Notes: generated by a model not told the origin, from the sequence alone. A DNA stretch of 64,000 nucleotides from Alphaproteobacteria bacterium (GCA_026990035.1 JALSIM010000015.1:5132-69131); one strand, 5' to 3'. Positions 1 through 64,000 are shown, numbered from the stretch's first letter. A program made the numbers and translations.

Positions 1-1
1 G

Positions 2-1216
2 GCAGCTCGCTCGGCTTCTCGGGCTGAGACGGGAGGGTCCCGCACGGCCACCCCCCGGCCGGCGCGACCCTCCCGTGGGACAGCGATAGCCGGCCGGAAC
101 CGGACGGTTCCGGCCGGTCGTCTCGTTCCCCTCGGCGACGGCGCCGTTCTGGCGCTCCCCGACAGCGGTCGCGTCGCCGTTCTCAATCCTGCGGCACGCT
201 TCGCCTGCGAGGCCCTGGTCGGGGGCCGCCCGTTTTCCGAGGTGGTGGGCGCCTACGCCCGACGCTTCGGCATCCCGATCTCGCGCGCGGAGCGGGATCT
301 CCGCGACCTCCGTCGCGGTCTGCGGAGCCTCGCCCGGGAACCGTCGCCGGCACAGGCGGAACCCGCCGGGCCCGCGGCCGATGCCCCCGCCGATCTCCGG
401 GACGACTACGCACCGGGCCCACGGCCGGTGCGCCTGACGATCCACGGCAGTCCCCGCCTCGCCCGGCTGCTCCGACACCTCCTCGAACCGGCCCGGTCCG
501 CCGGTTCCGCCCGCGTCCGACTGACCGTGACCCGCCACCGGCGCTACTACGACATCCGCCGAGACGGAACCCTGCTCACCCGCACCGACGATCTTCTCCT
601 CGCCCGCAGCGAAACCCTGCGGCATCTCCTGCTGTCGAGCCACGGAAGAAGGCGCTGGCTGGCGTTTCTGCACGGCGCCGCGGTCGCCGGGAACGGCAGC
701 GCCTGGTTGATCGCCGGCAGCAGCGGTTCCGGAAAGAGCACCCTGGCGGCGAGCCTGCTGCGGGGAGGTTTTTCACTGGTCACCGACGACTATGCGCCCC
801 TCGAGGCCGGTTCCGGCCTCCTCTATCGGGTGCCTTTCGCCATGGGTGTCAAGGACGCCAGCATCGCGCTCCTGCGCGATCTGCTGCCGGCCCTGGAAAA
901 ACGTGGCCCCCGGGTGCGGTTCCGCAACCGGGAGGTCCGTTACGTGGCGCCGCCGATGGCCGCGGCCGACCGGCTGCCGGTGGCCGGCCTTCTGTTTCCT
1001 CTCCACGATCCGAGGAGCCGGCCTTCCCTGGCGCCGCTCGCGCCCGAGCAGGCCTTCACACTCTGCGCCCAGGGCGGCGGCTGGTTCGAAGGCTCGCCGC
1101 GGCGGCTCGCCGAACTGGTCTCGTGGTTCCGGCGCAAGCCCGCCTGGCTGGTGACCTATCCCGACAGCCGTTCGGCCCTCGATCTCCTCCTCCCGTTGCT
1201 GGAACGGAAATCTTGA
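2..1216 (+). CDS. PqqD-like (RiPP recognition element) domain fused in frame to an HPr-kinase/phosphorylase-like P-loop kinase domain; the 5' end is not found inside the window
   Basis: The frame is open from base 2, with no ATG/GTG/TTG before the PqqD-like segment. That segment reads LVPLGDGAVLALPDSGRVAVLNPAARFACEALVGGRPFSEVVGAYARRFGIPISRAERDLRDLRRGL. A Pro/Ala linker follows, then Walker A GSSGSGKST followed by LLRGGFSLVTDD, as in the HprK C-terminal domain. Confidence 0.7.
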   Translation, partial: AARSASRAETGGSRTATPRPARPSRGTAIAGRNRTVPAGRLVPLGDGAVLALPDSGRVAVLNPAARFACEALVGGRPFSEVVGAYARRFGIPISRAERDLRDLRRGLRSLAREPSPAQAEPAGPAADAPADLRDDYAPGPRPVRLTIHGSPRLARLLRHLLEPARSAGSARVRLTVTRHRRYYDIRRDGTLLTRTDDLLLARSETLRHLLLSSHGRRRWLAFLHGAAVAGNGSAWLIAGSSGSGKSTLAASLLRGGFSLVTDDYAPLEAGSGLLYRVPFAMGVKDASIALLRDLLPALEKRGPRVRFRNREVRYVAPPMAAADRLPVAGLLFPLHDPRSRPSLAPLAPEQAFTLCAQGGGWFEGSPRRLAELVSWFRRKPAWLVTYPDSRSALDLLLPLLERKS

Positions 1217-2322
1217 CCCGATCCCGGAAGGACGGCTTCGCGCTCCTCTGCCGTCTCCTCGACGCCGCCCTTCTTCGGGCCCATGGAGAGGACCCCGTCG
1301 CGACGGTGGAGCTGCCCCGGCGGATCGACTGGCGGGCCGTGATCGGGATCTCCGGCACCAACCTCGTCACCCCGCTGCTCGGGCACGCCCTCGAAACGCT
1401 GCGTTTGCTGGACACGCTCGAGGAAGAGCCTCGCCGCTATTTCCGCGCGATGACGGACGCCGCCCGCGACCGGAACCGGATCCTGCGGCGGGATCTTCTC
1501 CGGATTGCCGTCGCCATGGAGCGGGCCGGGATTCCGCTCCTCCCTCTCAAGGGCGCCATCCGCCTCCTCGACGGGCTGTACGCGGACGATGCTTGGCGCT
1601 TCATGCACGACCTCGACCTTCTGGTTCCGGCCGATCGGCTGGCGGCCGCGGCCCGCGTCCTCCGAGAGGGGGGCTGGCGCGACCTCGAGGACGAGCCCTG
1701 CCGTTTCGCCCCCCATCTGCCGCCGATGGTCCATCCGGACAGCGGAGCGGTGCTCGAGCTCCACGAGCGGCCGGTGCCGGCCTGGCTGGAGCACATGCTG
1801 CCGGCGGCTTCCCTCTTCGCACGAGCGCGCCCGTTACGTGTCGAGGGTACGACCCTGCTGCTGCCCGATCCCGCCGACCAGCTCCTCCATCTGGTGATCC
1901 ACGGCCAGCTCATGCACGGCCATCTCTACACCGGCCGCCTGCTGCTGCGGGATCTCGTCGAGCTCGTGCGGCTGACCCAGCGGCACGGGAAGGGCATGGC
2001 CGAGGAGGTTCTGCGGCGGCTCGAAACCGCGGGTCACCGGCTGGCCGGTGAAGTCGCCATGGCGACGGCCCGTGCGACCCTGCCGAGCGCCGCCGCCCCG
2101 CTGCCGGCAGCCCGGCCCGCGGCCCGCCTTCTCGCGTCGAAAGCGATCATCCAGCAGCACTCCGGGTTGCTCATGGCGACCCTGGCGCCGGTCGGTGCCG
2201 TGCTCCGCGAACGGCGGGCACACGCCCGTTCGACCGGCCTGCTGCGCCGGCTCGCCGATGCCGGCTACCGGCGCGAGCTCCGGGCGCAATGGCGCGCCTT
2301 CCGTCGCAAGACGAGCTGGTAG
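1213..2322 (+). CDS. Nucleotidyltransferase-family protein (resembles the uncharacterised NTP_transf_5 / PF14907 type)
   Basis: About 369 aa if it starts at TTG 1213, which overlaps the upstream TGA at 1214-1216. The track ORF begins at 1123. It contains FMHDLDLLVPADR (a DxD-type motif) and has high GC3. Confidence 0.55.
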   Translation: MTRSRKDGFALLCRLLDAALLRAHGEDPVATVELPRRIDWRAVIGISGTNLVTPLLGHALETLRLLDTLEEEPRRYFRAMTDAARDRNRILRRDLLRIAVAMERAGIPLLPLKGAIRLLDGLYADDAWRFMHDLDLLVPADRLAAAARVLREGGWRDLEDEPCRFAPHLPPMVHPDSGAVLELHERPVPAWLEHMLPAASLFARARPLRVEGTTLLLPDPADQLLHLVIHGQLMHGHLYTGRLLLRDLVELVRLTQRHGKGMAEEVLRRLETAGHRLAGEVAMATARATLPSAAAPLPAARPAARLLASKAIIQQHSGLLMATLAPVGAVLRERRAHARSTGLLRRLADAGYRRELRAQWRAFRRKTSW

Positions 2323-2362
2323 GCGATCCGCGGCCGATACCCCGCGTTGCCCTGCCGCCTCG

Positions 2363-3085
2363 TCACACCCCCGCGATCGTCCGCAGCGCCTCGCGATTCG
2401 GGATGTAGACCCGCGAGGTCCCGTCGAGGGCGATGGCCCCGAGACGGCGCATCGTGGAGAGCGTGCGACTGACCGTCTCGATCGTCAGCCCCAGATAATC
2501 GGCGATGTCGCTCCGGCTCATCAGGAGATCGACGGGCTCGGCATTGCCGCGTCGCTGCCGGTCGGCGATGGTGAGCAGGAAGGTCGCGAGTCTTTCGCGC
2601 GCCGTCTTCCGACCGAGCAGCAGCATCTGCTCCTGGGCCGCCGCGAGTTCGCTCGATGCCCGGCCGAGCAGATTGCGCTCGAGATGGGGCATCTCCTCCA
2701 GGAGCCGCAGGAACGCGGTTCGTCGAAACCTGCACAGTCGCACCGGCGTCACCGCCTCGGCCGAGTAGACATAGGTCCGACCGAAGGCGAGCCCGAGAAA
2801 GTCGCCGGCCATCAGGAAGCCGGTGATCTGCCGGCGCCCGTCCTGCAGCAACTTGTAGAGCTTGATCATCCCCTCGGTGAGGCTGAACATCTCCTCCGCC
2901 GGCTCACCTTCGTGGAACAGCGTCTGCCCGGCTTCCAGCCGGGCGGTGGTGGCCGCCGCCGAAAAGCGCTTCAGCTCCTCCTCGTCGAGCACGGAGCACA
3001 CGGCCAGATCGCGCGCGTCACAAGCATCGCACGGCACTCCCGCACCGCAACATACCGTCGTCATCGCAGGACCACTCTGTCCCAT
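2363..3085 (-). CDS. fnrL: Crp/Fnr-family transcription factor, FNR/FnrL type with an N-terminal Cys cluster
   Basis: N-terminal CCGAGVPCDACDARDLAVC, a cNMP-binding-like core, and a C-terminal HTH SRSDIADYLGLTIETVSRTLSTMRRLGAI. The start is taken at MGQSGPAMTT; the track ORF extends to 3184. Confidence 0.85.
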   Translation of the reverse strand: MGQSGPAMTTVCCGAGVPCDACDARDLAVCSVLDEEELKRFSAAATTARLEAGQTLFHEGEPAEEMFSLTEGMIKLYKLLQDGRRQITGFLMAGDFLGLAFGRTYVYSAEAVTPVRLCRFRRTAFLRLLEEMPHLERNLLGRASSELAAAQEQMLLLGRKTARERLATFLLTIADRQRRGNAEPVDLLMSRSDIADYLGLTIETVSRTLSTMRRLGAIALDGTSRVYIPNREALRTIAGV

Positions 3086-3189
3086 CGCCGATGCCTCACC
3101 ACCGAGCGGGCGCCGCTCGCACACTGCGGCCACCGGACAGCGACCGCGGCCATGCACTCCCCCGACGAACATGATCATAGGCACGAAAC

Positions 3190-3203
3190 TTGATGTGGGT
3201 CAA
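3190..3203. promoter_or_regulatory. Candidate FNR/FixK box TTGAT-GTGG-GTCAA
   Basis: Read directly from the sequence. It has one mismatch to the TTGAT-N4-ATCAA consensus. It lies in the divergent region between fnrL and the 3275 ORF. Confidence 0.5.
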
Positions 3204-3274
3204 TGAGACCCATCGGCGCGCTCCTAGCTTCGGTGGTCATCTGTCCATCATCATTGGATGCCGCAGTCCCCGAG

Positions 3275-3772
3275 ATGCCGAAATGGAGCTGGGTACGGCT
3301 CGGCGCGAAGGATCTTGCGATGATCTGGCCGCTCGTTTCGGTGGGCGACGAAGATCTCTCGCGCGAAACCTGGCAACGGGCGACGGCGGGCTGGCTCGAG
3401 AAAAAGGACCGTGGGGTGGTCGCCATCCGCGTCGCCGGGGGGCCCGCCCTCGCCGCGTTCCAGTTCGCGGCCGAGGGGCCGGAGGGATGCGCTCCCTGCT
3501 GCTTCATCGTGCGGCTGTGGGTGGTGGAGCCGGGCCTGCCGGGACGGAGCCTGCGCGCCTGTCTCGCCATGGCCCGGAACTTCGCACGCGCCCACGCGTT
3601 TCACGGCGTGTTCCTGGAACGGGCGGCGGTCGACCCGCATCTCGATGATCGACACGTCGATCGCTGCGCCGGCCATTGCGGCTATCTGAGCTGCCGCGAG
3701 GGGTGGTACGCACCCCCGACCGGCATCCACGATGTCGTGACACTGCCGCGCCGTCGCGCGGGGCAGGATTAG
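3275..3772 (+). CDS. Hypothetical Cys-rich protein, weakly GNAT-like
   Basis: High GC3 in this frame. FIVRLWVVEPGLPGRSLRACLAMARNFA resembles GNAT motif A. Cys motifs are GCAPCC and RCAGHCGYLSC. The start was moved from 3203 to MPKWSW because 3203 sits inside the FNR box. Confidence 0.35.
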   Translation: MPKWSWVRLGAKDLAMIWPLVSVGDEDLSRETWQRATAGWLEKKDRGVVAIRVAGGPALAAFQFAAEGPEGCAPCCFIVRLWVVEPGLPGRSLRACLAMARNFARAHAFHGVFLERAAVDPHLDDRHVDRCAGHCGYLSCREGWYAPPTGIHDVVTLPRRRAGQD

Positions 3773-4674
3773 TTCCGCAACTCGAGCCCCGCCGGGCCGA
3801 GCCCGGCGACCACCGCCTCGCGGGCCATGCGGGCATGATCGAAGGGATTGGCCTTGGCCGGATCCTGCTCGGCCTCGACGACCAGCCATCCACCATAGCC
3901 GCCCTCACCCAGGATTCGCAGGAAGGAATCGAAATCGATCGCTCCCTCGGGATCGCCGGGCACGGTGAACACGCCCCCGACGACGCCCTGGAGGAAGCTC
4001 CAGTCCTCCTCGCGCAGCCGCTTCAGCACCCGAGGACGGATGTTCTTGAGATGTACATGGGTGATCCGGTCCCGCCAACGCCTCGTCGTCGCCTCGATGT
4101 TGCCGCCGGCGAACAGCAGATGACCGGTATCCAGCAGCAGTCCCACCGCCTCGCCGGTACGGCGCATCAGGAGATCGATCTCGGCTTCGCTTTCGACCAC
4201 CGTCCCCATGTGGTGATGGAAGGCCATCGGGCATCCCTCGGCGGCCAACCATTCGGCGAGGGCGGTGAGCTTCTCACCGTAAGGTGCGAACTCGGCTTCG
4301 GGCATGACCGGACGTGCGCTCACCGGTGTGTCCATGCTTCCCTGCACGGTGCCGGTGGTCTCGGCGTAGACGACCACGCTCGCGCCCGACTCGCACAGCA
4401 GGTGCAGATGATCGCCGATCCGCCGCTTTTCCTCCTCGAGGGAACGCGCCCGGAGTTCGCCCGAGAACCAGCCACCGACGAGCGTCAGCCCGTAACGCTC
4501 CAGAAGCGGTCGGAGAACCGCCGGATCGTTCGGGAACTTTCCTCCCTTCTCGATGCCGCTGTAACCCGCAAGTCGCGCCTCGGCGAGGCATTGCTCGAGC
4601 GGAATGTGACCGCCGAGTTCGGGCAGATCGTCGTTGGACCAGCCGATCGGATTGATCCCCAGCCGCACCGCCAT
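3769..4674 (-). CDS. iolE: Myo-inosose-2 dehydratase (xylose-isomerase-like TIM barrel)
   Basis: Starts MAVRLGINPIGWSNDDLPELGG, typical of IolE. An AAGGGAGAA RBS lies upstream. It sits immediately downstream of iolD. Confidence 0.85.
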   Translation of the reverse strand: MAVRLGINPIGWSNDDLPELGGHIPLEQCLAEARLAGYSGIEKGGKFPNDPAVLRPLLERYGLTLVGGWFSGELRARSLEEEKRRIGDHLHLLCESGASVVVYAETTGTVQGSMDTPVSARPVMPEAEFAPYGEKLTALAEWLAAEGCPMAFHHHMGTVVESEAEIDLLMRRTGEAVGLLLDTGHLLFAGGNIEATTRRWRDRITHVHLKNIRPRVLKRLREEDWSFLQGVVGGVFTVPGDPEGAIDFDSFLRILGEGGYGGWLVVEAEQDPAKANPFDHARMAREAVVAGLGPAGLELRN

Positions 4675-4688
4675 CGCGGCTTCTCCCT

Positions 4689-6533
4689 TCAGATCCCGAG
4701 ACGCTGACGTCGTTTGCCCTCGAGATGTTCCTCGAAGGCCCGGCGTACGCTGTCGCGGACACTGATGCCGGGGGTTCCCGTTTCCCACCAGGCCCCGTTG
4801 CCTTCCGTCCAGTCGCGGGGATCGACGCGGATGTGGATGACGGTCGTGCGGTCGGCGGCCTTGGCGCGGCGAAACGCTTCCTCGAATTCGCCGATCCCAC
4901 GGACGGTGATGCCGATCGCCCCCATCGCCTCGGCGTGTCCGGCGAAATCCACCGGGACCAGCTCACGGATGCGGCAGTCCTCGAGCTGGTTGTTGAAGCT
5001 CGGAATGCCCTTCGCCCGCTGCAATCGGTCGATCACCGCGAAGCCGCCGTTGTCGCAGACGACGACGATCAGTTTCATGCCGGTGAGCACCGAACTGTAG
5101 ATGTCGGAGTTCATCATCAGATAGCTGCCGTCGCCGAGCATGGTGATCACCTCGCGGTCGGGATCGGCCATCTTGGCCCCCCAGGCGCCGGAGATCTCGT
5201 AGCCCATGCAGGAAAAGCCGAACTCGCAGTCGAAGGTGTCGGTCGCCCTGGCCCGCCAGTTCATGCAGAGCTCGCCGGGGAGACCGCCGGCCGCCGTCAG
5301 CACCAGATCTCGCTCGTCGCAGAGCCGGTTGACCGCGCCGACGACGTGCGAATAGGCGGGGAGTTCGGCGTTGGTGGGGGCCGTACGCCGGTCGACGAAG
5401 GCGTTCCAGGCCGCATACTCTTCGACTCCGCGGCGTACCCACTCCTGCGGCGCCCGCCAGTCGCCGAGCGCTTCCGAGAGCTCGCCGAGCACCACCAGCG
5501 CATCGCCCACGACCGGCTGGGCGCGATGTTTGCGGGCGTCGAAGCGGGCGGCGTTGATACCGATGAAACGGGCATCCTCGGCGAACAGCGACCAGGAGCC
5601 GGTGACGAAGTCCTGGAGCCGGGTGCCGACGGCGAGGACGACATCCGCTTCGGCGGCGAGATTGTTGGCGCTCGCCGAGCCCAGGATGCCGATCGGTCCC
5701 ACGTTGCCCGGATGGTCGTGCGGCAGCACCGTCCGCCCGGCCACGGTTTCCGCGACCGGAACCGCGTGGCGCATGGCGAACCTCGCCAGTTCCATTTCCG
5801 CTTCCGAGTACCGTACGCCGCCACCGGCGATCAGCAGCGGACGACGGGCCTGCTTCAGAAGCTCGGCCGCGGCGCGGAGCTGCCGGTGATCGGGCCGTGG
5901 GCGCGACGGCTCGTGCAGAACCGGTTCGAAGAAGCGCCGAGGATATTCGAACACCTCGCCCTGGGCATCCTGACAGAGACCGAGAAAGGCCGGTCCGCAG
6001 TCGGCCGGATCGAGCATGGTGGCCACCGCCTGCGGCAGGGATTCGACGATCTGCTCCGGTCGGCTGATACGGTCCCAGTAGCGGACGACCGCCTTGAAGG
6101 CGTCGTTGACGCTGATCGTGGGATCACCGAAATGCTCCACCTGCTGCAACACCGGATCGGGCGCGCGGCTGGCGAAATAGTCGCCCGCCAGCAACAGTAC
6201 CGGCAGCCGGTTGGTGTGCCCGACGCCGGCGGCGGTGACCATGTTCGCCGCGCCGGGACCGATCGAGGAGGTCGCCACCATGATCTGCCGGCGCTTCTTC
6301 GCCTTGGCGAAGCCCAGCGCGGCCAGCGCCATTCCCTGCTCGTTCTGCCCGCGCCAGGTCGGGAATTCGGCCTTCACCGCCTCCAGCGCCTCGGAGAGGC
6401 AGGTCACGTTGCCGTGGCCGAAGATCGCGAACACCCCCGGGAAAAGAGGCACCTCCTCTTCCCCGATTCGGGTTCGCTGTGCCATCAAGTAGCGCACCAG
6501 CGCCTGCGCCATGGTCAGCCGGACGGTCTTCAT
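4689..6533 (-). CDS. iolD: 3D-(3,5/4)-trihydroxycyclohexane-1,2-dione acylhydrolase (ThDP enzyme)
   Basis: 614 aa, starts MKTVRLTMAQALVRYL, has a ThDP-binding GDGSYLM..N motif, and lies next to iolE. Confidence 0.9.
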   Translation of the reverse strand: MKTVRLTMAQALVRYLMAQRTRIGEEEVPLFPGVFAIFGHGNVTCLSEALEAVKAEFPTWRGQNEQGMALAALGFAKAKKRRQIMVATSSIGPGAANMVTAAGVGHTNRLPVLLLAGDYFASRAPDPVLQQVEHFGDPTISVNDAFKAVVRYWDRISRPEQIVESLPQAVATMLDPADCGPAFLGLCQDAQGEVFEYPRRFFEPVLHEPSRPRPDHRQLRAAAELLKQARRPLLIAGGGVRYSEAEMELARFAMRHAVPVAETVAGRTVLPHDHPGNVGPIGILGSASANNLAAEADVVLAVGTRLQDFVTGSWSLFAEDARFIGINAARFDARKHRAQPVVGDALVVLGELSEALGDWRAPQEWVRRGVEEYAAWNAFVDRRTAPTNAELPAYSHVVGAVNRLCDERDLVLTAAGGLPGELCMNWRARATDTFDCEFGFSCMGYEISGAWGAKMADPDREVITMLGDGSYLMMNSDIYSSVLTGMKLIVVVCDNGGFAVIDRLQRAKGIPSFNNQLEDCRIRELVPVDFAGHAEAMGAIGITVRGIGEFEEAFRRAKAADRTTVIHIRVDPRDWTEGNGAWWETGTPGISVRDSVRRAFEEHLEGKRRQRLGI

Positions 6534-6712
6534 GGGATCCCTCTTCTCGCTGGCGACCCGCGCGAAGTCGGGCAGCGCCTCCCCCGACGGAGACCCATCC
6601 TAGCGCCGCGACCGCCGGCGGGAAAGCGGAAAATGAAACGCCAATTCCAAATTATTCAGATCGTGAAACATACCGTCCACGAGCCACCGGCTCCGAAGGC
6701 GGGCGAGCGCGC

Positions 6713-7639
6713 ATGATCGTACGTCGTCACGGCCCCGGGCGCACCGCGGACACCCGCGGCACCGACCGCCGGCTGATCTGGGCGGTGGTCGTCAATCTCC
6801 TGCTGACGGTGGCCCAGGTAGCCGGCGGCGTGCTGGCCGGGAGCCTCGCCCTGATCGCCGACGCGGTCCACAATCTGAGCGACGCCCTCTCCCTGGCGAT
6901 CGCTCTCTTCGCCCGCCGGATCGCCCGCCGTCCCGCCCATCCCGGGATGACCTTCGGCTACCGGCGAGCCGAGATCGTCGCCGCTCTGATCAATCTGACG
7001 ACCCTCGTCGTGATCGGCCTCTATCTGATGTCCGAAGGCATCGCCCGGCTGTTCGCTCCGATCCCGGTGGACGGCTGGCTGATCGTGATCATCGCCGGGG
7101 TGGCTCTGGTCATCGATCTGGCCACCGTCGCCCTGACCTTCCGTCCGGCTCGCGGCAGCATGAACATCCGCGCCGCATTTCTGCACAATCTCGCCGATGC
7201 TCTGGGTTCGGTCGCGGTGATCGTCGCCGGTGCGGCGATCCTTCTCTACGGCTGGACCATCGTCGATCCGCTGGTCACCCTCGCCATCGCCGGCTACGTG
7301 CTTTGGCACGCGTTCCGGGAAATCGGACCGGCCATGCGTATCCTCATGGAGGCTGTGCCTCCCGGCCTCGATGTCGCGGAGATCGCCGCTGCCCTGTCGG
7401 AGATCGAGGGGGTGACGGATGTCCATCATCTCCACGTCTGGTCCTTCGACGAGCACGAATACGCGATGGAAGCCCACATCCTCCTCGAGGAGGCGGACCT
7501 CGACCGCATCCGAACCGTCAAGAAGGAAGCCCGACGCCGGCTCGCGGAGCGCTTCTCGATCCGCCATGCGAGCCTCGAGATCGAGTTCGCCGACGAACAT
7601 TGCCCGGAGCGCGAAAAACGGCTGGTTGCGCCCCACTGA
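6713..7639 (+). CDS. Cation diffusion facilitator (CzcD/ZitB-like) metal efflux transporter
   Basis: Shows LIADAVHNLSDA and HNLADALGS motifs, six predicted TM segments and a C-terminal cytoplasmic domain. ATG at 6713. Confidence 0.85.
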   Translation: MIVRRHGPGRTADTRGTDRRLIWAVVVNLLLTVAQVAGGVLAGSLALIADAVHNLSDALSLAIALFARRIARRPAHPGMTFGYRRAEIVAALINLTTLVVIGLYLMSEGIARLFAPIPVDGWLIVIIAGVALVIDLATVALTFRPARGSMNIRAAFLHNLADALGSVAVIVAGAAILLYGWTIVDPLVTLAIAGYVLWHAFREIGPAMRILMEAVPPGLDVAEIAAALSEIEGVTDVHHLHVWSFDEHEYAMEAHILLEEADLDRIRTVKKEARRRLAERFSIRHASLEIEFADEHCPEREKRLVAPH

Positions 7640-7690
7640 GCCACGCTAAGACGCGGCCGGTCCTGGTGCGAGGGAGGGAGATTCCGAGAG

Positions 7691-8692
7691 ATGGTCCGTT
7701 TCGCCCTGTTCGGTGCCGGCCGCATCGGCCGCATGCACGCCGACAACATCGCCGTCCATCCGCACGCCCGGCTGGTCGCCGTCTACGACGTCCTGCGCCC
7801 CGCCGCCGAGGCGGTGGCCGAGAAACACGGCGCCCGCACCGCCACCGGCGTCGAGGAGATTCTCGAAGATCCGGAGGTCGACGCCGTTCTGATCGCCTCC
7901 TCCACCGACACCCATGTCGATCTGATCACCCGCGCCGCCAAGGCGGAAAAGGCGGTGCTCTGCGAAAAACCGATCGATCTCGACCGCGAGCGTGTCGATG
8001 CCTGCTGGGAGGAGATCGCCCCCCTCGAACCCTTCGTCCAGATCGGCTTCAACCGCCGCTTCGACCCCTCCTTCGCCCGCCTGCACCGGAGCCTGCGCGA
8101 AGGCGAACTCGGGGGGCTGCGCCAGCTCCTGATCACCAGCCGCGATCCCGACATCCCCTCGCGCGAATACATGGAGGTCGCGGGCGGGCTGCTGCGCGAC
8201 ATGACCATCCACGACTTCGACATGGCCCGCTTCCTGCTGCCCGAGGAGCCGGTGGAGGTGAGCTGCTTCGCCGCCGCCCTGATCGACCCGGTGGTGGCCG
8301 AGCTCGGCGATCACGACACCGCGATGGTGCTGCTGCGCACCGAGAGTGGCATCCAGGTCTGCATCAACAACTACCGCCGCGCGGTCTACGGCTACGATCA
8401 GCGCATCGAGGCGATGTGCGAGGGGGGAGCGATCCTCGCCGACAACATGCGCCCGACCACTCTCGAGCGCTGGACGGCGGCCCACACCGAGGCCCGCGAC
8501 CCGCTCCTGCACTTCTTCGTCGAGCGCTATCGCGAGGCCTATGTCCGCGAGCTCGACGCCTTCATCGAGGCGCTGGAGGAAAAGCGCGAGCCGCCGGTAA
8601 CCTTCGAGGATGGCCGCCGCGCCCTGATCCTCGCCGATGCGGCCTACGAATCGCTGCGCAGCGGCCAGACGGTCACCGTCGACTACGACTGA
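7691..8692 (+). CDS. iolG: Inositol 2-dehydrogenase (Gfo/Idh/MocA family)
   Basis: Starts MVRFALFGAGRIGRMHADNI and contains the EKP motif (CEKPIDLD). Its context is the iol genes. Confidence 0.8.
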   Translation: MVRFALFGAGRIGRMHADNIAVHPHARLVAVYDVLRPAAEAVAEKHGARTATGVEEILEDPEVDAVLIASSTDTHVDLITRAAKAEKAVLCEKPIDLDRERVDACWEEIAPLEPFVQIGFNRRFDPSFARLHRSLREGELGGLRQLLITSRDPDIPSREYMEVAGGLLRDMTIHDFDMARFLLPEEPVEVSCFAAALIDPVVAELGDHDTAMVLLRTESGIQVCINNYRRAVYGYDQRIEAMCEGGAILADNMRPTTLERWTAAHTEARDPLLHFFVERYREAYVRELDAFIEALEEKREPPVTFEDGRRALILADAAYESLRSGQTVTVDYD

Positions 8693-8807
8693 GCCCCTCC
8701 GCCGCGCCCACCGCGAATGCTTCCGACGCCGCGGCGTGCCGCGGACAGCTTTCCGCAGCAGGGCCCCTGTGCCATTTTCATCCCGGCAGCCAGTCGGAGA
8801 GAGCATC

Positions 8808-9374
8808 ATGGCCACGGTTCTGCCACCGCCGGTCCGGCGGCACCGCTTCAGCCTCGAAGACTATCACCGCATGGTCGAAGCCGGGATCCTCGGCGAAGAG
8901 GATCGGGTGGAGCTGATCGAGGGGGAGTTGGTGGAGATGATACCGATCGGGCCACGGCACGCCGAGACCGTCAGCCGGCTCGTTCGCTTCTTCGTCCGCG
9001 GCACCCCGACGGTCGTCCGGGTTCAGGACCCCGTTTCGCTCCCGCCCGCCTCCGAGCCACAGCCCGATCTGGCCGTCGTTCGCGAGCGCTCCTACCGGGA
9101 CTCGCATCCCGGGCCCGAGGACGTGCTGCTCTTGATCGAAGTCGCCGATACTTCGGCCGGCTACGACCGCGAAGTGAAGATCCCGCTCTATGCCCGGCAC
9201 GGCATCCCGGAGGTGTGGCTGGTGGACCTCCAGAAGGGACGGATCGAGGTCTACCGGGAGCCGGCGCCCGACGGCTATTACCGCGAATGCCGCATCCACA
9301 AGGCCGGCGAGCCGATCCGCCCGCTCCGCCTCCCCGATCTCGCCCTCGATCCGAAGCTCGTGCTGGAGGCCTGA
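8808..9374 (+). CDS. Uma2-family (DUF820) PD-(D/E)xK nuclease-like protein
   Basis: Contains FSLEDYHRMVEAGILGEEDRVELIEGELVEM, then EVADTSAGYDREVKIPLYARHGIPEVWLVD. Confidence 0.75.
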   Translation: MATVLPPPVRRHRFSLEDYHRMVEAGILGEEDRVELIEGELVEMIPIGPRHAETVSRLVRFFVRGTPTVVRVQDPVSLPPASEPQPDLAVVRERSYRDSHPGPEDVLLLIEVADTSAGYDREVKIPLYARHGIPEVWLVDLQKGRIEVYREPAPDGYYRECRIHKAGEPIRPLRLPDLALDPKLVLEA

Positions 9375-9454
9375 GCGGCCCGCTTCCACCGCCGCATGCG
9401 GAGTTCGCGAATTTGCGCTAGACTGTTGCGGTCCCGGAGGATGGAGGGTCGTCG

Positions 9455-10024
9455 ATGGCGGAGCCCGCCGAGAAACTGCCGACCACGGTCGCCGAGTTCC
9501 TGAAGTGGGCGCAGGGGCGCCCGGGCCGTTACGAGCTGGACGACGGCCATGTCGTGGCGATGACGCCGCAACGTGCCATCCACGCTCGCACCAAACACCG
9601 GGTTGCACGCGCGCTGGAGGATGCCGTGGAAGCCGCGGGGCTGCCCTGCGAGGTCTACCCCGACGGCATGACGGTGCGGATCGACCGGAGCACGGCCTTC
9701 GAGCCCGATGCGCTGCTGCGCTGCGGCGAACCGCTCCATGCGGATGCGATCACCGTCGAGGATCCGCTGCTGGTGGTCGAGGTGGTTTCCCCTTCGAACG
9801 AAGCCAGCGATACCGGCCACAAGCTCGCCGGCTATTTCCGGGTTCCCGGCCTCCGCCACTACCTGATCGTCGATCCGCTCGGCCGGGTGGTGATCCATCA
9901 CGAGCGGACCGAGGGTGAGGAGATCCGCACCCGCATTCTCACCAAGGGCATCCTGCGTCTCGCTCCCCCGGGCATCGAGGTCGAGCTCGAAGAGCTCTTC
10001 CCGAAACCGTGCCGCGAGGGCTGA
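9455..10024 (+). CDS. Uma2-family (DUF820) PD-(D/E)xK nuclease-like protein, second diverged copy
   Basis: Contains TVAEFLKWAQGRPGRYELDDGHVVAM, then VEVVSPSNEASDTGHKLAGYFRVPGLRHYLIVDP. Confidence 0.75.
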   Translation: MAEPAEKLPTTVAEFLKWAQGRPGRYELDDGHVVAMTPQRAIHARTKHRVARALEDAVEAAGLPCEVYPDGMTVRIDRSTAFEPDALLRCGEPLHADAITVEDPLLVVEVVSPSNEASDTGHKLAGYFRVPGLRHYLIVDPLGRVVIHHERTEGEEIRTRILTKGILRLAPPGIEVELEELFPKPCREG

Positions 10025-10034
10025 ACGGGAAAAC

Positions 10035-10058
10035 GGCCCGCGGCAGAGGCCGCGGGCC
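10035..10058 (-). terminator. Intrinsic terminator hairpin downstream of clpB, shared with the convergent Uma2 gene
   Basis: Perfect 10-bp stem GGCCCGCGGC-AGAG-GCCGCGGGCC. On the minus strand it is followed by CGTTTTCCC. Confidence 0.6.
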
Positions 10059-10084
10059 GTGGCTCGGGGATACGGAGGCGACGG

Positions 10085-12679
10085 TCAGGCGGCGAGTCGG
10101 ATCTCCTGTCCGTCGATGACGAGGCCGTGCTCGTTGGCATCGACCTTGACGGTATCGCCTTCCTCGATTCTGCCCTCGAGGATCATGGTCGCCAGCGGAT
10201 CCTGCAGATGCCGCTGGATCATCCGCTTGAGGGGCCGCGCACCATAGACCGGATCGTAACCGGCCTTGGCCAGCCAGTCCTTGGCCGCATCGGTGATCTC
10301 GAGGGTGATGCGCCGATCCTCCAGGAGCCGGCGCAGCCGCCGGAGCTGGATCTCGACGATGTCGCGCATCTGCGCCCGCCCGAGCCGGTTGAAGAGGATG
10401 ATCTCGTCCAGCCGGTTCAGGAATTCGGGACGGAAGGTCGCCCGCACCACCTGCATCACCTGCTCGCGCGCCTGGCTCGCCGGGGCCCCTTCGGGCAGTG
10501 CGGCCAGATACTCCGAACCGAGGTTGGAAGTGAGCACGATCAGGGTGTTGCGAAAGTCGACCACATGCCCCTGGCTGTCGGTCAGCCGCCCGTCGTCGAG
10601 CACCTGCAGCAGCACGTTGAAGACGTCGGGATGGGCCTTCTCGACCTCGTCGAAGAGGATCACCTGGTAGGGCCGCCGACGCACCGCCTCGGTCAGTACG
10701 CCGCCCTCCTCGTAGCCCACATAGCCGGGAGGCGCACCGATCAGCCGGGCCACGGAGTGCTTTTCCATGAACTCCGACATGTCGATCCGCAACAGCGCCC
10801 GCTCGTCGTCGAACAGGAACTCGGCCAGCGCCTTGCAGAGCTCGGTCTTGCCGACGCCGGTGGGACCGAGGAACAGGAAGGAGCCCATCGGCCGGTTGGG
10901 ATCCTGGAGCCCGGCCCGGGCCCGCCGCACGGCGTTGGAGACTGCCTGCAGCGCGTCCTCCTGGCCGACCACCCGCTCCCGCAGCTTCTCCTCCATGCGG
11001 AGGAGCTTCTCGCGTTCGCCCTCCATCAGCTTGTCGACCGGGATCCCGGTCCAGCGGGAGACGACCTGGGCGATGTCCTGGGAGGTGACCTCCTCCTGGA
11101 CCATTCGGGTGGCCTGTTCGGCCTCGGCCTCCCGGAGCTTGCGCTCGAGTTCCGGGATGGTGCCGTAGGCCAGCTCACCGGCCTTGGCCAGATCTCCCGA
11201 GCGTTGCGCCTGCTCGAGTTCGATGCGGGCGCGGTCGAGCTGCTCCTTGAGCCGCCGGACCTCCTCGAGCTTGCTCTTTTCGGCCTGCCAGCGGGCGTTC
11301 AGTTCGGCCGCCTGCTGCTCGAGCTCGGAGAGCTCCTTCTCCAGTTTCTCGAGCCGCTGCCGGGAAGCCGGATCGGTCTCCTTCTTGAGGGCCTCGCGCT
11401 CGATCTTGAGCTGGATGATCTTGCGATCGAGCTCGTCGAGCTCTTCGGGTTTGCTGTCGATCTGCATGCGCTTCCTGGCCGCCGCCTCGTCGATCAGATC
11501 GATCGCCTTGTCCGGCAGGAAGCGGTCCGAGATGTAGCGATGCGACAGGGTGGCGGCGGCGACGATGGCGCTGTCGGTAATGCGCACACCGTGATGCAGC
11601 TCGTACTTCTCCTTGAGCCCGCGCAGAATGGAGATGGTGTCCTCCACCGAGGGCTCGGGGACGAAGACCGGCTGGAACCGCCGCGCCAGCGCCTGATCCT
11701 TCTCGATGTACTTCCGGTATTCGTCGAGGGTGGTGGCGCCGATGCAGTGCAGCTCGCCGCGGGCCAGCGCCGGCTTGAGCATGTTGGAGGCGTCGATCGC
11801 ACCTTCCGCCTTGCCGGCTCCGACCAGGGTGTGGAGCTCGTCGATGAAGAGGATGATCTCGCCCTCCGAGGCGGTCACCTCTTGGAGGAGGGCCTTGAGG
11901 CGCTCCTCGAACTCGCCGCGGTACTTGGCACCGGCCAGCATGGCCCCGAGATCGAGCGCCAGGATCCGCCGATCCCGGAGACCCTCCGGCACATCGCCAT
12001 TGACGATGCGCTGGGCCAGACCCTCGACGATGGCCGTCTTGCCGACGCCGGGATCGCCGATCAGCACCGGATTGTTCTTGGTGCGCCGCGACAGCACCTG
12101 GATGACCCGGCGAATCTCCTCGTCCCGCCCGATCACCGGATCGAGCTTGCCTTCCCGCGCCTGGGCGGTGAGATCGCGGGTGTACTTCTCGAGCGCCCCG
12201 TAGCCTTCCTCGGCGGTGGCGCTCTGTGCGGTCCGCCCCTTGCGGATCTTGTCGATGGCGGCATTGAGCGCCTGCGGCGTCACACCGGCATCCTCGAGCG
12301 CCTTCGCGGCGTCGGTCGCCGACATCGCGATCGCCAGCAGCAGACGTTCGACGGTGACGTAGGAATCGCCCGCCTTCTTGGCGATCTCCGAGGCCCGTTC
12401 GAACAGTCGCGCGGTCTCCGGCGCCAGGTAGAGCTGGCCGGCACCGGCTCCTTCCACCTTCGGCTGCTTCTTCAGGAGCAGCTCGACATTGGCCAGCGCC
12501 AGCTTGGGATCACCACCGGCCTCGCGGATCAGCCGGGCGCAGAGCCCTTCCGGATCGTCCAGCAGAACTTTCAGAATATGTTCCGGCAGAAACCGCTGGT
12601 GGCCCTCGCGCAGCGCGAGCTGCTGTGCCGACTGGAGAAACCCTCGCGCGCGCTCGGTGTAGTTCTCGAAATCCATCAT
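10085..12679 (-). CDS. clpB: ATP-dependent chaperone ClpB
   Basis: Starts [19 protein letters not shown]. It has two AAA+ modules (GDPGVGKT and GPTGVGKT) and a long coiled-coil middle domain. RBS AAGGGGGA. Confidence 0.95.
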
Positions 12680-12754
12680 GTCCCCCTTTCTTCGTGTCCC
12701 TCGTGCGAGCAGACCCTGGTGTACGGCCCCCTCGGGCACCGCACACCCTCCGCC

Positions 12755-12785
12755 TATGATGTGGTGGCGGGGTGCCCGTCTACAA
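12755..12785 (-). promoter_or_regulatory. Possible sigma-32 (RpoH)-type promoter for clpB
   Basis: The minus strand reads TTGTAG-N15-CCACATCATA, about 70 nt upstream of the clpB ATG. This is a loose match to CTTGAA-N16/17-CCCCATNT. Confidence 0.25.
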
Positions 12786-12814
12786 CCCCGGATCCGGAGA
12801 AAAGGCGAAGAAAT

Positions 12815-13693
12815 TCAGCGGGAAAAAGGGTTTGGCTCGCAACCCGCGACAGGCGCGACGGCAAGGTTGTCGATCAGCCGCGTGGCGCCCAGACGGGCGG
12901 CGGCGAGCAGGCGGGCGGGGCATGTGCCGACAGCCTCGAGCGGCTCCAGGCTTTCGGCATCACGCATCTCCAGATAGTCGACCGCGGTGAAGCCGGCCGC
13001 GAGCAGGCGTGCCCGCGCCGCCGCCAGCAGCGGTGCCGCCGGTCGGCCGTCGGCCAGCGCCTCGGCGGTATCCCGCAGGACACGATGGAGCTCGGGCGCA
13101 ACGCGCCGCTCCTCCGGCGAGAGATAGGCGTTGCGCGAGGACATCGCCAGCCCGTCGGGTTCGCGCACGGTGGGGTGCCCGACGATCTCCACCGGCATGT
13201 CCAGATCCCGCACCATCCGGCGAACCACCAGAAGCTGCTGGTAGTCCTTCTCGCCGAAGATGGCGAGATCGGGCTGCACCCGGTTGAACAGCTTGGCGAC
13301 CACCGTGGCCACACCGCGGAAGAAATGTGGCCTGGCCTCGGCACAGAGCCCGCGGGCGGGCCCCTCGACCACCACCCAGGTGGCGTGGTCGGCCGCGTAC
13401 ATGGCACCGATGTCGGGCAGGTAGGCGAGATCGACGCCGAGTGCCTCGAGACGTGTCAGATCACCGGCCTCGTCCCGCGGATAGCGCTCGAAATCCTCGC
13501 CCGGGGCGAACTGGGCCGGGTTGACGAAAATCGACACCACCAGACGCCCGGCGATCTCCCGCCCGTGACGCACCAGCGCCAGATGCCCCTCGTGCAGGGC
13601 GCCCATGGTCGGCACCAGGGCGACCTTCGCCCCGGCGCGACGCCAGCCGCCGAGGATGCGGCGCAGCACCGCCGTCTCCCGCACCACCTCCAT
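12815..13693 (-). CDS. panC: Pantoate--beta-alanine ligase
   Basis: Contains VALVPTMGALHEGHLALV and FVNPAQF motifs. Confidence 0.9.
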   Translation of the reverse strand: MEVVRETAVLRRILGGWRRAGAKVALVPTMGALHEGHLALVRHGREIAGRLVVSIFVNPAQFAPGEDFERYPRDEAGDLTRLEALGVDLAYLPDIGAMYAADHATWVVVEGPARGLCAEARPHFFRGVATVVAKLFNRVQPDLAIFGEKDYQQLLVVRRMVRDLDMPVEIVGHPTVREPDGLAMSSRNAYLSPEERRVAPELHRVLRDTAEALADGRPAAPLLAAARARLLAAGFTAVDYLEMRDAESLEPLEAVGTCPARLLAAARLGATRLIDNLAVAPVAGCEPNPFSR

Positions 13694-13709
13694 GGGAGGA
13701 ATCTCCCCC

Positions 13710-14636
13710 TCACGCGCTCACCGCCGCGTAGGCCTCGGGATCGTACAGGTAACCCGCGGTTTCGAGATCGCGGAGCAGCGTCTCGCCGGCGCCGGCGGCG
13801 AGCTCCACCAGCGGCGGCCGCACATGGCGCCACACCGGATCCCGCGCGCCGGTGGCGATCACATGCTTGATCGCCGGAATCATCGGATGGCGGCCGAGGA
13901 CGGTGCGTACCGCGGCCACGCATTTCATGGCCCGCTCGGCGGCCGCGGCGTCGCCCCGGGTCACACCGTCGAAGACGTCGCGGCTGGAAGCGCAGGCGAG
14001 ATTGGCGCCGGCCGAGATGGTTCCGGCTCCGCCGGCCTCGAGGTTGCGCAGCAGATGCATGTCCGAGCCCGAGAACACCGCAAAGCCGGGGTATGCCGCG
14101 ATCAGCTCCCGTGTATGTTCCCAGTCCCCCGAACTGTCCTTGATGCCCCGGACGATACCGGGAAAACGTCCGAGCAGCCGTTCGATCACCGGCCGGGTGA
14201 TCGGCACCATGCTCATCCGCGGGAAATGGTAGAGCAGAAGTCGGAGCCGATCGCTGCCGAGCCCCTCGATCAGCTCCGCGAAAGCCCTGAACACGCCCTC
14301 TTCCGGCACCTCCTTGAAGTAGAAGGGAGGCAGCATCAGCATCCGCTCGACGCCGTGTTCGAGACCGTGGCGGGCGAGTGCGAGGGTATCGCCCCGGGCG
14401 CAGCAGCCGATGCCCAGGATCAGCCGCTCCGGCGCCACCCCGTGGCGGAGCAGGGCTTCGAGCGCGGCCTGTCGCTCCGCCACCGAGAAGGAAGGCGCCT
14501 CGCCGGTGGTCCCGAACAGCGCCACGCCGTGACAGCCGTGATGGAACAACCAGCGAAGATGGGCGGCGAGGCGGACGTGACTGATCTCGCCATCTTCGTC
14601 CACCGGTGTCACGCTGGCCGCGAAAATGCCCTTCAT
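13710..14636 (-). CDS. Dihydrodipicolinate synthase-family (class I aldolase) protein
   Basis: Contains GTTGEAPSFS and the GIKDSSGD lysine motif. Confidence 0.8.
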   Translation of the reverse strand: MKGIFAASVTPVDEDGEISHVRLAAHLRWLFHHGCHGVALFGTTGEAPSFSVAERQAALEALLRHGVAPERLILGIGCCARGDTLALARHGLEHGVERMLMLPPFYFKEVPEEGVFRAFAELIEGLGSDRLRLLLYHFPRMSMVPITRPVIERLLGRFPGIVRGIKDSSGDWEHTRELIAAYPGFAVFSGSDMHLLRNLEAGGAGTISAGANLACASSRDVFDGVTRGDAAAAERAMKCVAAVRTVLGRHPMIPAIKHVIATGARDPVWRHVRPPLVELAAGAGETLLRDLETAGYLYDPEAYAAVSA

Positions 14637-14706
14637 CGGACGACCCTCCGAAATCTCCCCCGGTCCCTTCCCCTAGCGCCGAACGTCGAGCGTTCCAAGC
14701 CTCCGA

Positions 14707-15450
14707 TCAGCGCAGCACCGTTTCCTGGAAGGCGATCATCGCGATCGCCGAGACGGTCACCGTGAGCACGACCGCGCTACGGCCGAGCTCGGTCCGGGCT
14801 TCGGGCAGCAGCTCGACCAGGGTCATCCAGAGCATGGCCCCGGCGGCGAGCCCGAAGCCGACCGGCAGGAACGGTGCGAAGGCGGTGACGAAGAGATAGG
14901 CCGGAACGGCCATCAGCGGCTGTGGCAGGCTCGAGAAGACGCTCCAGCCAGCGGCGGTCCAGGGAGAAACGCCGCGTGGCACCAGCACCAGGCTGATGGC
15001 CAGCCCTTCGGGGATGTTGTGTACGGCGATCGCCGCCGAGATGAAGACCCCGAGTCCTTCGCCACCGCCGAAGGAGACCCCGACCCCGAGTCCCTCGGTG
15101 AAGGAATGGAGGGTCATCACACCGACGATCAGGAGTGCCTTCCGCGCATCGGCGCCGCGCAGCGCGCCGAGTTCCAATTCCCCGTGACGGTGCATGAAAC
15201 GATGGCCGAAGCGCATCGCCACATAGCCCAGCGCCAGACCGATCGCGATCCGCCATTGGCTTTCCTGGGCCCCCTCGACGATCAGGGTGAGGCTGGCGGC
15301 GATCATCAGACCGGCGGCGAAGGCGTTGGAAATGCCGAGCCAGCGCCGGCTCATCCGTGGCACGAAGAGGAACGGGAGGGCACCGAGGCCGGTCGCGAGG
15401 GCGGTGATCAGGGCGGCCGCGAAGACGATCCCGAGATGCGCCCAGTCCAC
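14707..15450 (-). CDS. ZIP-family divalent metal transporter (ZupT-like)
   Basis: A polytopic membrane protein with HSFTEGLGVG and HNIPEGLA motifs. Confidence 0.8.
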   Translation of the reverse strand: MDWAHLGIVFAAALITALATGLGALPFLFVPRMSRRWLGISNAFAAGLMIAASLTLIVEGAQESQWRIAIGLALGYVAMRFGHRFMHRHGELELGALRGADARKALLIVGVMTLHSFTEGLGVGVSFGGGEGLGVFISAAIAVHNIPEGLAISLVLVPRGVSPWTAAGWSVFSSLPQPLMAVPAYLFVTAFAPFLPVGFGLAAGAMLWMTLVELLPEARTELGRSAVVLTVTVSAIAMIAFQETVLR

Positions 15451-15503
15451 GCGACGGTCCCGTCAGATACGGTCGGCGATGCCGCGGATGCCGGGCCGCC
15501 GGA

Positions 15504-16565
15504 TCACGGGACGAGGACCTGCCGTCCCTCGACCCGTCCCGCCGCCAGGTCCTCGAGCGCCGCGTTGGCTTCTTCGAGGGGGCGCAGGGTGACGGGAATC
15601 GGGGGCACCCGGCCCTGCCGGGCCAGCCGGATCACGGTACGCAGATCGTCGAGGGTCCCCACATAGGAGCCGCAGAGGGTGAGGGCCCGGAGCGGCAGCC
15701 AGGGAACCGGCAAGGGAAAGCGCCCGCCGTAGAGCCCCACCACCACCAGCCGGCCGCCCTTGGGCACCAGACAGGACAGCCCGAAGCGCAGGGTCTCGGG
15801 CCGGCCGACGAAGTCGATCGCCGCCCAGACACCTCCCCCGGACCATTGCCGCACCGCCTCCGCGGCCCCGGCATCCGCCGGATCGAAGACCGCCGCGGCC
15901 CCGGCCGCGAGGGCCGTTTCCCGCTTGCCGGCGTCGATGTCGGCCACCGCCACCGGCCCGGGAACACGCGAGGGGGCCAGCGCCAGGGCGTTCATGCCGA
16001 CGCCGCCGGCCCCGATCAGCAGCAAGGCCTGATCGTCACGCCGGATTCCGGTCTTGCCCAGCGCCCCCCATGCGGTCACCCCGGAGCAGGCGTAGGTGCA
16101 GGCGAGCTCCCGCGGCAGCCCGTCGAACGGCACGAGATAGCGCGGATGAGGCACGATGATGTGATCGGCGTAGCCACCGCCTTCATAGGCGCCGAGGAAC
16201 CGCGGTGTCGGACAGAGATTCTCCTCCCCTCTCGCACAGACGGCACAGCGGCCGCAGCCGATCCAGGGGAACACCACGTATTCCCCGCCGACCTCCACGC
16301 CCGTATCGGCCGCTTCCGGTCCGAGGGCCACCACCTCGCCGGCGATTTCGTGTCCGGGCGTGAAGGGAAGCCGGGTGCCGCGCTCCTCGAGGATCAGCTT
16401 CTCCCCGTCACCGAGGTCGAAATAGCCCTGATGGATGTGAAGATCGGAGTGGCAGACCCCGCAGACGGTGACCCGCACCAGGACCTCGCTGCCCTCGGGC
16501 GTCGGTGTCGGATATTCGCGCATCTGGAGGGGCTGTCCCCAGGCGACGACCTCGCAACGGCGCAT
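15504..16565 (-). CDS. Zinc-dependent alcohol dehydrogenase-family oxidoreductase
   Basis: Contains GVCHSDLH, a structural Zn Cys cluster (CGRCAVCARGEENLC) and a GAGGVG Rossmann motif. The start is at MRRCEVV with RBS GGGGGAGA. Confidence 0.85.
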   Translation of the reverse strand: MRRCEVVAWGQPLQMREYPTPTPEGSEVLVRVTVCGVCHSDLHIHQGYFDLGDGEKLILEERGTRLPFTPGHEIAGEVVALGPEAADTGVEVGGEYVVFPWIGCGRCAVCARGEENLCPTPRFLGAYEGGGYADHIIVPHPRYLVPFDGLPRELACTYACSGVTAWGALGKTGIRRDDQALLLIGAGGVGMNALALAPSRVPGPVAVADIDAGKRETALAAGAAAVFDPADAGAAEAVRQWSGGGVWAAIDFVGRPETLRFGLSCLVPKGGRLVVVGLYGGRFPLPVPWLPLRALTLCGSYVGTLDDLRTVIRLARQGRVPPIPVTLRPLEEANAALEDLAAGRVEGRQVLVP

Positions 16566-16659
16566 GAACTGTCTCCCCCGGATCGGTACGGTCACTGTAG
16601 CCCCCTCCCCGGCGGTTGGGGAGAGGGTGTCACTGCTCCTCGAATGCGATAGAGTCGCG

Positions 16660-17298
16660 ATGAACGGAGGAGGGCACGCCGTGCGTTTCCCCATCGGACT
16701 GCTGGTTCTCTGGTGGATCGGCCTCCTGCCGGCGGTGCACGAGCCGGCGCCACCCGACCGGCTCGAAGGAATCCAGCGCTCGGTCGCCGGCATGCTGCTG
16801 GTGGCCAGCGAAAAACTGGCCGATCCCAACTTCGATCACACGGTGGTCTTCATGGTGGTGCACGACCGGGAAGGGGCGCTCGGACTGGTGATCAACCGGC
16901 GTTACGGTCGGGTGCCGGCCCGGGAGCTCCTGGAACGGCTCGGCCTTCCCGCCGAGGAGGCGGAAGGAGAGATCGAGCTCGCCTATGGCGGTCCCGTCGA
17001 TCCCGGCACGGGATTCGTCGTCCACACACCCGACTATCGCCTCGAGGACACCCTGCTCGTCACCCCCGGAATCGCGGTTACCAACGACACCCGGGTCATG
17101 GCCGACATCGCCCGTGGCAAGGGGCCGGCACGGTACATCGCCACCCTGGGCTATGCGGGCTGGGCGGCGGGCCAGCTCGACGCCGAGATCGCCCGCGGCG
17201 ACTGGTATCTGGTGGAAGCGGATCCCGCCCTGCTGTTCGAGACCCCGGTCGCCGAACGCTGGGAGCGCGCGCGGGAACGCTCCGGCATCGATCTCTGA
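16660..17298 (+). CDS. YqgE/AlgH-family protein (UPF0301)
   Basis: Contains LADPNFDHTVVFMVVHDREGALGLVINR and GYAGWAAGQLDAEI. Confidence 0.8.
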   Translation: MNGGGHAVRFPIGLLVLWWIGLLPAVHEPAPPDRLEGIQRSVAGMLLVASEKLADPNFDHTVVFMVVHDREGALGLVINRRYGRVPARELLERLGLPAEEAEGEIELAYGGPVDPGTGFVVHTPDYRLEDTLLVTPGIAVTNDTRVMADIARGKGPARYIATLGYAGWAAGQLDAEIARGDWYLVEADPALLFETPVAERWERARERSGIDL

Positions 17299-17385
17299 AC
17301 TTCGCCCGCTGGCGCGGTCCGTGCGCGCTGGCGCCGCGGTGACGAGCCGCTAGACTGCGCCCGGATCCCGACCGGAGACGAGACC

Positions 17386-17988
17386 ATGCCCGACCTCGAC
17401 GAACTCCACCGCGAGAAGAAGGCCCGGATCAAGGCCGCCAAGGATCGGCTCTACGGTTCCAAGACCCGCGAAAAGGGGCTGGTGATCGTCCATACCGGCA
17501 CCGGCAAGGGGAAGAGCACGGCGGCCTGGGGGCTGGTGATGCGGACCCTCGGTCACGGCCGCAAGGTGGGCATCGTGCAGTTCGTCAAGGGCCGCCGGGA
17601 AACCGGCGAGCGTCGCTTTCTGGAACGCTTTTCCGAGCTGGTGGAAATCCGGGTGATGGGTCAGGGCTTCACCTGGGAAACCCAGGACCGGGCCCGGGAC
17701 ATCGCGGCGGCGCGGGCGGCGCTGGCCGAAGCCGAGCGCATGCTCCGGGATCCCGAGCTCCATCTCGTGGTGCTCGACGAGCTCAACATCGTGCTGCGCT
17801 ACGACTATGTGCCGCTGACCGAGGTGCTGACCATGCTGGAGAACAAGCGGCCCGATCTGCATGTGGTGATCACCGGCCGCAACGCCCCGCGGGAGCTGGT
17901 CGAGGCGGCCGATCTCGTGACCGAGATGCGGCTCGTCAAGCATCCCTTCCGGGAAGGGGTGAAGGCCCAGATCGGCATCGAGTACTGA
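17386..17988 (+). CDS. cobO: Cob(I)yrinic acid a,c-diamide adenosyltransferase
   Basis: Contains [32 protein letters not shown]. Confidence 0.9.
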
Positions 17989-18005
17989 GGCGCCCGGCTG
18001 CCGCC

Positions 18006-19496
18006 ATGCCATCCCGGGTTCCGGCCCTGATGGTGCAGGCGACGAACTCGGACGCCGGGAAATCGCTGCTGGTAACGGGCCTCTGTCGTGCCTTTTCGCG
18101 CCGCGGGCTGAGGGTCCGTCCCTTCAAGCCGCAGAACATGAGCAACAATGCGGCAGTCGCCGAAGGCGGCGAGATCGGCCGCGCCCAGGCCCTGCAGGCC
18201 CGGGCCTGCGGGGTACCGCCGAGCGTCCACATGAACCCGATCCTGCTCAAGCCCGAGGGCCAGGGGCGGTCGCAGCTCGTGGTCCGGGGACGCGCGCGGG
18301 GGAGCGTCACCGCGGCCGAATACTACCGCATGAAAGCGGAACTGCTGCCCTGCGCGCTGGACAGCTTCGCCCGCCTCGCCGCCGAGAGCGATCTCCTGCT
18401 GGTGGAAGGGGCGGGCAGCGCATCCGAGATCAATCTCCGCGATGCCGATCTCGCCAACATGGGGTTCGCACGGGCTGCCGACCTTCCGGTCCTTTTGGTC
18501 GGCGATATCGACCGCGGCGGCGTGATCGCGTCCCTCGTCGGCACGGTGGCGGTGCTGGAGCCCGCCGAGCGGGCCCGGCTCCGCGGTTTTCTGATCAACA
18601 AGCTGCGCGGCGATCCCGCCCTGTTCACCCCCGTCCTGCCGCTGCTCGAGGCGCGCACCGGGCTCTCCTGTCTCGGAATCGTCCCCTGGTTCGACGCCGC
18701 GCATCTCCTGCCGGCGGAGGACAGCCTCGGTCTCGACAGCCGGGCGAACCGCCGTGCCGGCGCTTCGGTTCGGATCGCCGTCCCGCGCCTGCCGCGACTC
18801 GCCAATTTCGACGATCTCGATCCGCTTTCCCAGGAGCCGGCGGTGGAAATGCGTCTCACGGCCCTCGAAGAGCCGCTGGCGACCGATACCGATATCGTCC
18901 TTCTGCCCGGCAGCAAGACCACCATCGGCGATCTCCTGGCGCTGCGCGAAAGCGGTTTCGAGGCCGATATCCGTGCCCACCACCGGAGAGGGGGATGGGT
19001 GGTGGGGCTGTGCGGCGGTTTCCAGATGCTGGGCAGGTCGGTCGCCGATCCCGAGGGTCTCGAGGGCGAACCGCGGCGCGTCCCCGGTCTCGCGCTCCTC
19101 GATGTCGAGACGGTGCTCGAGCGGGGCAAGACGGTGCGCCTCGCCCGCGGCCTGGAGCTGACCACCGGCGAAGCGGTGACGGGCTACGAAATCCATCTCG
19201 GCCGTACCACCGGCCCCGGCACCGAGCGGCCGTGGCTGCGCCTCGAGACCGGACCCGACGGGGCGGTATCGGCCGACGGCCGCGTCCTCGGCTGCTATCT
19301 GCACGGGCTGTTCGCCAGCGACGGATTCCGCCGCCGGTTCCTGGAACGGTTCACCAGCGGCGGCTTGCCCGCCCTGGCTTACGAGGCCCGGGTGGAGCGG
19401 ACTCTCGACGCCCTCGCCGATCATCTGGAGACGGCGCTCGATCTCGATCGGATCCTCGGGGTCGCTCTCACACGAACGGAAGCAGCACGAACGTGA
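18006..19496 (+). CDS. cobQ: Cobyric acid synthase
   Basis: 496 aa with an N-terminal CobQ/CobB ATPase domain ([12 protein letters not shown]) and a C-terminal GATase domain ([10 protein letters not shown]). Confidence 0.9.
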
Positions 19497-20418
19497 CGCC
19501 GAGCAGAAGCAGGAACGCCCGCCAGCCGAGCGCGAGCGCGGCTTCGATCTCGGCCCGGCCGATCTCCGCCGGACCGTCGCCGATCCAGGGTTCGGGCGAA
19601 AGTTCGCCCTCGTAGACACGTGGACCGGAAAGGCGCACCCTCAGCGCCCCGGCCATCGCCGCCTCGGGCCAGCCGGCATTCGGCGAACGGTGACGGCGGG
19701 CGTCCCGCCGGATGCACCGAAGCGCATCCATCATCCCGCCCCCGGCGGCCAGTGCGAGAAGGAAAGCCGCGAGCCGGGCCGGGATCCAGTTCGCCAGATC
19801 GTCGAGCCGGGCCGCCACCAGGCCGAATTCGCGATACCGCGCATTGCGGTGGCCGATCATGCTGTCGAGGGTGTTGACCGCCTTGTAGAGGACGAGACCC
19901 GGGAGTCCGAGGAGCAGGGTCCAGACCCAGGGTGCGACTACGCCGTCGGCGAAGTTTTCGGCGAGGGATTCGACCGCGGCACGGCCGATCGCCGGCGGAT
20001 CGAGCCGATCTGGATCGCGGCCCACCAGATGGCCCACCGCCCGCCGTGCCGCGTCGCACCCTCTCTCCAGGGCCGCGGCCACCGCACCGACGTGATCCAC
20101 GAGGCTCCGCCAGGCGAACCAGGGAAAGAACAGCAGGCCGAGGAGGATCCAGCCTGCCGGGAGAGACCGCAGCAGGGGGTCGAGGAGAGCGGCGAGGAGC
20201 CCGAGCGGCGCCAGGAGCAGCAGGACCACCGCCAGACCGGCGATCCGCGCCCCCCTTTCCCGCCACAACCGGGCCTCGAGGGCAGCGATGGCGCGACCGA
20301 CGAGGACCACGGGATGGGGAATCCGGCGCCACAGCAACGGCGGGTCGCCGAACAGCGCATCCGTCACGAGCGCGAGCAGCAGGGCCAGAACGAGAGACCG
20401 GCTGTCGCCCAGGAGCAT
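19468..20418 (-). CDS. cobD: Adenosylcobinamide-phosphate synthase (CobD/CbiB)
   Basis: A membrane protein with [10 protein letters not shown] and NTLDSMIGH motifs. Confidence 0.85.
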
Positions 20419-20548
20419 GCGTCCCCCCTCGCCGCGGTCGAGAATGCGGGGCGCTCCTAGCAGGCGGTGGCGTGGGCGTCAGCCGTCTTGTTCGGGGCGG
20501 GGAGCGCTGCTATCCACTCTCGCACCTCATGCCCGGGAAGAACATTCC

Positions 20549-21514
20549 ATGAGCCGAACGGGGGTCATGATCTGCGGCCACGGGAGCCGCGACCCGGAGG
20601 CCTGCGCGCAGTTCGCGCGGGTGGTCGAACGCATCGCCGAAAGGCTGCCCGACCGACCCGTCGAGATGGGCTATCTCGAATTCGCCCGACCGGTGATCCG
20701 CGAGGGGCTGGACCGGCTCAGGGAGCGCGGTGTCGATCGGGTGCTCGCCGTGCCCGGGATGCTGTTCGCCGCCGGCCACGTGAAGAACGACGTGCCCTCG
20801 GTGCTGAACGCCTACGCCGCCGAACACGGGATCCGGATCGAGATGGGGCGCGATCTCGGTATCGATCCGCTGCTGCTGGAAGCTTCCCGGGACCGGATCG
20901 AAGAAGCCATGGCCGCGGCCGCCGGCGCCTTTTCCCGCGCGGACACGCTGCTGCTGGTGGTCGGACGCGGCACGTCCGACAGCGATGCCAACGGCAATGT
21001 CGCCAAGGTCGCGCGGATGCTTTGGGAGGGGATGGGATTCGGCCATGCCGAGGTCGCCTACTCCGGGGTCGCCCATCCGCGGACCGACGCCGCCCTCGAA
21101 CGGGCCGTCCGCCTCGGTTTTCCGCATATCGTCGTGTTTCCCTACTTCCTCTTCACCGGCGTGCTGGTGCGGCGGATCTACGACGCCACCGACCGCGTCG
21201 CCGCCGCCCATCCCGGAACCGCCTTCACCAAGGCCCGTTACCTCGACGACCATCCCAATCTGGTCCGGGTCTTCCTCGACCGCATCGAAGGCATCCTCGA
21301 GGGCGACAGCGCCATGAACTGTGCGCTCTGCAAATACCGCGTGCAGATCATCGGCTACGAGGGGGATCTGGGAGCCCCGCAGGAAAGCCACCACCACCAT
21401 GTCGAGGGCATCGGCACCGACGGCGACCATCACCATCACCACCATCATCACCACGCCTCGCATCACCATGACCATCCCTCTCGCGAAGCGCCTCCCTTCC
21501 GCGACGGCGACTGA
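20549..21514 (+). CDS. cbiX: Sirohydrochlorin cobaltochelatase, long form, with a Cys motif and a poly-His tail
   Basis: Contains GVMICGHGSRDP and a duplicated chelatase fold. It carries a C-terminal MNCALC motif (MxCxxC) and the tail HHHHVEGIGTDGDHHHHHHHHHASHHHDH. Confidence 0.85.
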   Translation: MSRTGVMICGHGSRDPEACAQFARVVERIAERLPDRPVEMGYLEFARPVIREGLDRLRERGVDRVLAVPGMLFAAGHVKNDVPSVLNAYAAEHGIRIEMGRDLGIDPLLLEASRDRIEEAMAAAAGAFSRADTLLLVVGRGTSDSDANGNVAKVARMLWEGMGFGHAEVAYSGVAHPRTDAALERAVRLGFPHIVVFPYFLFTGVLVRRIYDATDRVAAAHPGTAFTKARYLDDHPNLVRVFLDRIEGILEGDSAMNCALCKYRVQIIGYEGDLGAPQESHHHHVEGIGTDGDHHHHHHHHHASHHHDHPSREAPPFRDGD

Positions 21515-21515
21515 G

Positions 21516-22151
21516 GTGAGCGGGTCCTGCTGCCCGCGCGACCCGGCGGCGATCTACCGTCTGTCCTTCGCGCGGGCGCGGGCCGAAACCGCTCTCGATC
21601 ACCTCCCTCCCCCGCTGCGCCCGGTGGTGCTGCGGATGGTCCACGCCTGCGGCCTGCCGGAAATCGCCCGCGACATCGCCTGGAAGGGCGATCCGGCGAC
21701 GGCGGCGGGGCGCGCCCTGCACGCGGGGGCGACGATACTCTGCGACACGAGGATGACCGAGGCCGGGATCGTGAAGGAGCGGCTGCCCGCATCCGCCCGC
21801 ACGCTCTGTACCCTGTCGGATCCGCGGGTTCCGGATCTCGCCGCCCGTCTCGGCACCACCCGCTCGGCGGCGGCGGTGGAACGCTGGCGCCCCTGGCTCG
21901 ACGGGGCGGTGGTGGTGATCGGCAACGCGCCCACGGCGCTTTTCCATCTTCTCGAACGACTCGCGGACTGGCGCCTGCGGCCGGCCGCGATCTTCGCCTT
22001 TCCGGTGGGCTTCGTGGGCGCGGCCGAAAGCAAGCGGGCGCTGGCTGAGACCGCCGGCGCGCCGCCCTTCATGACCCTGCACGGGCGGTTCGGCGGCTCG
22101 GCGCTGGCCGCCGCCGCCGTCAACGCGCTGCTTCTCGCGGAAGAGCCATGA
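21516..22151 (+). CDS. cobH: Precorrin-8X / cobalt-precorrin-8 methylmutase
   Basis: Contains VVLRMVHACGLPEIARDI and VIGNAPTALFHLLE. The GTG start lies 2 nt after the cbiX stop. Confidence 0.85.
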   Translation: MSGSCCPRDPAAIYRLSFARARAETALDHLPPPLRPVVLRMVHACGLPEIARDIAWKGDPATAAGRALHAGATILCDTRMTEAGIVKERLPASARTLCTLSDPRVPDLAARLGTTRSAAAVERWRPWLDGAVVVIGNAPTALFHLLERLADWRLRPAAIFAFPVGFVGAAESKRALAETAGAPPFMTLHGRFGGSALAAAAVNALLLAEEP

Positions 22152-23359
22152 ACGCGGCCCCCTGGCTTTCGGTCGTCGGCATCGGCGAGGATGGTCTCGC
22201 GGGGCTCGGCGAAGCGGCCCGGGCGCGGATCGCCGAGGCGCAGGTGCTCGCCGGCGGCCGGCGACACCTGGCCCTGGTGCCGTCTTCCGAGGCGCTGCGG
22301 CTGCCCTGGGGCACGCCGCTCGAGGATTCGGTCCGCGCCCTCGCCGAACACCGGGGAAGGAAAGTGGTGGTGCTGGCTTCCGGCGATCCTTCCTGGTACG
22401 GGGTCGCCAAGGTCGTCCTGCGCCACTTCCCCGCGGAGGAAGTGGTCGTGATCCCCCACCTCTCGGCCTTCCAGCTCGCCGCCGCCCGGCTCGGCTGGCC
22501 CCTCGAGGAGGTGGGGACGGTCAGCCTCCACGGCCGGCCGGTGACGCGTCTCCTGCGCGAAATCGTACCGGGGCGGCGGCTGCTGATCCTCACTTCGGGT
22601 CCCCGGATGCCCTCCTCCATCGCCGATCTCCTCGCCCGCCACGGATACGGGGCGGCGCGGATCACCGTCTTCGGCCGTCTCGGCGGCCCGCGCGAGACGG
22701 TGTGGGAGGGCGGTACGGAGGAGGTGGCCGGCCAGCGCTTTCCCATTCTCAACCTGGTCGCCGTCACCCTTCCCCGCGAACCGGAAGTCACCGCGGAGGG
22801 GACCGTTCTGGAGCTCGAAGACGATGCCTTCGAACACGACGGCAACATCACCAAGGCGGAATATCGGGCGGCGGCGATCGCCCGGTTGCAGCCCGGTCCC
22901 GGACGTCTGCTCTGGGATGTCGGCGCGGGCAGCGGGGCGATGGCCGTCACCTGGCTGTTCCGTTGCCGGGAGGGCGCGGCCACGGCGATCGAGAAGCGGC
23001 CGGACCGGATCGTGCGGATCCGCCGCAACGCCGCACGGCTGGGCACGCCGGAGCTCCGCATCGTCGAGGGCGAGGCCCCCGCGGTCCTGCCGCGGGAGGA
23101 GACCCCGGACGCGGTGTTCATCGGCGGCGGTCTCGCCACCCCGGATCTGCTCCGCCTCTGTTTCGAGCGGCTGGCACCCGGCGGCCGGCTCGTCGCCCAT
23201 GCGGTGACCATGGGAGGCGAGCAGATGCTCTACGGGTTCCATCAGGAGGTCGGTGGCAGCCTCCAGCGTCTGTCCCTGAGCCGGGCGGAGGCGCGCGGCG
23301 ATCATCTCCTCTGGCGACCGCTGGCACCCGTCACCCAGTATGCGATCACCAAGCGATGA
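22148..23359 (+). CDS. cobL: Precorrin-6Y C5,15-methyltransferase (decarboxylating), CbiE+CbiT fusion
   Basis: 403 aa with an N-terminal tetrapyrrole methylase domain and a C-terminal SAM methyltransferase domain (LWDVGAGSG). ATGA overlap with cobH. Confidence 0.85.
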   Translation: MNAAPWLSVVGIGEDGLAGLGEAARARIAEAQVLAGGRRHLALVPSSEALRLPWGTPLEDSVRALAEHRGRKVVVLASGDPSWYGVAKVVLRHFPAEEVVVIPHLSAFQLAAARLGWPLEEVGTVSLHGRPVTRLLREIVPGRRLLILTSGPRMPSSIADLLARHGYGAARITVFGRLGGPRETVWEGGTEEVAGQRFPILNLVAVTLPREPEVTAEGTVLELEDDAFEHDGNITKAEYRAAAIARLQPGPGRLLWDVGAGSGAMAVTWLFRCREGAATAIEKRPDRIVRIRRNAARLGTPELRIVEGEAPAVLPREETPDAVFIGGGLATPDLLRLCFERLAPGGRLVAHAVTMGGEQMLYGFHQEVGGSLQRLSLSRAEARGDHLLWRPLAPVTQYAITKR

Positions 23360-24057
23360 GCGGCGAACTGGTGGGAATCGGCCTCGGTCCGGGCGATCCC
23401 GAACTCCTGACCCTCAAGGCGGTGCGGCTGCTGGGCGAGATCCCGGTGGTGGCGACCATCGCCAGTGACCGGGCCGAGCCGGTGGCGGCGCGGATCGCGG
23501 AACCGCATCTGGCGGCGGATGTCGAGCGGCTCGCCTTCCGCGCGCCCATGCACGCCGATGCCGGGACACGGGCCGCCTTCTACGACGAGGTGGCGACGGT
23601 GATCGGCGAGAAACTCGCGAGCGGAAGGCGGGTCGGCGTGCCCTGCCTCGGCGATCCGCTCTTCTACGGTTCCTTCATCCAGCTTCTCGAACGGCTGGCC
23701 CCGCGCCATCCCTGTTCGGTGGTACCGGGCGTCACCGCTCCGCACGCCGCCTCCGCGGTTCTCCGCCTGCCGCTCGCCCGCGCACGGGAAAGCGTCCTCG
23801 TCCTGCCCGCGACCCTTCCCGACGAAAGGCTGGCGCGCGGGCTCGCGACCGCGGATACGGCCGTTCTCGTCAAGCTCGGCCGCCATCTGCCCCGCATCCG
23901 CCGCCTGCTCGCGAAAGCGGCGCCGGATTTCGCCGCCTGGATCGCGAGCGGCGTCGGCACGCCCGAGGAAAGACTGGCACCTCTGGACCGCTGGCAGGAG
24001 CCGGTCGCTCCCTACATGTCGCTCCTGATCCTGCGACGGGCGATGGCCGCGGGATGA
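23356..24057 (+). CDS. cobI: Precorrin-2 / cobalt-factor II C20-methyltransferase
   Basis: Contains LVGIGLGPGDPELLTLKAV and GDPLFYGSF. ATGA overlap with cobL. Confidence 0.85.
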   Translation: MSGELVGIGLGPGDPELLTLKAVRLLGEIPVVATIASDRAEPVAARIAEPHLAADVERLAFRAPMHADAGTRAAFYDEVATVIGEKLASGRRVGVPCLGDPLFYGSFIQLLERLAPRHPCSVVPGVTAPHAASAVLRLPLARARESVLVLPATLPDERLARGLATADTAVLVKLGRHLPRIRRLLAKAAPDFAAWIASGVGTPEERLAPLDRWQEPVAPYMSLLILRRAMAAG

Positions 24058-25853
24058 GGGCTCCCGCCGTGCTCCTGCTCGCCGCCGGCCAGCGGCCCCT
24101 GGCGGAACGTGTCGCCCTGGCCGTCGGTGGCCGGGTGCACGCCCCGCGGAAGATCGCCCGCGGCGAGGAGACCGGCTATCCGGCGCTGGCGCCGCATCTC
24201 CGTCGCCTGTTCCGCGACGGGGTGCCGATCATCGGTCTTTGCGCGGCCGCCATCCCGATCCGTATCCTGGGTCCGCTCCTCACCGACAAGGCGGAAGAGC
24301 CGCCGGTCCTGGTGGTCGATCCCGACGGAGCCTTCGTGCTGCCCCTTCTCGGCGGGCATCGGGGGGCGAACCGTCTGGCACGCGGGCTGGCGGCGGAAAT
24401 CGGCGCCCGCGCGGTGATCACCACGGCGAGCGAGGCGCTGCTGGGCCTCGCCCTCGACGATCCGCCGCCGGGCTGGAAGTTGCGGGGGCACGGGCATCTC
24501 AAGGCCTTCACCACCCGCCTGCTGGACGGCGGTGGTGTCCGGCTGATCGACGATTGCGGTTGCGCCGGCTGGCTCGCCGCCGGCTCCCTTTCCTTCGCCG
24601 ACACCGCCGAGGACGAGCTTCTCGTCACCTGGCGCGGCGTCGAGCCGACACCGCGCCGTCTCGTCTTCCATCCACCGCTCCTCGCCGTCGGCGTGGGGAC
24701 GGAGCGCGGGGCACCGGCGGAACCTCTCCTGGCCCTCGTCGAGGAAACCCTCGCCGCCGCCGGGGCGAGCCCCGGGGCCGTGGCCTGCGTCGCCTCCCTC
24801 GATCTCAAGGCGGCGGAGCCCGCGGTTCACGCCCTCGCGTCCGCGCTCGGTGTGCCGGCACGCTTCTTCACCCGCGAGGAGCTGGCGGCGCGGAGCGCCG
24901 ATCTGGCGACCCCCTCCGAAGAGGTCCGGCGGGCGGTCGGCGTGGCCGGCGTCGCGGAGGCCGCCGCCCTCGCCGCCGCCGGAGCCGACAGTCGGCTGCT
25001 CGTGCCCAAGCGGCGCGGTGATCGCGTCACCTGCGCGCTGGCGCTCGCCGCGCGTCCGATCGACCCGGCCGCCACCGGCCGTCCGCGGGGCTTCCTCCAT
25101 CTGGTCGGCATCGGGCCGGGGGCCGCCGACTGGCGCACTGCGGAAGTGGAGCGGGTCCTCGAAACGGCCGAGGACATCGTCGGCTACGCGCTCTATCTCG
25201 ACCTTCTCGGTTCCGCGACGGAAGGCAAGGCCCTGCATCGTTTCGGGCTCGGCCGAGAGGAGGAACGCTGCCGCGCGGCCCTCGATCTCGCCGCCTCCGG
25301 CCGGCGGGTCGCCCTCGTCTGTTCGGGTGACCCCGGTGTCTATGCGTTGGCGACGCTGGTCTGCGAGCTGCTGGCCGAAGAAGGCGATGCCCGGCCGGAC
25401 TGGCAGCGGGTGGAACTCGCGGTCTGCCCCGGGATTCCGGCGATGCAGGCCGCCGCCGCCCGGGTCGGAGCCCCCCTCGGCCACGATTTCTGCGTCCTTT
25501 CCCTGTCCGATCTCCTGACGCCCCGGGAGACCATCCTGCGCCGTCTGGAAGCGGCGGCGGCGGCCGATTTCGTCCTCGTGCTCTACAACCCGGTCTCGCG
25601 GCGGCGGCGCGAACTCCTGCCCGCCGCCCGGGAGATCCTGCTCCGGCATCGGCCGGCCGGGACCCCGGTGGTGGTCGCCCGTAATCTCGGCCGCGAGGGG
25701 GAACGGGTGGCGGTCACCACCCTCGCCGAGCTCGATGCCGCGGAGCTCGACATGCTGACGCTGGTGATCGTCGGCAGTCGCGCCACCCGGAGCTTCCGGA
25801 CCCTCGACGGGTGTGCGCGCGTGTACACTCCGCGGGGGTATCGGCGATCATGA
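24054..25853 (+). CDS. CbiG-like domain fused to precorrin-3B / cobalt-factor III C17-methyltransferase (CobJ/CbiH)
   Basis: The N-terminal ~340 aa are CbiG-like. The C-terminal domain starts [16 protein letters not shown] and contains [12 protein letters not shown] overlap with cobI. Confidence 0.8.
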
Positions 25854-26608
25854 CCGTTCATTTCATCGGCGCCGGGCCGGGCGCCCCCGATCTCATCACC
25901 GTCCGGGGTCTCGAACTGGTGCGTCGCTGCCCGGTGATTCTCTACGCCGGTTCGCTGGTGCCGCGCGAGATCCTGGCCGAAGCGCGGAGCGATGCACGGA
26001 TCCTCGACACCGCGCCGATGACCCTCGACGCCATTCTCGAAGAGATGATCGCCGCCCACCGCCGGGGACAGGAGGTGGCCCGTCTCCATTCCGGTGATCC
26101 CTCGCTCTACGGGGCCATCGCCGAGCAGATACGCCGGCTGGACGCGGTCCGCATCCCCTGGACCATCACCCCCGGGGTTCCGGCCTTCGCTGCCGCGGCG
26201 GCGGCGCTCGGCCGCGAGCTGACCCTGCCCGGCGTCGCCCAGACGGTGATCCTCACCCGCACCTCGGTCCGCGCCTCACCCGTGCCCGAGGGCGAGGATC
26301 TGGCCGCCTACGCCCGCAGCGGCGCCACCCTGGCCATTCATCTGTCCATCACCAATCTCGCCCGGATCCTGCGCGAGCTGGAGCCGGTACTCGGTCCCGC
26401 GGCGCCGATCTTCGTCGTCCATCGGGCGAGCTGGCCCGATCAGCGGATCATCCGCGGGACCATCGCCACCATCCGCGACAAGGTGAAGAAGGCCGGCATC
26501 ACCCGGACCGCCCTCATCCTCGCGGGCGGCGCCCTCGCCACCGAGGATTTCGAGGACAGCCGGCTCTACGCGCCGGATCATCACCATTCGGCGCGTCCGC
26601 GCGAATAG
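25850..26608 (+). CDS. cobM: Precorrin-4 / cobalt-precorrin-4 C11-methyltransferase
   Basis: Contains [20 protein letters not shown] and [14 protein letters not shown] overlap with the upstream gene. Confidence 0.9.
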
Positions 26609-27351
26609 GCGAGCACCGCTTCCACCGCCGCCTCGACGGAGGTCACGCGGTTCCCCGGCAGCGGAGGCGGCCGGGCGATCATCACCACCGGGAGACCGAG
26701 CTCCCGCGCGGCGAGGAGTTTGGGACGGGCGCCCGCACCGCCGCTGTTGCGAACCAGCAGCGCGTCGATGGCGAACCGTGCGAGGAGAGACCGGTCCCCG
26801 GCGACCGTGTAGGGTGGCCGGCCGGTCACGACCTCGACATTGGCCGGCACCGCGGCGGGCGGGGTGATCGCGCGGAGCAGGAAACGGCATTCCGGTAGCT
26901 CGGCGAGGCGCGGAATCTGTTCGCGACCGACGCTGGCGAACACCCGCCGCCCCGACGCCGGGAGGATCTCGAGCGCCCGTTCGAGACTCGGGACCTCCCG
27001 CCAGCGGTCGCCCGCCGCCGGCCGCCAGGGCGGGCGTTCGAGGCGGAGGCAGGGCAGACCGAGTCGCCGGCAGGCGGCCAGCGCATGGGCGGAGATCCGC
27101 CGGGCGAAGGGATGGGTGGCGTCGACGACGAGACCGGTGCCGGTGCACCGCAACCAGTCGCAGAGCCCGTCGATCCCGCCGAACCCGCCGATCCGGCATT
27201 CGCCCGCCGGCAGCATCGGTGTTCGGGTCCGGCCGGCGAGGGAGGTGACCACCCGGATCTCCGGCGCCGCCGCGAGCCGTCCGGCGAGCTCGCGCGCTTC
27301 CGCGGTGCCTCCCAGGAGCAGGAGGCGGAGCCCGTCACCAGCCCTGGGCAC
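26581..27351 (-). CDS. cobK: Precorrin-6A / cobalt-precorrin-6A reductase
   Basis: Contains [19 protein letters not shown] and VVDATHPFA. The GTG start at 27351 overlaps the end of cbiD. Confidence 0.8.
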
Positions 27352-28453
27352 GGCCCACGATCCGCCCTCGGCGATCGACCACCAGGACCTCCGCCGCGAT
27401 CCCGCGGCCCAGAACCTCGAGGACGATCTCGCGCGCCCGCCGGGCGACCATCGCCGCGAGCGGTACCGCCGCCCCCGAGGCGAGATCGAGCGCCTCCTTG
27501 CCGGTACGGCAGGCGGCGATCCTCGCCGCCAGATCGGGCGCGGCGCCGGCTTCCCGCGCGAGCGCCGCGAGAAAATCGAAATCCACCCGCGACCGGGAAC
27601 TGTGCAGATCGAGGGCCCCGGCGGCGAGCTTCGCGGTCTTTCCGAAACCACCGGCGAGGGTCAGGCGCGGCAGCGGACGGCGGCGCAGGTACTTGAGTGT
27701 TCCGCCGACGAAATCGCCCATGTCCAGAACCGCGATCTCCGGCAGCCCGTAGAACCGCCGCACGGCCTCTTCCGAGGTGCTGCCGGTGACCGCCGCGACA
27801 TGCTCGATGCCGGCCGCACGCGCGACATCGATGCCCCGCCGGATGGAGTGGATCCAGGCCGAGCAGGAATAGGGCACGACGATGCCCGTGGTGCCGAGGA
27901 TCGAAAGACCACCGAGGATGCCGAGGCGCGGATTCCAGGTCTTGCCGGCGAGCGCCTCGCCGTCCGGGATCGCGATCTCGATTTCCAGATCGGCGGCGCA
28001 GCCGGCGGCCAGCGCGATTTCGGTCACCGCTTCGGTCATCATCCGGCGCGGCACCGGATTGATGGCCGGCTCGCCCGGGGCGAGCGGCAATCCCGGCAGG
28101 GTGACCGTGCCGACCCCGGGGCCCGCCCGGAAGGAGACGCCACGGCCGGCGGGAAGGCGCCGCAGGCTGGCCCTCACCAGACAGCCGTGGGTGACATCGG
28201 GATCGTCACCGGCGTCCTTGACCACCGCCGCCGAGGCCCGCCCGTCGGCGAGGATCCGCTTTTCCGCGAGGGCGAAGCTCGCGCTGCCACCGCGCGGCAG
28301 GCGGATCGTCACCGGATCCGGGAACCCCCGCCCGAACAGGGCCGAGGCGGCGGCCTTGGCGGCTGCGGTGGCACAGGCACCGGTCGTCCAGCCGCGCCGC
28401 AGCGGCCGCTCGCCCGTCCGATCGCTCTTGCCTTGCTGCCGGGTCCGGTTCAT
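27335..28453 (-). CDS. cbiD: Cobalt-precorrin-5B C1-methyltransferase
   Basis: Contains LRRGWTTGACATAAAKAA, GPGVGTVT and TGIVVPYSCSAW. Confidence 0.9.
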   Translation of the reverse strand: MNRTRQQGKSDRTGERPLRRGWTTGACATAAAKAAASALFGRGFPDPVTIRLPRGGSASFALAEKRILADGRASAAVVKDAGDDPDVTHGCLVRASLRRLPAGRGVSFRAGPGVGTVTLPGLPLAPGEPAINPVPRRMMTEAVTEIALAAGCAADLEIEIAIPDGEALAGKTWNPRLGILGGLSILGTTGIVVPYSCSAWIHSIRRGIDVARAAGIEHVAAVTGSTSEEAVRRFYGLPEIAVLDMGDFVGGTLKYLRRRPLPRLTLAGGFGKTAKLAAGALDLHSSRSRVDFDFLAALAREAGAAPDLAARIAACRTGKEALDLASGAAVPLAAMVARRAREIVLEVLGRGIAAEVLVVDRRGRIVGRAQGW

Positions 28454-28495
28454 GGCAGAGGCAGCTTATAGCCGCGTAGCCGGACGGCCGACAGC

Positions 28496-29830
28496 ATGAG
28501 CGCCCCCACCCTCCTGGTCGCCGCCCCCGCCTCGGGCTCGGGGAAGACCATCGCCACCCTCGGCCTGCTGCGTGCCTTCGCCCGGCAGGGGCGGCGGACG
28601 AGTTCGTTCAAGGTCGGTCCGGACTACATCGATCCGGGCTTCCACGCCCGGGTGACCGGGCGCCCCTGTGTCAGCCTCGACAGCTGGGCGATGCGGTTCT
28701 CGACCCTCGCCGGCCTTCTCGAGGAAACCGGCCGGGACGCCGATCTGGTGATCGGCGAGGGGGTGATGGGCCTGTTCGACGGCGCTCCGGACGGCAGCGG
28801 CTCGACGGCCGATCTCGCCGCGCTTTTCGGCCTGCCGGTGCTGCTGGTGGTCGAGGCGGGCAAGATGGGACAGTCGGTGGCGGCGATCGTCGAGGGTTTC
28901 CTGCGGTTCCGGGAAGACGTGGAGATCGTCGGACTGATCCTCAATCGGGTCGGCAGCCCGGCCCATGCGGAGATCCTGCGCGAGGCCTGCGACGCCCGCT
29001 TTTCCCTGCCGCTCCTGGGCTGCATTCCGCGGCATCCGGAGCTCCAGCTCCCGGAGCGTCACCTCGGTCTGGTCCAGGCGGCCGAGCAGCCCCGTCTCAC
29101 CGCGACCCTCGAGCGGGCGGCGGCGCTCGTCGAACGTCATCTCGATCTCGCCCGCATCGCCCGGCTCGCCCGGGCACCCTCGGTCTCGGTGCTGGCCAGC
29201 GCGGTGCGTCCCCTGCCGGCCCTCGGGCAGCGCATCGCCGTCGCCCGGGACGAGGCCTTCGCCTTCGCCTATCCCGCCGTGCTCGAGGGCTGGCGGCGGC
29301 AGGGTGCCGACATCCTGTTCTTCTCGCCGCTCGCCGACGAGCCCCCCGATCCGCGGACCGACGCCGTCTATCTGCCGGGTGGCTATCCGGAGCTCCACGC
29401 CGGTCGGATCGCGGCCGCCACCGGCTTCCTCGACGGGCTGCGGAAGGCGGCGGCCCGCGGTGCCTTCGTTTTCGGCGAATGCGGCGGCTACATGGTGCTC
29501 GGCCGCGAGCTCGTGGACCGCGAGGGCGACACCCATGCGATGGCCGGGCTGCTGCCGGTGCGCACCAGTTTCGAGAAGCCCCGCCTCCACCTCGGCTACC
29601 GCGAGGCGATTCTCGCCGAGAGCTCGCCGCTCGGCCACATCCGCTGCGGTTTTCGCGGCCACGAATTCCATTTCGCGGCGGAGCTGGAGCGCGACGCGAC
29701 GCCCCTCTTCGCCGAGGTCCGCGACGTGCGCGGACGGTCCCTCGGACCGGCCGGTGTGCGTCGGGGGACGGTGGCCGGATCCTTCCTCCATCTCATCGAC
29801 CGGATCGATCATCTGCAGCCCCTCTCCTGA
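28496..29830 (+). CDS. cobB: Cobyrinic acid a,c-diamide synthase
   Basis: Contains LLVAAPASGSGKTIATLGLLRAF and a C-terminal GATase domain (GECGGYMVLG). Confidence 0.9.
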   Translation: MSAPTLLVAAPASGSGKTIATLGLLRAFARQGRRTSSFKVGPDYIDPGFHARVTGRPCVSLDSWAMRFSTLAGLLEETGRDADLVIGEGVMGLFDGAPDGSGSTADLAALFGLPVLLVVEAGKMGQSVAAIVEGFLRFREDVEIVGLILNRVGSPAHAEILREACDARFSLPLLGCIPRHPELQLPERHLGLVQAAEQPRLTATLERAAALVERHLDLARIARLARAPSVSVLASAVRPLPALGQRIAVARDEAFAFAYPAVLEGWRRQGADILFFSPLADEPPDPRTDAVYLPGGYPELHAGRIAAATGFLDGLRKAAARGAFVFGECGGYMVLGRELVDREGDTHAMAGLLPVRTSFEKPRLHLGYREAILAESSPLGHIRCGFRGHEFHFAAELERDATPLFAEVRDVRGRSLGPAGVRRGTVAGSFLHLIDRIDHLQPLS

Positions 29831-29947
29831 CGGCGATCCCGGTCAATTCCATGTCGCCTGCAGAGCATGACCGACGCGGCGATCGCGCCAGATTGCGCCC
29901 GCGGGACGGCGCCGATCCCTTCGTCCCGTCCTGCCGGGGTGAATGCC

Positions 29948-31618
29948 ATGAGCGATCGCGACGGCCCGGAGGCGGACTACATCGTCGTCGGTGCGGGCAG
30001 CGCCGGCTGCGTCCTCGCCCATCGGCTGAGCGAAGATCCCTCGGTGCGGGTCCTGCTGCTCGAATACGGCGGCAGCGATGTCGGTCCCTTCATCCAGATG
30101 CCGGCCGCCCTTTCCTATCCGATGAACATGCGCTGGTACGACTGGGGCTTCCGGAGCGAACCCGAACCGGCGCTCGGCGGGCGCCGCCTGCAGTGTCCGC
30201 GCGGCAAGGTCATCGGCGGCTCCTCCTCGATCAACGGCATGGTCTATGTGCGGGGCCACGGGCGCGATTTCGACCACTGGGAGGAAACCGGCGCGTCGGG
30301 CTGGGGCTTCGCCCATGTGCTGCCCTATTTCAAGCGCATGGAGAACGCCCACGGCGGAGAGCCCGGCTGGCGCGGAACCGCGGGACCGCTCCACATCACC
30401 CGCGGGCGTCTCGACAATCCCCTCGCCCGCGCCTTCATCGAGGCCGGCATCGAAGCCGGCTACCGCTGGACCGAGGATTACAACGGCCAGCGGCAGGAGG
30501 GCTTCGGGCCGATGGAGATGACGGTCTGGCAGGGCCGTCGCTGGTCGGCCGCCAACGCCTATCTGCGTCCGGCGCTGCAGCGGCCCAATCTCACGCTCTG
30601 GACCCGGACGCTCGTCCATCGGTTGGAAATCGAAAACGGTCGCGTCGTCGGCCTCGAGGTCACCCGTCGCGGCCGTCCCCGACGGCTGCGGGCGGCCCGC
30701 GAGATCGTCCTCGCCGCCGGGGCCATCGGCTCGCCGGCGATCCTCCAGCGTTCGGGCATCGGCGATCCCGCCGCGCTCGAGGTGGCCGGCATCCGTCCCC
30801 GCCATCCGCTGCCCGGTGTCGGCGCCAATCTGCAGGACCATCTCGAACTCTACGTCCAGATGGAATGCACCCAGCCGGTCAGCCTCTACGGCTATCTCAA
30901 CCTGCCGGCCAAGGCGCGGATCGGGTTCGAATGGCTGTTGGCCAAGAGCGGACCGGGGGCCACCAACCATTTCGAATCCTGCGCTTTCGTCCGCTCCCGC
31001 GCCGGGGTCGAATACCCGGATATCCAGTTCCACTTCCTGCCGGTGGCGATCCGCTACGACGGCAAGGCTCCGGCCGGAACCCACGGCTTCCAGGTCCATG
31101 TCGGTCCCATGCGCTCCTCCTCGCGAGGCCGGGTGCGGATCCGCTCCGCCGACCCCCGGACCCCGCCCGAGATCCGCTTCGACTACATGTCGACGGAAGA
31201 GGACTGGCGCGACTTCCGCATCGCCATCCGCCTCGCCCGCGAGATCTTCGCCCAGCCCGCCTTCGCCCCCTTTCGCGGCCGTGAGCTGGCGCCGGGCGCC
31301 GAGCTGCGCAGCGACCGGGAGCTCGATGCCTTCGTCCGCGGGGCGGTGGAAAGCGCCTACCACCCTTGCGGCACCTGCCGCATGGGAAGCAGCGAGGATC
31401 CGGATGCGGTGGTCGACCCCGAATGCCGGGTGATCGGTCTCGAGGGGCTCAGGGTCGCGGACAGTTCGATCATCCCGCGGATCACGAACGGCAATCTCAA
31501 CGCCCCCTCGATCATGATCGGCGAGAAGGCCAGCGATCACATCCTCGGACGCGAAGCGCTCCCGCCGCTCGATCTGCGGCCGTGGGTGCATCCCGACTGG
31601 CGCAGTCGGCAGCGTTGA
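29948..31618 (+). CDS. GMC-family FAD oxidoreductase (choline dehydrogenase-like)
   Basis: Contains [23 protein letters not shown] and the GMC signature [14 protein letters not shown]. The start is taken at MSDRDG; the track start is 29867. Confidence 0.85.
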
Positions 31619-32759
31619 GGAGGACGCCGCCAGGAAGGCCGCGAGCCTCCGTCCCACCCGGCGAAGGTGCGGCGGAGGAAGGGGGGCGGTCGCGGAACAG
31701 GGCGACGAAGCGGCTCGCCACCTTTTCGGGCGTGAACTCCGCGGCGCGGGCCCGGGCGGCGGCGCCGAGACGTTCCCGTTCGGCCGGATCGGCGATCAGG
31801 CGGGCGAGGGTCCGGTGGAGCCCCTCGCTGTCCTCCGGACGCACCAGAACCCCGGCACGTTCCGCCAGCTCGCCACAGCCGTAGGCGTCGGTGGTGACGA
31901 CCGCGCAGCCCGCATTCATCGCCTCCAGCAGCACCATCGGAAAGTTTTCCACCAGCGACGGCAGCACGAAGATCGCCGCCTCGGCGTAGAGCTCGGCGAC
32001 TCTTTCGTGGGGCAGGAAACCCGTGAACCGCACCGGCAGACCTTCCGCCTGCCGCTCCAGGGCGGCGCGCGAAGGTCCGTCGCCGGCCACCACCAGTTCC
32101 CAGTCGGGCGGCAGGCTGCGCATCGCCTCGACCAGGAACTGCACGCCCTTGCGGGGCACCAGCCGCGACACCGCGAGGATCATGTTGCGCCGGCGTCGCC
32201 GAGGCAGTCGCTCGAAGGCGAAGGGGTTGGGGATCACGGTCACCGGAACGGGACAACGACGCCGGAGGAGGTCGGCGAGGAACCGCGAGGGGCTGGTGAC
32301 CCAGCTCGCCTCCCGCAGCACCCGGCGCCACAGCGGCATCAGCAGGCGGTGCATCAGTGCGAACCGGTCGGGATTGTATCCCGGCACATCCGAGCCGTGC
32401 GCGGTGACCGCGTAGGGAACGCCGAACCGTCGGCCGAGGCGACAGGCCACCCAGCCGGTGGGAACCACGAAATGGGCGTGGATCACATCGTAGTGGCGCT
32501 CGCGGAGAAGCCGCGCCGCGGTCCGGTAGGTCGGATACAGGAAGGTCGCCTGCTCGAGGGCGGTGCTGTAGTGGCGCATCCGCCGATAGCCGCCGGTTCG
32601 CAGAATGCGTACCCCGTCGTCCATCTCCATGGCCGGGAGACCGGACATGCCGGCGGTGACGACGTCCACCTCGTGGCCCAGTCCGACCAGGGCCCGCCCG
32701 AGGAACCGACAGACGGTCGCGGCACCTCCACCGATCGGCGGGTACTCGCAGGTCAGCAT
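31512..32759 (-). CDS. Family-4-type (GT-B) glycosyltransferase
   Basis: Contains [16 protein letters not shown] and an EX7E-like region ([15 protein letters not shown]). Its start shares one base with the upstream stop (TGATG). Confidence 0.8.
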
Positions 32760-34030
32760 CAGGAAGCGCACAGTTCCCCGGCCTCCTGCAATCGGTTTTC
32801 GACCACCTTGAACTTGCGCCCCGGGGGAGGATCCAGACTGTCCCGGAAAGCCACCCGGATGGTCGCCCCGGAACCGAGCAGGGCGGACAGTGCGCCCCGG
32901 ATCGCCTCTTCGAGACCCGATCCGGGGCCGGCCTCGGGTTCGACTTCGACCCGGAACCGGTCGAGGGCCTCCTGGACCACCCGGTAGCGGGCGATTCCGC
33001 CCACCTCTTCCAGCGCCAGGGTCACGGCGTAGGGCGAGAGGCTTTCTCCGTCCGGCAGCCGGATACAGTCGACGATGCGCCCCTCCACCCGGGCGATCGT
33101 GCCGAACCGGCAGCCGCAGGCGCAGGCGCCCCCACCGGCGGCGACCGCCAGATCGCCGGTGTCGTAGCGGACGAGCGGCATAACCTTCCGCCAGAGGGAG
33201 GTCACCACCAGACGCGCGCGGCCCGGGACCGGCGCCGGCAGGAGTTCGACGATCGTCGTATCCTCCGCGAGGTGATAGGGTCCGCCCGGCGCACACTGCC
33301 AGGCGAGCGGCCCGGTTTCGGTCATGCCGTAGATGTCCAGGACCGGGGCGTCGAACAGCGTTTCGATTCTCCTTCGGACGAGCGGATCGAGACTTTCGGC
33401 ACTGGTGTAGACCGCTTGCGGCCGGGGCGGTCTTCGACCGGTGCTCCGGTAATGATCCAGGAGCCGACGCAGCGGCGCGAGCAGGGCGTAGACGCAGTAC
33501 GGCCGGAAGCTCTCCAGAGCCTCGGCCATCCGCGCCGCGGGCACCTCGCTCGAGATGTAGCGCCAGCCGAGCCAGGCCGCCGGTGGTCGCTCACCGGCGT
33601 TGGTGATCAGCAGCAGCCGCCGGCCGGGACGATAGGGACCGGCACAGAGCGCCCGCAGGAAGGCGGCCCGTCGGACCACCCGGAACTCGGGCAACTCGTG
33701 GATCGTGAAGGGGCGGCCGCTGGAGCCGCTGGTGCGCAGGGTCCGGAGATCGGCCCTGCCGCGAAGGGCGGCGGAAAGCGCCTTCTCACCGGCGGCCCGC
33801 AGCTCGGTCTTGGTGACGATCGGCAGCCGCGCGAGATCGCCGACGGTGTGGATCTCCTCGGGAGAAACGCCGGCCGCATCCCAGCGTTCGCGGTAGAACG
33901 GCACGGTCTCGTAGGCATCCCGCAGGAGACGGTGCAGCAGCCGTTCGCGCAGCGCCGTCAGACGCGCCGCCGGCAGGCGCTGGTGGAGCCAGAGCCGGGC
34001 GAACGCGGCCGGAAGCGCCATCGGGTTCAT
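32759..34030 (-). CDS. Phenylacetate-CoA ligase / CapK / coenzyme F390 synthetase-like adenylate-forming enzyme
   Basis: Contains VPFYRERWDAAGVSPEEIHTVGDLARLPIVTKTEL and the TSGSSGRP AMP-binding motif. Confidence 0.8.
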   Translation of the reverse strand: MNPMALPAAFARLWLHQRLPAARLTALRERLLHRLLRDAYETVPFYRERWDAAGVSPEEIHTVGDLARLPIVTKTELRAAGEKALSAALRGRADLRTLRTSGSSGRPFTIHELPEFRVVRRAAFLRALCAGPYRPGRRLLLITNAGERPPAAWLGWRYISSEVPAARMAEALESFRPYCVYALLAPLRRLLDHYRSTGRRPPRPQAVYTSAESLDPLVRRRIETLFDAPVLDIYGMTETGPLAWQCAPGGPYHLAEDTTIVELLPAPVPGRARLVVTSLWRKVMPLVRYDTGDLAVAAGGGACACGCRFGTIARVEGRIVDCIRLPDGESLSPYAVTLALEEVGGIARYRVVQEALDRFRVEVEPEAGPGSGLEEAIRGALSALLGSGATIRVAFRDSLDPPPGRKFKVVENRLQEAGELCAS

Positions 34031-35196
34031 GCCGCCACCAGGAGCGTTCGGGTTCGCTCCAGGATCCGGCGCTGCAACGCGGCGAGCCGTTCGGGATCGG
34101 GTGCACCCTGCTCCCAGGCGGCGAACAGGCGTGCCAGCACGGGCTCCGGATCGAACTCCTCTTCCACCATCCGTCGAACGTCCAGTGTTCTTTCCGGGTG
34201 TCCGATCAGCTCGAAGAAGCCGGCGAATTTCGGGTTGTAGGCGAGACCGAAGGCGGGCGTACCGACGGTGGTGGCGAGGATCGCCGGATGCATCCGCCCG
34301 GCGAGGAGAAAATCCACCTCCCGGCAGAGGGCCGCGTAGAGCCGTGCGTCCGCCACCCCGAGATGGGCGTGCGGGACGCCGGGAATCCGGGCCGCGAGAT
34401 CACGGGCGAAAGCCACGTCTCCCTCGTGCGTGGCGCTGTAGGACGGCAGGAAGACGACGAAGGCATCGCGGGCGCGGGCGAGACGCCCGAGCAGCTCGGC
34501 GAAGCGGGCGGTGAACCGGGCACGCCCTTTTTCGTCCCGCCGCAGCGGCAGCCCCAGCGCCCAGGCCAGCTTGCGAGGGACGATGCGCCGGGCGGGCGGC
34601 CACCACGGGCGACAGGCGACCCCGATCAACGGGCGCCCGTCGACCGGCACGCCGGCCGCCGCGAGGAAGTCGCGCGCGCGGTCGCGCGCCGCCGGCACCA
34701 GCAGCAGCGCCGGATCGGGCAGGACTTCCGCCTTCCGCGAGGTCAGTCGTTCCACGAGCTCGGCCGCCGTTTCGTCCCGCACCGTGACGCATTCCATCGA
34801 TGCCAGCGCCAGACGCGCCGCGATGCGGCTGACGGAGGCATCGAGAGGTCCGACCCCCAACCCATAGCCCGCGACCCGACCGCCTCCAAGACGGGAAAGA
34901 AGGGTCAGCACACTCCAATAGGGCATCTTGACCAGGCTGTCGTCGTCCTGGAACAGGCCGCCCCCCCCGATGAGGACGAGATCGGCCCGCGACACGGCGG
35001 CCAGAAGGACGGGCAACGCCCGTGGCCCGCGCGGCAGAAGCCGCAGGTTCCGCCCGGCGACGGTATCCGGCCGGCGGGAAAGCAGGGTGATCTCGGCGGT
35101 GGGCAGAATGCAGTTGATGGCGGCGATGGTGGCACTCCGGATGGCCTGATCGCCGAGATTGCCGTCGGCGTCGCCGGCGAGAACGAGGATGCGCAT
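34027..35196 (-). CDS. Polysaccharide pyruvyl transferase-family protein
   Basis: Contains MRILVLAGDADGNLGDQAI and LIGGGGLFQDD. ATGA overlap with the CapK-like gene. Confidence 0.75.
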   Translation of the reverse strand: MRILVLAGDADGNLGDQAIRSATIAAINCILPTAEITLLSRRPDTVAGRNLRLLPRGPRALPVLLAAVSRADLVLIGGGGLFQDDDSLVKMPYWSVLTLLSRLGGGRVAGYGLGVGPLDASVSRIAARLALASMECVTVRDETAAELVERLTSRKAEVLPDPALLLVPAARDRARDFLAAAGVPVDGRPLIGVACRPWWPPARRIVPRKLAWALGLPLRRDEKGRARFTARFAELLGRLARARDAFVVFLPSYSATHEGDVAFARDLAARIPGVPHAHLGVADARLYAALCREVDFLLAGRMHPAILATTVGTPAFGLAYNPKFAGFFELIGHPERTLDVRRMVEEEFDPEPVLARLFAAWEQGAPDPERLAALQRRILERTRTLLVAA

Positions 35197-35309
35197 CCGG
35201 GGGAGCCTCGCGAAGTTCGATCGTTGACCGTTGCCCTGCGGAATCCTTAGCATTGTCGAGCCCGGGTCGTTAAACTTTCGCTAATCCAGATACGGACCAC
35301 ACCTTCGCG

Positions 35310-36320
35310 ATGGCACGGACAGCGAAGCACCGCCGGCCCGGCTCCGCCCGGCCGCCGGCCGCGACGGGCCGCTCGACCGCTTCCGGGTCGGGAAAGGCGC
35401 CGCTGTGGACGGCCCAGGATACGCGTACCGCGTTGCGCCTGCCGTTCACCCTCGCGATGGCCGTCCTGCTGCCCGAGAACCGCCGCCACGATCTTCTCCG
35501 ACGGCTGGTGGCGATCAAGGTGGCGCGACGCCCCCTTTCGGTGCGCCTCGCCGAACGGCTGCTGGTGCCGGTTTTCACGGTCCGGAGGACGATCGGAGAT
35601 CGGACCCGTTTTCTCACCGATCTCCTGTTCGAGAACGAGCTGGCCCGGCTCGCCCTCTTCCTCCGCTATCGGCGACGGGCTCCCGAACCCGACATTCGTG
35701 TCGAGGGTGGGGAAGCGGTCGCGGCCGCGCTCGCCGCCGGTCGCGGTGCGATCCTCTGGGTGGCGCCGATGGCCCACGCCTCCCTCGTCGCGAAAATGGC
35801 CTGGCACCGCCGAGGATGGATGGTCTCCCATCTCAGCCGCTACAGCCACGGCTCGAGCTCGAGCCGCCTCGGTGCGCGGTTGCTCAACCCCTTCGTCTGT
35901 CGGGTGGAGGACCGCTACCTCGCCGAGCGTGTACGAATGCGGCGTGACGAACCGGCGGCGGTGGCGGTGCGCGTCCTCCGGCGTCGCCTGCGCGAAAACC
36001 GGCTCGTCTCCATCACGGCCCTCCCCGGCCAGGGCGAGAATGCCCGGCCATCCTTCCTCGGCGCGCGGATCCGCCTCAGTCTCGGACCACCGCGGCTGGC
36101 GGCCGGCGTGAACGCGGCCCTCCTTCCCGTGTTCTGCTGGCGCGAAGACACCGACCGCTTCGTCGTCAGGATCGACCCGCCGCTGTCCTTGGATGCCGGT
36201 CCCGAGACCGCCACCGAAGCCTTCGCTCGGGCGTTCGGCGCCCTGCTCGAACGTTTCCCGACGCAGATCGCCTGGCCCACGGCGGTCGGGCTGTTCGGCG
36301 AGGCGGACGAGGTTCCGTGA
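35310..36320 (+). CDS. LpxL/HtrB-like (lipid A acyltransferase fold) protein, paralogue A
   Basis: The pattern GRGAILWV ... SRYSHG ... LRENRLVSITALPGQG ... GPPRLAAGVNAALLPVF parallels the E. coli LpxL blocks GKGVMVVG / YRPHNN / WFAPDQD / GTYVLSRL. It is a clear paralogue of 37717-38748. Confidence 0.5.
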   Translation: MARTAKHRRPGSARPPAATGRSTASGSGKAPLWTAQDTRTALRLPFTLAMAVLLPENRRHDLLRRLVAIKVARRPLSVRLAERLLVPVFTVRRTIGDRTRFLTDLLFENELARLALFLRYRRRAPEPDIRVEGGEAVAAALAAGRGAILWVAPMAHASLVAKMAWHRRGWMVSHLSRYSHGSSSSRLGARLLNPFVCRVEDRYLAERVRMRRDEPAAVAVRVLRRRLRENRLVSITALPGQGENARPSFLGARIRLSLGPPRLAAGVNAALLPVFCWREDTDRFVVRIDPPLSLDAGPETATEAFARAFGALLERFPTQIAWPTAVGLFGEADEVP

Positions 36321-37645
36321 TCGCGGGCCTCGCGAGCTGGCGCCCGTCCCGCCTGCTGCGGGACGCGAGCTGGATTTCGGTGGCGCTGATGGCACCCGAA
36401 ACGGTGCGCGGCCTCGTCTTCCTCGCCCTCGCCCCGCTCCTCGGTCCGGAGGCCTACGGTCTCATGGGGCTGGCCGCCATGGTGATCGCCGTCGCCACGC
36501 TGCTCCTCCGCGACGGCTGGGTCACCGCCCTCCTCGCCCGATCGGAGCTCCCGGACCCGCTGCTGTCGAGCTGCTTCCGAGCTCTGGCCATGTTCGCGGT
36601 GGCGCTGATACCGGCGATCCTCGGCGGCGGCTGGCTGCTGGGCCACATCTTCACCGAACCGCTGCTGCCCGTCATCGTGGCGGCTCTGGTGCCGGCCGTG
36701 CTCGCGGAAACGGTGGCGGTGCCGGCGCGAGCCTGGCTCCTGCACCACCGGCGTTCCCGCGACGTCGCGCTGGCCAGCACGATCGCCGCGATGTTCGCCG
36801 GTATCAGCGCCGGGGGCGGCGCTCTGGCGGGTTGGGGTGTCTGGTCGCTGGTCGTGTTCAACCTGTCGCTCTCCGTCTCCACCTCCTCGCTGCTGTACCT
36901 GCGGAGCGGCTGGAAACCGGGGCGGCGGTTCGCCTCGGGCGGCATACGCCCGGTGCTCGCCGCCGCCGCCGGGATCGGCGCCGGCAACGCCGTCCTCCTG
37001 CTCGAGCAGATCGTGCTGCGCAGTTTCGTCGCCGCGGTGTTCGGCACGGCCGGGCTGGGTGCGCTGATGCTGATGCGACGGGTCGTCGATCTGATCGCCG
37101 GTGCGACCTCGATGGCGCTCGGCCGGGCGAGCCTGATCGGCATCGCCCGTTACCCCGCAGGCAGCAGCGACCGGCGAAGAACCCTGGTGCAGGCGCTGAG
37201 CCTCGGCCTTTTGCTGGCGGTACCACCCGCGCTGCTGCTGGCCGTGGCCGGCGAGGCGGCGGTTGTTTGGCTCGCCGGTCCCGAATGGACGGACAGCGGT
37301 CCCCTCCTCGAAGCCGGCGCACTTCTGGTCCTCGCCCTGCCGCTGAACGCCGTCCTGGCCCAATGGCACTACGGCCATCACCGTACCGGGCTCGAACTGG
37401 GACTCCGGATTCTCGGCAGTCTCCTGCTGCTGGCCCTCCTGCCGCTCGTCCTCGTCGGCGGGCTGACCGGCGTGGTCCTGGCGATGGCCGGCCGATCCTG
37501 GATTCTGCTGTTTTGCCGATTGCTCCTCGTGTACGGGACCGGGGGGCTGCCCGGCATCCTCCAGCGGACCCGACGGGCGCCGGCGGTCATCTCCGGGTAC
37601 CGCCGGAAGCGGACGGGCCGTCGCTGCACCCCGCCGCAGGGTTGA
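36317..37645 (+). CDS. Polysaccharide/oligosaccharide flippase (MOP/Wzx-like)
   Basis: 442 aa with about 12-14 hydrophobic segments. GTGA overlap with paralogue A. Confidence 0.7.
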   Translation: MIAGLASWRPSRLLRDASWISVALMAPETVRGLVFLALAPLLGPEAYGLMGLAAMVIAVATLLLRDGWVTALLARSELPDPLLSSCFRALAMFAVALIPAILGGGWLLGHIFTEPLLPVIVAALVPAVLAETVAVPARAWLLHHRRSRDVALASTIAAMFAGISAGGGALAGWGVWSLVVFNLSLSVSTSSLLYLRSGWKPGRRFASGGIRPVLAAAAGIGAGNAVLLLEQIVLRSFVAAVFGTAGLGALMLMRRVVDLIAGATSMALGRASLIGIARYPAGSSDRRRTLVQALSLGLLLAVPPALLLAVAGEAAVVWLAGPEWTDSGPLLEAGALLVLALPLNAVLAQWHYGHHRTGLELGLRILGSLLLLALLPLVLVGGLTGVVLAMAGRSWILLFCRLLLVYGTGGLPGILQRTRRAPAVISGYRRKRTGRRCTPPQG

Positions 37646-37716
37646 CCGGCTCCCGAAGGTTCCCCTAACCGAAAGTTCAGAACTCGGATTCCCCCACCTC
37701 CGAGGAGCGGACACCG

Positions 37717-38748
37717 ATGGTCTTCGGCATATCGCTGCCGACGGCAGCGACCCCGTATTGCTCGGCCGCGGCCCGGCCGGAGCAACGCTGGGTGAGTGCG
37801 GAGGATTTCACCACCGCGGCGCGGATGACGGTCGGTCTCGGTCTGCTGGCCCTGCCTTTCGCCTTGCGCGAGCGGCTGCTCGCTTTTGTCGCCCGGCGCC
37901 GAACCCGGTCGAAGGCGGGACCGCGGTTCCGCAGCGTGGCCCGGATGACGGCTCTACTCGCCGGCGAGACGGCGAGGGATCCCCGGACCCTCCTCTTCCA
38001 ATGGCATAGACATCATCTGGCGTACGAGCTCCTGGTGCTGCGGACGGCGTTGGGCGGGAAGCCGGATTTTCCCTATCTGTTGCGCGGAAGCGAGCATCTG
38101 CACGCGGCGCTCGCCCGGGGGCGGGGCGTCGTTTTCTGGGGAATGCCGTTCCTGTACGTGCCCCTCGTTCCCGCCATCGTCCTCTACCGCGAAGGCCTGG
38201 CTTCGGTGGCGCTGTCGCGATGGACGCACGGCTATGCGAGAACGCGCCTGGGTGCCGCTCTGCTCAATCCGATCCGCGTCCGGGCCGAGAACCGGTTCCT
38301 CCTCGACCGCGTGGTGATCGGCCGGAATTGCTCGCCGCTTCCCGCATTGCGCCGCCTGCTCGACGAACTGCGGCACAATCGTCCGGTGTCCATCCTCCTC
38401 GCACCTCTCGCCGAGCGCCTCCTGGACGTCCCCTTCGCCGGCGGCCGGCTGCGCGTCCCCTCGGGTCCCCTGCGTCTGGCTGCCCGGGCCCGCTGTCCGG
38501 TGCTTCCCGTCTGTTGCTGGTGGGAGGACGGGCGCTTCGTCGTCGAGATCGACGAGCCGCTGCCGGCTCTCGCCGACGGCGATCGCGGAACGCAGGCGGC
38601 GGCCGAACTCGCACGACGTCTTGAGATCCGGGTGCGGCGCGTTCCCGATCAGTTCCACTGGCCGAACCCCAGCTTCGTGCCGCCGCACCTCGCGGTGGCG
38701 GCGACCGGCCGAACGCAAGGAAGAGGAGGGCCGCAGCCCTCCTCTTAG
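37717..38748 (+). CDS. LpxL/HtrB-like protein, paralogue B
   Basis: The blocks GRGVVFWG ... SRWTHG ... LRHNRPVSILLAPLAE ... GPLRLAARARCPVLPV are collinear with paralogue A. Confidence 0.5.
   Translation: MVFGISLPTAATPYCSAAARPEQRWVSAEDFTTAARMTVGLGLLALPFALRERLLAFVARRRTRSKAGPRFRSVARMTALLAGETARDPRTLLFQWHRHHLAYELLVLRTALGGKPDFPYLLRGSEHLHAALARGRGVVFWGMPFLYVPLVPAIVLYREGLASVALSRWTHGYARTRLGAALLNPIRVRAENRFLLDRVVIGRNCSPLPALRRLLDELRHNRPVSILLAPLAERLLDVPFAGGRLRVPSGPLRLAARARCPVLPVCCWWEDGRFVVEIDEPLPALADGDRGTQAAAELARRLEIRVRRVPDQFHWPNPSFVPPHLAVAATGRTQGRGGPQPSS
38721..38746. terminator. Hairpin between convergent genes
   Basis: AAGAGGAGGGC-CGCA-GCCCTCCTCTT, an 11-bp perfect stem that overlaps the last codons of paralogue B. 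There is no clear U-tract. Confidence 0.4.
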
Positions 38749-38772
38749 CCTCCCCGATCGAGGGGAACGATC

Positions 38773-39927
38773 TCAGCTTTCGGGCCGCCAGATTTCTTCG
38801 ACCTTGTACTGGCCCTTCTTCACGCTGATGATCGACACGGGCTTCGGCGGCACCATGCTGGGCCGGGTGTAGGAGATTTCCCCCGTGACCCCCTTGAAGC
38901 CCCGTGTGGCGGCGAGCGCGTCCCGGATCGCCTTCGGATCTGCCGCACCGGCACGCTCGATGGCATCGGCCACCAGCCGCAGCGCGTCGTAGCCGAGGGC
39001 GGCGAAAGCGTTCTCCGGATCACGCCCGTATTCCTTGCGATAGGCCTCGATGAAGGCGATGACTTCCGGGCGATCGTCGGCGCGGTAGGTGTGGGTGGAG
39101 AAATAGACCTCGTCGGCGAGATCCGGGCCGGGCGTCGTCACCACCAGTTCGGTGTCGAAGCCGTCCCCGGAAACGATCGTCACCTCCAGCCCCGCCTCGC
39201 GGATCTGCTTCACCGTCAGCCCCGCCTCGGTCGGAATGGCGGAGATGAACACCGCGTCGGGAGCCGGATCGACCGCCTTGAGGCGGGCGATCTGGGCCGA
39301 GAAATCGGTGTCGCCCATCATGAAGTAATCCTCGGCGACGATCTCGCCGCCGCGCTCGACGAAGCGCTGCTTGAAGAACTTCGAGAGCGCCTTGGTGAAG
39401 TCCATCGAATTGTCGGTCCAGACCACGACCCGCCGCGCCCCGAGCCTGTCGTAGGCGTAGTCGGCGATGGCGAAGGACTGGTCGTCGTCACCGAAGGGAG
39501 TCATGAACATGTAGTCGCCGACCCACTGCGGCAGCATCGGATGGGTGGCGCCGGAGGTGACGAACGGAACGCCGGCTTCCTGGAACAGCGGCGCCGCGGC
39601 CATCACGAAGGTGGTGTCGGAAAAACCGATCGCCGCCACCACCCCCTCGCTCAGCAGACGCTGGGCCGCCTTGGCCGTCTCCTGCTGGTCCGTCTTGGTG
39701 TCGATCGCCAGCAGTTCGATCGGCCGACCGTCGAGCAGGCCGCCGGCCTCGTTGATCTCCTTGGCGGCGAGCTTGGCGCCGTTCAGGGACGGCCCGTCGA
39801 TCGAGGCCATGCCCCCGGTGACACCGTAAAGCGCGCCGATCTTGATCGGTTCGGCCGCGTCGAGCGATCCGCCCGCCACCAGCGCGAACGCCAGGGCTGC
39901 AGCTCCAGTCACGAATTTGCCAGGCAT
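38773..39927 (-). CDS. ABC transporter periplasmic substrate-binding protein (branched-chain amino acid / amide type)
   Basis: Has a signal peptide (MPGKFVTGAAALAFALVAGGS) and IKIGALYGVTGGMAS, typical of the LivJ-like family. Confidence 0.85.
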   Translation of the reverse strand: MPGKFVTGAAALAFALVAGGSLDAAEPIKIGALYGVTGGMASIDGPSLNGAKLAAKEINEAGGLLDGRPIELLAIDTKTDQQETAKAAQRLLSEGVVAAIGFSDTTFVMAAAPLFQEAGVPFVTSGATHPMLPQWVGDYMFMTPFGDDDQSFAIADYAYDRLGARRVVVWTDNSMDFTKALSKFFKQRFVERGGEIVAEDYFMMGDTDFSAQIARLKAVDPAPDAVFISAIPTEAGLTVKQIREAGLEVTIVSGDGFDTELVVTTPGPDLADEVYFSTHTYRADDRPEVIAFIEAYRKEYGRDPENAFAALGYDALRLVADAIERAGAADPKAIRDALAATRGFKGVTGEISYTRPSMVPPKPVSIISVKKGQYKVEEIWRPES

Positions 39928-40013
39928 CGGGCTCTCCCTGTCTCGAGGCCGTGCCTCGAGGGCACTGTCGTTCTCGGTCCGGTAGCCGCATTCAAGCCGA
40001 GGCCGCCCATCAC

Positions 40014-40043
40014 GTCAACCAAATCGAACACACTCGGGTTGAC
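40014..40043. promoter_or_regulatory. Inverted repeat GTCAACC-N16-GGTTGAC in the divergent SBP/rpiR promoter; candidate operator
   Basis: Read directly from the sequence. It lies in the only AT-richer stretch between the two divergent genes. Confidence 0.3.
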
Positions 40044-40099
40044 CGGGCGAAAATGTATCATTTAGTTCAGAGCTCGCCGACCGGCCGAGGGGACGGATT

Positions 40100-40981
40100 T
40101 TGACCCGGACGACACTGGCCGAACGCATTCGGTCGCGGTTACCGGAGCTGACCAAGGCGGAACGCCGGGTGGCGCACGTGCTCCTCGGTCGCTATCCGCT
40201 GGCCGGCCTTGAGACGGTGCAGGCGCTGGCCAGGCGTGCCGGCGTGAGCACCGCGAGCGTGCTGCGCTTCACCGGCAAGCTCGGCTTCGCCTCCTACACC
40301 GCGTTCCAGAGCGAGCTGCGCGAACAGCTCGCCGCCACCCTCCAATCGCCTCTCACCCGCTACCGCGACGGCGACGCCGAACCGGCGGTGGGCAACGCCG
40401 GGTTCGTCCACCGCCATCTGGCCGAGATCCGCGCCGCGCTCGCGGAAGCGGAATCGCTGGTCGTGGAAAGCGAGATCGAGGCCGCCGTCGCCCTTCTCGC
40501 GGATACCCGCCGCCCGGTGTATCTGCTCGGCGGTCGCTACAGCGGCAGGATCGCCGGCTACATGGCCGATCTCCTGCGGGGGGTGCGACCGCACATCGTC
40601 CATATCGACGGGCAGACCCAGAAATGGGCCGATCATCTGCTCGACGTCGACCGGCGGACCGTCCTCGTCTGCTTCGATTTCCGTCGCTATCAGCCCGATG
40701 TGCTGAGCTTCGCCGAACATGCGGCGAAACGGGGCGCACGGATCCTGCTGATCACCGATCCCTGGCATTCGGCGATCGAACGGGTGGCGGCCCACGTTCT
40801 CCCGGTTCCGGTGGCCGCTCCCTCCATCTACGACAGTCTGGCCCCGGCGCTGGCGCTGGTGGAGGGCCTGGTCGGCGCGCTCGCCCGCCGCCTCGGCGAT
40901 CGTGCGCGCAGCCGGATCGAAGCTCAGGAGGAGCTGCGCGTGCCCTTCCGCTCGGTACCCGCCGAGCCCGACCAACGATGA
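40100..40981 (+). CDS. MurR/RpiR-family transcriptional regulator (HTH_6 + SIS domain)
   Basis: Contains LTKAERRVAHVLLGRYPLAGLETVQALARRAGVSTASVLRF, followed by a SIS-like domain. Confidence 0.85.
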   Translation: MTRTTLAERIRSRLPELTKAERRVAHVLLGRYPLAGLETVQALARRAGVSTASVLRFTGKLGFASYTAFQSELREQLAATLQSPLTRYRDGDAEPAVGNAGFVHRHLAEIRAALAEAESLVVESEIEAAVALLADTRRPVYLLGGRYSGRIAGYMADLLRGVRPHIVHIDGQTQKWADHLLDVDRRTVLVCFDFRRYQPDVLSFAEHAAKRGARILLITDPWHSAIERVAAHVLPVPVAAPSIYDSLAPALALVEGLVGALARRLGDRARSRIEAQEELRVPFRSVPAEPDQR

Positions 40982-41005
40982 GCGAACGATCGGGGAGATC
41001 GAGCC

Positions 41006-42310
41006 GTGCGACGTGAAGAACTGATCATGATCTGTACGAGCGACATCGCCGGCCAGCTACGGGGAAAGGCGGTTCCCGTACGCGACTTCGAAAAGCGGCG
41101 CACCGTCGGCGTCGGCTGGACACCGACCAACATCATGATCACCGCCCACGGGCCGATAGCCCCCTCACCCTGGGGCTCGCGGGAGGATCTCTACCTGCGC
41201 CCGGTGCCGGCCACCGCCGTCCGCCTCGCGGTCGATTCCGAGGGGCCGGTGCAGCATTTCGTCCTTTCCGACATCATGCAACTCGACGGCACGCCCTGGA
41301 CGTGCTGCCTGCGCGATTTTCTCAAGCGCGGTCTCGCCGCGCTCGAGGCCGAGGGTCTCCGGCTGGTGGCCGCCTTCGAGCACGAGTTCGCGCTCCGGGG
41401 CGTCGAGGAGCGACCCAACAGCCCCTACAATTTCGATGCTTTCCGCCGCCAGGGGCTGTTCGCCGAGGTCTTCACCGCGGCGATGCGCGAGGCCGGCCTC
41501 GAGCCCGACACCTTCATGCCGGAGTACGGGCCGAGTCAGTACGAGGTGACGATGCGCCACGCCCCGGCGCTGACCGCCGCCGACCGCGCCGTCGTGCTGC
41601 GGGAGGTGGCGCGCGGGGTCGCCCATCGGCTCGGTCTCGAGGCGACCTTCACGCCGCTGCTCCGTCCCGATGCGGTGGGCAACGGCGTGCACCTCCATTT
41701 CAGCCTCACCGAGGGCTCCGGGCGACCGGTCAACCACGACCCGGACGGGCCCGGCGGGCTGTCGCCGGTCGCCGGCGCCTTCCTCGAGGGGGTGCGACGC
41801 AAGCTGCCCTCCCTCTGTGCACTGACGGCCGCCTCCACGGTCAGCTATCTGCGACTCGTGCCCCACCGCTGGAGCGCTTCCTATACCAACGTCGGCGTGC
41901 GGGACCGGGAAGCGGCGTTGCGCATCTGTCCGGTCTTCCGGCCGGGGAGCGAGGAAACGGCCCTGCATTTCGAGTACCGGGCGGCGGATGCGGCGGCCAG
42001 CCCCTATCTCGTGCTCGGCGCCATCGTCTGGGCGGGCCTCTGGGGTGTGCGCCAGAAGCTCGGGCCGCCGCCGCTGACCACCGCCGATCCCGAGCAGATG
42101 GACGAACGGGAGCGGGCCGCCCTCGATCTGCGTCGGCTGCCCGGCTCGCTCGCGGATACGCTCTCGGAACTCGAGGCCGATGCCGATCTGAAGGCGGCCA
42201 TGGGCGAGACCCTGCACCGCGTCTATCTCGCCCACAAGCGGTTCGAGGAGGAACTGATGGCGCCCCTCGACCCGGCCGAGCAATGCGCGCGCTATCTCCT
42301 CGCCTACTGA
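41006..42310 (+). CDS. Glutamine synthetase-family (gamma-glutamyl ligase-like) protein
   Basis: Contains FEHEFAL, PEYGPSQYEVT and GNGVHLHFSL, which are catalytic-domain motifs of the GS family. Confidence 0.85.
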   Translation: MRREELIMICTSDIAGQLRGKAVPVRDFEKRRTVGVGWTPTNIMITAHGPIAPSPWGSREDLYLRPVPATAVRLAVDSEGPVQHFVLSDIMQLDGTPWTCCLRDFLKRGLAALEAEGLRLVAAFEHEFALRGVEERPNSPYNFDAFRRQGLFAEVFTAAMREAGLEPDTFMPEYGPSQYEVTMRHAPALTAADRAVVLREVARGVAHRLGLEATFTPLLRPDAVGNGVHLHFSLTEGSGRPVNHDPDGPGGLSPVAGAFLEGVRRKLPSLCALTAASTVSYLRLVPHRWSASYTNVGVRDREAALRICPVFRPGSEETALHFEYRAADAAASPYLVLGAIVWAGLWGVRQKLGPPPLTTADPEQMDERERAALDLRRLPGSLADTLSELEADADLKAAMGETLHRVYLAHKRFEEELMAPLDPAEQCARYLLAY

Positions 42311-42429
42311 CGACGGCGGCGGATCGCCCGAAGCCATAGCGCGATACCGGCAAAGCCCGTCGCAGGTGGTTTCCGTCACCTTCCCGGGTTAGTCTCCCGT
42401 CGTTCAGCGCGCATACGGGAGCCGCCGAC

Positions 42430-42561
42430 ATGATCTCGATCGCCCACACCCGGGGGCGGTTCGCACCGCATCCGGTTCCTCTCTCGGAGCGGTCGCTCGA
42501 GGGTGTGGCTCACCTGCGGTCACGGAATGCGCAGCCCCCTGTCCGGGCCTGCGCCGCATGA
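42430..42561 (+). CDS. Speculative 43-codon ORF translationally coupled to the Mur-ligase-like gene
   Basis: Encodes MISIAHTRGRFAPHPVPLSERSLEGVAHLRSRNAQPPVRACAA. GGGAG lies 8 nt upstream of the ATG. The TGA overlaps the downstream ATG (ATGA). GC3 is about 76%, lower than the neighbouring genes. Confidence 0.25.
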   Translation: MISIAHTRGRFAPHPVPLSERSLEGVAHLRSRNAQPPVRACAA

Positions 42562-43817
42562 CGGCCCCCGCGCCGACACCCGCGGCGTCGCCGGTATCGC
42601 CGTCCGGGCGCCGCATCCGGCGCTTTCTCCTGCAACGCTGCTGGCCTCTCGTCGGCGCCACCGCCCGTCTCTACCGGCAGACCCTGGCGGCACGCAAGCC
42701 GGTGGTCGTGGTCGTCGGCTCGTTCGGGAAGACCACGACGACGGCGGCGGTGAACGCCGTTCTCGGACTTCCGGGAGCATACCGGGGCAACGCGTTCGCC
42801 GGTCCCGCCATGGACCTTCTCGCGAGCCTGCCCGGACGAACGCCACTGGTGCTCGAGGTGGGTATCGGCGGCAAGGGACAGATGCTCCGCCATGCCCGCG
42901 CGCTGCGCCCGGACATGGTGGTGTTCACCTCGGTCGGCAGCGAGCACGGACGCAGCCTCGGCAGCCTCGAGGAGATCCGCGACGAAAAGGCCCGGATCTT
43001 CTCGGGCATGGACGCAGGGGGAACCGCGTTGCTCAACGGCGACGATCGGCTCGTGCGCAGTCTCGCCGAACGGGTCCCGGGGCGGGTCGTGACCTACGGC
43101 TTCGCGGAGCCCAACGATGTGCGGATCCTCGCGTACAGGCTCGATTGGCCGCACGGCACGGTGCTGGAGGTGGATTGCTTCGGCGAGCGGCTCGAAGTGC
43201 GAACCCGCCTGTTCGGCCGGGTCGCGGCCTATCCCGCCATCGCGGCTCTGGCCGTTGCCCATCTCCTCGGTGGCGACCCTGCCGAGACGCTCCGGGCCCT
43301 CGCGAGCCTCCCTCCGCGCCCCGGCCGTCTGCGGCTCCTGCGCCTGCCGCAGGGGGGCTGGCTGCTCGATGACACCTACAAGAGCAATCTGGAGACCATC
43401 GAGGCGGCCCTCGACCTGCTCGAGGAGATCCCGGCACGCCGGCTGGTGGTCATGGGCGAGATCCACGAGCCCCCCGGCAGCGCCGGCCCCCACTATCGGG
43501 CCCTCGGCGCGCGCCTCGCGCGGATCGCCGAACATGTCGTCACCCTCGGGTCACGCAAGAGCGGTGCGAGCTTTCGTTCCGGCGCGCGCCGGGCCGGGCT
43601 CTCGCCCGACATCTTCGTCCATGCGGGCAGGGAGTGGAAAAAGGCGGCCGAACTCCTCGCCGACCGGCTGCGGCCGGGGGACGTGGTCCTGGTCAAGGGA
43701 CGGTATACGCAGCGCCTGATGCGCCTGTCCCTGTCGCTTTCGGGCCGCCCCGTGCGGTGCGTGCTGACCGACTGCAACCTGCCGGTGCCCGGCTGTCATC
43801 TCTGCCCGCGGCTCTAG
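42558..43817 (+). CDS. Mur-ligase-family protein, MurF-like core without the N-terminal substrate domain
   Basis: The P-loop VVVVGSFGKTTTT sits near residue 55. DDTYKSNLETIEAALDLL, VMGEIHE and LVKGRYTQ resemble MurF blocks. The C-terminus carries CVLTDCNLPVPGCHLC. Confidence 0.75.
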   Translation: MTAPAPTPAASPVSPSGRRIRRFLLQRCWPLVGATARLYRQTLAARKPVVVVVGSFGKTTTTAAVNAVLGLPGAYRGNAFAGPAMDLLASLPGRTPLVLEVGIGGKGQMLRHARALRPDMVVFTSVGSEHGRSLGSLEEIRDEKARIFSGMDAGGTALLNGDDRLVRSLAERVPGRVVTYGFAEPNDVRILAYRLDWPHGTVLEVDCFGERLEVRTRLFGRVAAYPAIAALAVAHLLGGDPAETLRALASLPPRPGRLRLLRLPQGGWLLDDTYKSNLETIEAALDLLEEIPARRLVVMGEIHEPPGSAGPHYRALGARLARIAEHVVTLGSRKSGASFRSGARRAGLSPDIFVHAGREWKKAAELLADRLRPGDVVLVKGRYTQRLMRLSLSLSGRPVRCVLTDCNLPVPGCHLCPRL

Positions 43818-44446
43818 CCCTCGAGTTCGGCCAGCAGGGCGGCGGTGGTCGTCAGGCGACAGTAGCCGCGGAAGGCGGCGAGGGCCGCGCGATGACGCTC
43901 CCGGGTGTCGGTGGCGCAGGCATCCTCGACGCAGATCATGTAGTAACCGCGGTCGGCACCATCGCGCACCGTGTGATCGACGCACTGATCGGTGAGAAAG
44001 CCGGTGGCGATGATCGTCTCGATGCCGATGTTGCGCATCAGATAGTCGAAATTGGTGGAGTTGAAGAGCGAGGAGGAGGTTTTCGGCAGCAGGATCTCGT
44101 CCTCGCCGGGGGCGAGCTCCTCGATCACCCGGGCGTCCCGTGAGCCCTTGGCGATGAAGAAGCCGGAGAGCTTGTAGTCGAGCGACCGGTCGCGACCGTC
44201 GCGGGTGAGATTCTCCATCACCGTGTAGACGATCTCCAGACCGTGACGCCGGCCGGCGGCGAGCAGCCGTACGAGATTGGGCACAACGATCCGCGCCGCA
44301 TCCTCGTAGAACTCGGGCCGCGGCGGATGTTTGGAAGGATCGAGCACCCAGTTCTGGACGTCGATGATCAGCAGCGCCGTCCGCCGGGGATCGATCGCGC
44401 GCTGCCGCGTCAGGCGGGCATCTTCCGGTCGTGGTCCGCCGCTCAT
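43814..44446 (-). CDS. Isochorismatase-family cysteine hydrolase, copy 1
   Basis: Contains LLIIDVQN, PKTSSS and TDQCV (the Asp-Lys-Cys triad context). ATGA overlap with the upstream permease gene. Confidence 0.85.
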   Translation of the reverse strand: MSGGPRPEDARLTRQRAIDPRRTALLIIDVQNWVLDPSKHPPRPEFYEDAARIVVPNLVRLLAAGRRHGLEIVYTVMENLTRDGRDRSLDYKLSGFFIAKGSRDARVIEELAPGEDEILLPKTSSSLFNSTNFDYLMRNIGIETIIATGFLTDQCVDHTVRDGADRGYYMICVEDACATDTRERHRAALAAFRGYCRLTTTAALLAELEG

Positions 44447-45453
44447 CGGCCGACTCCCGGCACGCGCACCGGCCGGAAAGCGGCGGGTTCGCGGCTGCCG
44501 AACAGCCCGGTGGGACGCAGGCGCAGCACCAGAATGAGACCGAGGGCCACCAGCACCTGGCTCAGCCCGTAGAGCTCCAGCCCCTCCTCGAGCGGTCGCG
44601 CGAACTCGGCCAGCAGGCTGATGGCGACCGCCGCCAGCGCGGCACCGGTGATGCTGCCGCTGCCGCCCACGACCACCATCACCACGAGACTGAAGGCGAG
44701 CGGAATACCGTAGGCGCCCGGGGTGATGACCGAAACCAGATGGACCGTCAGCGCCCCCGCCGCGCCGGCGAGGAAGGCTCCGAGAACGAAGGCGAGGAGC
44801 TTGAGGGCGAAAGCGTCGATGCCCATGCAGCGGGCGGCGAGTTCGTTCTCCCGCATGGCCATCATCGCCCGCCCGAGGGAGGCGTGCTTGATCCGCCAGA
44901 CGAGGCCGACGGTGAGCAGGGTGAAGATCAGCACTTCCCAGGGTCCGGTCAGTCGGGGCACGCCCGAAAGGCCGAGCCCGCCCCGGGTGTAGCCGTCGAG
45001 ATTGTTGATCACCACCCGCACGATGACGATCAGCCCGAGCGTCGCCACCGCGAGATAGTGCCCCTTGAGCCGCAGTACCGCGACCCCGACGATCACCGCG
45101 AGAAGGGCGGCGACGGTCGCCCCCGCCAGGGTCGCCGGGATCAGGTCCCACTGCGCCGTCGCCAGCCATCCCGGCAGGTCGGGCATCATGAACCCCTTGC
45201 GGCGGACGGGATATGTCAGGATGGCGGCGACGTAGCCGCCCACCGTCATGAAGGCCGGATGGCCGAGGGAGAACAGCCCCGTGAGCCCGTTGGTGAGCTG
45301 CAGGCTCACCGCCAGGGCCACGTTCAGCAGAACGAGGCTCAGGAGGGTGACGGCATAGGCGCTGAGATGGAGATCGGCGAAGGCGACGACGGCCACCGCC
45401 GCGACCACGAGCAGGGCGGCTCTCGGCCCCGGCAAGAACGGCAGGGTGCTCAT
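44443..45453 (-). CDS. Branched-chain-amino-acid-type ABC permease (LivM-like)
   Basis: Contains LTNGLTGLFSLGHPAFMTVGGY. Polytopic. ATGA overlap with the LivH-like gene. Confidence 0.85.
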   Translation of the reverse strand: MSTLPFLPGPRAALLVVAAVAVVAFADLHLSAYAVTLLSLVLLNVALAVSLQLTNGLTGLFSLGHPAFMTVGGYVAAILTYPVRRKGFMMPDLPGWLATAQWDLIPATLAGATVAALLAVIVGVAVLRLKGHYLAVATLGLIVIVRVVINNLDGYTRGGLGLSGVPRLTGPWEVLIFTLLTVGLVWRIKHASLGRAMMAMRENELAARCMGIDAFALKLLAFVLGAFLAGAAGALTVHLVSVITPGAYGIPLAFSLVVMVVVGGSGSITGAALAAVAISLLAEFARPLEEGLELYGLSQVLVALGLILVLRLRPTGLFGSREPAAFRPVRVPGVGR

Positions 45454-46339
45454 GCGCGATCCTCCTCCGGCCGGCCGAGGAGGCCGTTGGGCATCAGCAG
45501 CAGGACGAGGATCAGGGTGGCGAAGACGAAGGCGTCGCGGTACCCGGAATAGACGGGCGGCAGCATGCCCACGAACATCACCTCGGCGAGGCCGAGCAGA
45601 TAGCCGCCCAGGACCGCCCCGCCGATCGAGCCCACACCGCCGATGACACAGGCGACGAAGGCCTTGAGACCGGGAGCGAAGCCGATCAGCGGGTCGATCT
45701 GGCCGAAGCGGCCGCCCCAGAGCAGCCCGGCGAAGGCGGCGAAGGCGCTGCCGATGGCGAAGGCGGCCATGATCGTGCGATCGACGTCGATCCCCATCAG
45801 CCGGGCCGCCAGCAGATTGTCGGCGAGGGCCCGCATCGCGCGGCCGAGGCGGGTGCCGCGCACGAACAGCAGGAGCAGCACGCAGAGCAGAAGGGTGCTG
45901 CCGATGATCACGAGATCGACCGCGGCCACGCTCGCCGGACCGACGGTCACCCGGCTGCGCATGATCTCCGGAAAGAGAAAGGTGCGCGGCTGGCCGGAAA
46001 GCAGGATCAGCCCGCCGTTCTCGATCACCACCGAGACGGCGAGGGTGGCGATGAAGCCGGTGACCTGGGGGGCGCCCCGCATCGGCCGGATCGCCACCCT
46101 TTCGATGGCGATCCCCGAAAGCGCGCCGGTGATCAGGACCAGGAAGGCGATCGCCCACCAGGGCACGAGACCGGTGGCCGCGAGACCGAGGGTGGTGAAG
46201 GCCCCGACCATCAGGAGATCGCCGTGGGCGAAGTTGATCAGCCGGACGATCCCGTAGATCATCGAAAAGCCGATCGCGATCAGGGCATAGAGGCTGCCCA
46301 GCATGAGACCGTTGAGGAGCTGCTGGAGAAAGTAGGCGC

Positions 46340-46343
<4 letters not shown>
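45450..46343 (-). CDS. Branched-chain-amino-acid-type ABC permease (LivH-like)
   Basis: Contains MSAYFLQQLLNGLMLGSLYALIAIGFSMIYG. Confidence 0.9.
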
Positions 46344-47048
<705 letters not shown>

Positions 47049-47065
<17 letters not shown>

Positions 47066-47858
47066 GCTCCGCCCCCCTGCGATTGCCGAGATAGGCGGCG
47101 ATCACCGCCGGATCGTTCTGGATTTCCTCGGGTCGCCCTTCGGCCAGCAGACGACCGCCCTCGAGAACCTGGATGCGCCGGCAGACACCCATCACGAGGC
47201 GCATGTCGTGTTCGACCACCAGCAGCGCGATGCCGAGTTCGCCGTGCAGCCGGCGCAGGAGATCGGCCAGCGCGTCGGTCTCGCTCGGGTTCATGCCGGC
47301 GGCGGGCTCGTCGAGCAGGAGGACGCGGGGCTCGGTGGCCACGGCCCGGGCGATCTCGACCAGACGCTGCTGGCCGTAGGCGAGATCGGAGGCCCGGGTA
47401 TCGGCCAGCCCGCCGAGACCGACGAACTCCAGCGCCGCCCGCGCCCGTTCCGCGATCCGCGTTTCCCTGCGGCGAAGCGAAGGCAGGGCCAGGGCGGTGG
47501 CCAGCAGCCCCGCGCCGTGACGCGCATGGAGCCCCGCCATGACGTTGTCGAGCACCGAAAGATCGCCGAACAGGCGCACGTTCTGGAAGGTGCGGGCGAT
47601 GCCGAGGCGGGCGATCCTGTGGGTCGGCCAGCCGGTCACCTCGCGACCGGCGAAGCGGATGACGCCGGCGCTCGGCCGCAGGACACCGCTCAGCAGGTTG
47701 AAGGCCGTGGTCTTGCCGGCCCCGTTGGGGCCGATCAATCCGAGGAGATCCCCTTCGCGCAGATCGAGGGTGTAATCCTGGAGCGCGACGACACCGCCGA
47801 AGCGTCGGGAAAGCTCCCGCGCCTCCAGAATCGTTCGCCCCTCGGTGGTGCCGATCAT
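47049..47858 (-). CDS. ABC transporter ATP-binding protein (LivG-like)
   Basis: Contains GPNGAGKTT, LAYGQQRLVEIAR and LLLDEPAAG. Confidence 0.9.
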
Positions 47859-48012
47859 CGTTCCCCCCTCCGGCCGGCCGGTCCGGACGACCGGCGCCGA
47901 GCCTAGCGACCGGTCGCGAGGCTTTCAATCGTTTGGTACAGTTTGCTTTGACGAGCTCATTTCTGGACGATATGGAACAGCACGCGAAAGATCCGGGCCG
48001 GACCGTGATGGC

Positions 48013-48801
48013 ATGATGGAGGAGGTGCAGACCCTGCTGACGGCCGAGGATCCGCCGCCCGTCACCCTGTACAGGGAACAGGCCGCGGGGCCCGTGCTGC
48101 TGGTCTGTGAACACGCGGGCAGGCGGATTCCCGCCCGGCTCGGCGATCTCGGTCTCCGGGCGGAGGATCGCGCCCGGCACATCGCCTGGGACGTGGGCGC
48201 CGCCGGTCTCGCGCGGGAGCTCGCCGGGCTGCTGGACGCCTGCCTGCTGATGCAGCCCTATTCGCGACTGGTCTGCGACTGCAACCGGCGGCCGGACGTC
48301 GAGAGCTTCATCGTCACCGTGAGCGAGGACACCCCCGTGCCGGGCAACATCGGCATCGCCCCCGCCGAGCGCCAGGCGCGGATCCGCGAGGTGTTCGCCC
48401 CCTTCCACCGCGAGGTGAGCGAAACCGTGGAACGGAGACTGGGCCTGGGAACGCCCACCGTCTTCGTCACCATTCACAGCTTCACGCCGGTCTTTTTCGG
48501 CGAACACCGGCCGATGCACATCGGGCTCCTCTTCAACCGGCACGAGGAACTGGCCGCCCGCGTCGGCCACCGGCTGCGCCGGGTCGAGGGGCTGATCGTC
48601 GCCGACAACGAACCCTACGCGATGGACGACGAGAGCGACTACACGGTGCCCTTCCACGCCGAGCGGCGGGGACTTCCCTGTCTCGAGATCGAGGTGCGCC
48701 ACGACCTCCTGCGCGACCGGGAAGGTCAGCGGCGGATGGCGAAGCTGCTGGCCGCGGCCCTGGCACCGGCGGCGGTCGAGGTTTCGGGCGCCGGCCGGTG
48801 A
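48013..48801 (+). CDS. N-formylglutamate amidohydrolase-family protein
   Basis: Contains LLVCEHAGRRIP, DCNR and VTIHSFTP, typical of the FGase family. Confidence 0.8.
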   Translation: MMEEVQTLLTAEDPPPVTLYREQAAGPVLLVCEHAGRRIPARLGDLGLRAEDRARHIAWDVGAAGLARELAGLLDACLLMQPYSRLVCDCNRRPDVESFIVTVSEDTPVPGNIGIAPAERQARIREVFAPFHREVSETVERRLGLGTPTVFVTIHSFTPVFFGEHRPMHIGLLFNRHEELAARVGHRLRRVEGLIVADNEPYAMDDESDYTVPFHAERRGLPCLEIEVRHDLLRDREGQRRMAKLLAAALAPAAVEVSGAGR

Positions 48802-49463
48802 GCCGACCGCCCGGCTCCCGCGAGGTGCCGCTCGTGCTCGGCGCGAGTGCGCTCCTGCTGGTCGATCTCCAGAACTACTGCTGCCGCCGCGACGGAGGCG
48901 AATACCGGGGCCTGGACGGCACCGCGGTGGATGTCCGGTTCGGCGAATTCTTCCGGACCCTGGAAACGGTCACCCTGCCCGCCGTACGGCGCCTGCAGGA
49001 GACCTGCCGCGCCGCGGGCATCGAGGTGATGTACACGGTGATCGAAAGCCTCACCCGCGACGGGCGCGATCGTTCCCTGGACTACAAGATTTCGGGGCTG
49101 CACGTGCCGCGCGGCTCCCGGGACGCCCGGGTGATCGACGAACTCGCGCCGCTCGAGGACGAGATCGTCATCCCCAAGACCTCCTCGAGCGTCTTCGTCT
49201 CCACCAACATCGACTTCGTGCTGCGCAATCTCGGCGTCCGCCACCTGGCGATCTGCGGGGTGCTCACCGACCAGTGCGTCGAGAGCGCGGTCCGGGACGC
49301 CTGTGATCTCGGCTATCTGGTGACGCTGGTCACCGACGGCTGCGCCACGCTCACCGCCGAGCGCCAAGAAGCGAGCCTGCGCGCGATCCGCGGCTACTGC
49401 CGCCAGCGCACGAGTGCCGAGCTGATCGCGGAGATCGAGGGACTGATGGCCGCCGCCGGCTGA
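48798..49463 (+). CDS. Isochorismatase-family cysteine hydrolase, copy 2
   Basis: Contains LLLVDLQN, PKTSSS and TDQCV. It shares LTRDGRDRSLDYK and a C-terminal RGYC...ELIAEIEG-type block with copy 1. GTGA overlap with the FGase-family gene. Confidence 0.85.
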   Translation: MSRPPGSREVPLVLGASALLLVDLQNYCCRRDGGEYRGLDGTAVDVRFGEFFRTLETVTLPAVRRLQETCRAAGIEVMYTVIESLTRDGRDRSLDYKISGLHVPRGSRDARVIDELAPLEDEIVIPKTSSSVFVSTNIDFVLRNLGVRHLAICGVLTDQCVESAVRDACDLGYLVTLVTDGCATLTAERQEASLRAIRGYCRQRTSAELIAEIEGLMAAAG

Positions 49464-49477
49464 CCGGCGGCCTCCCT

Positions 49478-50353
49478 TCAGTCGCCGGCCATGGCCGCGA
49501 TCGCCTCGTGCAGCGCCAGAGTCCGCTCGGCCATGGCGACATGGAGATTCTCCACCAGCCGTCCGTCGACCACCACCACCCCTTTGCCCTCGGCCCCGGC
49601 CGCCCGCCAGGCCTCGATGATCTTCCTGGCTCTCGCGACCTCCTCCTCGCTCGGCGCGAAGGCGCGGTTGGCGGCCTCGATCTGCCGCGGGTGAATGAGG
49701 GTCTTGCCGTCGAAGCCGAGTTCCCTGCCCTGCACACAGGAGGCCTCGAAGCCCTCGGCGTCCTGGAGATCGAGATAGACCCCGTCGAGAATGGCGAGAC
49801 CCGCCGCCTTGGCCGCCAGCAGACAGAGCCCCAGGGAGGTCAGCATCGGCAGGCGCAGCGGCGTATGGGCGCAGTCCAGTTCGCGGGCGAGATCGGAGGT
49901 GCCCATGACGAAACAGGCGAGGCGTGGATGGGAATCCGCGATCTCCTCGGCGCGCAGCACGCCGCGGGCGGTCTCCAGCATGCACCAGACGGCGAGCCCG
50001 GCGGGGGCGCCGTTCGCCTCCAGCACGGCCACGGAACGCCGCACCACATCGGCGCTGTCCACCTTCGGCAGGAGAATGGCATCGGCGCCGGCAGCGGCCA
50101 TCTCCACCAGATCCTCGTAGCCCCAGGGCGTGTCGAGCCCGTTCACGCGCACGATCAGCTCGCGCCGGCCGTAGGCGGCGCGGTCGGCGAGGGTGCGCCT
50201 GATGATCGCGCGGGCCTCGACCTTGGCGTCCGGCGCCGTGGCATCCTCGAGATCGAGGATGACGCCGTCCACCGGCAGGGTCTTGGCCTTTTCCTGGGCC
50301 CGCGGATTGGAGCCCGGCATGTAGAGCACGCTGCGGCGCGGACGCACCTGCAT
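49478..50353 (-). CDS. HpcH/HpaI aldolase / citrate lyase beta (CitE)-like acyl-CoA lyase
   Basis: Contains RSVLYMPGSNPRAQEKAKTLPVDGVILDLEDA. Confidence 0.85.
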   Translation of the reverse strand: MQVRPRRSVLYMPGSNPRAQEKAKTLPVDGVILDLEDATAPDAKVEARAIIRRTLADRAAYGRRELIVRVNGLDTPWGYEDLVEMAAAGADAILLPKVDSADVVRRSVAVLEANGAPAGLAVWCMLETARGVLRAEEIADSHPRLACFVMGTSDLARELDCAHTPLRLPMLTSLGLCLLAAKAAGLAILDGVYLDLQDAEGFEASCVQGRELGFDGKTLIHPRQIEAANRAFAPSEEEVARARKIIEAWRAAGAEGKGVVVVDGRLVENLHVAMAERTLALHEAIAAMAGD

Positions 50354-50680
50354 CTCCTTCTCCCTCCGATATCGGGTGGTTCCGCCGCCTCCTTAACGAA
50401 GCCGCGCCCGGGCGCAAGGGGCCGTTCAGCCGCGCCCCCGGGCCGCCGACCGCTCGACGTGCAGGGGCTGCGCCTTGCCCGCCCGGGTCGTCCGGGGTTC
50501 GGCCCGGCGGACCATCAGCGTGCCCCCCTGCCGCCAGATCTCGCCGTAGGGGCCCCCGGCCCGCGGGATGTGGCTCAGAAAGTGGATCACCTTCCGGCAC
50601 ACCTCCTCCTCGTCGAGCGCGCCGACCCCGGGTCTGACCACCAGCTCGACCCGGGGCAGCCCTTCTTCGGTCTCGGCCTG

Positions 50681-51628
50681 CTGCTGCGAAGCTCGGTGAT
50701 CGGTACCGTCGTCGGGGTCATTCCCGGAATCGGCGGGACCGTCGCCAGCTTCGTCGCCTATGCGAGTGCCTCGCAGACGGCGGGCCGCGAGGGACGCTTC
50801 GGCGAGGGCAACATCCGCGGGGTCCTGGCGCCCGAAGCGGCCAATGACGCCGAGGACGGGGGCGCGCTGCTGCCGGTCGTCGTCTTCGGCATTCCCGGCA
50901 ACGAAGGAACGGCGCTGCTGCTGGCGGCGATGATCATTCACGGGCTGGCCCCCGGACCGGAACTTCCGAGCGAGAGCCTGCCGCTGATGTTCGCGATCAT
51001 CTGGTCGCTGCTGCTCGCGAACTGGCTGACCTCGCTCCTGGGCCTCGCCGGTGCCGGTCTCTGCGCGCGGATCACCGTCGTCCCCCTCGGCTTGCTGGCA
51101 CCCGTTCTCCTGGGGCTCGTCGCCCTCGGCGCCCTCTCGTTGCGCGGCGAATTCTCGGATCTCCTGCTGGTCGTGCTGTTCGGACTGTTCGGCTATGCGC
51201 CGAAGCTGTTCGACTGGCCCCGGCCGCCCTTCGTCATCGCCTTCGTCCTGGGGGGCCTGTTCGAGCGCCAGCTCCACCTCACCTTGCAGCTCGTCGACTA
51301 CGGGCGCATCCGCATCCTCGAGCGGCCGGTCGCCATGGTGCTCGCGCTGCTGATCGCGACGACCGTCGTCCGGGGCCTGGCGCGAGGCCAGCTCGCCACG
51401 CTGCTGCTCCTGGTCTGGACGATCGGCGCATCGCTCGCGATCCCGGCCTTCGTCGCTCTCCGGCTCCGGCTCCTCGGCCGCACCTCGCTGCCCGCCGCCC
51501 TCAGCGGCGGCCTGACGATGGTGTTGCCGCTGGAGCTCGCCCGGCTTTCCGGGGTGCGACTGCCGGAAGGCGCGATCGCCGCCTGTCTGCCCGGCCTGCA
51601 GGAGGCGTTGCCGGGTTTCAGCGGATGA
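50681..51628 (+). pseudogene. C-terminal half of a TctA-family tripartite tricarboxylate transporter permease; the N-terminal half is absent
   Basis: VIGTVVGVIPGIGGTVASFVAYA...GVLAPEAANDAEDGGALLPVVVFGIPGNEGTALLL matches the conserved TctA mid-region. There is no in-frame ATG, and no N-terminal ~250 aa. The upstream part of the track ORF is antisense to the CitE-like gene. Confidence 0.6.
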
Positions 51629-53330
51629 AGCCCATCGCCTCCAGCTTGACGAGGATGCGATGGGCCGCGAGATCCGGGGTGAGCTCGGTGGTATCGATCC
51701 GCACCTCCGGATGTTTGGGGGCCTCGTAGGGATCGGAAATGCCGGTGAAGTTCTCGATGATGCCGGCCCGCGCCTTGGCGTAGAGTCCCTTGCGGTCACG
51801 CTGCTCGCAGACCTCGAGCGGGGTCGCCACGTGCACTTCGAGGAAGCCGCCCAGAGGTTCGATCATCTCCCGGACCCGGCGGCGGGTCTCGGCATAGGGG
51901 GCGATGGGGGCGCAGATGGCGATGCCCCGATGTTTGGTGATCTCGCTCGCCACATAGCCGATCCGCAGGATGTTGAGATCACGGTGCTCGCGCGAGAAGC
52001 CGAGTTCGCTCGACAGATGCTTGCGCACGAGATCGCCGTCCAGCAGGGTCACCGGCCGGGTGCCGATCTCCATCAGCTTGACCATCAGGGCGTTGGCGAT
52101 GGTCGACTTGCCGGACCCCGAAAGGCCGGTGAAGAAGACAGTGAAACCCTGCCGGTGGCGCGGCGGATAGGTGCGCTGCAGCTCCTCGATGATCTCCGGG
52201 AAGGAGAACCAGTCGGGGATCTCGAGCCCTTCGGCGAGACGCCGGCGGAACTCGGTGCCTGAGAGGGCGAGTGCGGTCTCGCCCGGGCGGACCTCGTTTT
52301 CGGGCACGTACTGGGCCCGGTCCTGGACGTAGACGACGTTGCGGAAGGGCACCATGCTGACGCCCAGCTCCTCCTGATGAGCAGCGAACAGCTCCTGGGC
52401 GTCGTAGGGGCCGTAGAAGGGATCACCGTTCGAATCGCTGCCCGGCCCCGCATGGTCGCGGCCGACGATGAGATGGGTGCAGCCGTAGTTGCGCCGGACG
52501 ATGCCGTGCAGCAGCGCCTCCCGCGGACCGGCCATCCGCATCGCCAGCGGCAACAGGCTCAGCAGCGTCGTCTGCTCGGGATAGTGGCGCAGGATCTTCT
52601 CGTAGCAGCGCACCCTGGTGAAATGATCGACATCGCCGGGCTTGGTGGTGCCGACCACCGGATGAATGAGGAGATTGGCCTCCACCTCCCGCGCCGCCCG
52701 GAAGGTGAGCTCGTAATGCGCCCGATGCATGGGATTGCGGGTCTGGAAGGCGACCACCCGCCGCCAGCCGAGCTTGCGGAAGCGCCCCCGCAGCTCCTGG
52801 GGAGTGTCGCGGATGTGCTTGAAATCGTAGTGGACCGGCGGCTCCAGTCCGAGGAGACGGCCGCCGAGACAGACGGGCCCGGCCTGCTCGAACAGATAGC
52901 GGACGCCGGGATGGTCGGAACTTTCCGTACCGTAGACCGACCGCGCCTCGCGTCGGCGGTCGGGCGTGAAACGGTCGGTCACCTCGAGCACCGCGAGCGG
53001 AACCCCCTCGGGATCCCGGAGGGCGATCCGCCGGCCGGGCTCGATCTTCTCGCCGAACTCGCGGTCCACGTCGAGGGTGATGGGAATGGGCCAGAGGAGG
53101 CCGTCGGCGAGCCGCATCTCCTCGACCACCCGATCGTAGTCGGCCTGCCCCATGAAGCCCTCGAGGGGCGAGAAGGCGCCGCAGAGCAGCAGCTCGAGAT
53201 CGCAGATCTGACGCGGCGTGAGATCCCAGGACGGATATCCGGCGAGCCGGGTCTTCTCCTCTTCCGCCTCGCGCTCGAACAAATAGAGATCGATCAGTTT
53301 GCCGCCATGCGGTTCCTTGAACGCACCCAT
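51618..53330 (-). CDS. sat: Bifunctional sulfate adenylyltransferase / adenylylsulfate kinase
   Basis: 570 aa with an ATP-sulfurylase core (QTRNPMHRAH) and a C-terminal APS kinase domain (FFTGLSGSGKST). Confidence 0.9.
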   Translation of the reverse strand: MGAFKEPHGGKLIDLYLFEREAEEEKTRLAGYPSWDLTPRQICDLELLLCGAFSPLEGFMGQADYDRVVEEMRLADGLLWPIPITLDVDREFGEKIEPGRRIALRDPEGVPLAVLEVTDRFTPDRRREARSVYGTESSDHPGVRYLFEQAGPVCLGGRLLGLEPPVHYDFKHIRDTPQELRGRFRKLGWRRVVAFQTRNPMHRAHYELTFRAAREVEANLLIHPVVGTTKPGDVDHFTRVRCYEKILRHYPEQTTLLSLLPLAMRMAGPREALLHGIVRRNYGCTHLIVGRDHAGPGSDSNGDPFYGPYDAQELFAAHQEELGVSMVPFRNVVYVQDRAQYVPENEVRPGETALALSGTEFRRRLAEGLEIPDWFSFPEIIEELQRTYPPRHRQGFTVFFTGLSGSGKSTIANALMVKLMEIGTRPVTLLDGDLVRKHLSSELGFSREHRDLNILRIGYVASEITKHRGIAICAPIAPYAETRRRVREMIEPLGGFLEVHVATPLEVCEQRDRKGLYAKARAGIIENFTGISDPYEAPKHPEVRIDTTELTPDLAAHRILVKLEAMGFIR

Positions 53331-53443
53331 GTCCTTCCCCGTCGCTTTCCATCGTCCGGCGAGACGCCCGGGGTCTTAGCGCACCGGTGGGCGTCTCGTA
53401 CAGTGACGATCGCGCATCGGGTGAACGGACCATACGGTATCGG

Positions 53444-55669
53444 TCACCGGGAGAAGCGGTTCCCGCGGGGAAACCCGGTCGGTGCCATGCGCCCCGCCTG
53501 CCCCCGTTTCCCCAGCCAGCCGGCGAGATCGGTGAGGGTGCGGGTACGCGAGCCGGTGGGCCAGCTCAGCCCCTCCTCGAGACGGAACACCTTGACGTCG
53601 GCGAGATGCCCGTCCCGGTAGCGCTGCAGCATCACACCCCGTCCCCGGCTCATCCGCGGCAGCTCCTCGAGCGGGAACACGAGGAGCTTGCGATTGCTCC
53701 CCACCACCGCCAGATGATCGCCCTCCGCCGGTACCACGCGATGCAGCCGGTCGTCCCCCTTCACCGTCATCACCTGGCGCCCGGCCCGCGTCTGCGACAG
53801 CAGCTCCTCCTCGCGGACGAGAAAGCCGCGGCCGGCGCGGCTCGCGAGGAGCAGCCATCCACCCGGACGGTGGCCGAAGAGAGCGACGATTTCCGTCCCC
53901 TCGGCGAGATCGATCGCGAGGCTCACCGGCTCGCCGTGGCCGCGACCGCTCGGCAGGCGATCGACGCGCAGGGTGTAGCAGCGTCCGTCCGAGGAAAAGA
54001 GCAGCAGACGGTCGGTGCTCTGGAGATGGAGGACGAACCGCTCGCGATCGCCCTCCTTGTAGCGGATCTCCCCGGGATCCCCGATGTGCCCGCGGAGCGC
54101 GCGGATCCAGCCCTTGGCCGAACAGACGACGGTCGTCGCCACCTTGTCGACCGGCGCCTCGAGTGCCGTCTCGTCGATCTCGGGCGCCGCCTCGAGACTG
54201 GTGCGGCGCGCCCCGAGCTCGCCCTCGCCGAAACGGGCGGCGAGGCCCCGGTATTCCTCGGCGAGACGGAGCCGTCGCGCCCCCTCGTCGGCGAGCAGCC
54301 GCTCCAGCTCGCGCCGTTCCGCGAGGAGCTTCCGGCGCTCCTTCGCGAGCGCCGCCTCCTCCAGCCTGCGGAGATTCCTGAGCCGCAGATCGAGGACCGC
54401 CTCGGCCTGCCGCTCGGAGAGCGTGAAGACGCGCATCAGCTCCGCCTTCGGTTCGTCGTGATCCCGGATGATCCGGATCACGCGGTCGATGTCGAGGAAG
54501 ATCCGGAGATAGCCTTCGACCAGCTCCAGCCGGTCGAGAATGCGGCCGAGACGGAACCGCGAGCGGCGGATCAGCACCTCCATCCGATGCCGGAGATGGG
54601 CGTCCAGCACTTCGGCGAGACTCATCACCCGCGGTACCCCGGCGGCGTCCAGGACGTTCATGTTGAGCGACAGCCGGACCTCGAGCTCGGTGAGCCGGAA
54701 AAGCTGTTCCATCAGCAAGCGCGGATCGACGGTCCGGGATCGGGGAACGAGCACGAGCCGGACCTCCTCCGCCGATTCGTCGCGCAGATCGGCCAGCAAC
54801 GGCAGCTTCTTGCGGGCGAGGAGATCGGCCATCCGCTCGACCAGCCGCGCCTTCTGGACCTGATAGGGGATTTCCTCGACGACGATCTGGTACTGACCGT
54901 GGGACAGATTCTCGCGCCGCCAGCGGGCGCGCAGCCGGAAGCTGCCACGCCCCGTCGTGTAGGCCTCGACGAGCCGCTGCCGATCTTCCACCAGCACGCC
55001 GCCGGTGGGCAGATCCGGTCCGGCGACGAACTCGAGGAGTTCGGTCGCCGACGGCAGGGGGGCGTCGGCCGGACGTTCCGCCATCCAGGCGAGCGCCCGC
55101 AGCACTTCACCGGCATTGTGCGGGGGGATGCTGGTGGCCATCCCGACGGCGATGCCCGAGGCACCGTTGGCCAGCAGATTCGGAAAGCCGGCGGGCAGCA
55201 CCTCCGGCTCGCGATCGGTGCCGTCGTAGTTGGCGCGGAACTCGACCGTGTCCTCGTCGATTCCCTCGAGAATGGCCCGCGCCACCTCGGTGAGGCGCGC
55301 CTCCGTGTAGCGCATGGCGGCGGCGTTGTCGCCGTCGATGTTGCCGAAATTCCCCTGCCCCTCCACGAGGGGATAGCGCTGGGCGAAATCCTGGGCGAGT
55401 CGGACCAGCGCATCGTAGACGGCGGCATCCCCGTGCGGATGATACTTGCCGATGACATCGCCGACGACACGGGCACATTTCTTGAAACCGGCCGCCGGAT
55501 CGAGCCGGAGCTGGAGCATCGCGTAGAGAAGCCGCCGCTGGACCGGTTTCAGCCCGTCCCGCACGTCCGGCAGCGAGCGGGCGGTGATGGTGGAGAGCGC
55601 GTAGGCCAGATAGCGCTCGCGCAACGCATCCCTGAGGGCGATCGGCCGGACGGCGGCTGCCTCGGTCAT
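53444..55669 (-). CDS. parC: DNA topoisomerase IV subunit A
   Basis: Contains [29 protein letters not shown] and AAMRYTE (the catalytic Tyr). 741 aa from ATG 55669. Confidence 0.9.
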
Positions 55670-56409
55670 GCCTTTCCCTTCTCCTCCATCCGCTGCTGCC
55701 AGAGATCGGCGAAACGCTCGCGTGCCGCCGGCAGCGGACGTTCCGTCGGGGCGAGGATATGCCGGCGGATGAAATGTCCGGCAAGCCTCAACCCCTGCGC
55801 GATCTCCCCCTCGCTCGCCTTCTCCCCACCGAGCAGGAAGGCGGGCAGCGGCAGCAGACGGGGCGCCCATTCCCCGGCCGCCGCCCGGCTCACCGCCCGG
55901 CCCGTCCGTGGCGAGACATAGGCGAGATCCTCCCGACCTCCGGTGACGGCGCAGCGCTCGAGATCGAGCCCGAAGCCGAGTTCCGCCAGCAGCAGCAACT
56001 CGAAGCGGACGTAGCTCTGCGGCCAATCCTCGGCCCGCGCCGCCAGCTTTTCGAAGAGGGTGAGAAGCGGCGCGTAGAGCGCGGGATGGGGGTCGCGTTC
56101 GCCGAGACCGGCATCGAGCAGCCCGCAGGCCGAATCGAGGCTGGCGAGCAGCAGGGCATCGTCCAGCACCGTGGCGGCGAACAGCCGGAGGGGTTCGATC
56201 ATGTAGCTGCCGAGATGTTCGCTCAGCCGCGCCCGCCACCGGCAGGAAAGGCGGTTGCCCCGCTGCAGGAGAGGCCGTGCCCGCCGGCCGGCACCGCCAC
56301 GGACCAGCCCCAGGTGACGTCCGTGCTCGTAGGTGAACAGCGACAGGAGGGCGTCGCGCTCGCCGTGCCTGCGGGCACTCAGCACGATTCCTTCGTCCTG
56401 CCAGTCCAT
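55666..56409 (-). CDS. recO: DNA repair protein RecO
   Basis: Starts MDWQDEGIVLSARRHGERDALLSLFT. ATGA overlap with parC. Confidence 0.9.
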   Translation of the reverse strand: MDWQDEGIVLSARRHGERDALLSLFTYEHGRHLGLVRGGAGRRARPLLQRGNRLSCRWRARLSEHLGSYMIEPLRLFAATVLDDALLLASLDSACGLLDAGLGERDPHPALYAPLLTLFEKLAARAEDWPQSYVRFELLLLAELGFGLDLERCAVTGGREDLAYVSPRTGRAVSRAAAGEWAPRLLPLPAFLLGGEKASEGEIAQGLRLAGHFIRRHILAPTERPLPAARERFADLWQQRMEEKGKA

Positions 56410-56429
56410 CGCGCGCACATCCGCCGGGC

Positions 56430-57344
56430 TCAGCCCGGAAAATCGAGGCCCATCTCGCCGTAGCGCTCGGGATCGTCCTGCCAGCGTGGCCGCACCTTGA
56501 CGAACAGGAAGAGATGGACCCGGGCCTCGAACAGCCGCTCGAGTTCCCGGCGCGCCCGCTCGCCGATCGCCTTGATGCGCCGACCGCCCCGACCGAGAAC
56601 GATCGCCTTCTGGCTGTCGCGCATCACGTAGATCGTCTGGTCGATGCGGATCTCCCCGCCGTCGGGACTTTCCGTCCAGCCCTCGGTCTCCACGGTGATG
56701 GCGTAGGGCAGTTCCTGCTCGAGCTGGAGGAAGACCTGTTCGCGGGTGATCTCCGCCGCCAGCGCCCGCGAGGACAGGTCGGTGAGCTGATCCTCGGGGT
56801 AGAGCCAGGGCCCTTCCGGCATCTTCGCCGCGACCGCCCCCAGGAGGTCTTCGCAGCCGTCGCCGGTTCGCGCCGAGACGAGCCATACGGCGGCGACCTC
56901 GATCGCCCGTGCGGCCTCGTCGACGAGCGGCAGCAGCTCGGCCCGCCGCTCGACGAGATCGATCTTGTTGACCACCAGGAACCGCGGCACGCGGGTCCGC
57001 GAAAGGCCATCGAACACCGCCCTGGCGGGACCATCCAGACCGCGCCGCGCGTCGATCACGGCCAGGACCAGATCGGCGTCGCCGGCCGCCGACCAGGCGG
57101 CCTCGACCATCGCCCTTTCGAGCCTGCGGCCACCCTGGGGCCGGAAGATGCCCGGCGTGTCGACGAACATGATCTGGCTGTCGCCGCGGATGGTGATGCC
57201 GATGATCCGCCGGCGGGTGGTCTGCACCTTCGGCGAGACGATCGACACCTTGGTCCCGACCAGCCGGTTCACCAGCGTCGACTTGCCGACGTTGGGCGCG
57301 CCGAGAACCGCGACGAAGCCGGCCCGGCGCTTGCTGTCGCTCAT
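56430..57344 (-). CDS. era: GTPase Era
   Basis: Contains GFVAVLGAPNVGKSTLVN, DTPG and NKID, plus a C-terminal KH domain. Confidence 0.95.
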   Translation of the reverse strand: MSDSKRRAGFVAVLGAPNVGKSTLVNRLVGTKVSIVSPKVQTTRRRIIGITIRGDSQIMFVDTPGIFRPQGGRRLERAMVEAAWSAAGDADLVLAVIDARRGLDGPARAVFDGLSRTRVPRFLVVNKIDLVERRAELLPLVDEAARAIEVAAVWLVSARTGDGCEDLLGAVAAKMPEGPWLYPEDQLTDLSSRALAAEITREQVFLQLEQELPYAITVETEGWTESPDGGEIRIDQTIYVMRDSQKAIVLGRGGRRIKAIGERARRELERLFEARVHLFLFVKVRPRWQDDPERYGEMGLDFPG

Positions 57345-58075
57345 TTTTCCGCTGTCCCGATACGTTCCAGAAGCCGGCGGGCCGCAGCCTGCTCGGCGGC
57401 CCGCTTGGAGCCGCCTTCGCCGATCGCCGGCGGCAATCCCTCGACAGAGACCTCGACCAGAAAGCGTGGCGCGTGATCGGGTCCCGCCGCTCCCTTGAGA
57501 TGGTACGTCGGGCGCGAAAGACCATGCCCCTGCGCCCATTCCTGAAGCTTCGTCTTGGCGTCGCGCGGCGGTGCCCGCAGAGCGTCCACCCGTGCGCTCC
57601 AGCGGTCGCGGACGAACCGCTCGGCGGCCGCCAGACCGCCGTCGATGAACAGGGCGCCGATCACCGCTTCGAGACAGTCGGCGAGAATTCCGGGATTGGT
57701 CCGTCCCCCCGACCCCTCCTCGCCGCGCGACAGACGCAGCCAGGCGGCGAGGCCGAGCTCGCGGGCGACCTCGGCCAGGGTCTCCCGGTTCACGAGATGG
57801 CTGAGCCGCGCCCCCAGCGCCCCCTCGTCGTCGCCCGGAAAGCGTTCCAGCAGAAGCCGGGCGACGACCAGACCGAGAACCCGGTCGCCGAGGAACTCCA
57901 GCCGTTCGTTGCTGCGCGGTCGCCGTCCCCGCCGGTGGCGGCCGCCGGCGAGGCTGGCGTGGGTCAGCGCCTCCTCGAGCAGAGCGACATCGCCGAACCG
58001 GTGTCCCAGCCGCTCCTCGAGGCCCGCGAACCCGCTCCCCGCCGGCGCTTCGGCTCCGTTCCGGCGGCGCTTCAT
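57341..58075 (-). CDS. rnc: Ribonuclease III
   Basis: Contains the NERLEFLGDRVLG signature and a C-terminal dsRBD (GEGGSKRAAEQAAA). Confidence 0.9.
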   Translation of the reverse strand: MKRRRNGAEAPAGSGFAGLEERLGHRFGDVALLEEALTHASLAGGRHRRGRRPRSNERLEFLGDRVLGLVVARLLLERFPGDDEGALGARLSHLVNRETLAEVARELGLAAWLRLSRGEEGSGGRTNPGILADCLEAVIGALFIDGGLAAAERFVRDRWSARVDALRAPPRDAKTKLQEWAQGHGLSRPTYHLKGAAGPDHAPRFLVEVSVEGLPPAIGEGGSKRAAEQAAARRLLERIGTAEK

Positions 58076-58086
58076 GCCGACCGCGG

Positions 58087-58845
58087 TCACTCGATGGGCT
58101 GGAACAGGCGATCGTAGCGGATCGCCCAGGGCCACTTCCAAAACTCCCACCACTCGGCACTGCCGTCGACCGAAAAGAACAGGATCTCGGCCCGGCCGAT
58201 GAGGTTTTCCACCGGCACGAATCCGACATGGGCGACCCGACTGTCGAGGGAGTTGTCGCGGTTGTCGCCCATCACGAAGATGTGCCCCGGTGGGACCTCG
58301 TAGACCTCGGTGTTGTCGAGCCGGCCGAAGGGGGTGAGATCCATCACCAGATGGCTGCCGTCACCGGGCAGCGTCTCGCGATAGACGGTCCCCCGGTCGC
58401 TGCTGCCGGGCTCCACGAACTCGCCGATCCGCTCCATCTTCGCGGGCTCGCCGTTGACCCAGAGGATGCCGCTCTTCACCTGGATGCGATCACCGGGCAG
58501 CCCCACGACCCGCTTGATGTAGTCGGTCCGATTGTCGGACGGGAGCTTGAAGACGACCACGTCGCCGCGTTCCGGGAGGCGGGCGAAGATCCGTCCCGAC
58601 CAGAGCGGGAGGCTGAGCGGCAGGGAGTAGCGACTGTACCCATAGGAGAACTTGGAGACGAAGAGATAATCGCCGACCAGCAGGGTGGGCTTCATCGATC
58701 CCGAAGGGATGTTGAAGGGCTCGTAGGCGAAGGTGCGGACGACGAGGGCGATGGCGACGGCGTAGATCAGGGTCCGCACCGTCTCGAGAAAGCCTCCGGA
58801 TTTCTTTTCCGCCATGCTCAAGGGTTTGTTCATCTGGTTCGCCAT
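58087..58845 (-). CDS. lepB: Signal peptidase I
   Basis: Contains IPSGSMKPTL and GDNRDNSLDSR. Confidence 0.9.
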   Translation of the reverse strand: MANQMNKPLSMAEKKSGGFLETVRTLIYAVAIALVVRTFAYEPFNIPSGSMKPTLLVGDYLFVSKFSYGYSRYSLPLSLPLWSGRIFARLPERGDVVVFKLPSDNRTDYIKRVVGLPGDRIQVKSGILWVNGEPAKMERIGEFVEPGSSDRGTVYRETLPGDGSHLVMDLTPFGRLDNTEVYEVPPGHIFVMGDNRDNSLDSRVAHVGFVPVENLIGRAEILFFSVDGSAEWWEFWKWPWAIRYDRLFQPIE

Positions 58846-58963
58846 GTGAACGTCGGTTCTCGGGAGCCTCGAGGCCCGGTGCGGTGCCGGCCTGGACGGC
58901 GGTCGCGGCGGGTCAGCCTAAAGGACGGCCGGACCCAGGTAAAGCCGGCAGCCATGGGCGAGG

Positions 58964-59365
58964 TCAGCGCGCCGGTACGGCGCTGATGACGACGATCGCC
59001 TGGGCGATCGGTGGCTCGTCGGTGAGGGTGAGTTCGATCCGGGGCCGCATGCCGGGCGGCGTGATCTCGGCGAGACGCGCCGCGGCCCCACCGGTGAGCG
59101 CCAAGCCGGGCTTGCCCGACGGCGCGTTGACGACCCCGATGTCGCGCCAGTAGACGCCCCGCCGGAAGCCGGTGCCGAGGGCCTTGGCACAGGCTTCCTT
59201 GGCGGCGTAGCGCTTGGCGTAGGTGTCCGCCCGACGGAGCCGGCGCTCGGCCTTGGCCCGTTCCGTCTCGGTGAACACCCGACGGGTGAAGCGTTCGCCG
59301 AAGCGCTCGAGGGTCCGTTCGATGCGGCGGATGTCGATCAGATCGCTGCCGATGCCGATGATCAT
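58964..59365 (-). CDS. acpS: Holo-[acyl-carrier-protein] synthase
   Basis: Contains [16 protein letters not shown] and [18 protein letters not shown] overlap with pdxJ. Confidence 0.9.
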
Positions 59366-60093
59366 GCCGCGCGGGCCTCGTCCATCAGCCGGCGCATGGT
59401 CCGCACCGCCTCGAGGAAACCGACGAACACCGCCTCGCCGATCAGATAGTGACCGATGTTGAGTTCGACGATCTCGGGGATGGCCGCGACCGGCTTGACA
59501 TTGGCGTAGGTGAGCCCGTGACCGGCATGGCATTCGAGGCCGAGCTGCCGGCAACGGGCGGCGGCCCGTACCAGCCGCTCGAGCTCCCGCTCGCGGGCCT
59601 CGCCGGTGGCCTCGCAGTAGCTGCCGGTGTGGAGCTCGACGACCGGTGCTCCGACCCGCCTCGCCGCCTCGAGCTGCTCCGGATCGGGATCGACGAACAG
59701 GGAGACGCGGATGCCGCACTCGGCGAGAGCGGCCACGAAGGGTCGCAGGCGGGCTTCGGCACCGATCACGTCGAGACCGCTTTCGGTGGTCCGTTCCTCG
59801 CGCCGCTCGGGAACGATGCAGCAGGCATGGGGCCGCACCCGGCGGGCGATCCGCTGCATTTCCTCGGTGGCGGCGATCTCGAGATTGAGGGGCAGATCGC
59901 ACTCCCTCGCCAGCCGCTCGACGTCGGCATCGGTGATGTGGCGCCGATCCTCGCGCAGATGGGCGGTGATCCCCTGCCCTCCGGCCTCGCGGACCAGGCG
60001 GGCGGCGCGGACCGGATCGGGATGCTCGCCGCCGCGGGCGTTGCGCAGCGTCGCCACGTGATCGATATTCACCCCGAGCCTGAGCGCGGACAT
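59362..60093 (-). CDS. pdxJ: Pyridoxine 5'-phosphate synthase
   Basis: Contains [16 protein letters not shown] and HLREDRRHI. Confidence 0.9.
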
Positions 60094-60170
60094 GGCTCCT
60101 CTCTGATAGCGGGCGTTGCCGGGCAGAGAGAGACTTAGCCGAGCCGCCGGCGAGAGCAAGGGGCGGCGTG

Positions 60171-61721
60171 TCAGCGCGGCGAGGGGGCGCGGCGCCGATA
60201 GGCGATGGCTTCGGCGATGTGGGGCCGGCCGATCGTCTCGGCACCATCGAGATCGGCGATCGTCCGGGCGACCCGGATGATGCGGTGATAGGCCCGGGCC
60301 GAGAGCCGCAGCCGCTCCGCGGCCCGGCGCAGCATCTCCCCGGCGGTCCCGTCGAGGGGGGCGAGCTCGGCGAGCAGCTCGCCATCGAGTTCGGCGTTCA
60401 GCGAAAGATCGGGACGCCCGCGGGCGGCGAGACGCCGCTTCTGCAGTTCACGGGCCTCCGCCACCCGGGCCGCCACCTCCCGGCTGCCTTCGGTCGGCGG
60501 CGGCAGCGCGAGATCGCCGGGCGAGACGGCCGGAACCTCGATATGGATGTCGATGCGGTCGAACAGCGGACCGGAGATCCGGCTCTGATACTGGGCCGCG
60601 CAGCGCGGTGCCCGGGGACAGGCCAGGGCGGGATCGTCGAGATGACCGCAGCGGCAGGGATTCATCGCCGCCACGAGCTGGAACCGGGCGGGATAGGTCA
60701 CATGGAGGCTGGCCCGGGCGATACTCACCCGCCCGCTCTCCATGGGCTGGCGCAGGGCCTCCAGCACGTTGCGGGCGAATTCCGGAAGCTCGTCGAGGAA
60801 CAGGACTCCCTTGTGGGCCAGCGAAACCTCGCCCGGCCGCACGTTGCTGCCGCCGCCCACCATGGCGGCCATCGAAGCGCCGTGATGAGGTGCCCGGAAC
60901 GGACGGGCGCGCGACAGGCGGCCACCGACGAGGCGGCCGCCGACGCTGCGGATCATCCCCACTTCCAGCACCTCTTCCGGGGAGAGTGGCGGAAGCAGTC
61001 CCACGAGACGCGCGGCCAGCATCGACTTGCCGCTGCCGGGCGGCCCCACCATCAGCAGATTGTGGCCGCCCGCGGCGGCGATCTCGAGCGCCCGCTTGGC
61101 GGTTTCCTGCCCCTTGACATCGGCGAGATCGGGATAGTCGGGGGCCTCCTCCACGAGTCCCGCCTTCGGCGGCGCCAGCACCTGATCGCCGCGGATGTGG
61201 TTGACGAGCTGGAGGAGACTCGAAGGGGCGGCGATCGGGACCGCATCGGCGAGCCAGGCCGCTTCGCCGCCGCAGGCCTCGGGACAGATCAACCCCCACT
61301 CCCGGCGTGCCGCCGCCAAAGCCGCCGGAAGGACGCCACCGACCGGCCGGATGGCACCGTCGAGGGCCAGTTCGCCGAGAACGATGCAACCGTCGCAGGC
61401 ATCGGCGGGGATCGCCCCCATCACCGCCAGCAGCCCGAGGGCGATGGGCAGATCGTAATGACTGCCTTCCTTGGCGAGATCGCCCGGCGCCAGATTGACG
61501 GTGATGCGGCGGGTCGGCAGGGCCAGCCCCATGGCGCCCAGCGCCGCCCGGATCCGTTCCCGGCTCTCGGCCACCGCCTTGTCGGGCAGCCCGACGATGG
61601 TGAAGGCCGGCAGGCCGGGGCTGATCTGGACCTCCACCTCGACCTCCACCGCTTCGAGACCGAGCAGGGCGATGGTCTGCACGCGCGCGGTGCGCAGGCT
61701 GGAGGCCGTTCCCCGACCCAT
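60171..61721 (-). CDS. YifB/ComM-family Mg-chelatase-like AAA+ ATPase
   Basis: Has an N-terminal Lon-protease-like domain, the P-loop GPPGSGKSM, and [10 protein letters not shown]. Confidence 0.85.
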
Positions 61722-61800
61722 CGAGTCTCTCCCGCTGGGAATATGGAGGGGAGATTAAACTGTAAGTTGATGGTCCGGCAAGCCCATCGCGTGGTGACGT

Positions 61801-62409
61801 TCAACCGCGGGGCAGATCGCGGGAGCCGGGCTTCTCCGGCGGAATGGCGGCCAGTTCCGACGGGATTTCCTCGGGCGCGTAGCTCGGCAGATCGAGGGCG
61901 AGGAGCGCGACCAGCGGCACCCCGACCTCGGCGGTGCCGCCGCTCCGATCCACGAGGCAGGCGGCGACCACCACCTCGCCACCCTGCTCCCGAACGCAGG
62001 CGATGCATTCACGGGTGGAAAGGCCGGTGGTCACCACATCCTCGGCGATCGCCACCCGGGCGCCGGCCGGGATGGCGAAACCGCGCCGCAGTACGAACCG
62101 CCCCTCGACCCGTTCGGCGAACATCGACAGGCAGCCGAGCTGCCGGGCCAGCTCGTAGCCGACGATGATCCCGCCCATCGCCGGCGCCACCACGATCTCC
62201 GGTCGCCGGGCGGCGAGCGGCTCCCGCAGGCGGGCGACCAGACGCGCCGCCCGCGCTGGATCGACGAGCAGCCGGGCGCATTGCAGATAGACGGGGCTGT
62301 GCCGCCCCGAACTGAGGATGAAATGACCTTCGAGCAGGGCGCCCGCCGCCCGGAACTCCGCCAGTACGGCGTCCCGCTCGGCGGCGCCGGTGACCACCGG
62401 CTCAGCCAC
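61801..62409 (-). CDS. pyrE: Orotate phosphoribosyltransferase
   Basis: Contains [18 protein letters not shown] and the PRPP motif [11 protein letters not shown]. Confidence 0.9.
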
Positions 62410-64000
62410 TCATGCGCTCCACCGCGGTGACCGCCGAAGACATCCGCAGCGCCGCCTTGAGCCGATCGAGTTGCTCCACCCCGTCCACCTCGATATCGAC
62501 GAAGAGTTCGTAGAGATCGGGATTGCGGCGGCCGAACTTGACATCGGTGATGTTGCCGCCCTGCTGGCCGATGGTGGTACTGATCGTCCCCAGTACCCCC
62601 GGCCGGTTGACGGCGAGGATGCGCAGCCGGGCGGCGGCTCGCGGGGCGCTGCCGCGCGTATTCCAGGCGAGTTCGACGAGGCGGTGCTCCCGGTCCGCCA
62701 CCTTCCGCAGGACCCGGCAATCCCGGCGATGGATGTTGACCGCGCGACCGGTTCTGATGACGCCGACGATCTCGTCGCCGCGGATCGGGTGGCAACAGCC
62801 GGCGAACTGGAAGGCGATGCCGCTGGGCAGACCGATGATCGGGCTGTCGGTGGGCTCCGGTACCGGCCGCGCGAGCTTCGAGCCGCGCGGAAAGGGGATC
62901 ACCTTGGCGGCACTGCGACGCGGCCGTTTCAGCTCGGGACGCGCCGCCTCCAGCACCAGCCGGGCGGCGAGCCGGCCCTCGCCGACCGCTGCCAGGAGAT
63001 CGTCGAGGCCCTTGTACTGGAACGCCTGGCGCGCCTGATCGAGCTGCTTTTCGGTGATCTGCACCCGCTCGTTCCTGGCCAGCCGCTGCACCAGTTCCCG
63101 CCCCCGGGCGATGAAGAAATCGCGCTGCTGGATGCGGAGATAGCGGCGGATCCGGGCCCGCGCCTTGCCGGTGACGACGAAGCGCTCCCATTCCGGGGTC
63201 GGCGCGGCCCGCGGACTCGTCAGGATCTCCACCTGATCGCCGTTCTCGAGACGGGTGTCCAGCGGCACCATGCGCCCGTCCACCTTGGCACCGGTGCAAT
63301 GATCGCCGATCTCGGAGTGGACGGCGTAGGCGAAATCGACCGGTGTGGCGCCCCGCGGCAGGACGATGAGATCGCCCCGGGGCGTGAAGCAGAACACCTG
63401 ATCCCGATAGAGGTCGAGCTTGGTGTTCTCGAGAAACTCGTCCGGCTCCGGCGCGTGCTCGAGGATTTCGAGGAGTTCACGGATCCAGCGGTAGCGGCGA
63501 CCTTCGGTGACCTGTTCGCCCTGCTTGTAGGCCCAGTGCGCGGCCACCCCCAGTTCCGCCTCCTCGTGCATTTCCCGGGTGCGGATCTGGATCTCGATCT
63601 TCTTCTGCAGCGGGCCGATGACGGTGGTGTGCAGCGAACGGTAGCCGTTGGGTTTGGGGGTGCTGATGAAATCCTTGAAGCGCCCCGGAAGCATCGCATA
63701 GGCGCCGTGAATGACGCCGAGCGCAGCGTAGCATTCGGCCACGCTGCCGACCATGATGCGGAAGGCCATGATGTCCGAGAGCTGCTCGAAGCTCACGTTC
63801 TTGCGCTGCATCTTGCGCCAGATCGACAGCGGCGATTTCTCGCGGCCGTAGATCCGCGCCTCGATGCCGGCGTCCGCCAGCACCTTCCGGAGTTCGGCGA
63901 CGATGCGCTCGACGAGCCCGGTCTCGTCCCGCTGAAGATGCTCGAGCCGGTGCAGAATGCCGGCACGTGCGTCCGGCCAGAGCTCGGCGAAGGCCAGATC
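62402..64000 (-). CDS. spoT: Bifunctional (p)ppGpp synthetase/hydrolase (RelA/SpoT homologue); the N-terminus lies beyond the right edge
   Basis: Contains synthetase-domain motifs ([27 protein letters not shown]), then TGS and a C-terminal ACT domain. The frame is still open at base 64000. Confidence 0.9.

Follow-up and report, generated by a model that had tools for sequence, protein, structure and literature searches.

The linear polyphosphorylated peptide (LPP) system of Bacillota comprises LppA, LppB, LppK, LppN, LppS and LppD (Popov et al., Nat Commun 2026, PMC13381572). In this system Ser3 of a linear peptide is polyphosphorylated by LppK, whose operon also encodes an RRE and an NTP-transferase; deletion of the transferase changed nothing. 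A signal-peptidase-I homologue, a dedicated SipW-like enzyme, cuts off the leader, and the system is reported as restricted to Bacillota (PMC13381572). In the biosynthesis of lasso peptides, the HprK homologues PadeK and ThcoK phosphorylate the C-terminal Ser of linear precursors, and the pseudomycoidin nucleotidyltransferase PsmN adds one or more hexoses to that phosphate (PMC8498205). Bufferins and some other RiPPs have signal peptides as leaders (PMC11626156, PMC13056109). The HPr-rel-A system (TIGR04352 and TIGR04353) is known only as curated models, and no paper on it was found.

The locus described here lies at the left edge of a stretch of 64,000 nucleotides from an Alphaproteobacteria bacterium (GCA_026990035.1, JALSIM010000015.1:5132-69131), referred to below as the window. 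It is, on balance, probably a compact RiPP-type operon of three genes encoding a precursor peptide, a fusion of an RRE to a kinase, and a PF14907 nucleotidyltransferase. The operon most likely makes a small phosphorylated peptide and represents a previously undescribed relative, in Proteobacteria, of peptide systems studied so far only in Bacillota.

Gene arrangement at the window edge

The features of the locus are collected in Table 1. A preliminary description of the first 2.3 kb had presented an orphan module with no visible precursor. Both statements have to be abandoned: the first 27 bases encode the last eight codons of a precursor gene (GSSLGFSG and a TGA) and align with the ends of the small ORFs in two other loci (L001 and L002), and because this gene ends within the window and adjoins the fusion gene, the module is not orphan. 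About 189 bases of the gene are upstream of the window. The short ORF was recovered whole on a contig that is 99.97% identical to window positions 1-10027 (L095), with the complete gene (P0331) at 8301-8516.

Table 1. Positions of the features at the left edge of the window
Feature	Position	Strand	Basis
Precursor gene (71 aa), 3' end, 8 codons and TGA	1-27	+ (frame 1)	translation; alignment
RRE-kinase fusion protein, residues 7-410 of 410 and stop	2-1216	+	P0001, AF2, profile search
PqqD/RRE domain, lasso-B1 type (P0001 residues 40-117)	101-334	+	Pfam PqqD, profile comparison, AF2
Pro/Ala-rich interdomain linker	335-394	+	translation; pLDDT falls to about 58 here (AF2)
HprK/PEPCK-fold P-loop kinase domain	395-1201	+	HMM matches, invariant residues, Foldseek
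Invariant His230	671-673	+	homologue alignment
Walker A, GSSGSGKST	716-742	+	translation, alignment
Asp268-Asp269	785-790	+	alignment
PF14907 nucleotidyltransferase, 369 aa from TTG 1213	1213-2322	+	PF14907 HMM, alignment, fold
FnrL/FixK-type Crp-family regulator	2363-3184	-	cNMP_binding and HTH_Crp_2; FnrL model 185 bits, below its cut-off

The frame beginning at base 2 is open up to its TGA at 1214-1216, as had been reported, and the earliest ATG, GTG or TTG in it is a GTG at 242. The module had been called cut by the window edge, which is correct, but the fusion gene loses only six codons. The intact protein (P0001, 410 aa) is identical across the part in the window and has the N-terminus VTAAMA 5' of base 2. 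In the clade of L002 the fusion gene starts with an ATG immediately after the stop of the upstream gene, and the same codon is ACG in the window. The 5' end of the fusion gene overlaps the precursor gene by about 44 nt.

The transferase gene was likewise read correctly: its TTG at 1213-1215 overlaps the kinase TGA (TTGA, 4 nt) and is in frame to 2322, and FMHDLDLLV is found at 1600-1626 with a DxD motif inside. The PF14907 model confirms the family (138.5 bits against a threshold of 31.2, profile positions 3-248 of 249). A homologue of equal length (P0170, 369 aa) is 86% identical, and K113, G114, H132, D133 and D135 are invariant in 13 homologues, K113-G114 and D133-x-D135 being the catalytic G-x and DxD motif. 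The fold is that of a Pol-beta NTase and resembles ANT(2'')-Ia and LnuA. The Crp-family regulator next to it, in convergent orientation, is conserved as a neighbour in L001, L002, L004, L006, L093 and L095 and was not found beside the operon in L086-L092.

The three operon genes overlap or abut and co-occur across phyla. The architecture is not due to chance because homologues of the proteins share it from 88% down to about 26% identity. An exhaustive profile search gave 2,635 cluster representatives at E<=1e-30, a count that may take in some unfused kinases; the best 150 of the 2,635 are full-length fusions. One relative (P0019, 638 aa) has all three enzyme domains in a single polypeptide. 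The family comprises hundreds to thousands of clusters at 50% identity, with hosts in Alphaproteobacteria and relatives in Planctomycetota, Campylobacterota, Gammaproteobacteria and Bacteroidota.

The RRE-kinase fusion protein

The AF2 model of the fusion protein has a pLDDT of 85.9 and a pTM of 0.82. All motifs quoted in the preliminary description were located where it had placed them. These include the PqqD/RRE pattern (LVPLGDGAVLALPDSGRVAVLNPAA at 122-196 and ACEALVGG...RRGL at 203-322), the Pro/Ala linker (338-397) and, after the Walker A motif, the HprK signature LLRGGFSLVTDD at 755-790.

The Pfam PqqD model (PF05402, gathering cut-off 23.4 bits) matches the domain alone (window 101-349) with 26.5 bits (E 8.2e-6) and the full-length fusion protein with 22.4 bits, slightly under the threshold. 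Sixteen of 24 family members match as well. The best solved relatives are the lasso RREs TbiB1 (5v1u, E 4.6e-12) and TfuB1 (6jx3, E 7e-9), with which the RRE profile aligns end to end; the lasso PqqD model NF033530 (25.3 bits, sub-threshold) and the ScmD PqqD model TIGR04248 match weakly. The predicted structure has strands at residues 45-50, 53-58 and 63-67 followed by helices at 69-79, 84-95 and 99-117, thus a three-stranded sheet and three helices in a winged-helix layout, with pLDDT around 90 over residues 45-117. Judging from the profiles and the model, the N-terminal segment of the fusion is a PqqD/RRE domain, and its candidate ligand, suggested by the YxxPxM motif, is the adjacent peptide.

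In the kinase part H230, G248, G250, K251, S252, T253 and D268 are invariant among homologues and D269 is present in at least 90%. The earlier reading as an HprK-like kinase stands as regards the PEPCK/HprK fold and the P-loop matches, but the HMM scores are below the curated cut-offs. PF07475 (Hpr_kinase_C) gives E 2.6e-5 and 24.3 bits against 33.3 in the P-loop region, TIGR00679 gives 24.8 bits against 240, and both alignments are limited to residues 223-265, about 43 residues. Foldseek finds PEPCK (E about 1e-6) and HprK/P (1kkl, 3tqf and 1jb1, E about 1e-3). By sequence and modelled fold, the C-terminal part is an HprK-like kinase with an intact His, P-loop and Asp-Asp site.

An ordinary paralogue of HPr kinase/phosphorylase, acting in the control of carbon or nitrogen PTS signalling, would show the same P-loop matches and common fold, although this similarity is only local. 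It would be hard to reconcile with the RRE domain, with the constant linkage to a peptide gene and PF14907, and with the 10 kb flanks of L001, L002, L004, L093 and L095, where no HPr or PTS Pfam family was found. This explanation is extremely improbable.

The best NCBIfam match of the kinase part is TIGR04352 (E 1e-15, 57.7 bits), and the neighbourhood of an "HprK-related kinase A" and a PqqD chaperone, mentioned in the preliminary description, does exist. It is found in Sphingopyxis terrae (L019), where TIGR04353 (49.7 bits), TIGR04352 (222 bits) and PF14907 (184 bits) match overlapping genes in the order PqqD, kinase, PF14907. The window protein could be a fused member of the uncharacterised HPr-rel-A system and share its substrate and role. 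However, the window protein is no member of TIGR04352, its score being far below the cut-off of 200 bits, and the RRE matches the lasso and ScmD PqqD models but not TIGR04353 (cut-off 35 bits; no match at E<0.1). The HMM of the precursor leader, moreover, finds no peptide in the split Sphingomonad loci or in any of roughly 60 kinase-only loci. The low TIGR04352 score, the missing TIGR04353 match and the kinase-only loci without a precursor point to a sister family, and membership of the HPr-rel-A system is unlikely.

The precursor family and its leader

The leader of the window precursor has R21-R22, Y34-x-x-P37-x-M39, a hydrophobic stretch and G48-K-A50. It is followed by a Gly/Asp-rich core of 21 aa, GSFFRKGGDGGDGGSSLGFSG, which is part of a hypervariable region. 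It is one of at least 155 peptides of an unannotated family with a conserved leader (RR, Y/A/C-x-x-P-x-M, a hydrophobic stretch and small-x-Ala) and a Gly-rich hypervariable core that often ends in GFS-x. Motifs were counted in the 120 of these at least 155 peptides that are listed as P0049-P0168. The pattern x-x-x-P-x-[LMVIFA] is found in 119 of the 120, Ala at +16 in 109, and S/G/A at +14 in 106; the tails vary, and 42 end in FS followed by C, G, S or A. The RR is invariant in an alignment of 96 peptides, and RR or RK is found across phyla. At the Tyr position of YxxP the family varies (Y 42, A 44 and C 28 of 119). After the leader there is a hypervariable tail of low complexity and 10-60 residues. 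One large subfamily has Lys/Arg/Gly cores with a Tyr terminus, and at least one member (P0066) lacks any Ser or Thr; serine phosphorylation can therefore not be universal in the family.

All alphaproteobacterial loci read, and loci of other phyla as well, have the peptide beside the fused kinase, which upholds the earlier conclusion that the substrate is a peptide. Among the 22 fetched loci with a full-length fusion, a count that takes in duplicates and near-identical strains, as do those that follow, 19 have an adjacent PF14907-like gene and 16 a peptide matched by the leader HMM. The HMM also matches a peptide in two further loci with a partial kinase match, Planctomycetota L057 and L092, and two Bacteroidota loci carry a peptide recognised by eye. 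The transferase is missing in some loci (L006, L087 and L082). The absence of lasso genes, noted earlier for the visible 2.3 kb, extends to the flanks: at the loci read, the Pfam-annotated flanks of 7-10 kb contain neither an Asn-synthase-like cyclase nor a transglutaminase-like protease, nor any peptidase or ABC exporter, about 10 kb per side being inspected. The flank lists checked for a peptidase or exporter were those of L001, L002, L004, L086-L093 and L095.

The operon might still be a lasso tailoring module: the small ORF would then be a lasso precursor, with the genes for its B2 protease and C cyclase at some other place in the genome. In lasso leaders to which B1 RREs bind, Tyr, Pro and Leu occupy positions -17, -14 and -12, and Y34, P37 and M39 of the window peptide stand at the same three distances from the cleavage predicted to follow Ala50. 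Cleavage at this site would leave a core with Gly1 and Asp9, which we take to be compatible with a macrolactam of nine residues, and the window RRE is most similar to lasso B1 proteins (TbiB1, TfuB1 and NF033530). Lasso genes are normally clustered, however, and neither cyclase nor B2 protease is found within 7-10 kb at any Pfam-annotated locus read. Nor does the family conserve an acidic residue at core positions 7-9, which the HR40, L086 and Tyr-terminated subfamilies lack. Pairs of a kinase and PF14907 are known as lasso tailoring enzymes (PMC8498205), but the conserved -2 Thr of lasso leaders (PMC10368454) is missing: the family has His, Ala, Glu or Lys and the window peptide Lys. A lasso product is, in sum, quite improbable.

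By inspection, the precursor leader has the RR, h-region and small-x-Ala of a signal peptide. The Tat signal model TIGR01409 (threshold 16.7 bits) matches seven of 96 peptides, all below the threshold (best E 0.014), and does not match the peptide of the window itself (P0052/P0331 type). This anatomy, which recurs across phyla with RR or RK, and the weak Tat matches would also suit a genuine exported or membrane-inserted mini-protein, the export or function of which is controlled through reversible phosphorylation by the fusion, acting as a signal-peptide-binding chaperone-kinase. HprK/P is a kinase/phosphorylase, no peptidase or exporter is encoded nearby, and loci without the transferase are in line with such a role. 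The conserved leader followed by a hypervariable low-complexity tail is nevertheless the pattern of RiPP precursors and not of a folded protein, and the coupling to PF14907 together with the triple fusion points to a biosynthetic pathway. Evidence of a phosphatase or phosphorylase was not obtained, and a mini-protein under such control is not a likely explanation.

Proposed pathway and comparison with known systems

For the RiPP-type operon we infer how the leader is bound, which residue is phosphorylated, what group is transferred, where the peptide is cleaved and by which route it is exported. The RRE domain would dock the leader via its YxxPxM segment, as suggested by the motif and by its spacing from the predicted cleavage site, which is that of lasso leaders bound by B1 RREs, and the tethered kinase domain would phosphorylate a core serine, possibly several times. 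The likeliest phosphosite would be the conserved penultimate Ser70 of the GFS-x terminus, by a logic like that of paeninodin; the alternative, by a logic of the LppK type, would be Ser52, beside the predicted cleavage site. The nucleotidyltransferase might then decorate the phosphoserine with a sugar or nucleotide, in the manner of PsmN in pseudomycoidin. Since no dedicated peptidase or exporter is found nearby and the leader is twin-arginine/Sec-like with small-x-Ala, export by the general secretion machinery and leader removal by signal peptidase I are probable. The product would be a modified peptide of about 2 kDa released outside the cytoplasm.

A tentative extension is that the conserved leader is both the ligand of the fused RRE and a working twin-arginine (or Sec) signal peptide. 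The RRE-kinase and the transferase would then retain the precursor in the cytoplasm and modify it there before it passes to general export, and housekeeping signal peptidase I would cut after the small-x-Ala site. Such a dual role would explain why the widespread family can do without a peptidase or exporter of its own. If true, no earlier RRE-dependent RiPP pathway would have used Tat, and Gram-negative bacteria would offer a new source of small Gly-rich peptides, phospho-decorated and located in the periplasm or at the surface.

If the proposed pathway is right, peptide phosphorylation by HprK-like kinases with PF14907 decoration is a widespread Gram-negative pathway and not a curiosity of Bacillota or lasso peptides. 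With at least 155 unannotated precursors that share a recognisable leader, the substrate and enzymes are defined and masses can be predicted, such as 7605.83 Da for the precursor P0331, so that the system can be tested directly. It could help to show what role PF14907 transferases have, how an RRE functions as part of its own enzyme, and if a RiPP leader doubles as a Tat/Sec signal. The leader motif can also be used for mining further clusters of the same type.

Compared with HprK/P and ATP-dependent PEP carboxykinase, the window kinase shares the fold and the catalytic constellation of P-loop, His and Asp-Asp, but it lacks whole-protein HMM membership and the N-terminal HprK domain. HprK/P acts on HPr, whereas the substrate of the window kinase would be the peptide presented by its fused RRE. 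In the HPr-rel-A system the three modules follow one another as in the window, with gene overlaps and an adjacent PF14907; the difference is an unfused kinase that scores above the TIGR04352 cut-off.

Bufferins resemble the window family in a precursor with an export signal and in export and release by housekeeping machinery, both of which are presumed for the window peptide. Their modifying enzymes are MNIO/DUF2063 instead of a kinase and an NTase, and their signal peptides are of the Sec or lipoprotein type, whereas the window leader is twin-arginine-like and, as its motif suggests, may also be an RRE ligand. Paeninodin and pseudomycoidin share the HprK-like kinase, the nucleotidyltransferase and the B1-type RRE. 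Their equipment also includes a lasso cyclase, a B2 protease and an ABC exporter, all three missing near the window operon, and their kinase is a separate protein. The phosphorylated Ser is terminal in the paeninodin type, in contrast to the penultimate conserved Ser (GFS-x) of the window family.

The LPP system has in common with the window operon a non-lasso RiPP logic, in which a lasso-type RRE, an HprK-like kinase and an NTP-transferase are encoded in an operon with the precursor, a conserved leader containing YxxP ahead of a variable core, and leader removal of the signal-peptidase-I type, which is presumed for the window. This likeness is one of architecture. The RRE is discrete in LPP but fused to the kinase in the window. 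The LPP cluster encodes a SpI-like peptidase, by which that family was discovered, and a MsbA-like exporter, while the checked flank gene lists of the window family contain neither. Of the LPP leader consensus YxxPxVLxHQxIxFETxxS the window leader shares only YxxPxM, the rest being RREVLQRFGTYAAYTAPAMMVLLSSRQGKA; the leader pattern of its family, RRExLxRFGxYAAxTAPAMxVLL...small-x-A, has a twin-arginine/signal-peptide anatomy that differs from LPP. Because a non-lasso system of RRE, HprK-like kinase and NTP-transferase has been characterised in Bacillota (PMC13381572), the logic proposed here is no longer unprecedented. LPP is the closest characterised system, and the window operon a fused, proteobacterial variant of the same kind with a signal-like leader.

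Precursor peptide gene and its family

The module at the left edge of the window includes a precursor peptide gene. Frame 1 of window bases 1-27 encodes GSSLGFSG followed by TGA, the 3' end of that gene, and the view in the preliminary description of an orphan module with no precursor in the visible 2.3 kb had to be abandoned. These bases align with the 3' ends of the 68-71-aa ORFs that lie directly 5' of the fusion gene in every close relative. The missing 189 bases are carried by two public contigs, L093 (99.5%) and L095 (99.97%; both identities to window 1-10027), and extension beyond base 1 through them gives the gene for the precursor P0331. A ribosome-binding site, GGAGGGAG, lies ahead of this gene, and about 44 nt at the 3' end of the gene are shared with the start of the fusion gene.

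Searching with a profile built from seven upstream peptides gives 155 unnamed proteins, 51-115 aa long. RR in the leader is invariant in a 96-sequence alignment, and the leader motif x-x-x-P-x-[LMVIFA] is found in 119 of the 120 listed peptides; most family members have Ala or Cys in place of the motif's Tyr (YxxP). Ala is located at +16 from the first position of the motif in 109/120 listed peptides, and Ser, Gly or Ala two residues before it in 106/120. Conservation drops right past this Ala and the tails are hypervariable: Gly/Asp-rich ending in GFSG, GFSS or CGFSC, Lys/Arg/Gly-rich ending in Tyr, Pro/Thr/Ser-rich, or Cys-rich. NCBIfam and Pfam hold no curated family for the peptides, which gave only weak sub-threshold matches to HpxX, formate_TAT and TAT_signal.

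The Tyr-terminated peptides (P0066 and P0073-P0131; L087 7776-7982) form a subfamily with Lys/Arg/Gly-rich cores ending in SHY, GHY or NGY, and at least one of these cores (P0066) is without any Ser or Thr. This subfamily, Ser/Thr-free core included, argues for a modified residue that differs between clades. The kinase target in these peptides is possibly the C-terminal Tyr.

Locus L091 has three tandem precursor genes (6699-7658) of one leader type with Cys-rich, Pro-rich cores, situated between the fused kinase gene (5231-6382) and the PF14907 gene (7802-8902). In locus L008 the precursor (10246-10458, core ...STARPAAASET) is found downstream of the kinase and transferase genes, not upstream; the large flanking ORFs (6806-7954 and 10474-11535) are ATP-grasp-like by eye only.

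The RRE-kinase fusion and the coupled nucleotidyltransferase

No stop interrupts the frame from base 2 before the TGA at 1214-1216, and GTG 242 is its first canonical start. A protein on record, P0001 (410 aa), is identical to the window protein, and only six codons (VTAAMA) lie past the window edge. This identity, and homologues of equal length and layout at identities from 88% down to about 26%, show that the fusion and ORF2 genes are real. GTG 242 was rejected as the fusion start since RRE strands conserved in all homologues would be lost. For ORF2, homologues and gene calls favour the start coupled by TTGA at 1213 (P0170, 369 aa), or a later one, over GTG 1123. Terminator-like hairpins at 970-989 are inside the kinase ORF and were taken as chance. 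The open frame, the gene overlap and the motifs described earlier were all recovered (see table).

The proposal of an N-terminal PqqD/RRE domain is borne out by several comparisons. The full-length fusion is sub-threshold in Pfam and NCBIfam scans for PqqD (22.4 bits, cut-off 23.4), Hpr_kinase_C (24.3 bits, cut-off 33.3) and TIGR04352 (57.7 bits, cut-off 200), and the N-terminal domain scanned alone reaches 26.5 bits for PqqD, above the Pfam threshold. Pfam PqqD is also matched by 16 of 24 homologous N-terminal domains. When made into a profile, the domain hits two solved RREs of lasso-peptide systems, TbiB1 (E 4.6e-12, almost full-length) and TfuB1 (E 7e-9), and the AlphaFold2 model of the fusion, built from 28 homologues, is confident (pLDDT 85.9, pTM 0.82) and has the RRE topology.

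The assignment of the second domain as an HprK-like kinase stands for the fold, which is of HprK/P type, and for the catalytic motifs, which are intact, but not for the Hpr_kinase_C score. In Foldseek the fusion model matches ATP-dependent PEP carboxykinases (E about 1e-6) and the HprK/P catalytic domains 1kkl, 3tqf and 1jb1 (E about 1e-3). Homologues share His230, the GxGKST loop and Asp268 without exception, and Asp269 almost without exception. An exhaustive profile search gave 2,635 representatives at E<=1e-30, of which the best 150 all span both domains with about 360-415 aa. This search shows the RRE-kinase fusion to be common.

ORF2 is, as proposed, a full-length PF14907 protein (138.5 bits), and K-G and D-x-D are invariant in 13 homologues. 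Its model (pLDDT 84.4) resembles the O-nucleotidylyltransferases ANT(2'')-Ia and LnuA and, more distantly, FKRP and MenT3; a PDB sequence search with ORF2 gave no match, and the likeness is at fold level only.

Co-occurrence and gene neighbourhood

Among the fetched loci, an HMM of the leader finds the peptide at all alphaproteobacterial fused-kinase loci, in Planctomycetota L057 and Campylobacterota L017, and in no Sphingomonad locus. Two Bacteroidota MAG loci have leaders that by eye show this build as well (RK or RR, a hydrophobic segment, then A-x-A), and both were missed by the HMM at E<1e-3. These peptides (L009 7580-7855 and L007 7179-7439) lie upstream of distant fused kinases, and their cores are unlike the others, with His/Gly repeats then Lys/Arg/Gly, or Asp/Asn/Gly-rich.

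A PF14907-like gene adjoins the fusion, usually overlapping, in 19 of the 22 loci with a full-length fusion, a count that takes in duplicate and near-identical-strain loci; none is adjacent in L006/HR40, L087 and L082. P0019 (L086 4794-6710) is a single 638-aa protein consisting of RRE, kinase and PF14907 transferase. A precursor ending in GGGFSS is located just upstream of it (4539-4736). No lasso cyclase, B2 protease, other peptidase or ABC exporter was found beside the operon in the Pfam-annotated 7-10 kb flanks of the loci read, which agrees with the earlier remark that cyclase and leader protease are missing.

The neighbouring FnrL-type gene is shared by L001, L002, L004, L006, L093 and L095, relatives with kinase identities as low as 47%, and is missing from more remotely related loci. 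An FNR/Crp box (TTGAT-N4-ATCAA) with at most two mismatches was looked for ahead of the peptide gene in 8 loci and was absent, and no support was found for a link between this regulator and the operon. ORFs of 168-214 aa after the Crp gene in L001, L002, L004, L006 and L095 are likened to the 189-aa ORF of the window by position alone. The Tad genes are divergent from the peptide gene and precede it in L001, L002, L006, L093 and L095, not in L004. The inositol-catabolism-like genes at 3769-8692 are ordinary housekeeping context. The whole 64 kb window has no tRNA genes and no Rfam families at gathering threshold, and promoter and terminator scans rendered nothing relevant.

Features of the operon, its products and its surroundings (window positions unless stated otherwise)
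Feature	Position	Strand	Remark
Tad pilus-assembly genes (TadE, TadE, Tad/VWA, TadG-like)	L095 5456-7820; L093 7156-9520	-	located shortly before the start of the window
Precursor peptide P0331 (71 aa)			MKARRNAQRRHEDAASKGLERREVLQRFGTYAAYTAPAMMVLLSSRQGKAGSFFRKGGDGGDGGSSLGFSG; sequence via near-identical contigs; monoisotopic mass 7605.83 Da, predicted unmodified core 1947.87 Da
Disordered N-terminus	fusion residues 1-39		AlphaFold2
RRE topology: strands, then three helices	fusion residues 40-117		AlphaFold2
Low-confidence linker, then compact domain	compact domain: fusion residues 138-406		AlphaFold2
RRE strands	122-196		LVPLGDG...NPAA
RRE helices	203-322		ACEALVGG...RRGL
Pro/Ala linker	338-397		
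Walker A	716-742		GSSGSGKST
Second kinase motif	755-790		LLRGGFSLVTDD
Gene overlap TTGA	TTG 1213-1215; TGA 1214-1216		TTG in frame with ORF ending 2322
ORF2 motif	1600-1626		FMHDLDLLV
FnrL/FixK-type Crp regulator	2363-3184	-	N-terminal Cys cluster; convergent with operon
189-aa ORF	3203-3772	+	no Pfam or NCBIfam match
AP_endonuc_2/IolE-like gene	3769-4788	-	family from syntenic genes in L001, L002
TPP enzyme IolD-like gene	4689-6533	-	family from syntenic genes in L001, L002
Cation-diffusion-facilitator gene	ORF 6479-7639	+	family from syntenic genes in L001, L002; start codon probably further into the ORF; splits the Iol-like genes
GFO/IDH/MocA IolG-like gene	7691-8692	+	family from syntenic genes in L001, L002

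Proposed mechanism and comparison with known systems

Domain identities, intact catalytic motifs, operon structure, the leader/core pattern and cross-phylum co-occurrence are shown directly, and analogy suggests how the products might work together. The RRE would bind the peptide leader. With the predicted cleavage after Ala50, the YTAPAM segment has its Y at -17, P at -14 and M at -12, the same spacing as in the lasso leader motif bound by B1 RREs. The tethered kinase would phosphorylate a core Ser. In lasso precursors the C-terminal Ser is the target of HprK homologues (PMC8498205), and in a linear core Ser3 is polyphosphorylated by the kinase LppK (PMC13381572); the candidate phosphosites here are accordingly Ser52 or Ser70, the latter within the conserved GFS-x terminus. 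The PF14907 enzyme might then modify the phosphate; PsmN adds hexoses in pseudomycoidin (PMC8498205).

The leader is built like a signal peptide: RR, then a stretch of moderate hydrophobicity (Kyte-Doolittle mean about 1.5 for the 11 residues that begin at the first motif position), a basic c-region and small-x-Ala. Since the operon also has no peptidase or exporter beside it, the peptide is probably exported by Tat/Sec and cleaved by signal peptidase I. HMM evidence for the putative Tat reading is weak. A signal-peptidase-I homologue removes the leaders of LPP (PMC13381572), and bufferins are RiPPs with Sec signal leaders (PMC11626156).

By gene content in the 7-10 kb flanks the operon is not a lasso cluster, and an HprK/P identity was rejected since whole-protein models failed and there is no PTS context. 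The TIGR04352/TIGR04353 neighbourhood (HPr-rel-A) named in the preliminary description does exist, in Sphingopyxis terrae NBRC 15098 (L019), which was used as control. There a split cassette of TIGR04353, TIGR04352 and PF14907 (6993-9592) lies after genes for a MarR regulator and a TonB-dependent receptor, and no precursor candidate was recognised at it. The window operon does not belong to HPr-rel-A (TIGR04352 57.7 versus 200 bits, no TIGR04353 match), and the two differ in the precursor, none being detected for HPr-rel-A.

Literature searches on HprK-related kinases, TIGR04352/TIGR04353, PF14907 and RRE with HPr kinase rendered only PMC13381572 and PMC8498205 as relevant. The linear polyphosphorylated peptide (LPP) system is said to be restricted to Bacillota (PMC13381572), whereas the window operon is found outside that phylum and lacks the defining SpI peptidase, the exporter, the discrete RRE and the leader consensus of LPP. 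In the proposed working logic, however, the two are alike.

Follow-up and report, generated by a model that had tools for sequence, protein, structure and literature searches.

Besides MurF, three kinds of described enzyme stand closest to the locus analysed here. MurT, a Mur ligase that consists of two domains and has no domain 1, possesses a Cys4 zinc element and an amidotransferase partner, and its substrate is not linked to UDP (PMC6113224); PA5508, a gamma-glutamyl-amine ligase, is described as favouring bulky amines (Ladner 2012, cited in PMC6478659). Surface-polysaccharide loci hold further amidoligases, namely PF14397 ATP-grasp proteins, CapK/PaaK-like enzymes and the XrtA/PEP-CTERM-type AsnB (TIGR03108). 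The window (the whole stretch of 64,000 nucleotides of alphaproteobacterial DNA that was analysed) contains genes for an RpiR-family regulator, a glutamine-synthetase (GS)-like ligase and a Mur-type ligase, all on the + strand and at the positions that a first-pass annotation had given them (Table 1). The call of an RpiR/MurR-type regulator was confirmed by Pfam, which detected an HTH_6 DNA-binding domain (PF01418, E = 4.9e-15) and a SIS sugar-phosphate-binding domain (PF01380, E = 2.6e-15); no equivalog profile scored above its cut-off for this protein. The surface-polysaccharide mini-cluster in the window encodes a GT4 glycosyltransferase, a CapK/PaaK-like adenylating enzyme, a CsaB-like pyruvyl transferase, two LpxL-type acyltransferases and a Wzx-type flippase; its glycosyltransferase and CapK-like genes lie 4-11 kb upstream of the Mur gene, with three cassette genes standing between the Mur gene and the polysaccharide genes.

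Table 1. Positions of the features of the window discussed in the text
Feature	Coordinates	Strand	Basis and remarks
Surface-polysaccharide mini-cluster	31512..38748		Pfam, NCBIfam
Liv-type periplasmic substrate-binding protein (SBP), cassette member	38773..39927	-	Peripla_BP_6 (Pfam)
RpiR-family regulator	40100..40981	+	HTH_6 + SIS (Pfam); catabolic cassette member, outside any Mur system
GS-like gamma-glutamyl-amine ligase, PA5508 type	41006..42310	+	Gln-synt_N_2 + Gln-synt_C (Pfam), 4hpp match
Relic ORF, 43 codons	42430..42561	+	tblastn, DNA alignment, translation
Mur-type ligase, 419 aa	42558..43817	+	Mur_ligase_M + Mur_ligase_C (Pfam)
P-loop GSFGKTT, residues 54-60	42717..42737	+	alignment A1
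Cys4 motif C401-x4-C406-x6-C413-x2-C416, putative zinc knuckle	43758..43805	+	alignment A1
Isochorismatase-family hydrolase + LivM, LivH, LivF, LivG ABC importer	43814..47858	-	Pfam
First isochorismatase-family hydrolase	43814-44446	-	Pfam
FGase-family amidohydrolase	48013-48801	+	Pfam
Second isochorismatase-family hydrolase	48798-49463	+	Pfam

The Mur-type ligase consists of a basic N-terminal helical hairpin, a Mur central domain (Mur_ligase_M, PF08245, residues 52-234, E = 2.7e-22), a Mur C-terminal domain (Mur_ligase_C, PF02875, residues 256-382, E = 4e-13) and a Cys4 tail, and Pfam found no N-terminal Mur domain corresponding to the UDP-binding domain 1. Fifty-three residues precede the P-loop, which begins at residue 54 (nucleotide 42717); an earlier start is excluded because of an in-frame stop (TAG, 42390-42392), after which the next ATG, GTG or TTG in the Mur frame is that at 42558. 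The first-pass annotation had reported this stop and the absence of ATG or GTG before 42558 (TTG is likewise absent), a P-loop about 55 residues from the start, a protein lacking domain 1 and the MurF-like blocks DDTYKSNLETIEAALDLL and LVKGRYTQ, and all of these were found, the short N-terminus proving to be a family-wide architecture and not a truncation. It had also described the C-terminal tail CVLTDCNLPVPGCHLC as C-x5-C-x6-C-x2-C; the four cysteines (C401, C406, C413 and C416) are present, but the first spacing is x4.

The profile and structure searches that had been proposed for this protein placed it nearest to MurF and below the MurF cut-off. The murF profile TIGR01143 (NCBIfam) was matched over positions 62-410 of 418 and gave 151 bits, where the cut-off is 288.6; the other Mur equivalog profiles stayed far under their cut-offs and Mpl gave no match. 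The best solved sequence relative is E. coli MurF (1gg4, E = 1.3e-22), and a Foldseek search with an AF2 model (pLDDT 92, pTM 0.91) returned MurF on top (4qf5, TM 0.77). By profile, the protein falls outside FolC (25.7 bits, cut-off 162.65), cyanophycin synthetase (30 bits versus 850) and CapB/PgsB (no PgsB model matched). In alignment A1, which comprises 30 family members with the window protein as the first row, G54, S55, G57 and K58 of the P-loop are invariant, as are E100, H130, K144, N160, D162, D163, R257 and D272, and the ATP/Mg site is intact in the family members. The P-loop, the Mg-binding Glu and His and a lysine are shared with MurF: K144 aligns with a conserved lysine in the AKAKGEIFSG segment of E. 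coli MurF (1gg4), which we take to be MurF's carbamylated lysine. Unlike MurF, however, the Mur-type ligase lacks the UDP-binding domain, carries the additional basic hairpin and Cys4 tail, has D-x-x-K-S-x-x-E-T in place of the DDSYNANP block and is encoded outside any cell-division/cell-wall (dcw) cluster. The absence of the N-terminal domain and the presence of a Cys4 element recall MurT, whose zinc ribbon lies within the central domain, whereas the Cys4 motif here (residues 401-416) lies past the C-terminal domain; moreover, the MurT structure 6h5e matched weakly (Foldseek rank 30, TM 0.47).

These features define a family of 521 representatives (clusters at 50% identity, E <= 1e-30), with named members of alignment A1 spanning several phyla. 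Its hallmarks are a short basic N-terminus that bears W-P and R motifs, the pair of Mur domains and, at the C-terminus, C-x4-C-x5-7-C-x2-C, all of which the window protein displays together with every invariant residue of the alignment. The four cysteines are invariant in 30/30 aligned members, and the Cys4 motif and short N-terminus occur together in every family locus, whereas bona fide MurF matches have at least 104 residues ahead of the P-loop and no Cys4. The Cys4 region is modelled as coil (pLDDT about 70) and forms a putative zinc knuckle, for which metal binding is presumed. Family proteins have net charges of +9 to +31, with a mean of +9 in the N-terminal 40 residues. Comparison of the window gene with three orthologues gave dN/dS values of 0.22-0.33, by which measure it is under selection. 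Taken together, the family represents widespread, apparently uncharacterised MurF-related two-domain ligases.

The GS-like gene belongs to a nine-gene catabolic cassette with the order SBP / RpiR-GS / isochorismatase-LivMHFG / FGase. The first-pass assignment of its product to the gamma-glutamyl-amine kind of GS-like ligase holds: it has the Gln-synt_N_2 and Gln-synt_C architecture of PA5508 and matches that protein (PDB 4hpp), its nearest solved relative, over the full length (E = 3.6e-98), although a score of 251 bits against the cut-off of 650 for NCBIfam GGputSyn shows that it is no PuuA equivalog. All nine orthologues recur in the same order in L090, a metagenome-assembled genome (MAG), and L092 (Kaustia mangrovi), in both of which the FGase gene stands at the matching position and a Mur-like gene is absent from the cassette. 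The convergent GS/isochorismatase pair is kept in L091, and SBP / RpiR-GS in L173 and L174; next after the GS gene in L090, L091 and L092 comes the isochorismatase orthologue, and RpiR orthologues occupy the matching position in L090, L092, L173 and L174. Identity to the window proteins is 71% for the L090 GS and 79-86% for the outgroup cassette SBPs. We take the cassette to serve the uptake and catabolism of some amine or amide, in which the GS-like enzyme would probably gamma-glutamylate the amine brought in by the importer. The earlier view that importer and hydrolases fit the locus is upheld for the GS-like gene, with which their order is kept in L090 and L092, but not for the Mur gene.

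The clade of the window comprises four fully syntenic genomes (the window and L007-L009), and both the GS-like and Mur genes are kept in all of them. Outside this clade, genes for GS, RpiR, isochorismatase and FGase are absent from within 10 kb of the Mur gene in all 41 Mur-family loci, and none of the five outgroup GS loci (L090, L091, L092, L173 and L174) has a Mur-like gene. Because the cassette recurs without the Mur gene and Mur loci elsewhere lack the cassette genes, the Mur gene is a lineage-specific insertion, placed where the GS-like and isochorismatase genes converge. The 247-bp gap between the GS-like and Mur genes is filled by the 43-codon relic, which retains a Shine-Dalgarno GGGAG and whose stop overlaps the Mur start (ATGA). 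L008 still has both tandem copies; residues 1-22 of the first, P0019, matched the relic by tblastn (64% identity, E = 5e-5), and the gap DNA aligns with L008 from the GS stop into the Mur1 start. On this evidence the relic is the 5' part left over from a Mur-like paralogue that once stood in tandem and was lost, and the Mur gene arrived as a tandem pair of which one copy decayed. Furthermore, within-clade identities are 72-74% for the Mur gene, 58-91% for the adjacent polysaccharide genes and 86-98% for the cassette genes; the Mur gene diverges at a rate resembling that of its polysaccharide neighbours and faster than the cassette.

The neighbourhoods of the family were compared across the 41 independent loci outside the window's clade, about half of all family loci lying on short contigs or having no informative neighbour. 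The commonest direct neighbour is an AsnB-type amidotransferase (11/41 loci, directly adjacent in 10/41), and in L005 the AsnB-like and Mur genes overlap by 4 bases. Genes for CapK-like enzymes (8), methyltransferases (6), GT2 (5), GNAT (5), GT4 (4), priming sugar transferases (3) and epimerases/dehydratases (3) follow, with further ones for pyruvyl transferases, ATP-grasp and FemAB-like proteins. BLAST clustering groups the CapK-like gene of the window with those that neighbour the Mur gene at 8 other family loci; genes for AsnB, a priming transferase, FemAB and Pth are absent from the 64-kb window. Family members are fused to peptidyl-tRNA hydrolase (Pth, PF01195), methyltransferase, ATP-grasp or a second Mur unit, and Pth fusions are found in P0269, P0335, P0375, P0307 and P0339 and at loci L082, L126, L136 and L158. 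The two Pth-fused members with informative flanks have a Wzx flippase and GT4 (L082) and ATPgrasp_ST and AsnB (L158) nearby. Against a glycan-linked substrate, the Pth fusions give a hint of one that is linked to tRNA.

These neighbourhoods point to surface glycans, and the genes with which the Mur gene of the window probably works are those of the mini-cluster; the assignment of its substrate draws solely on neighbourhoods and fusions. The three cassette genes that part it from the polysaccharide genes, and the lack of AsnB, priming transferase, FemAB and Pth genes in the window, speak against this reading. We lean, with moderate confidence, towards two unrelated units placed side by side, an amine/amide cassette and an inserted Mur-like ligase tied to surface glycans. 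The latter most likely forms amide bonds in an ATP-dependent manner and thereby decorates a surface-glycan intermediate: it would form an acyl phosphate from a carboxylate, as other Mur ligases do, and couple it to an amine, the substrate being an intermediate held without UDP, whether lipid-linked, polymeric or tRNA-linked, and it would act alongside AsnB-type amidotransferases, CapK-like adenylating enzymes and glycosyltransferases. The amidoligases of polysaccharide loci share the neighbourhoods of the Mur family and the same presumed job, amide bonds on surface glycans, but they are ATP-grasp or adenylate-forming enzymes of other folds and chemistry, whereas the Mur family would be an acyl-phosphate ligase.

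The first-pass annotation had instead joined the GS-like and Mur-like proteins in one RpiR-controlled two-ligase pathway for the synthesis or salvage of a small molecule of gamma-glutamyl or peptidyl type, which importer and hydrolases would take up and break down. The adjacency of the two genes on one strand, its retention in 4/4 clade genomes and the lack of a predicted terminator between them speak for this pathway, which is nevertheless very improbable: the co-occurrence survey that the annotation had itself proposed as a check confines the pairing to the window's own clade (0/41 and 0/5, two of the five outgroup loci having the complete cassette), evolution is much faster in the Mur gene than in the cassette, and the four co-occurring genomes count as one event because they are close relatives with complete synteny, so that the dedicated system is already largely refuted by that check. 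Given that the search for + strand terminators and promoters found none between the two genes, the RpiR-controlled GS transcript may read through into the Mur gene, which may have acquired a role locally. That the Mur gene is a functionless, 5'-truncated MurF/Mpl pseudogene is scarcely credible and already refuted by the conservation data, even though MurF is its nearest relative by profile and fold and a gene relic lies directly upstream; its architecture is kept over 521 representative clusters, its catalytic residues are all intact, its dN/dS is low (0.22-0.33), and the relic belongs to a separate paralogue and is no missing domain 1.

Two further readings concern the chemistry. If the Mur-type ligase activated a carboxylate to which an AsnB-type partner supplied ammonia, the product would be an amidated glycan or peptide, comparable to that of GatD/MurT on lipid II; the MurT-like loss of domain 1, the Cys4 element and the frequent AsnB neighbours fit this scheme. 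We regard it as improbable, since AsnB enzymes have their own ATP-dependent synthetase domain (Pfam Asn_synthase) and therefore need no ligase partner; in addition, the usual neighbour of the family is of AsnB type whereas the MurT partner is of GatD type, no GatD/CobQ-type glutaminase gene occurs in the window or among the family neighbours, the Cys4 motif lies at the C-terminus, structural similarity to MurT is low and the window has no amidotransferase. Unlikely too, though deserving somewhat more credit, is an amine provided by the alpha-amino group of an aminoacyl-tRNA or of a growing N-extended peptidyl-tRNA, which tandem ligases would extend before Pth-like release or FemAB-like transfer to a glycan or lipid. 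In the fusions Pth may precede or follow the Mur part, and Mur-Mur-Pth is found as well; L122 has a tandem array of at least four Mur-Pth genes, the fused Pth domains retain N10, H20 and D93, FemAB-like genes neighbour the family in L040 and L059, the proteins are very basic and have a Cys4 knuckle, as RNA binders would, and the UDP-binding domain is lost. On the other hand, Pth fusions are limited to about 3% of the top 150 representatives, neither the window protein nor the window carries Pth, the fused domains have lost N114, so that their substrate may not be canonical peptidyl-tRNA, and a biochemical precedent for tRNA as the substrate of a Mur ligase was not found.

Beyond the glycan-decorating ligase that we favour, the family as a whole might, as a bolder and rather doubtful proposition, form a new Mur branch that builds short peptides or N-acyl-amino acids on a tRNA- or ester-linked carrier, tandem or fused units adding residues stepwise and Pth-like or FemAB-like partners releasing the product or transferring it onto surface glycans. 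If this were true, such enzymes would constitute a ribosome- and NRPS-independent peptide assembly line that decorates exopolysaccharides, and the gene in the window would be the lone surviving unit of such a line.

The three plus-strand genes claimed for this locus, which lies in sequence of ~70% G+C, were borne out by ORF listing and translation. The Mur-like protein carries only the two Mur domains in Pfam, its P-loop begins at residue 54, and the NCBIfam murF profile was matched from position 62 of 418 only (151 bits; cut-off 288.6), in agreement with the proposed absence of the N-terminal domain. A domain hidden by an earlier start or a frameshift was rejected on reading all three frames upstream, where nothing but a match to residues 1-22 of a separate paralogue turned up; furthermore, the reported in-frame TAG was confirmed, with no start codon between it and 42558. 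The cysteine tail, CVLTDCNLPVPGCHLC, is present with a spacing of C-x4-C-x6-C-x2-C, the x5 of the first-pass annotation being wrong; its other sequence observations hold.

Coordinates of features in the window and in the compared loci
Sequence	Feature	Coordinates	Strand	Content
Window	Polysaccharide genes	31512-38748		GT4, CapK-like, pyruvyl transferase, two acyltransferases, Wzx-type flippase
Window	GS-like cassette	38773-49463		Nine genes
Window	RpiR	40100-40981	+	Pfam HTH_6 + SIS
Window	GS-like	41006-42310	+	Pfam Gln-synt_N_2 + Gln-synt_C
Window	In-frame TAG	42390-42392		
Window	Relic ORF	42430-42561		43 codons
Window	Mur-like ligase	42558-43817	+	Pfam Mur_ligase_M + Mur_ligase_C
Window	Mur-like/isochorismatase 3' overlap	43814-43817		4 bases, convergent
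Window	TctA-family transporter gene	~50426-51628		
L090	GS-like cassette	6777-15334		
L092 (Kaustia mangrovi)	GS-like cassette	6728-15463		
L005 (betaproteobacterial contig)	Bufferin-type RiPP set	12072-13251		BufA1 precursor, MbnB/TglH family enzyme, HvfC
L082 (cultured Microvirga calopogonii CCBAU 65841)	Pth-fused Mur-like gene	7555-9510		
L122	Mur-Pth genes in tandem	397-6266		At least four genes
L158	Pth-fused Mur-like gene	1251-3017		

A protein search returned hundreds of relatives of 400-470 aa (42-52% identity), all with the two Mur domains only, and when 1.84 billion representatives were scanned exhaustively with HMMER, the family came to 521 clusters at 50% identity (E <= 1e-30). The named members span several phyla, some being assigned by source name to Geminicoccaceae, Gaiellaceae, Thermoanaerobaculaceae, Casimicrobiaceae and Deltaproteobacteria. 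Across an alignment of 30 members, the P-loop, E100, H130, K144, N160, D162, D163, R257, D272 and all four tail cysteines are invariant, and W29, P30 and R40 of the N-terminal segment are conserved; K144 lies opposite a conserved lysine in E. coli MurF, the carbamylated lysine of that enzyme. Neither the Cys4 tail nor the short N-terminus was found without the other in the fetched loci, and true MurF matches have at least 104 residues ahead of the P-loop and no Cys4. The AlphaFold model (pLDDT 92, pTM 0.91) comprises two N-terminal helices, both Mur domains and the Cys4 tail as a coil at lower confidence; its best structural match is MurF (TM 0.77), followed by MurC and MurE, with MurT at rank 30. 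The dN/dS values against orthologues in the clade (0.22-0.33) show that the gene is under purifying selection. Net charge in the family ranges from +9 to +31 (+21 for the window protein), with about +9 within the 40 residues ahead of the P-loop; such basicity is unusual in a cytoplasmic enzyme, and fits binding to a polyanion, be it an acidic glycan, a membrane surface or RNA.

The architecture is thus that of a distinct functional family and not a truncation: in this branch the UDP-binding domain has been replaced by a basic hairpin and an invariant Cys4 tail has been gained. Judged by its sequence, the protein is predicted to work as a Mur ligase. It falls outside MurF, MurC-E and Mpl (no domain 1, scores below cut-off) and likewise outside FolC, PgsB and cyanophycin synthetase; nor is it a MurT, which carries its Cys4 elsewhere (PMC6113224) and whose partner GatD does not accompany the Mur-like gene. 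The protein is most aptly classed as a Mur-superfamily member of new architecture. Literature searches found no characterised member of the family and no paper on it, the MurT structure paper being the sole relevant match.

The first-pass annotation had joined the GS-like and Mur-like genes into a possible two-ligase amide-bond system, a reading that the comparative data oblige us to drop. Three relatives (L007, L008 and L009; 72-74% Mur identity) are fully syntenic with the window, and the four genomes were therefore counted as one evolutionary event. Genome and metagenome scans supplied 41 independent Mur-family loci outside this clade. Within 10 kb of these, tblastn (E < 1e-10) found no gene for a GS-like, RpiR, isochorismatase or FGase protein. 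Conversely, GS cassettes occur elsewhere without the Mur gene: L090 (GS 71% identical) and L092 (60%) hold all nine cassette orthologues in the order and orientation of the window (SBP, RpiR-GS, isochorismatase-LivM-LivH-LivF-LivG, FGase), a third locus (L091) keeps the convergent GS/isochorismatase pair, and two more (L173, L174) keep SBP and RpiR-GS, all with no Mur gene. The Mur gene therefore occupies the exact spot where GS and isochorismatase normally abut, and is an orphan insertion.

Part of the history of this insertion can be read from L008, in which GS is followed by two tandem Mur-like genes overlapping by 4 bases, P0019 first and the window gene's orthologue second. The 247-bp gap in the window can be aligned with the L008 sequence that runs from the GS stop into the start of P0019, and the ORF within the gap, whose first 22 residues match P0019 (64% identity, E 5e-5), is what remains of the 5' end of a lost tandem paralogue; this first copy is decayed in L007 and absent in L009. 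Because the relic retains a Shine-Dalgarno GGGAG and ends in a stop that overlaps the Mur start codon (ATGA), it may now be a coupling leader that preserves translational coupling. A scan of 42200-43950 found no promoter and no plus-strand terminator, and the 3' overlap with the convergent isochorismatase gene leaves no space for a terminator between the two. Around the Mur gene there were short chance repeats only, with no insertion scars or signs of mobile elements. Tandem Mur pairs recur (L008, L011, L098); an ancient split into first and second genes, which would point to a pathway of two fixed steps, was rejected since within L011 and within L098 each partner has the other as its best match, so that the duplications are independent.

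The neighbours of the family within the 41 loci were clustered and then annotated. An AsnB-type amidotransferase was present in 11 loci and directly adjacent in 10, overlapping the Mur-like gene by 4 bases in L005; the best model for these neighbours was TIGR03108 (XrtA/PEP-CTERM amidotransferase), with scores below cut-off. CapK/PaaK-like adenylating enzymes (8 loci), methyltransferases (6), GT2 and GNAT proteins (5 each), GT4 (4), priming sugar transferases and epimerase/dehydratases (3 each) were also found, as were pyruvyl transferase, ATP-grasp and FemAB-like genes. The window has its own polysaccharide genes, and its CapK-like gene clusters with the CapK-like neighbours of other members; a search of the window for AsnB, priming transferase, ATP-grasp, FemAB, methyltransferase, GNAT, GT2 and peptidyl-tRNA hydrolase (Pth) found none. 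Within the clade, Mur divergence (again 72-74% identity) resembles that of the polysaccharide genes (58-91%), the cassette genes being 86-98% identical. For many bacterial surface polysaccharides we know of no enzyme that attaches their amino acids or peptides, and the steady association with AsnB-type enzymes, adenylating enzymes and glycosyltransferases makes the Mur family a concrete candidate for joining these to the glycan. In L005, a bufferin-type set is encoded 3-4 kb downstream of the Mur-like and AsnB genes, to which it is probably unrelated.

Domain fusions, taken as long matches within the representative scan, raise a second possibility. Mur-like proteins are fused to Pth at either end (P0269, P0335, P0375), as Mur-Mur-Pth (P0307, P0339), to a methyltransferase (P0262, P0303), to ATP-grasp (P0275) and to each other (P0351), and Pth-fused members also occur in L082, L126, L136 and L158, with Mur-Pth genes in tandem in L122. 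That of L082 lies amid Wzx flippase and GT4 genes, that of L158 amid a sugar-transfer-associated ATP-grasp and AsnB, and P0269, on a 2.6-kb contig, has an ANL-type adenylating enzyme upstream. Judged against the E. coli Pth sequence, the five fused Pth domains retain N10 and the catalytic H20 and D93, and have Arg, Pro or Leu in place of N114, a change that suggests an altered substrate. The Pth fusions, taken with the basicity of the proteins and their Cys4 knuckle, make a tRNA-linked or ester-linked substrate possible; the literature searched offered no precedent for a tRNA-linked one among Mur ligases.

The GS-like cassette stands apart from the Mur family and occurs in Kaustia mangrovi and several alphaproteobacterial MAGs. 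The closest solved relative of the GS-like protein is PA5508 (4HPP; E 3.6e-98), described as a gamma-glutamyl ligase preferring bulky amines (Ladner et al. 2012, as cited in PMC6478659). The cassette combines the GS-like enzyme with a Liv-type importer, two isochorismatase-family hydrolases and an FGase-family amidohydrolase; its most likely role is the uptake of an amine or amide and its breakdown via gamma-glutamylation. No paper on the cassette was found in the literature. In L091, the GS-like/isochorismatase pair adjoins hydantoinase A/B and an M20 peptidase. Beyond the cassette, the TctA-family gene looks truncated or disrupted, being called as 213 aa in L001 and as 389 aa in L002, an almost identical assembly, with neither TctB nor TctC called beside it; it may be a pseudogene, or the two assemblies may differ at this point.

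The nine-gene cassette is a second uncharacterised unit besides the Mur family, which, revealed by the window gene, is a sizeable unstudied branch of the Mur superfamily and deserves experimental attention.
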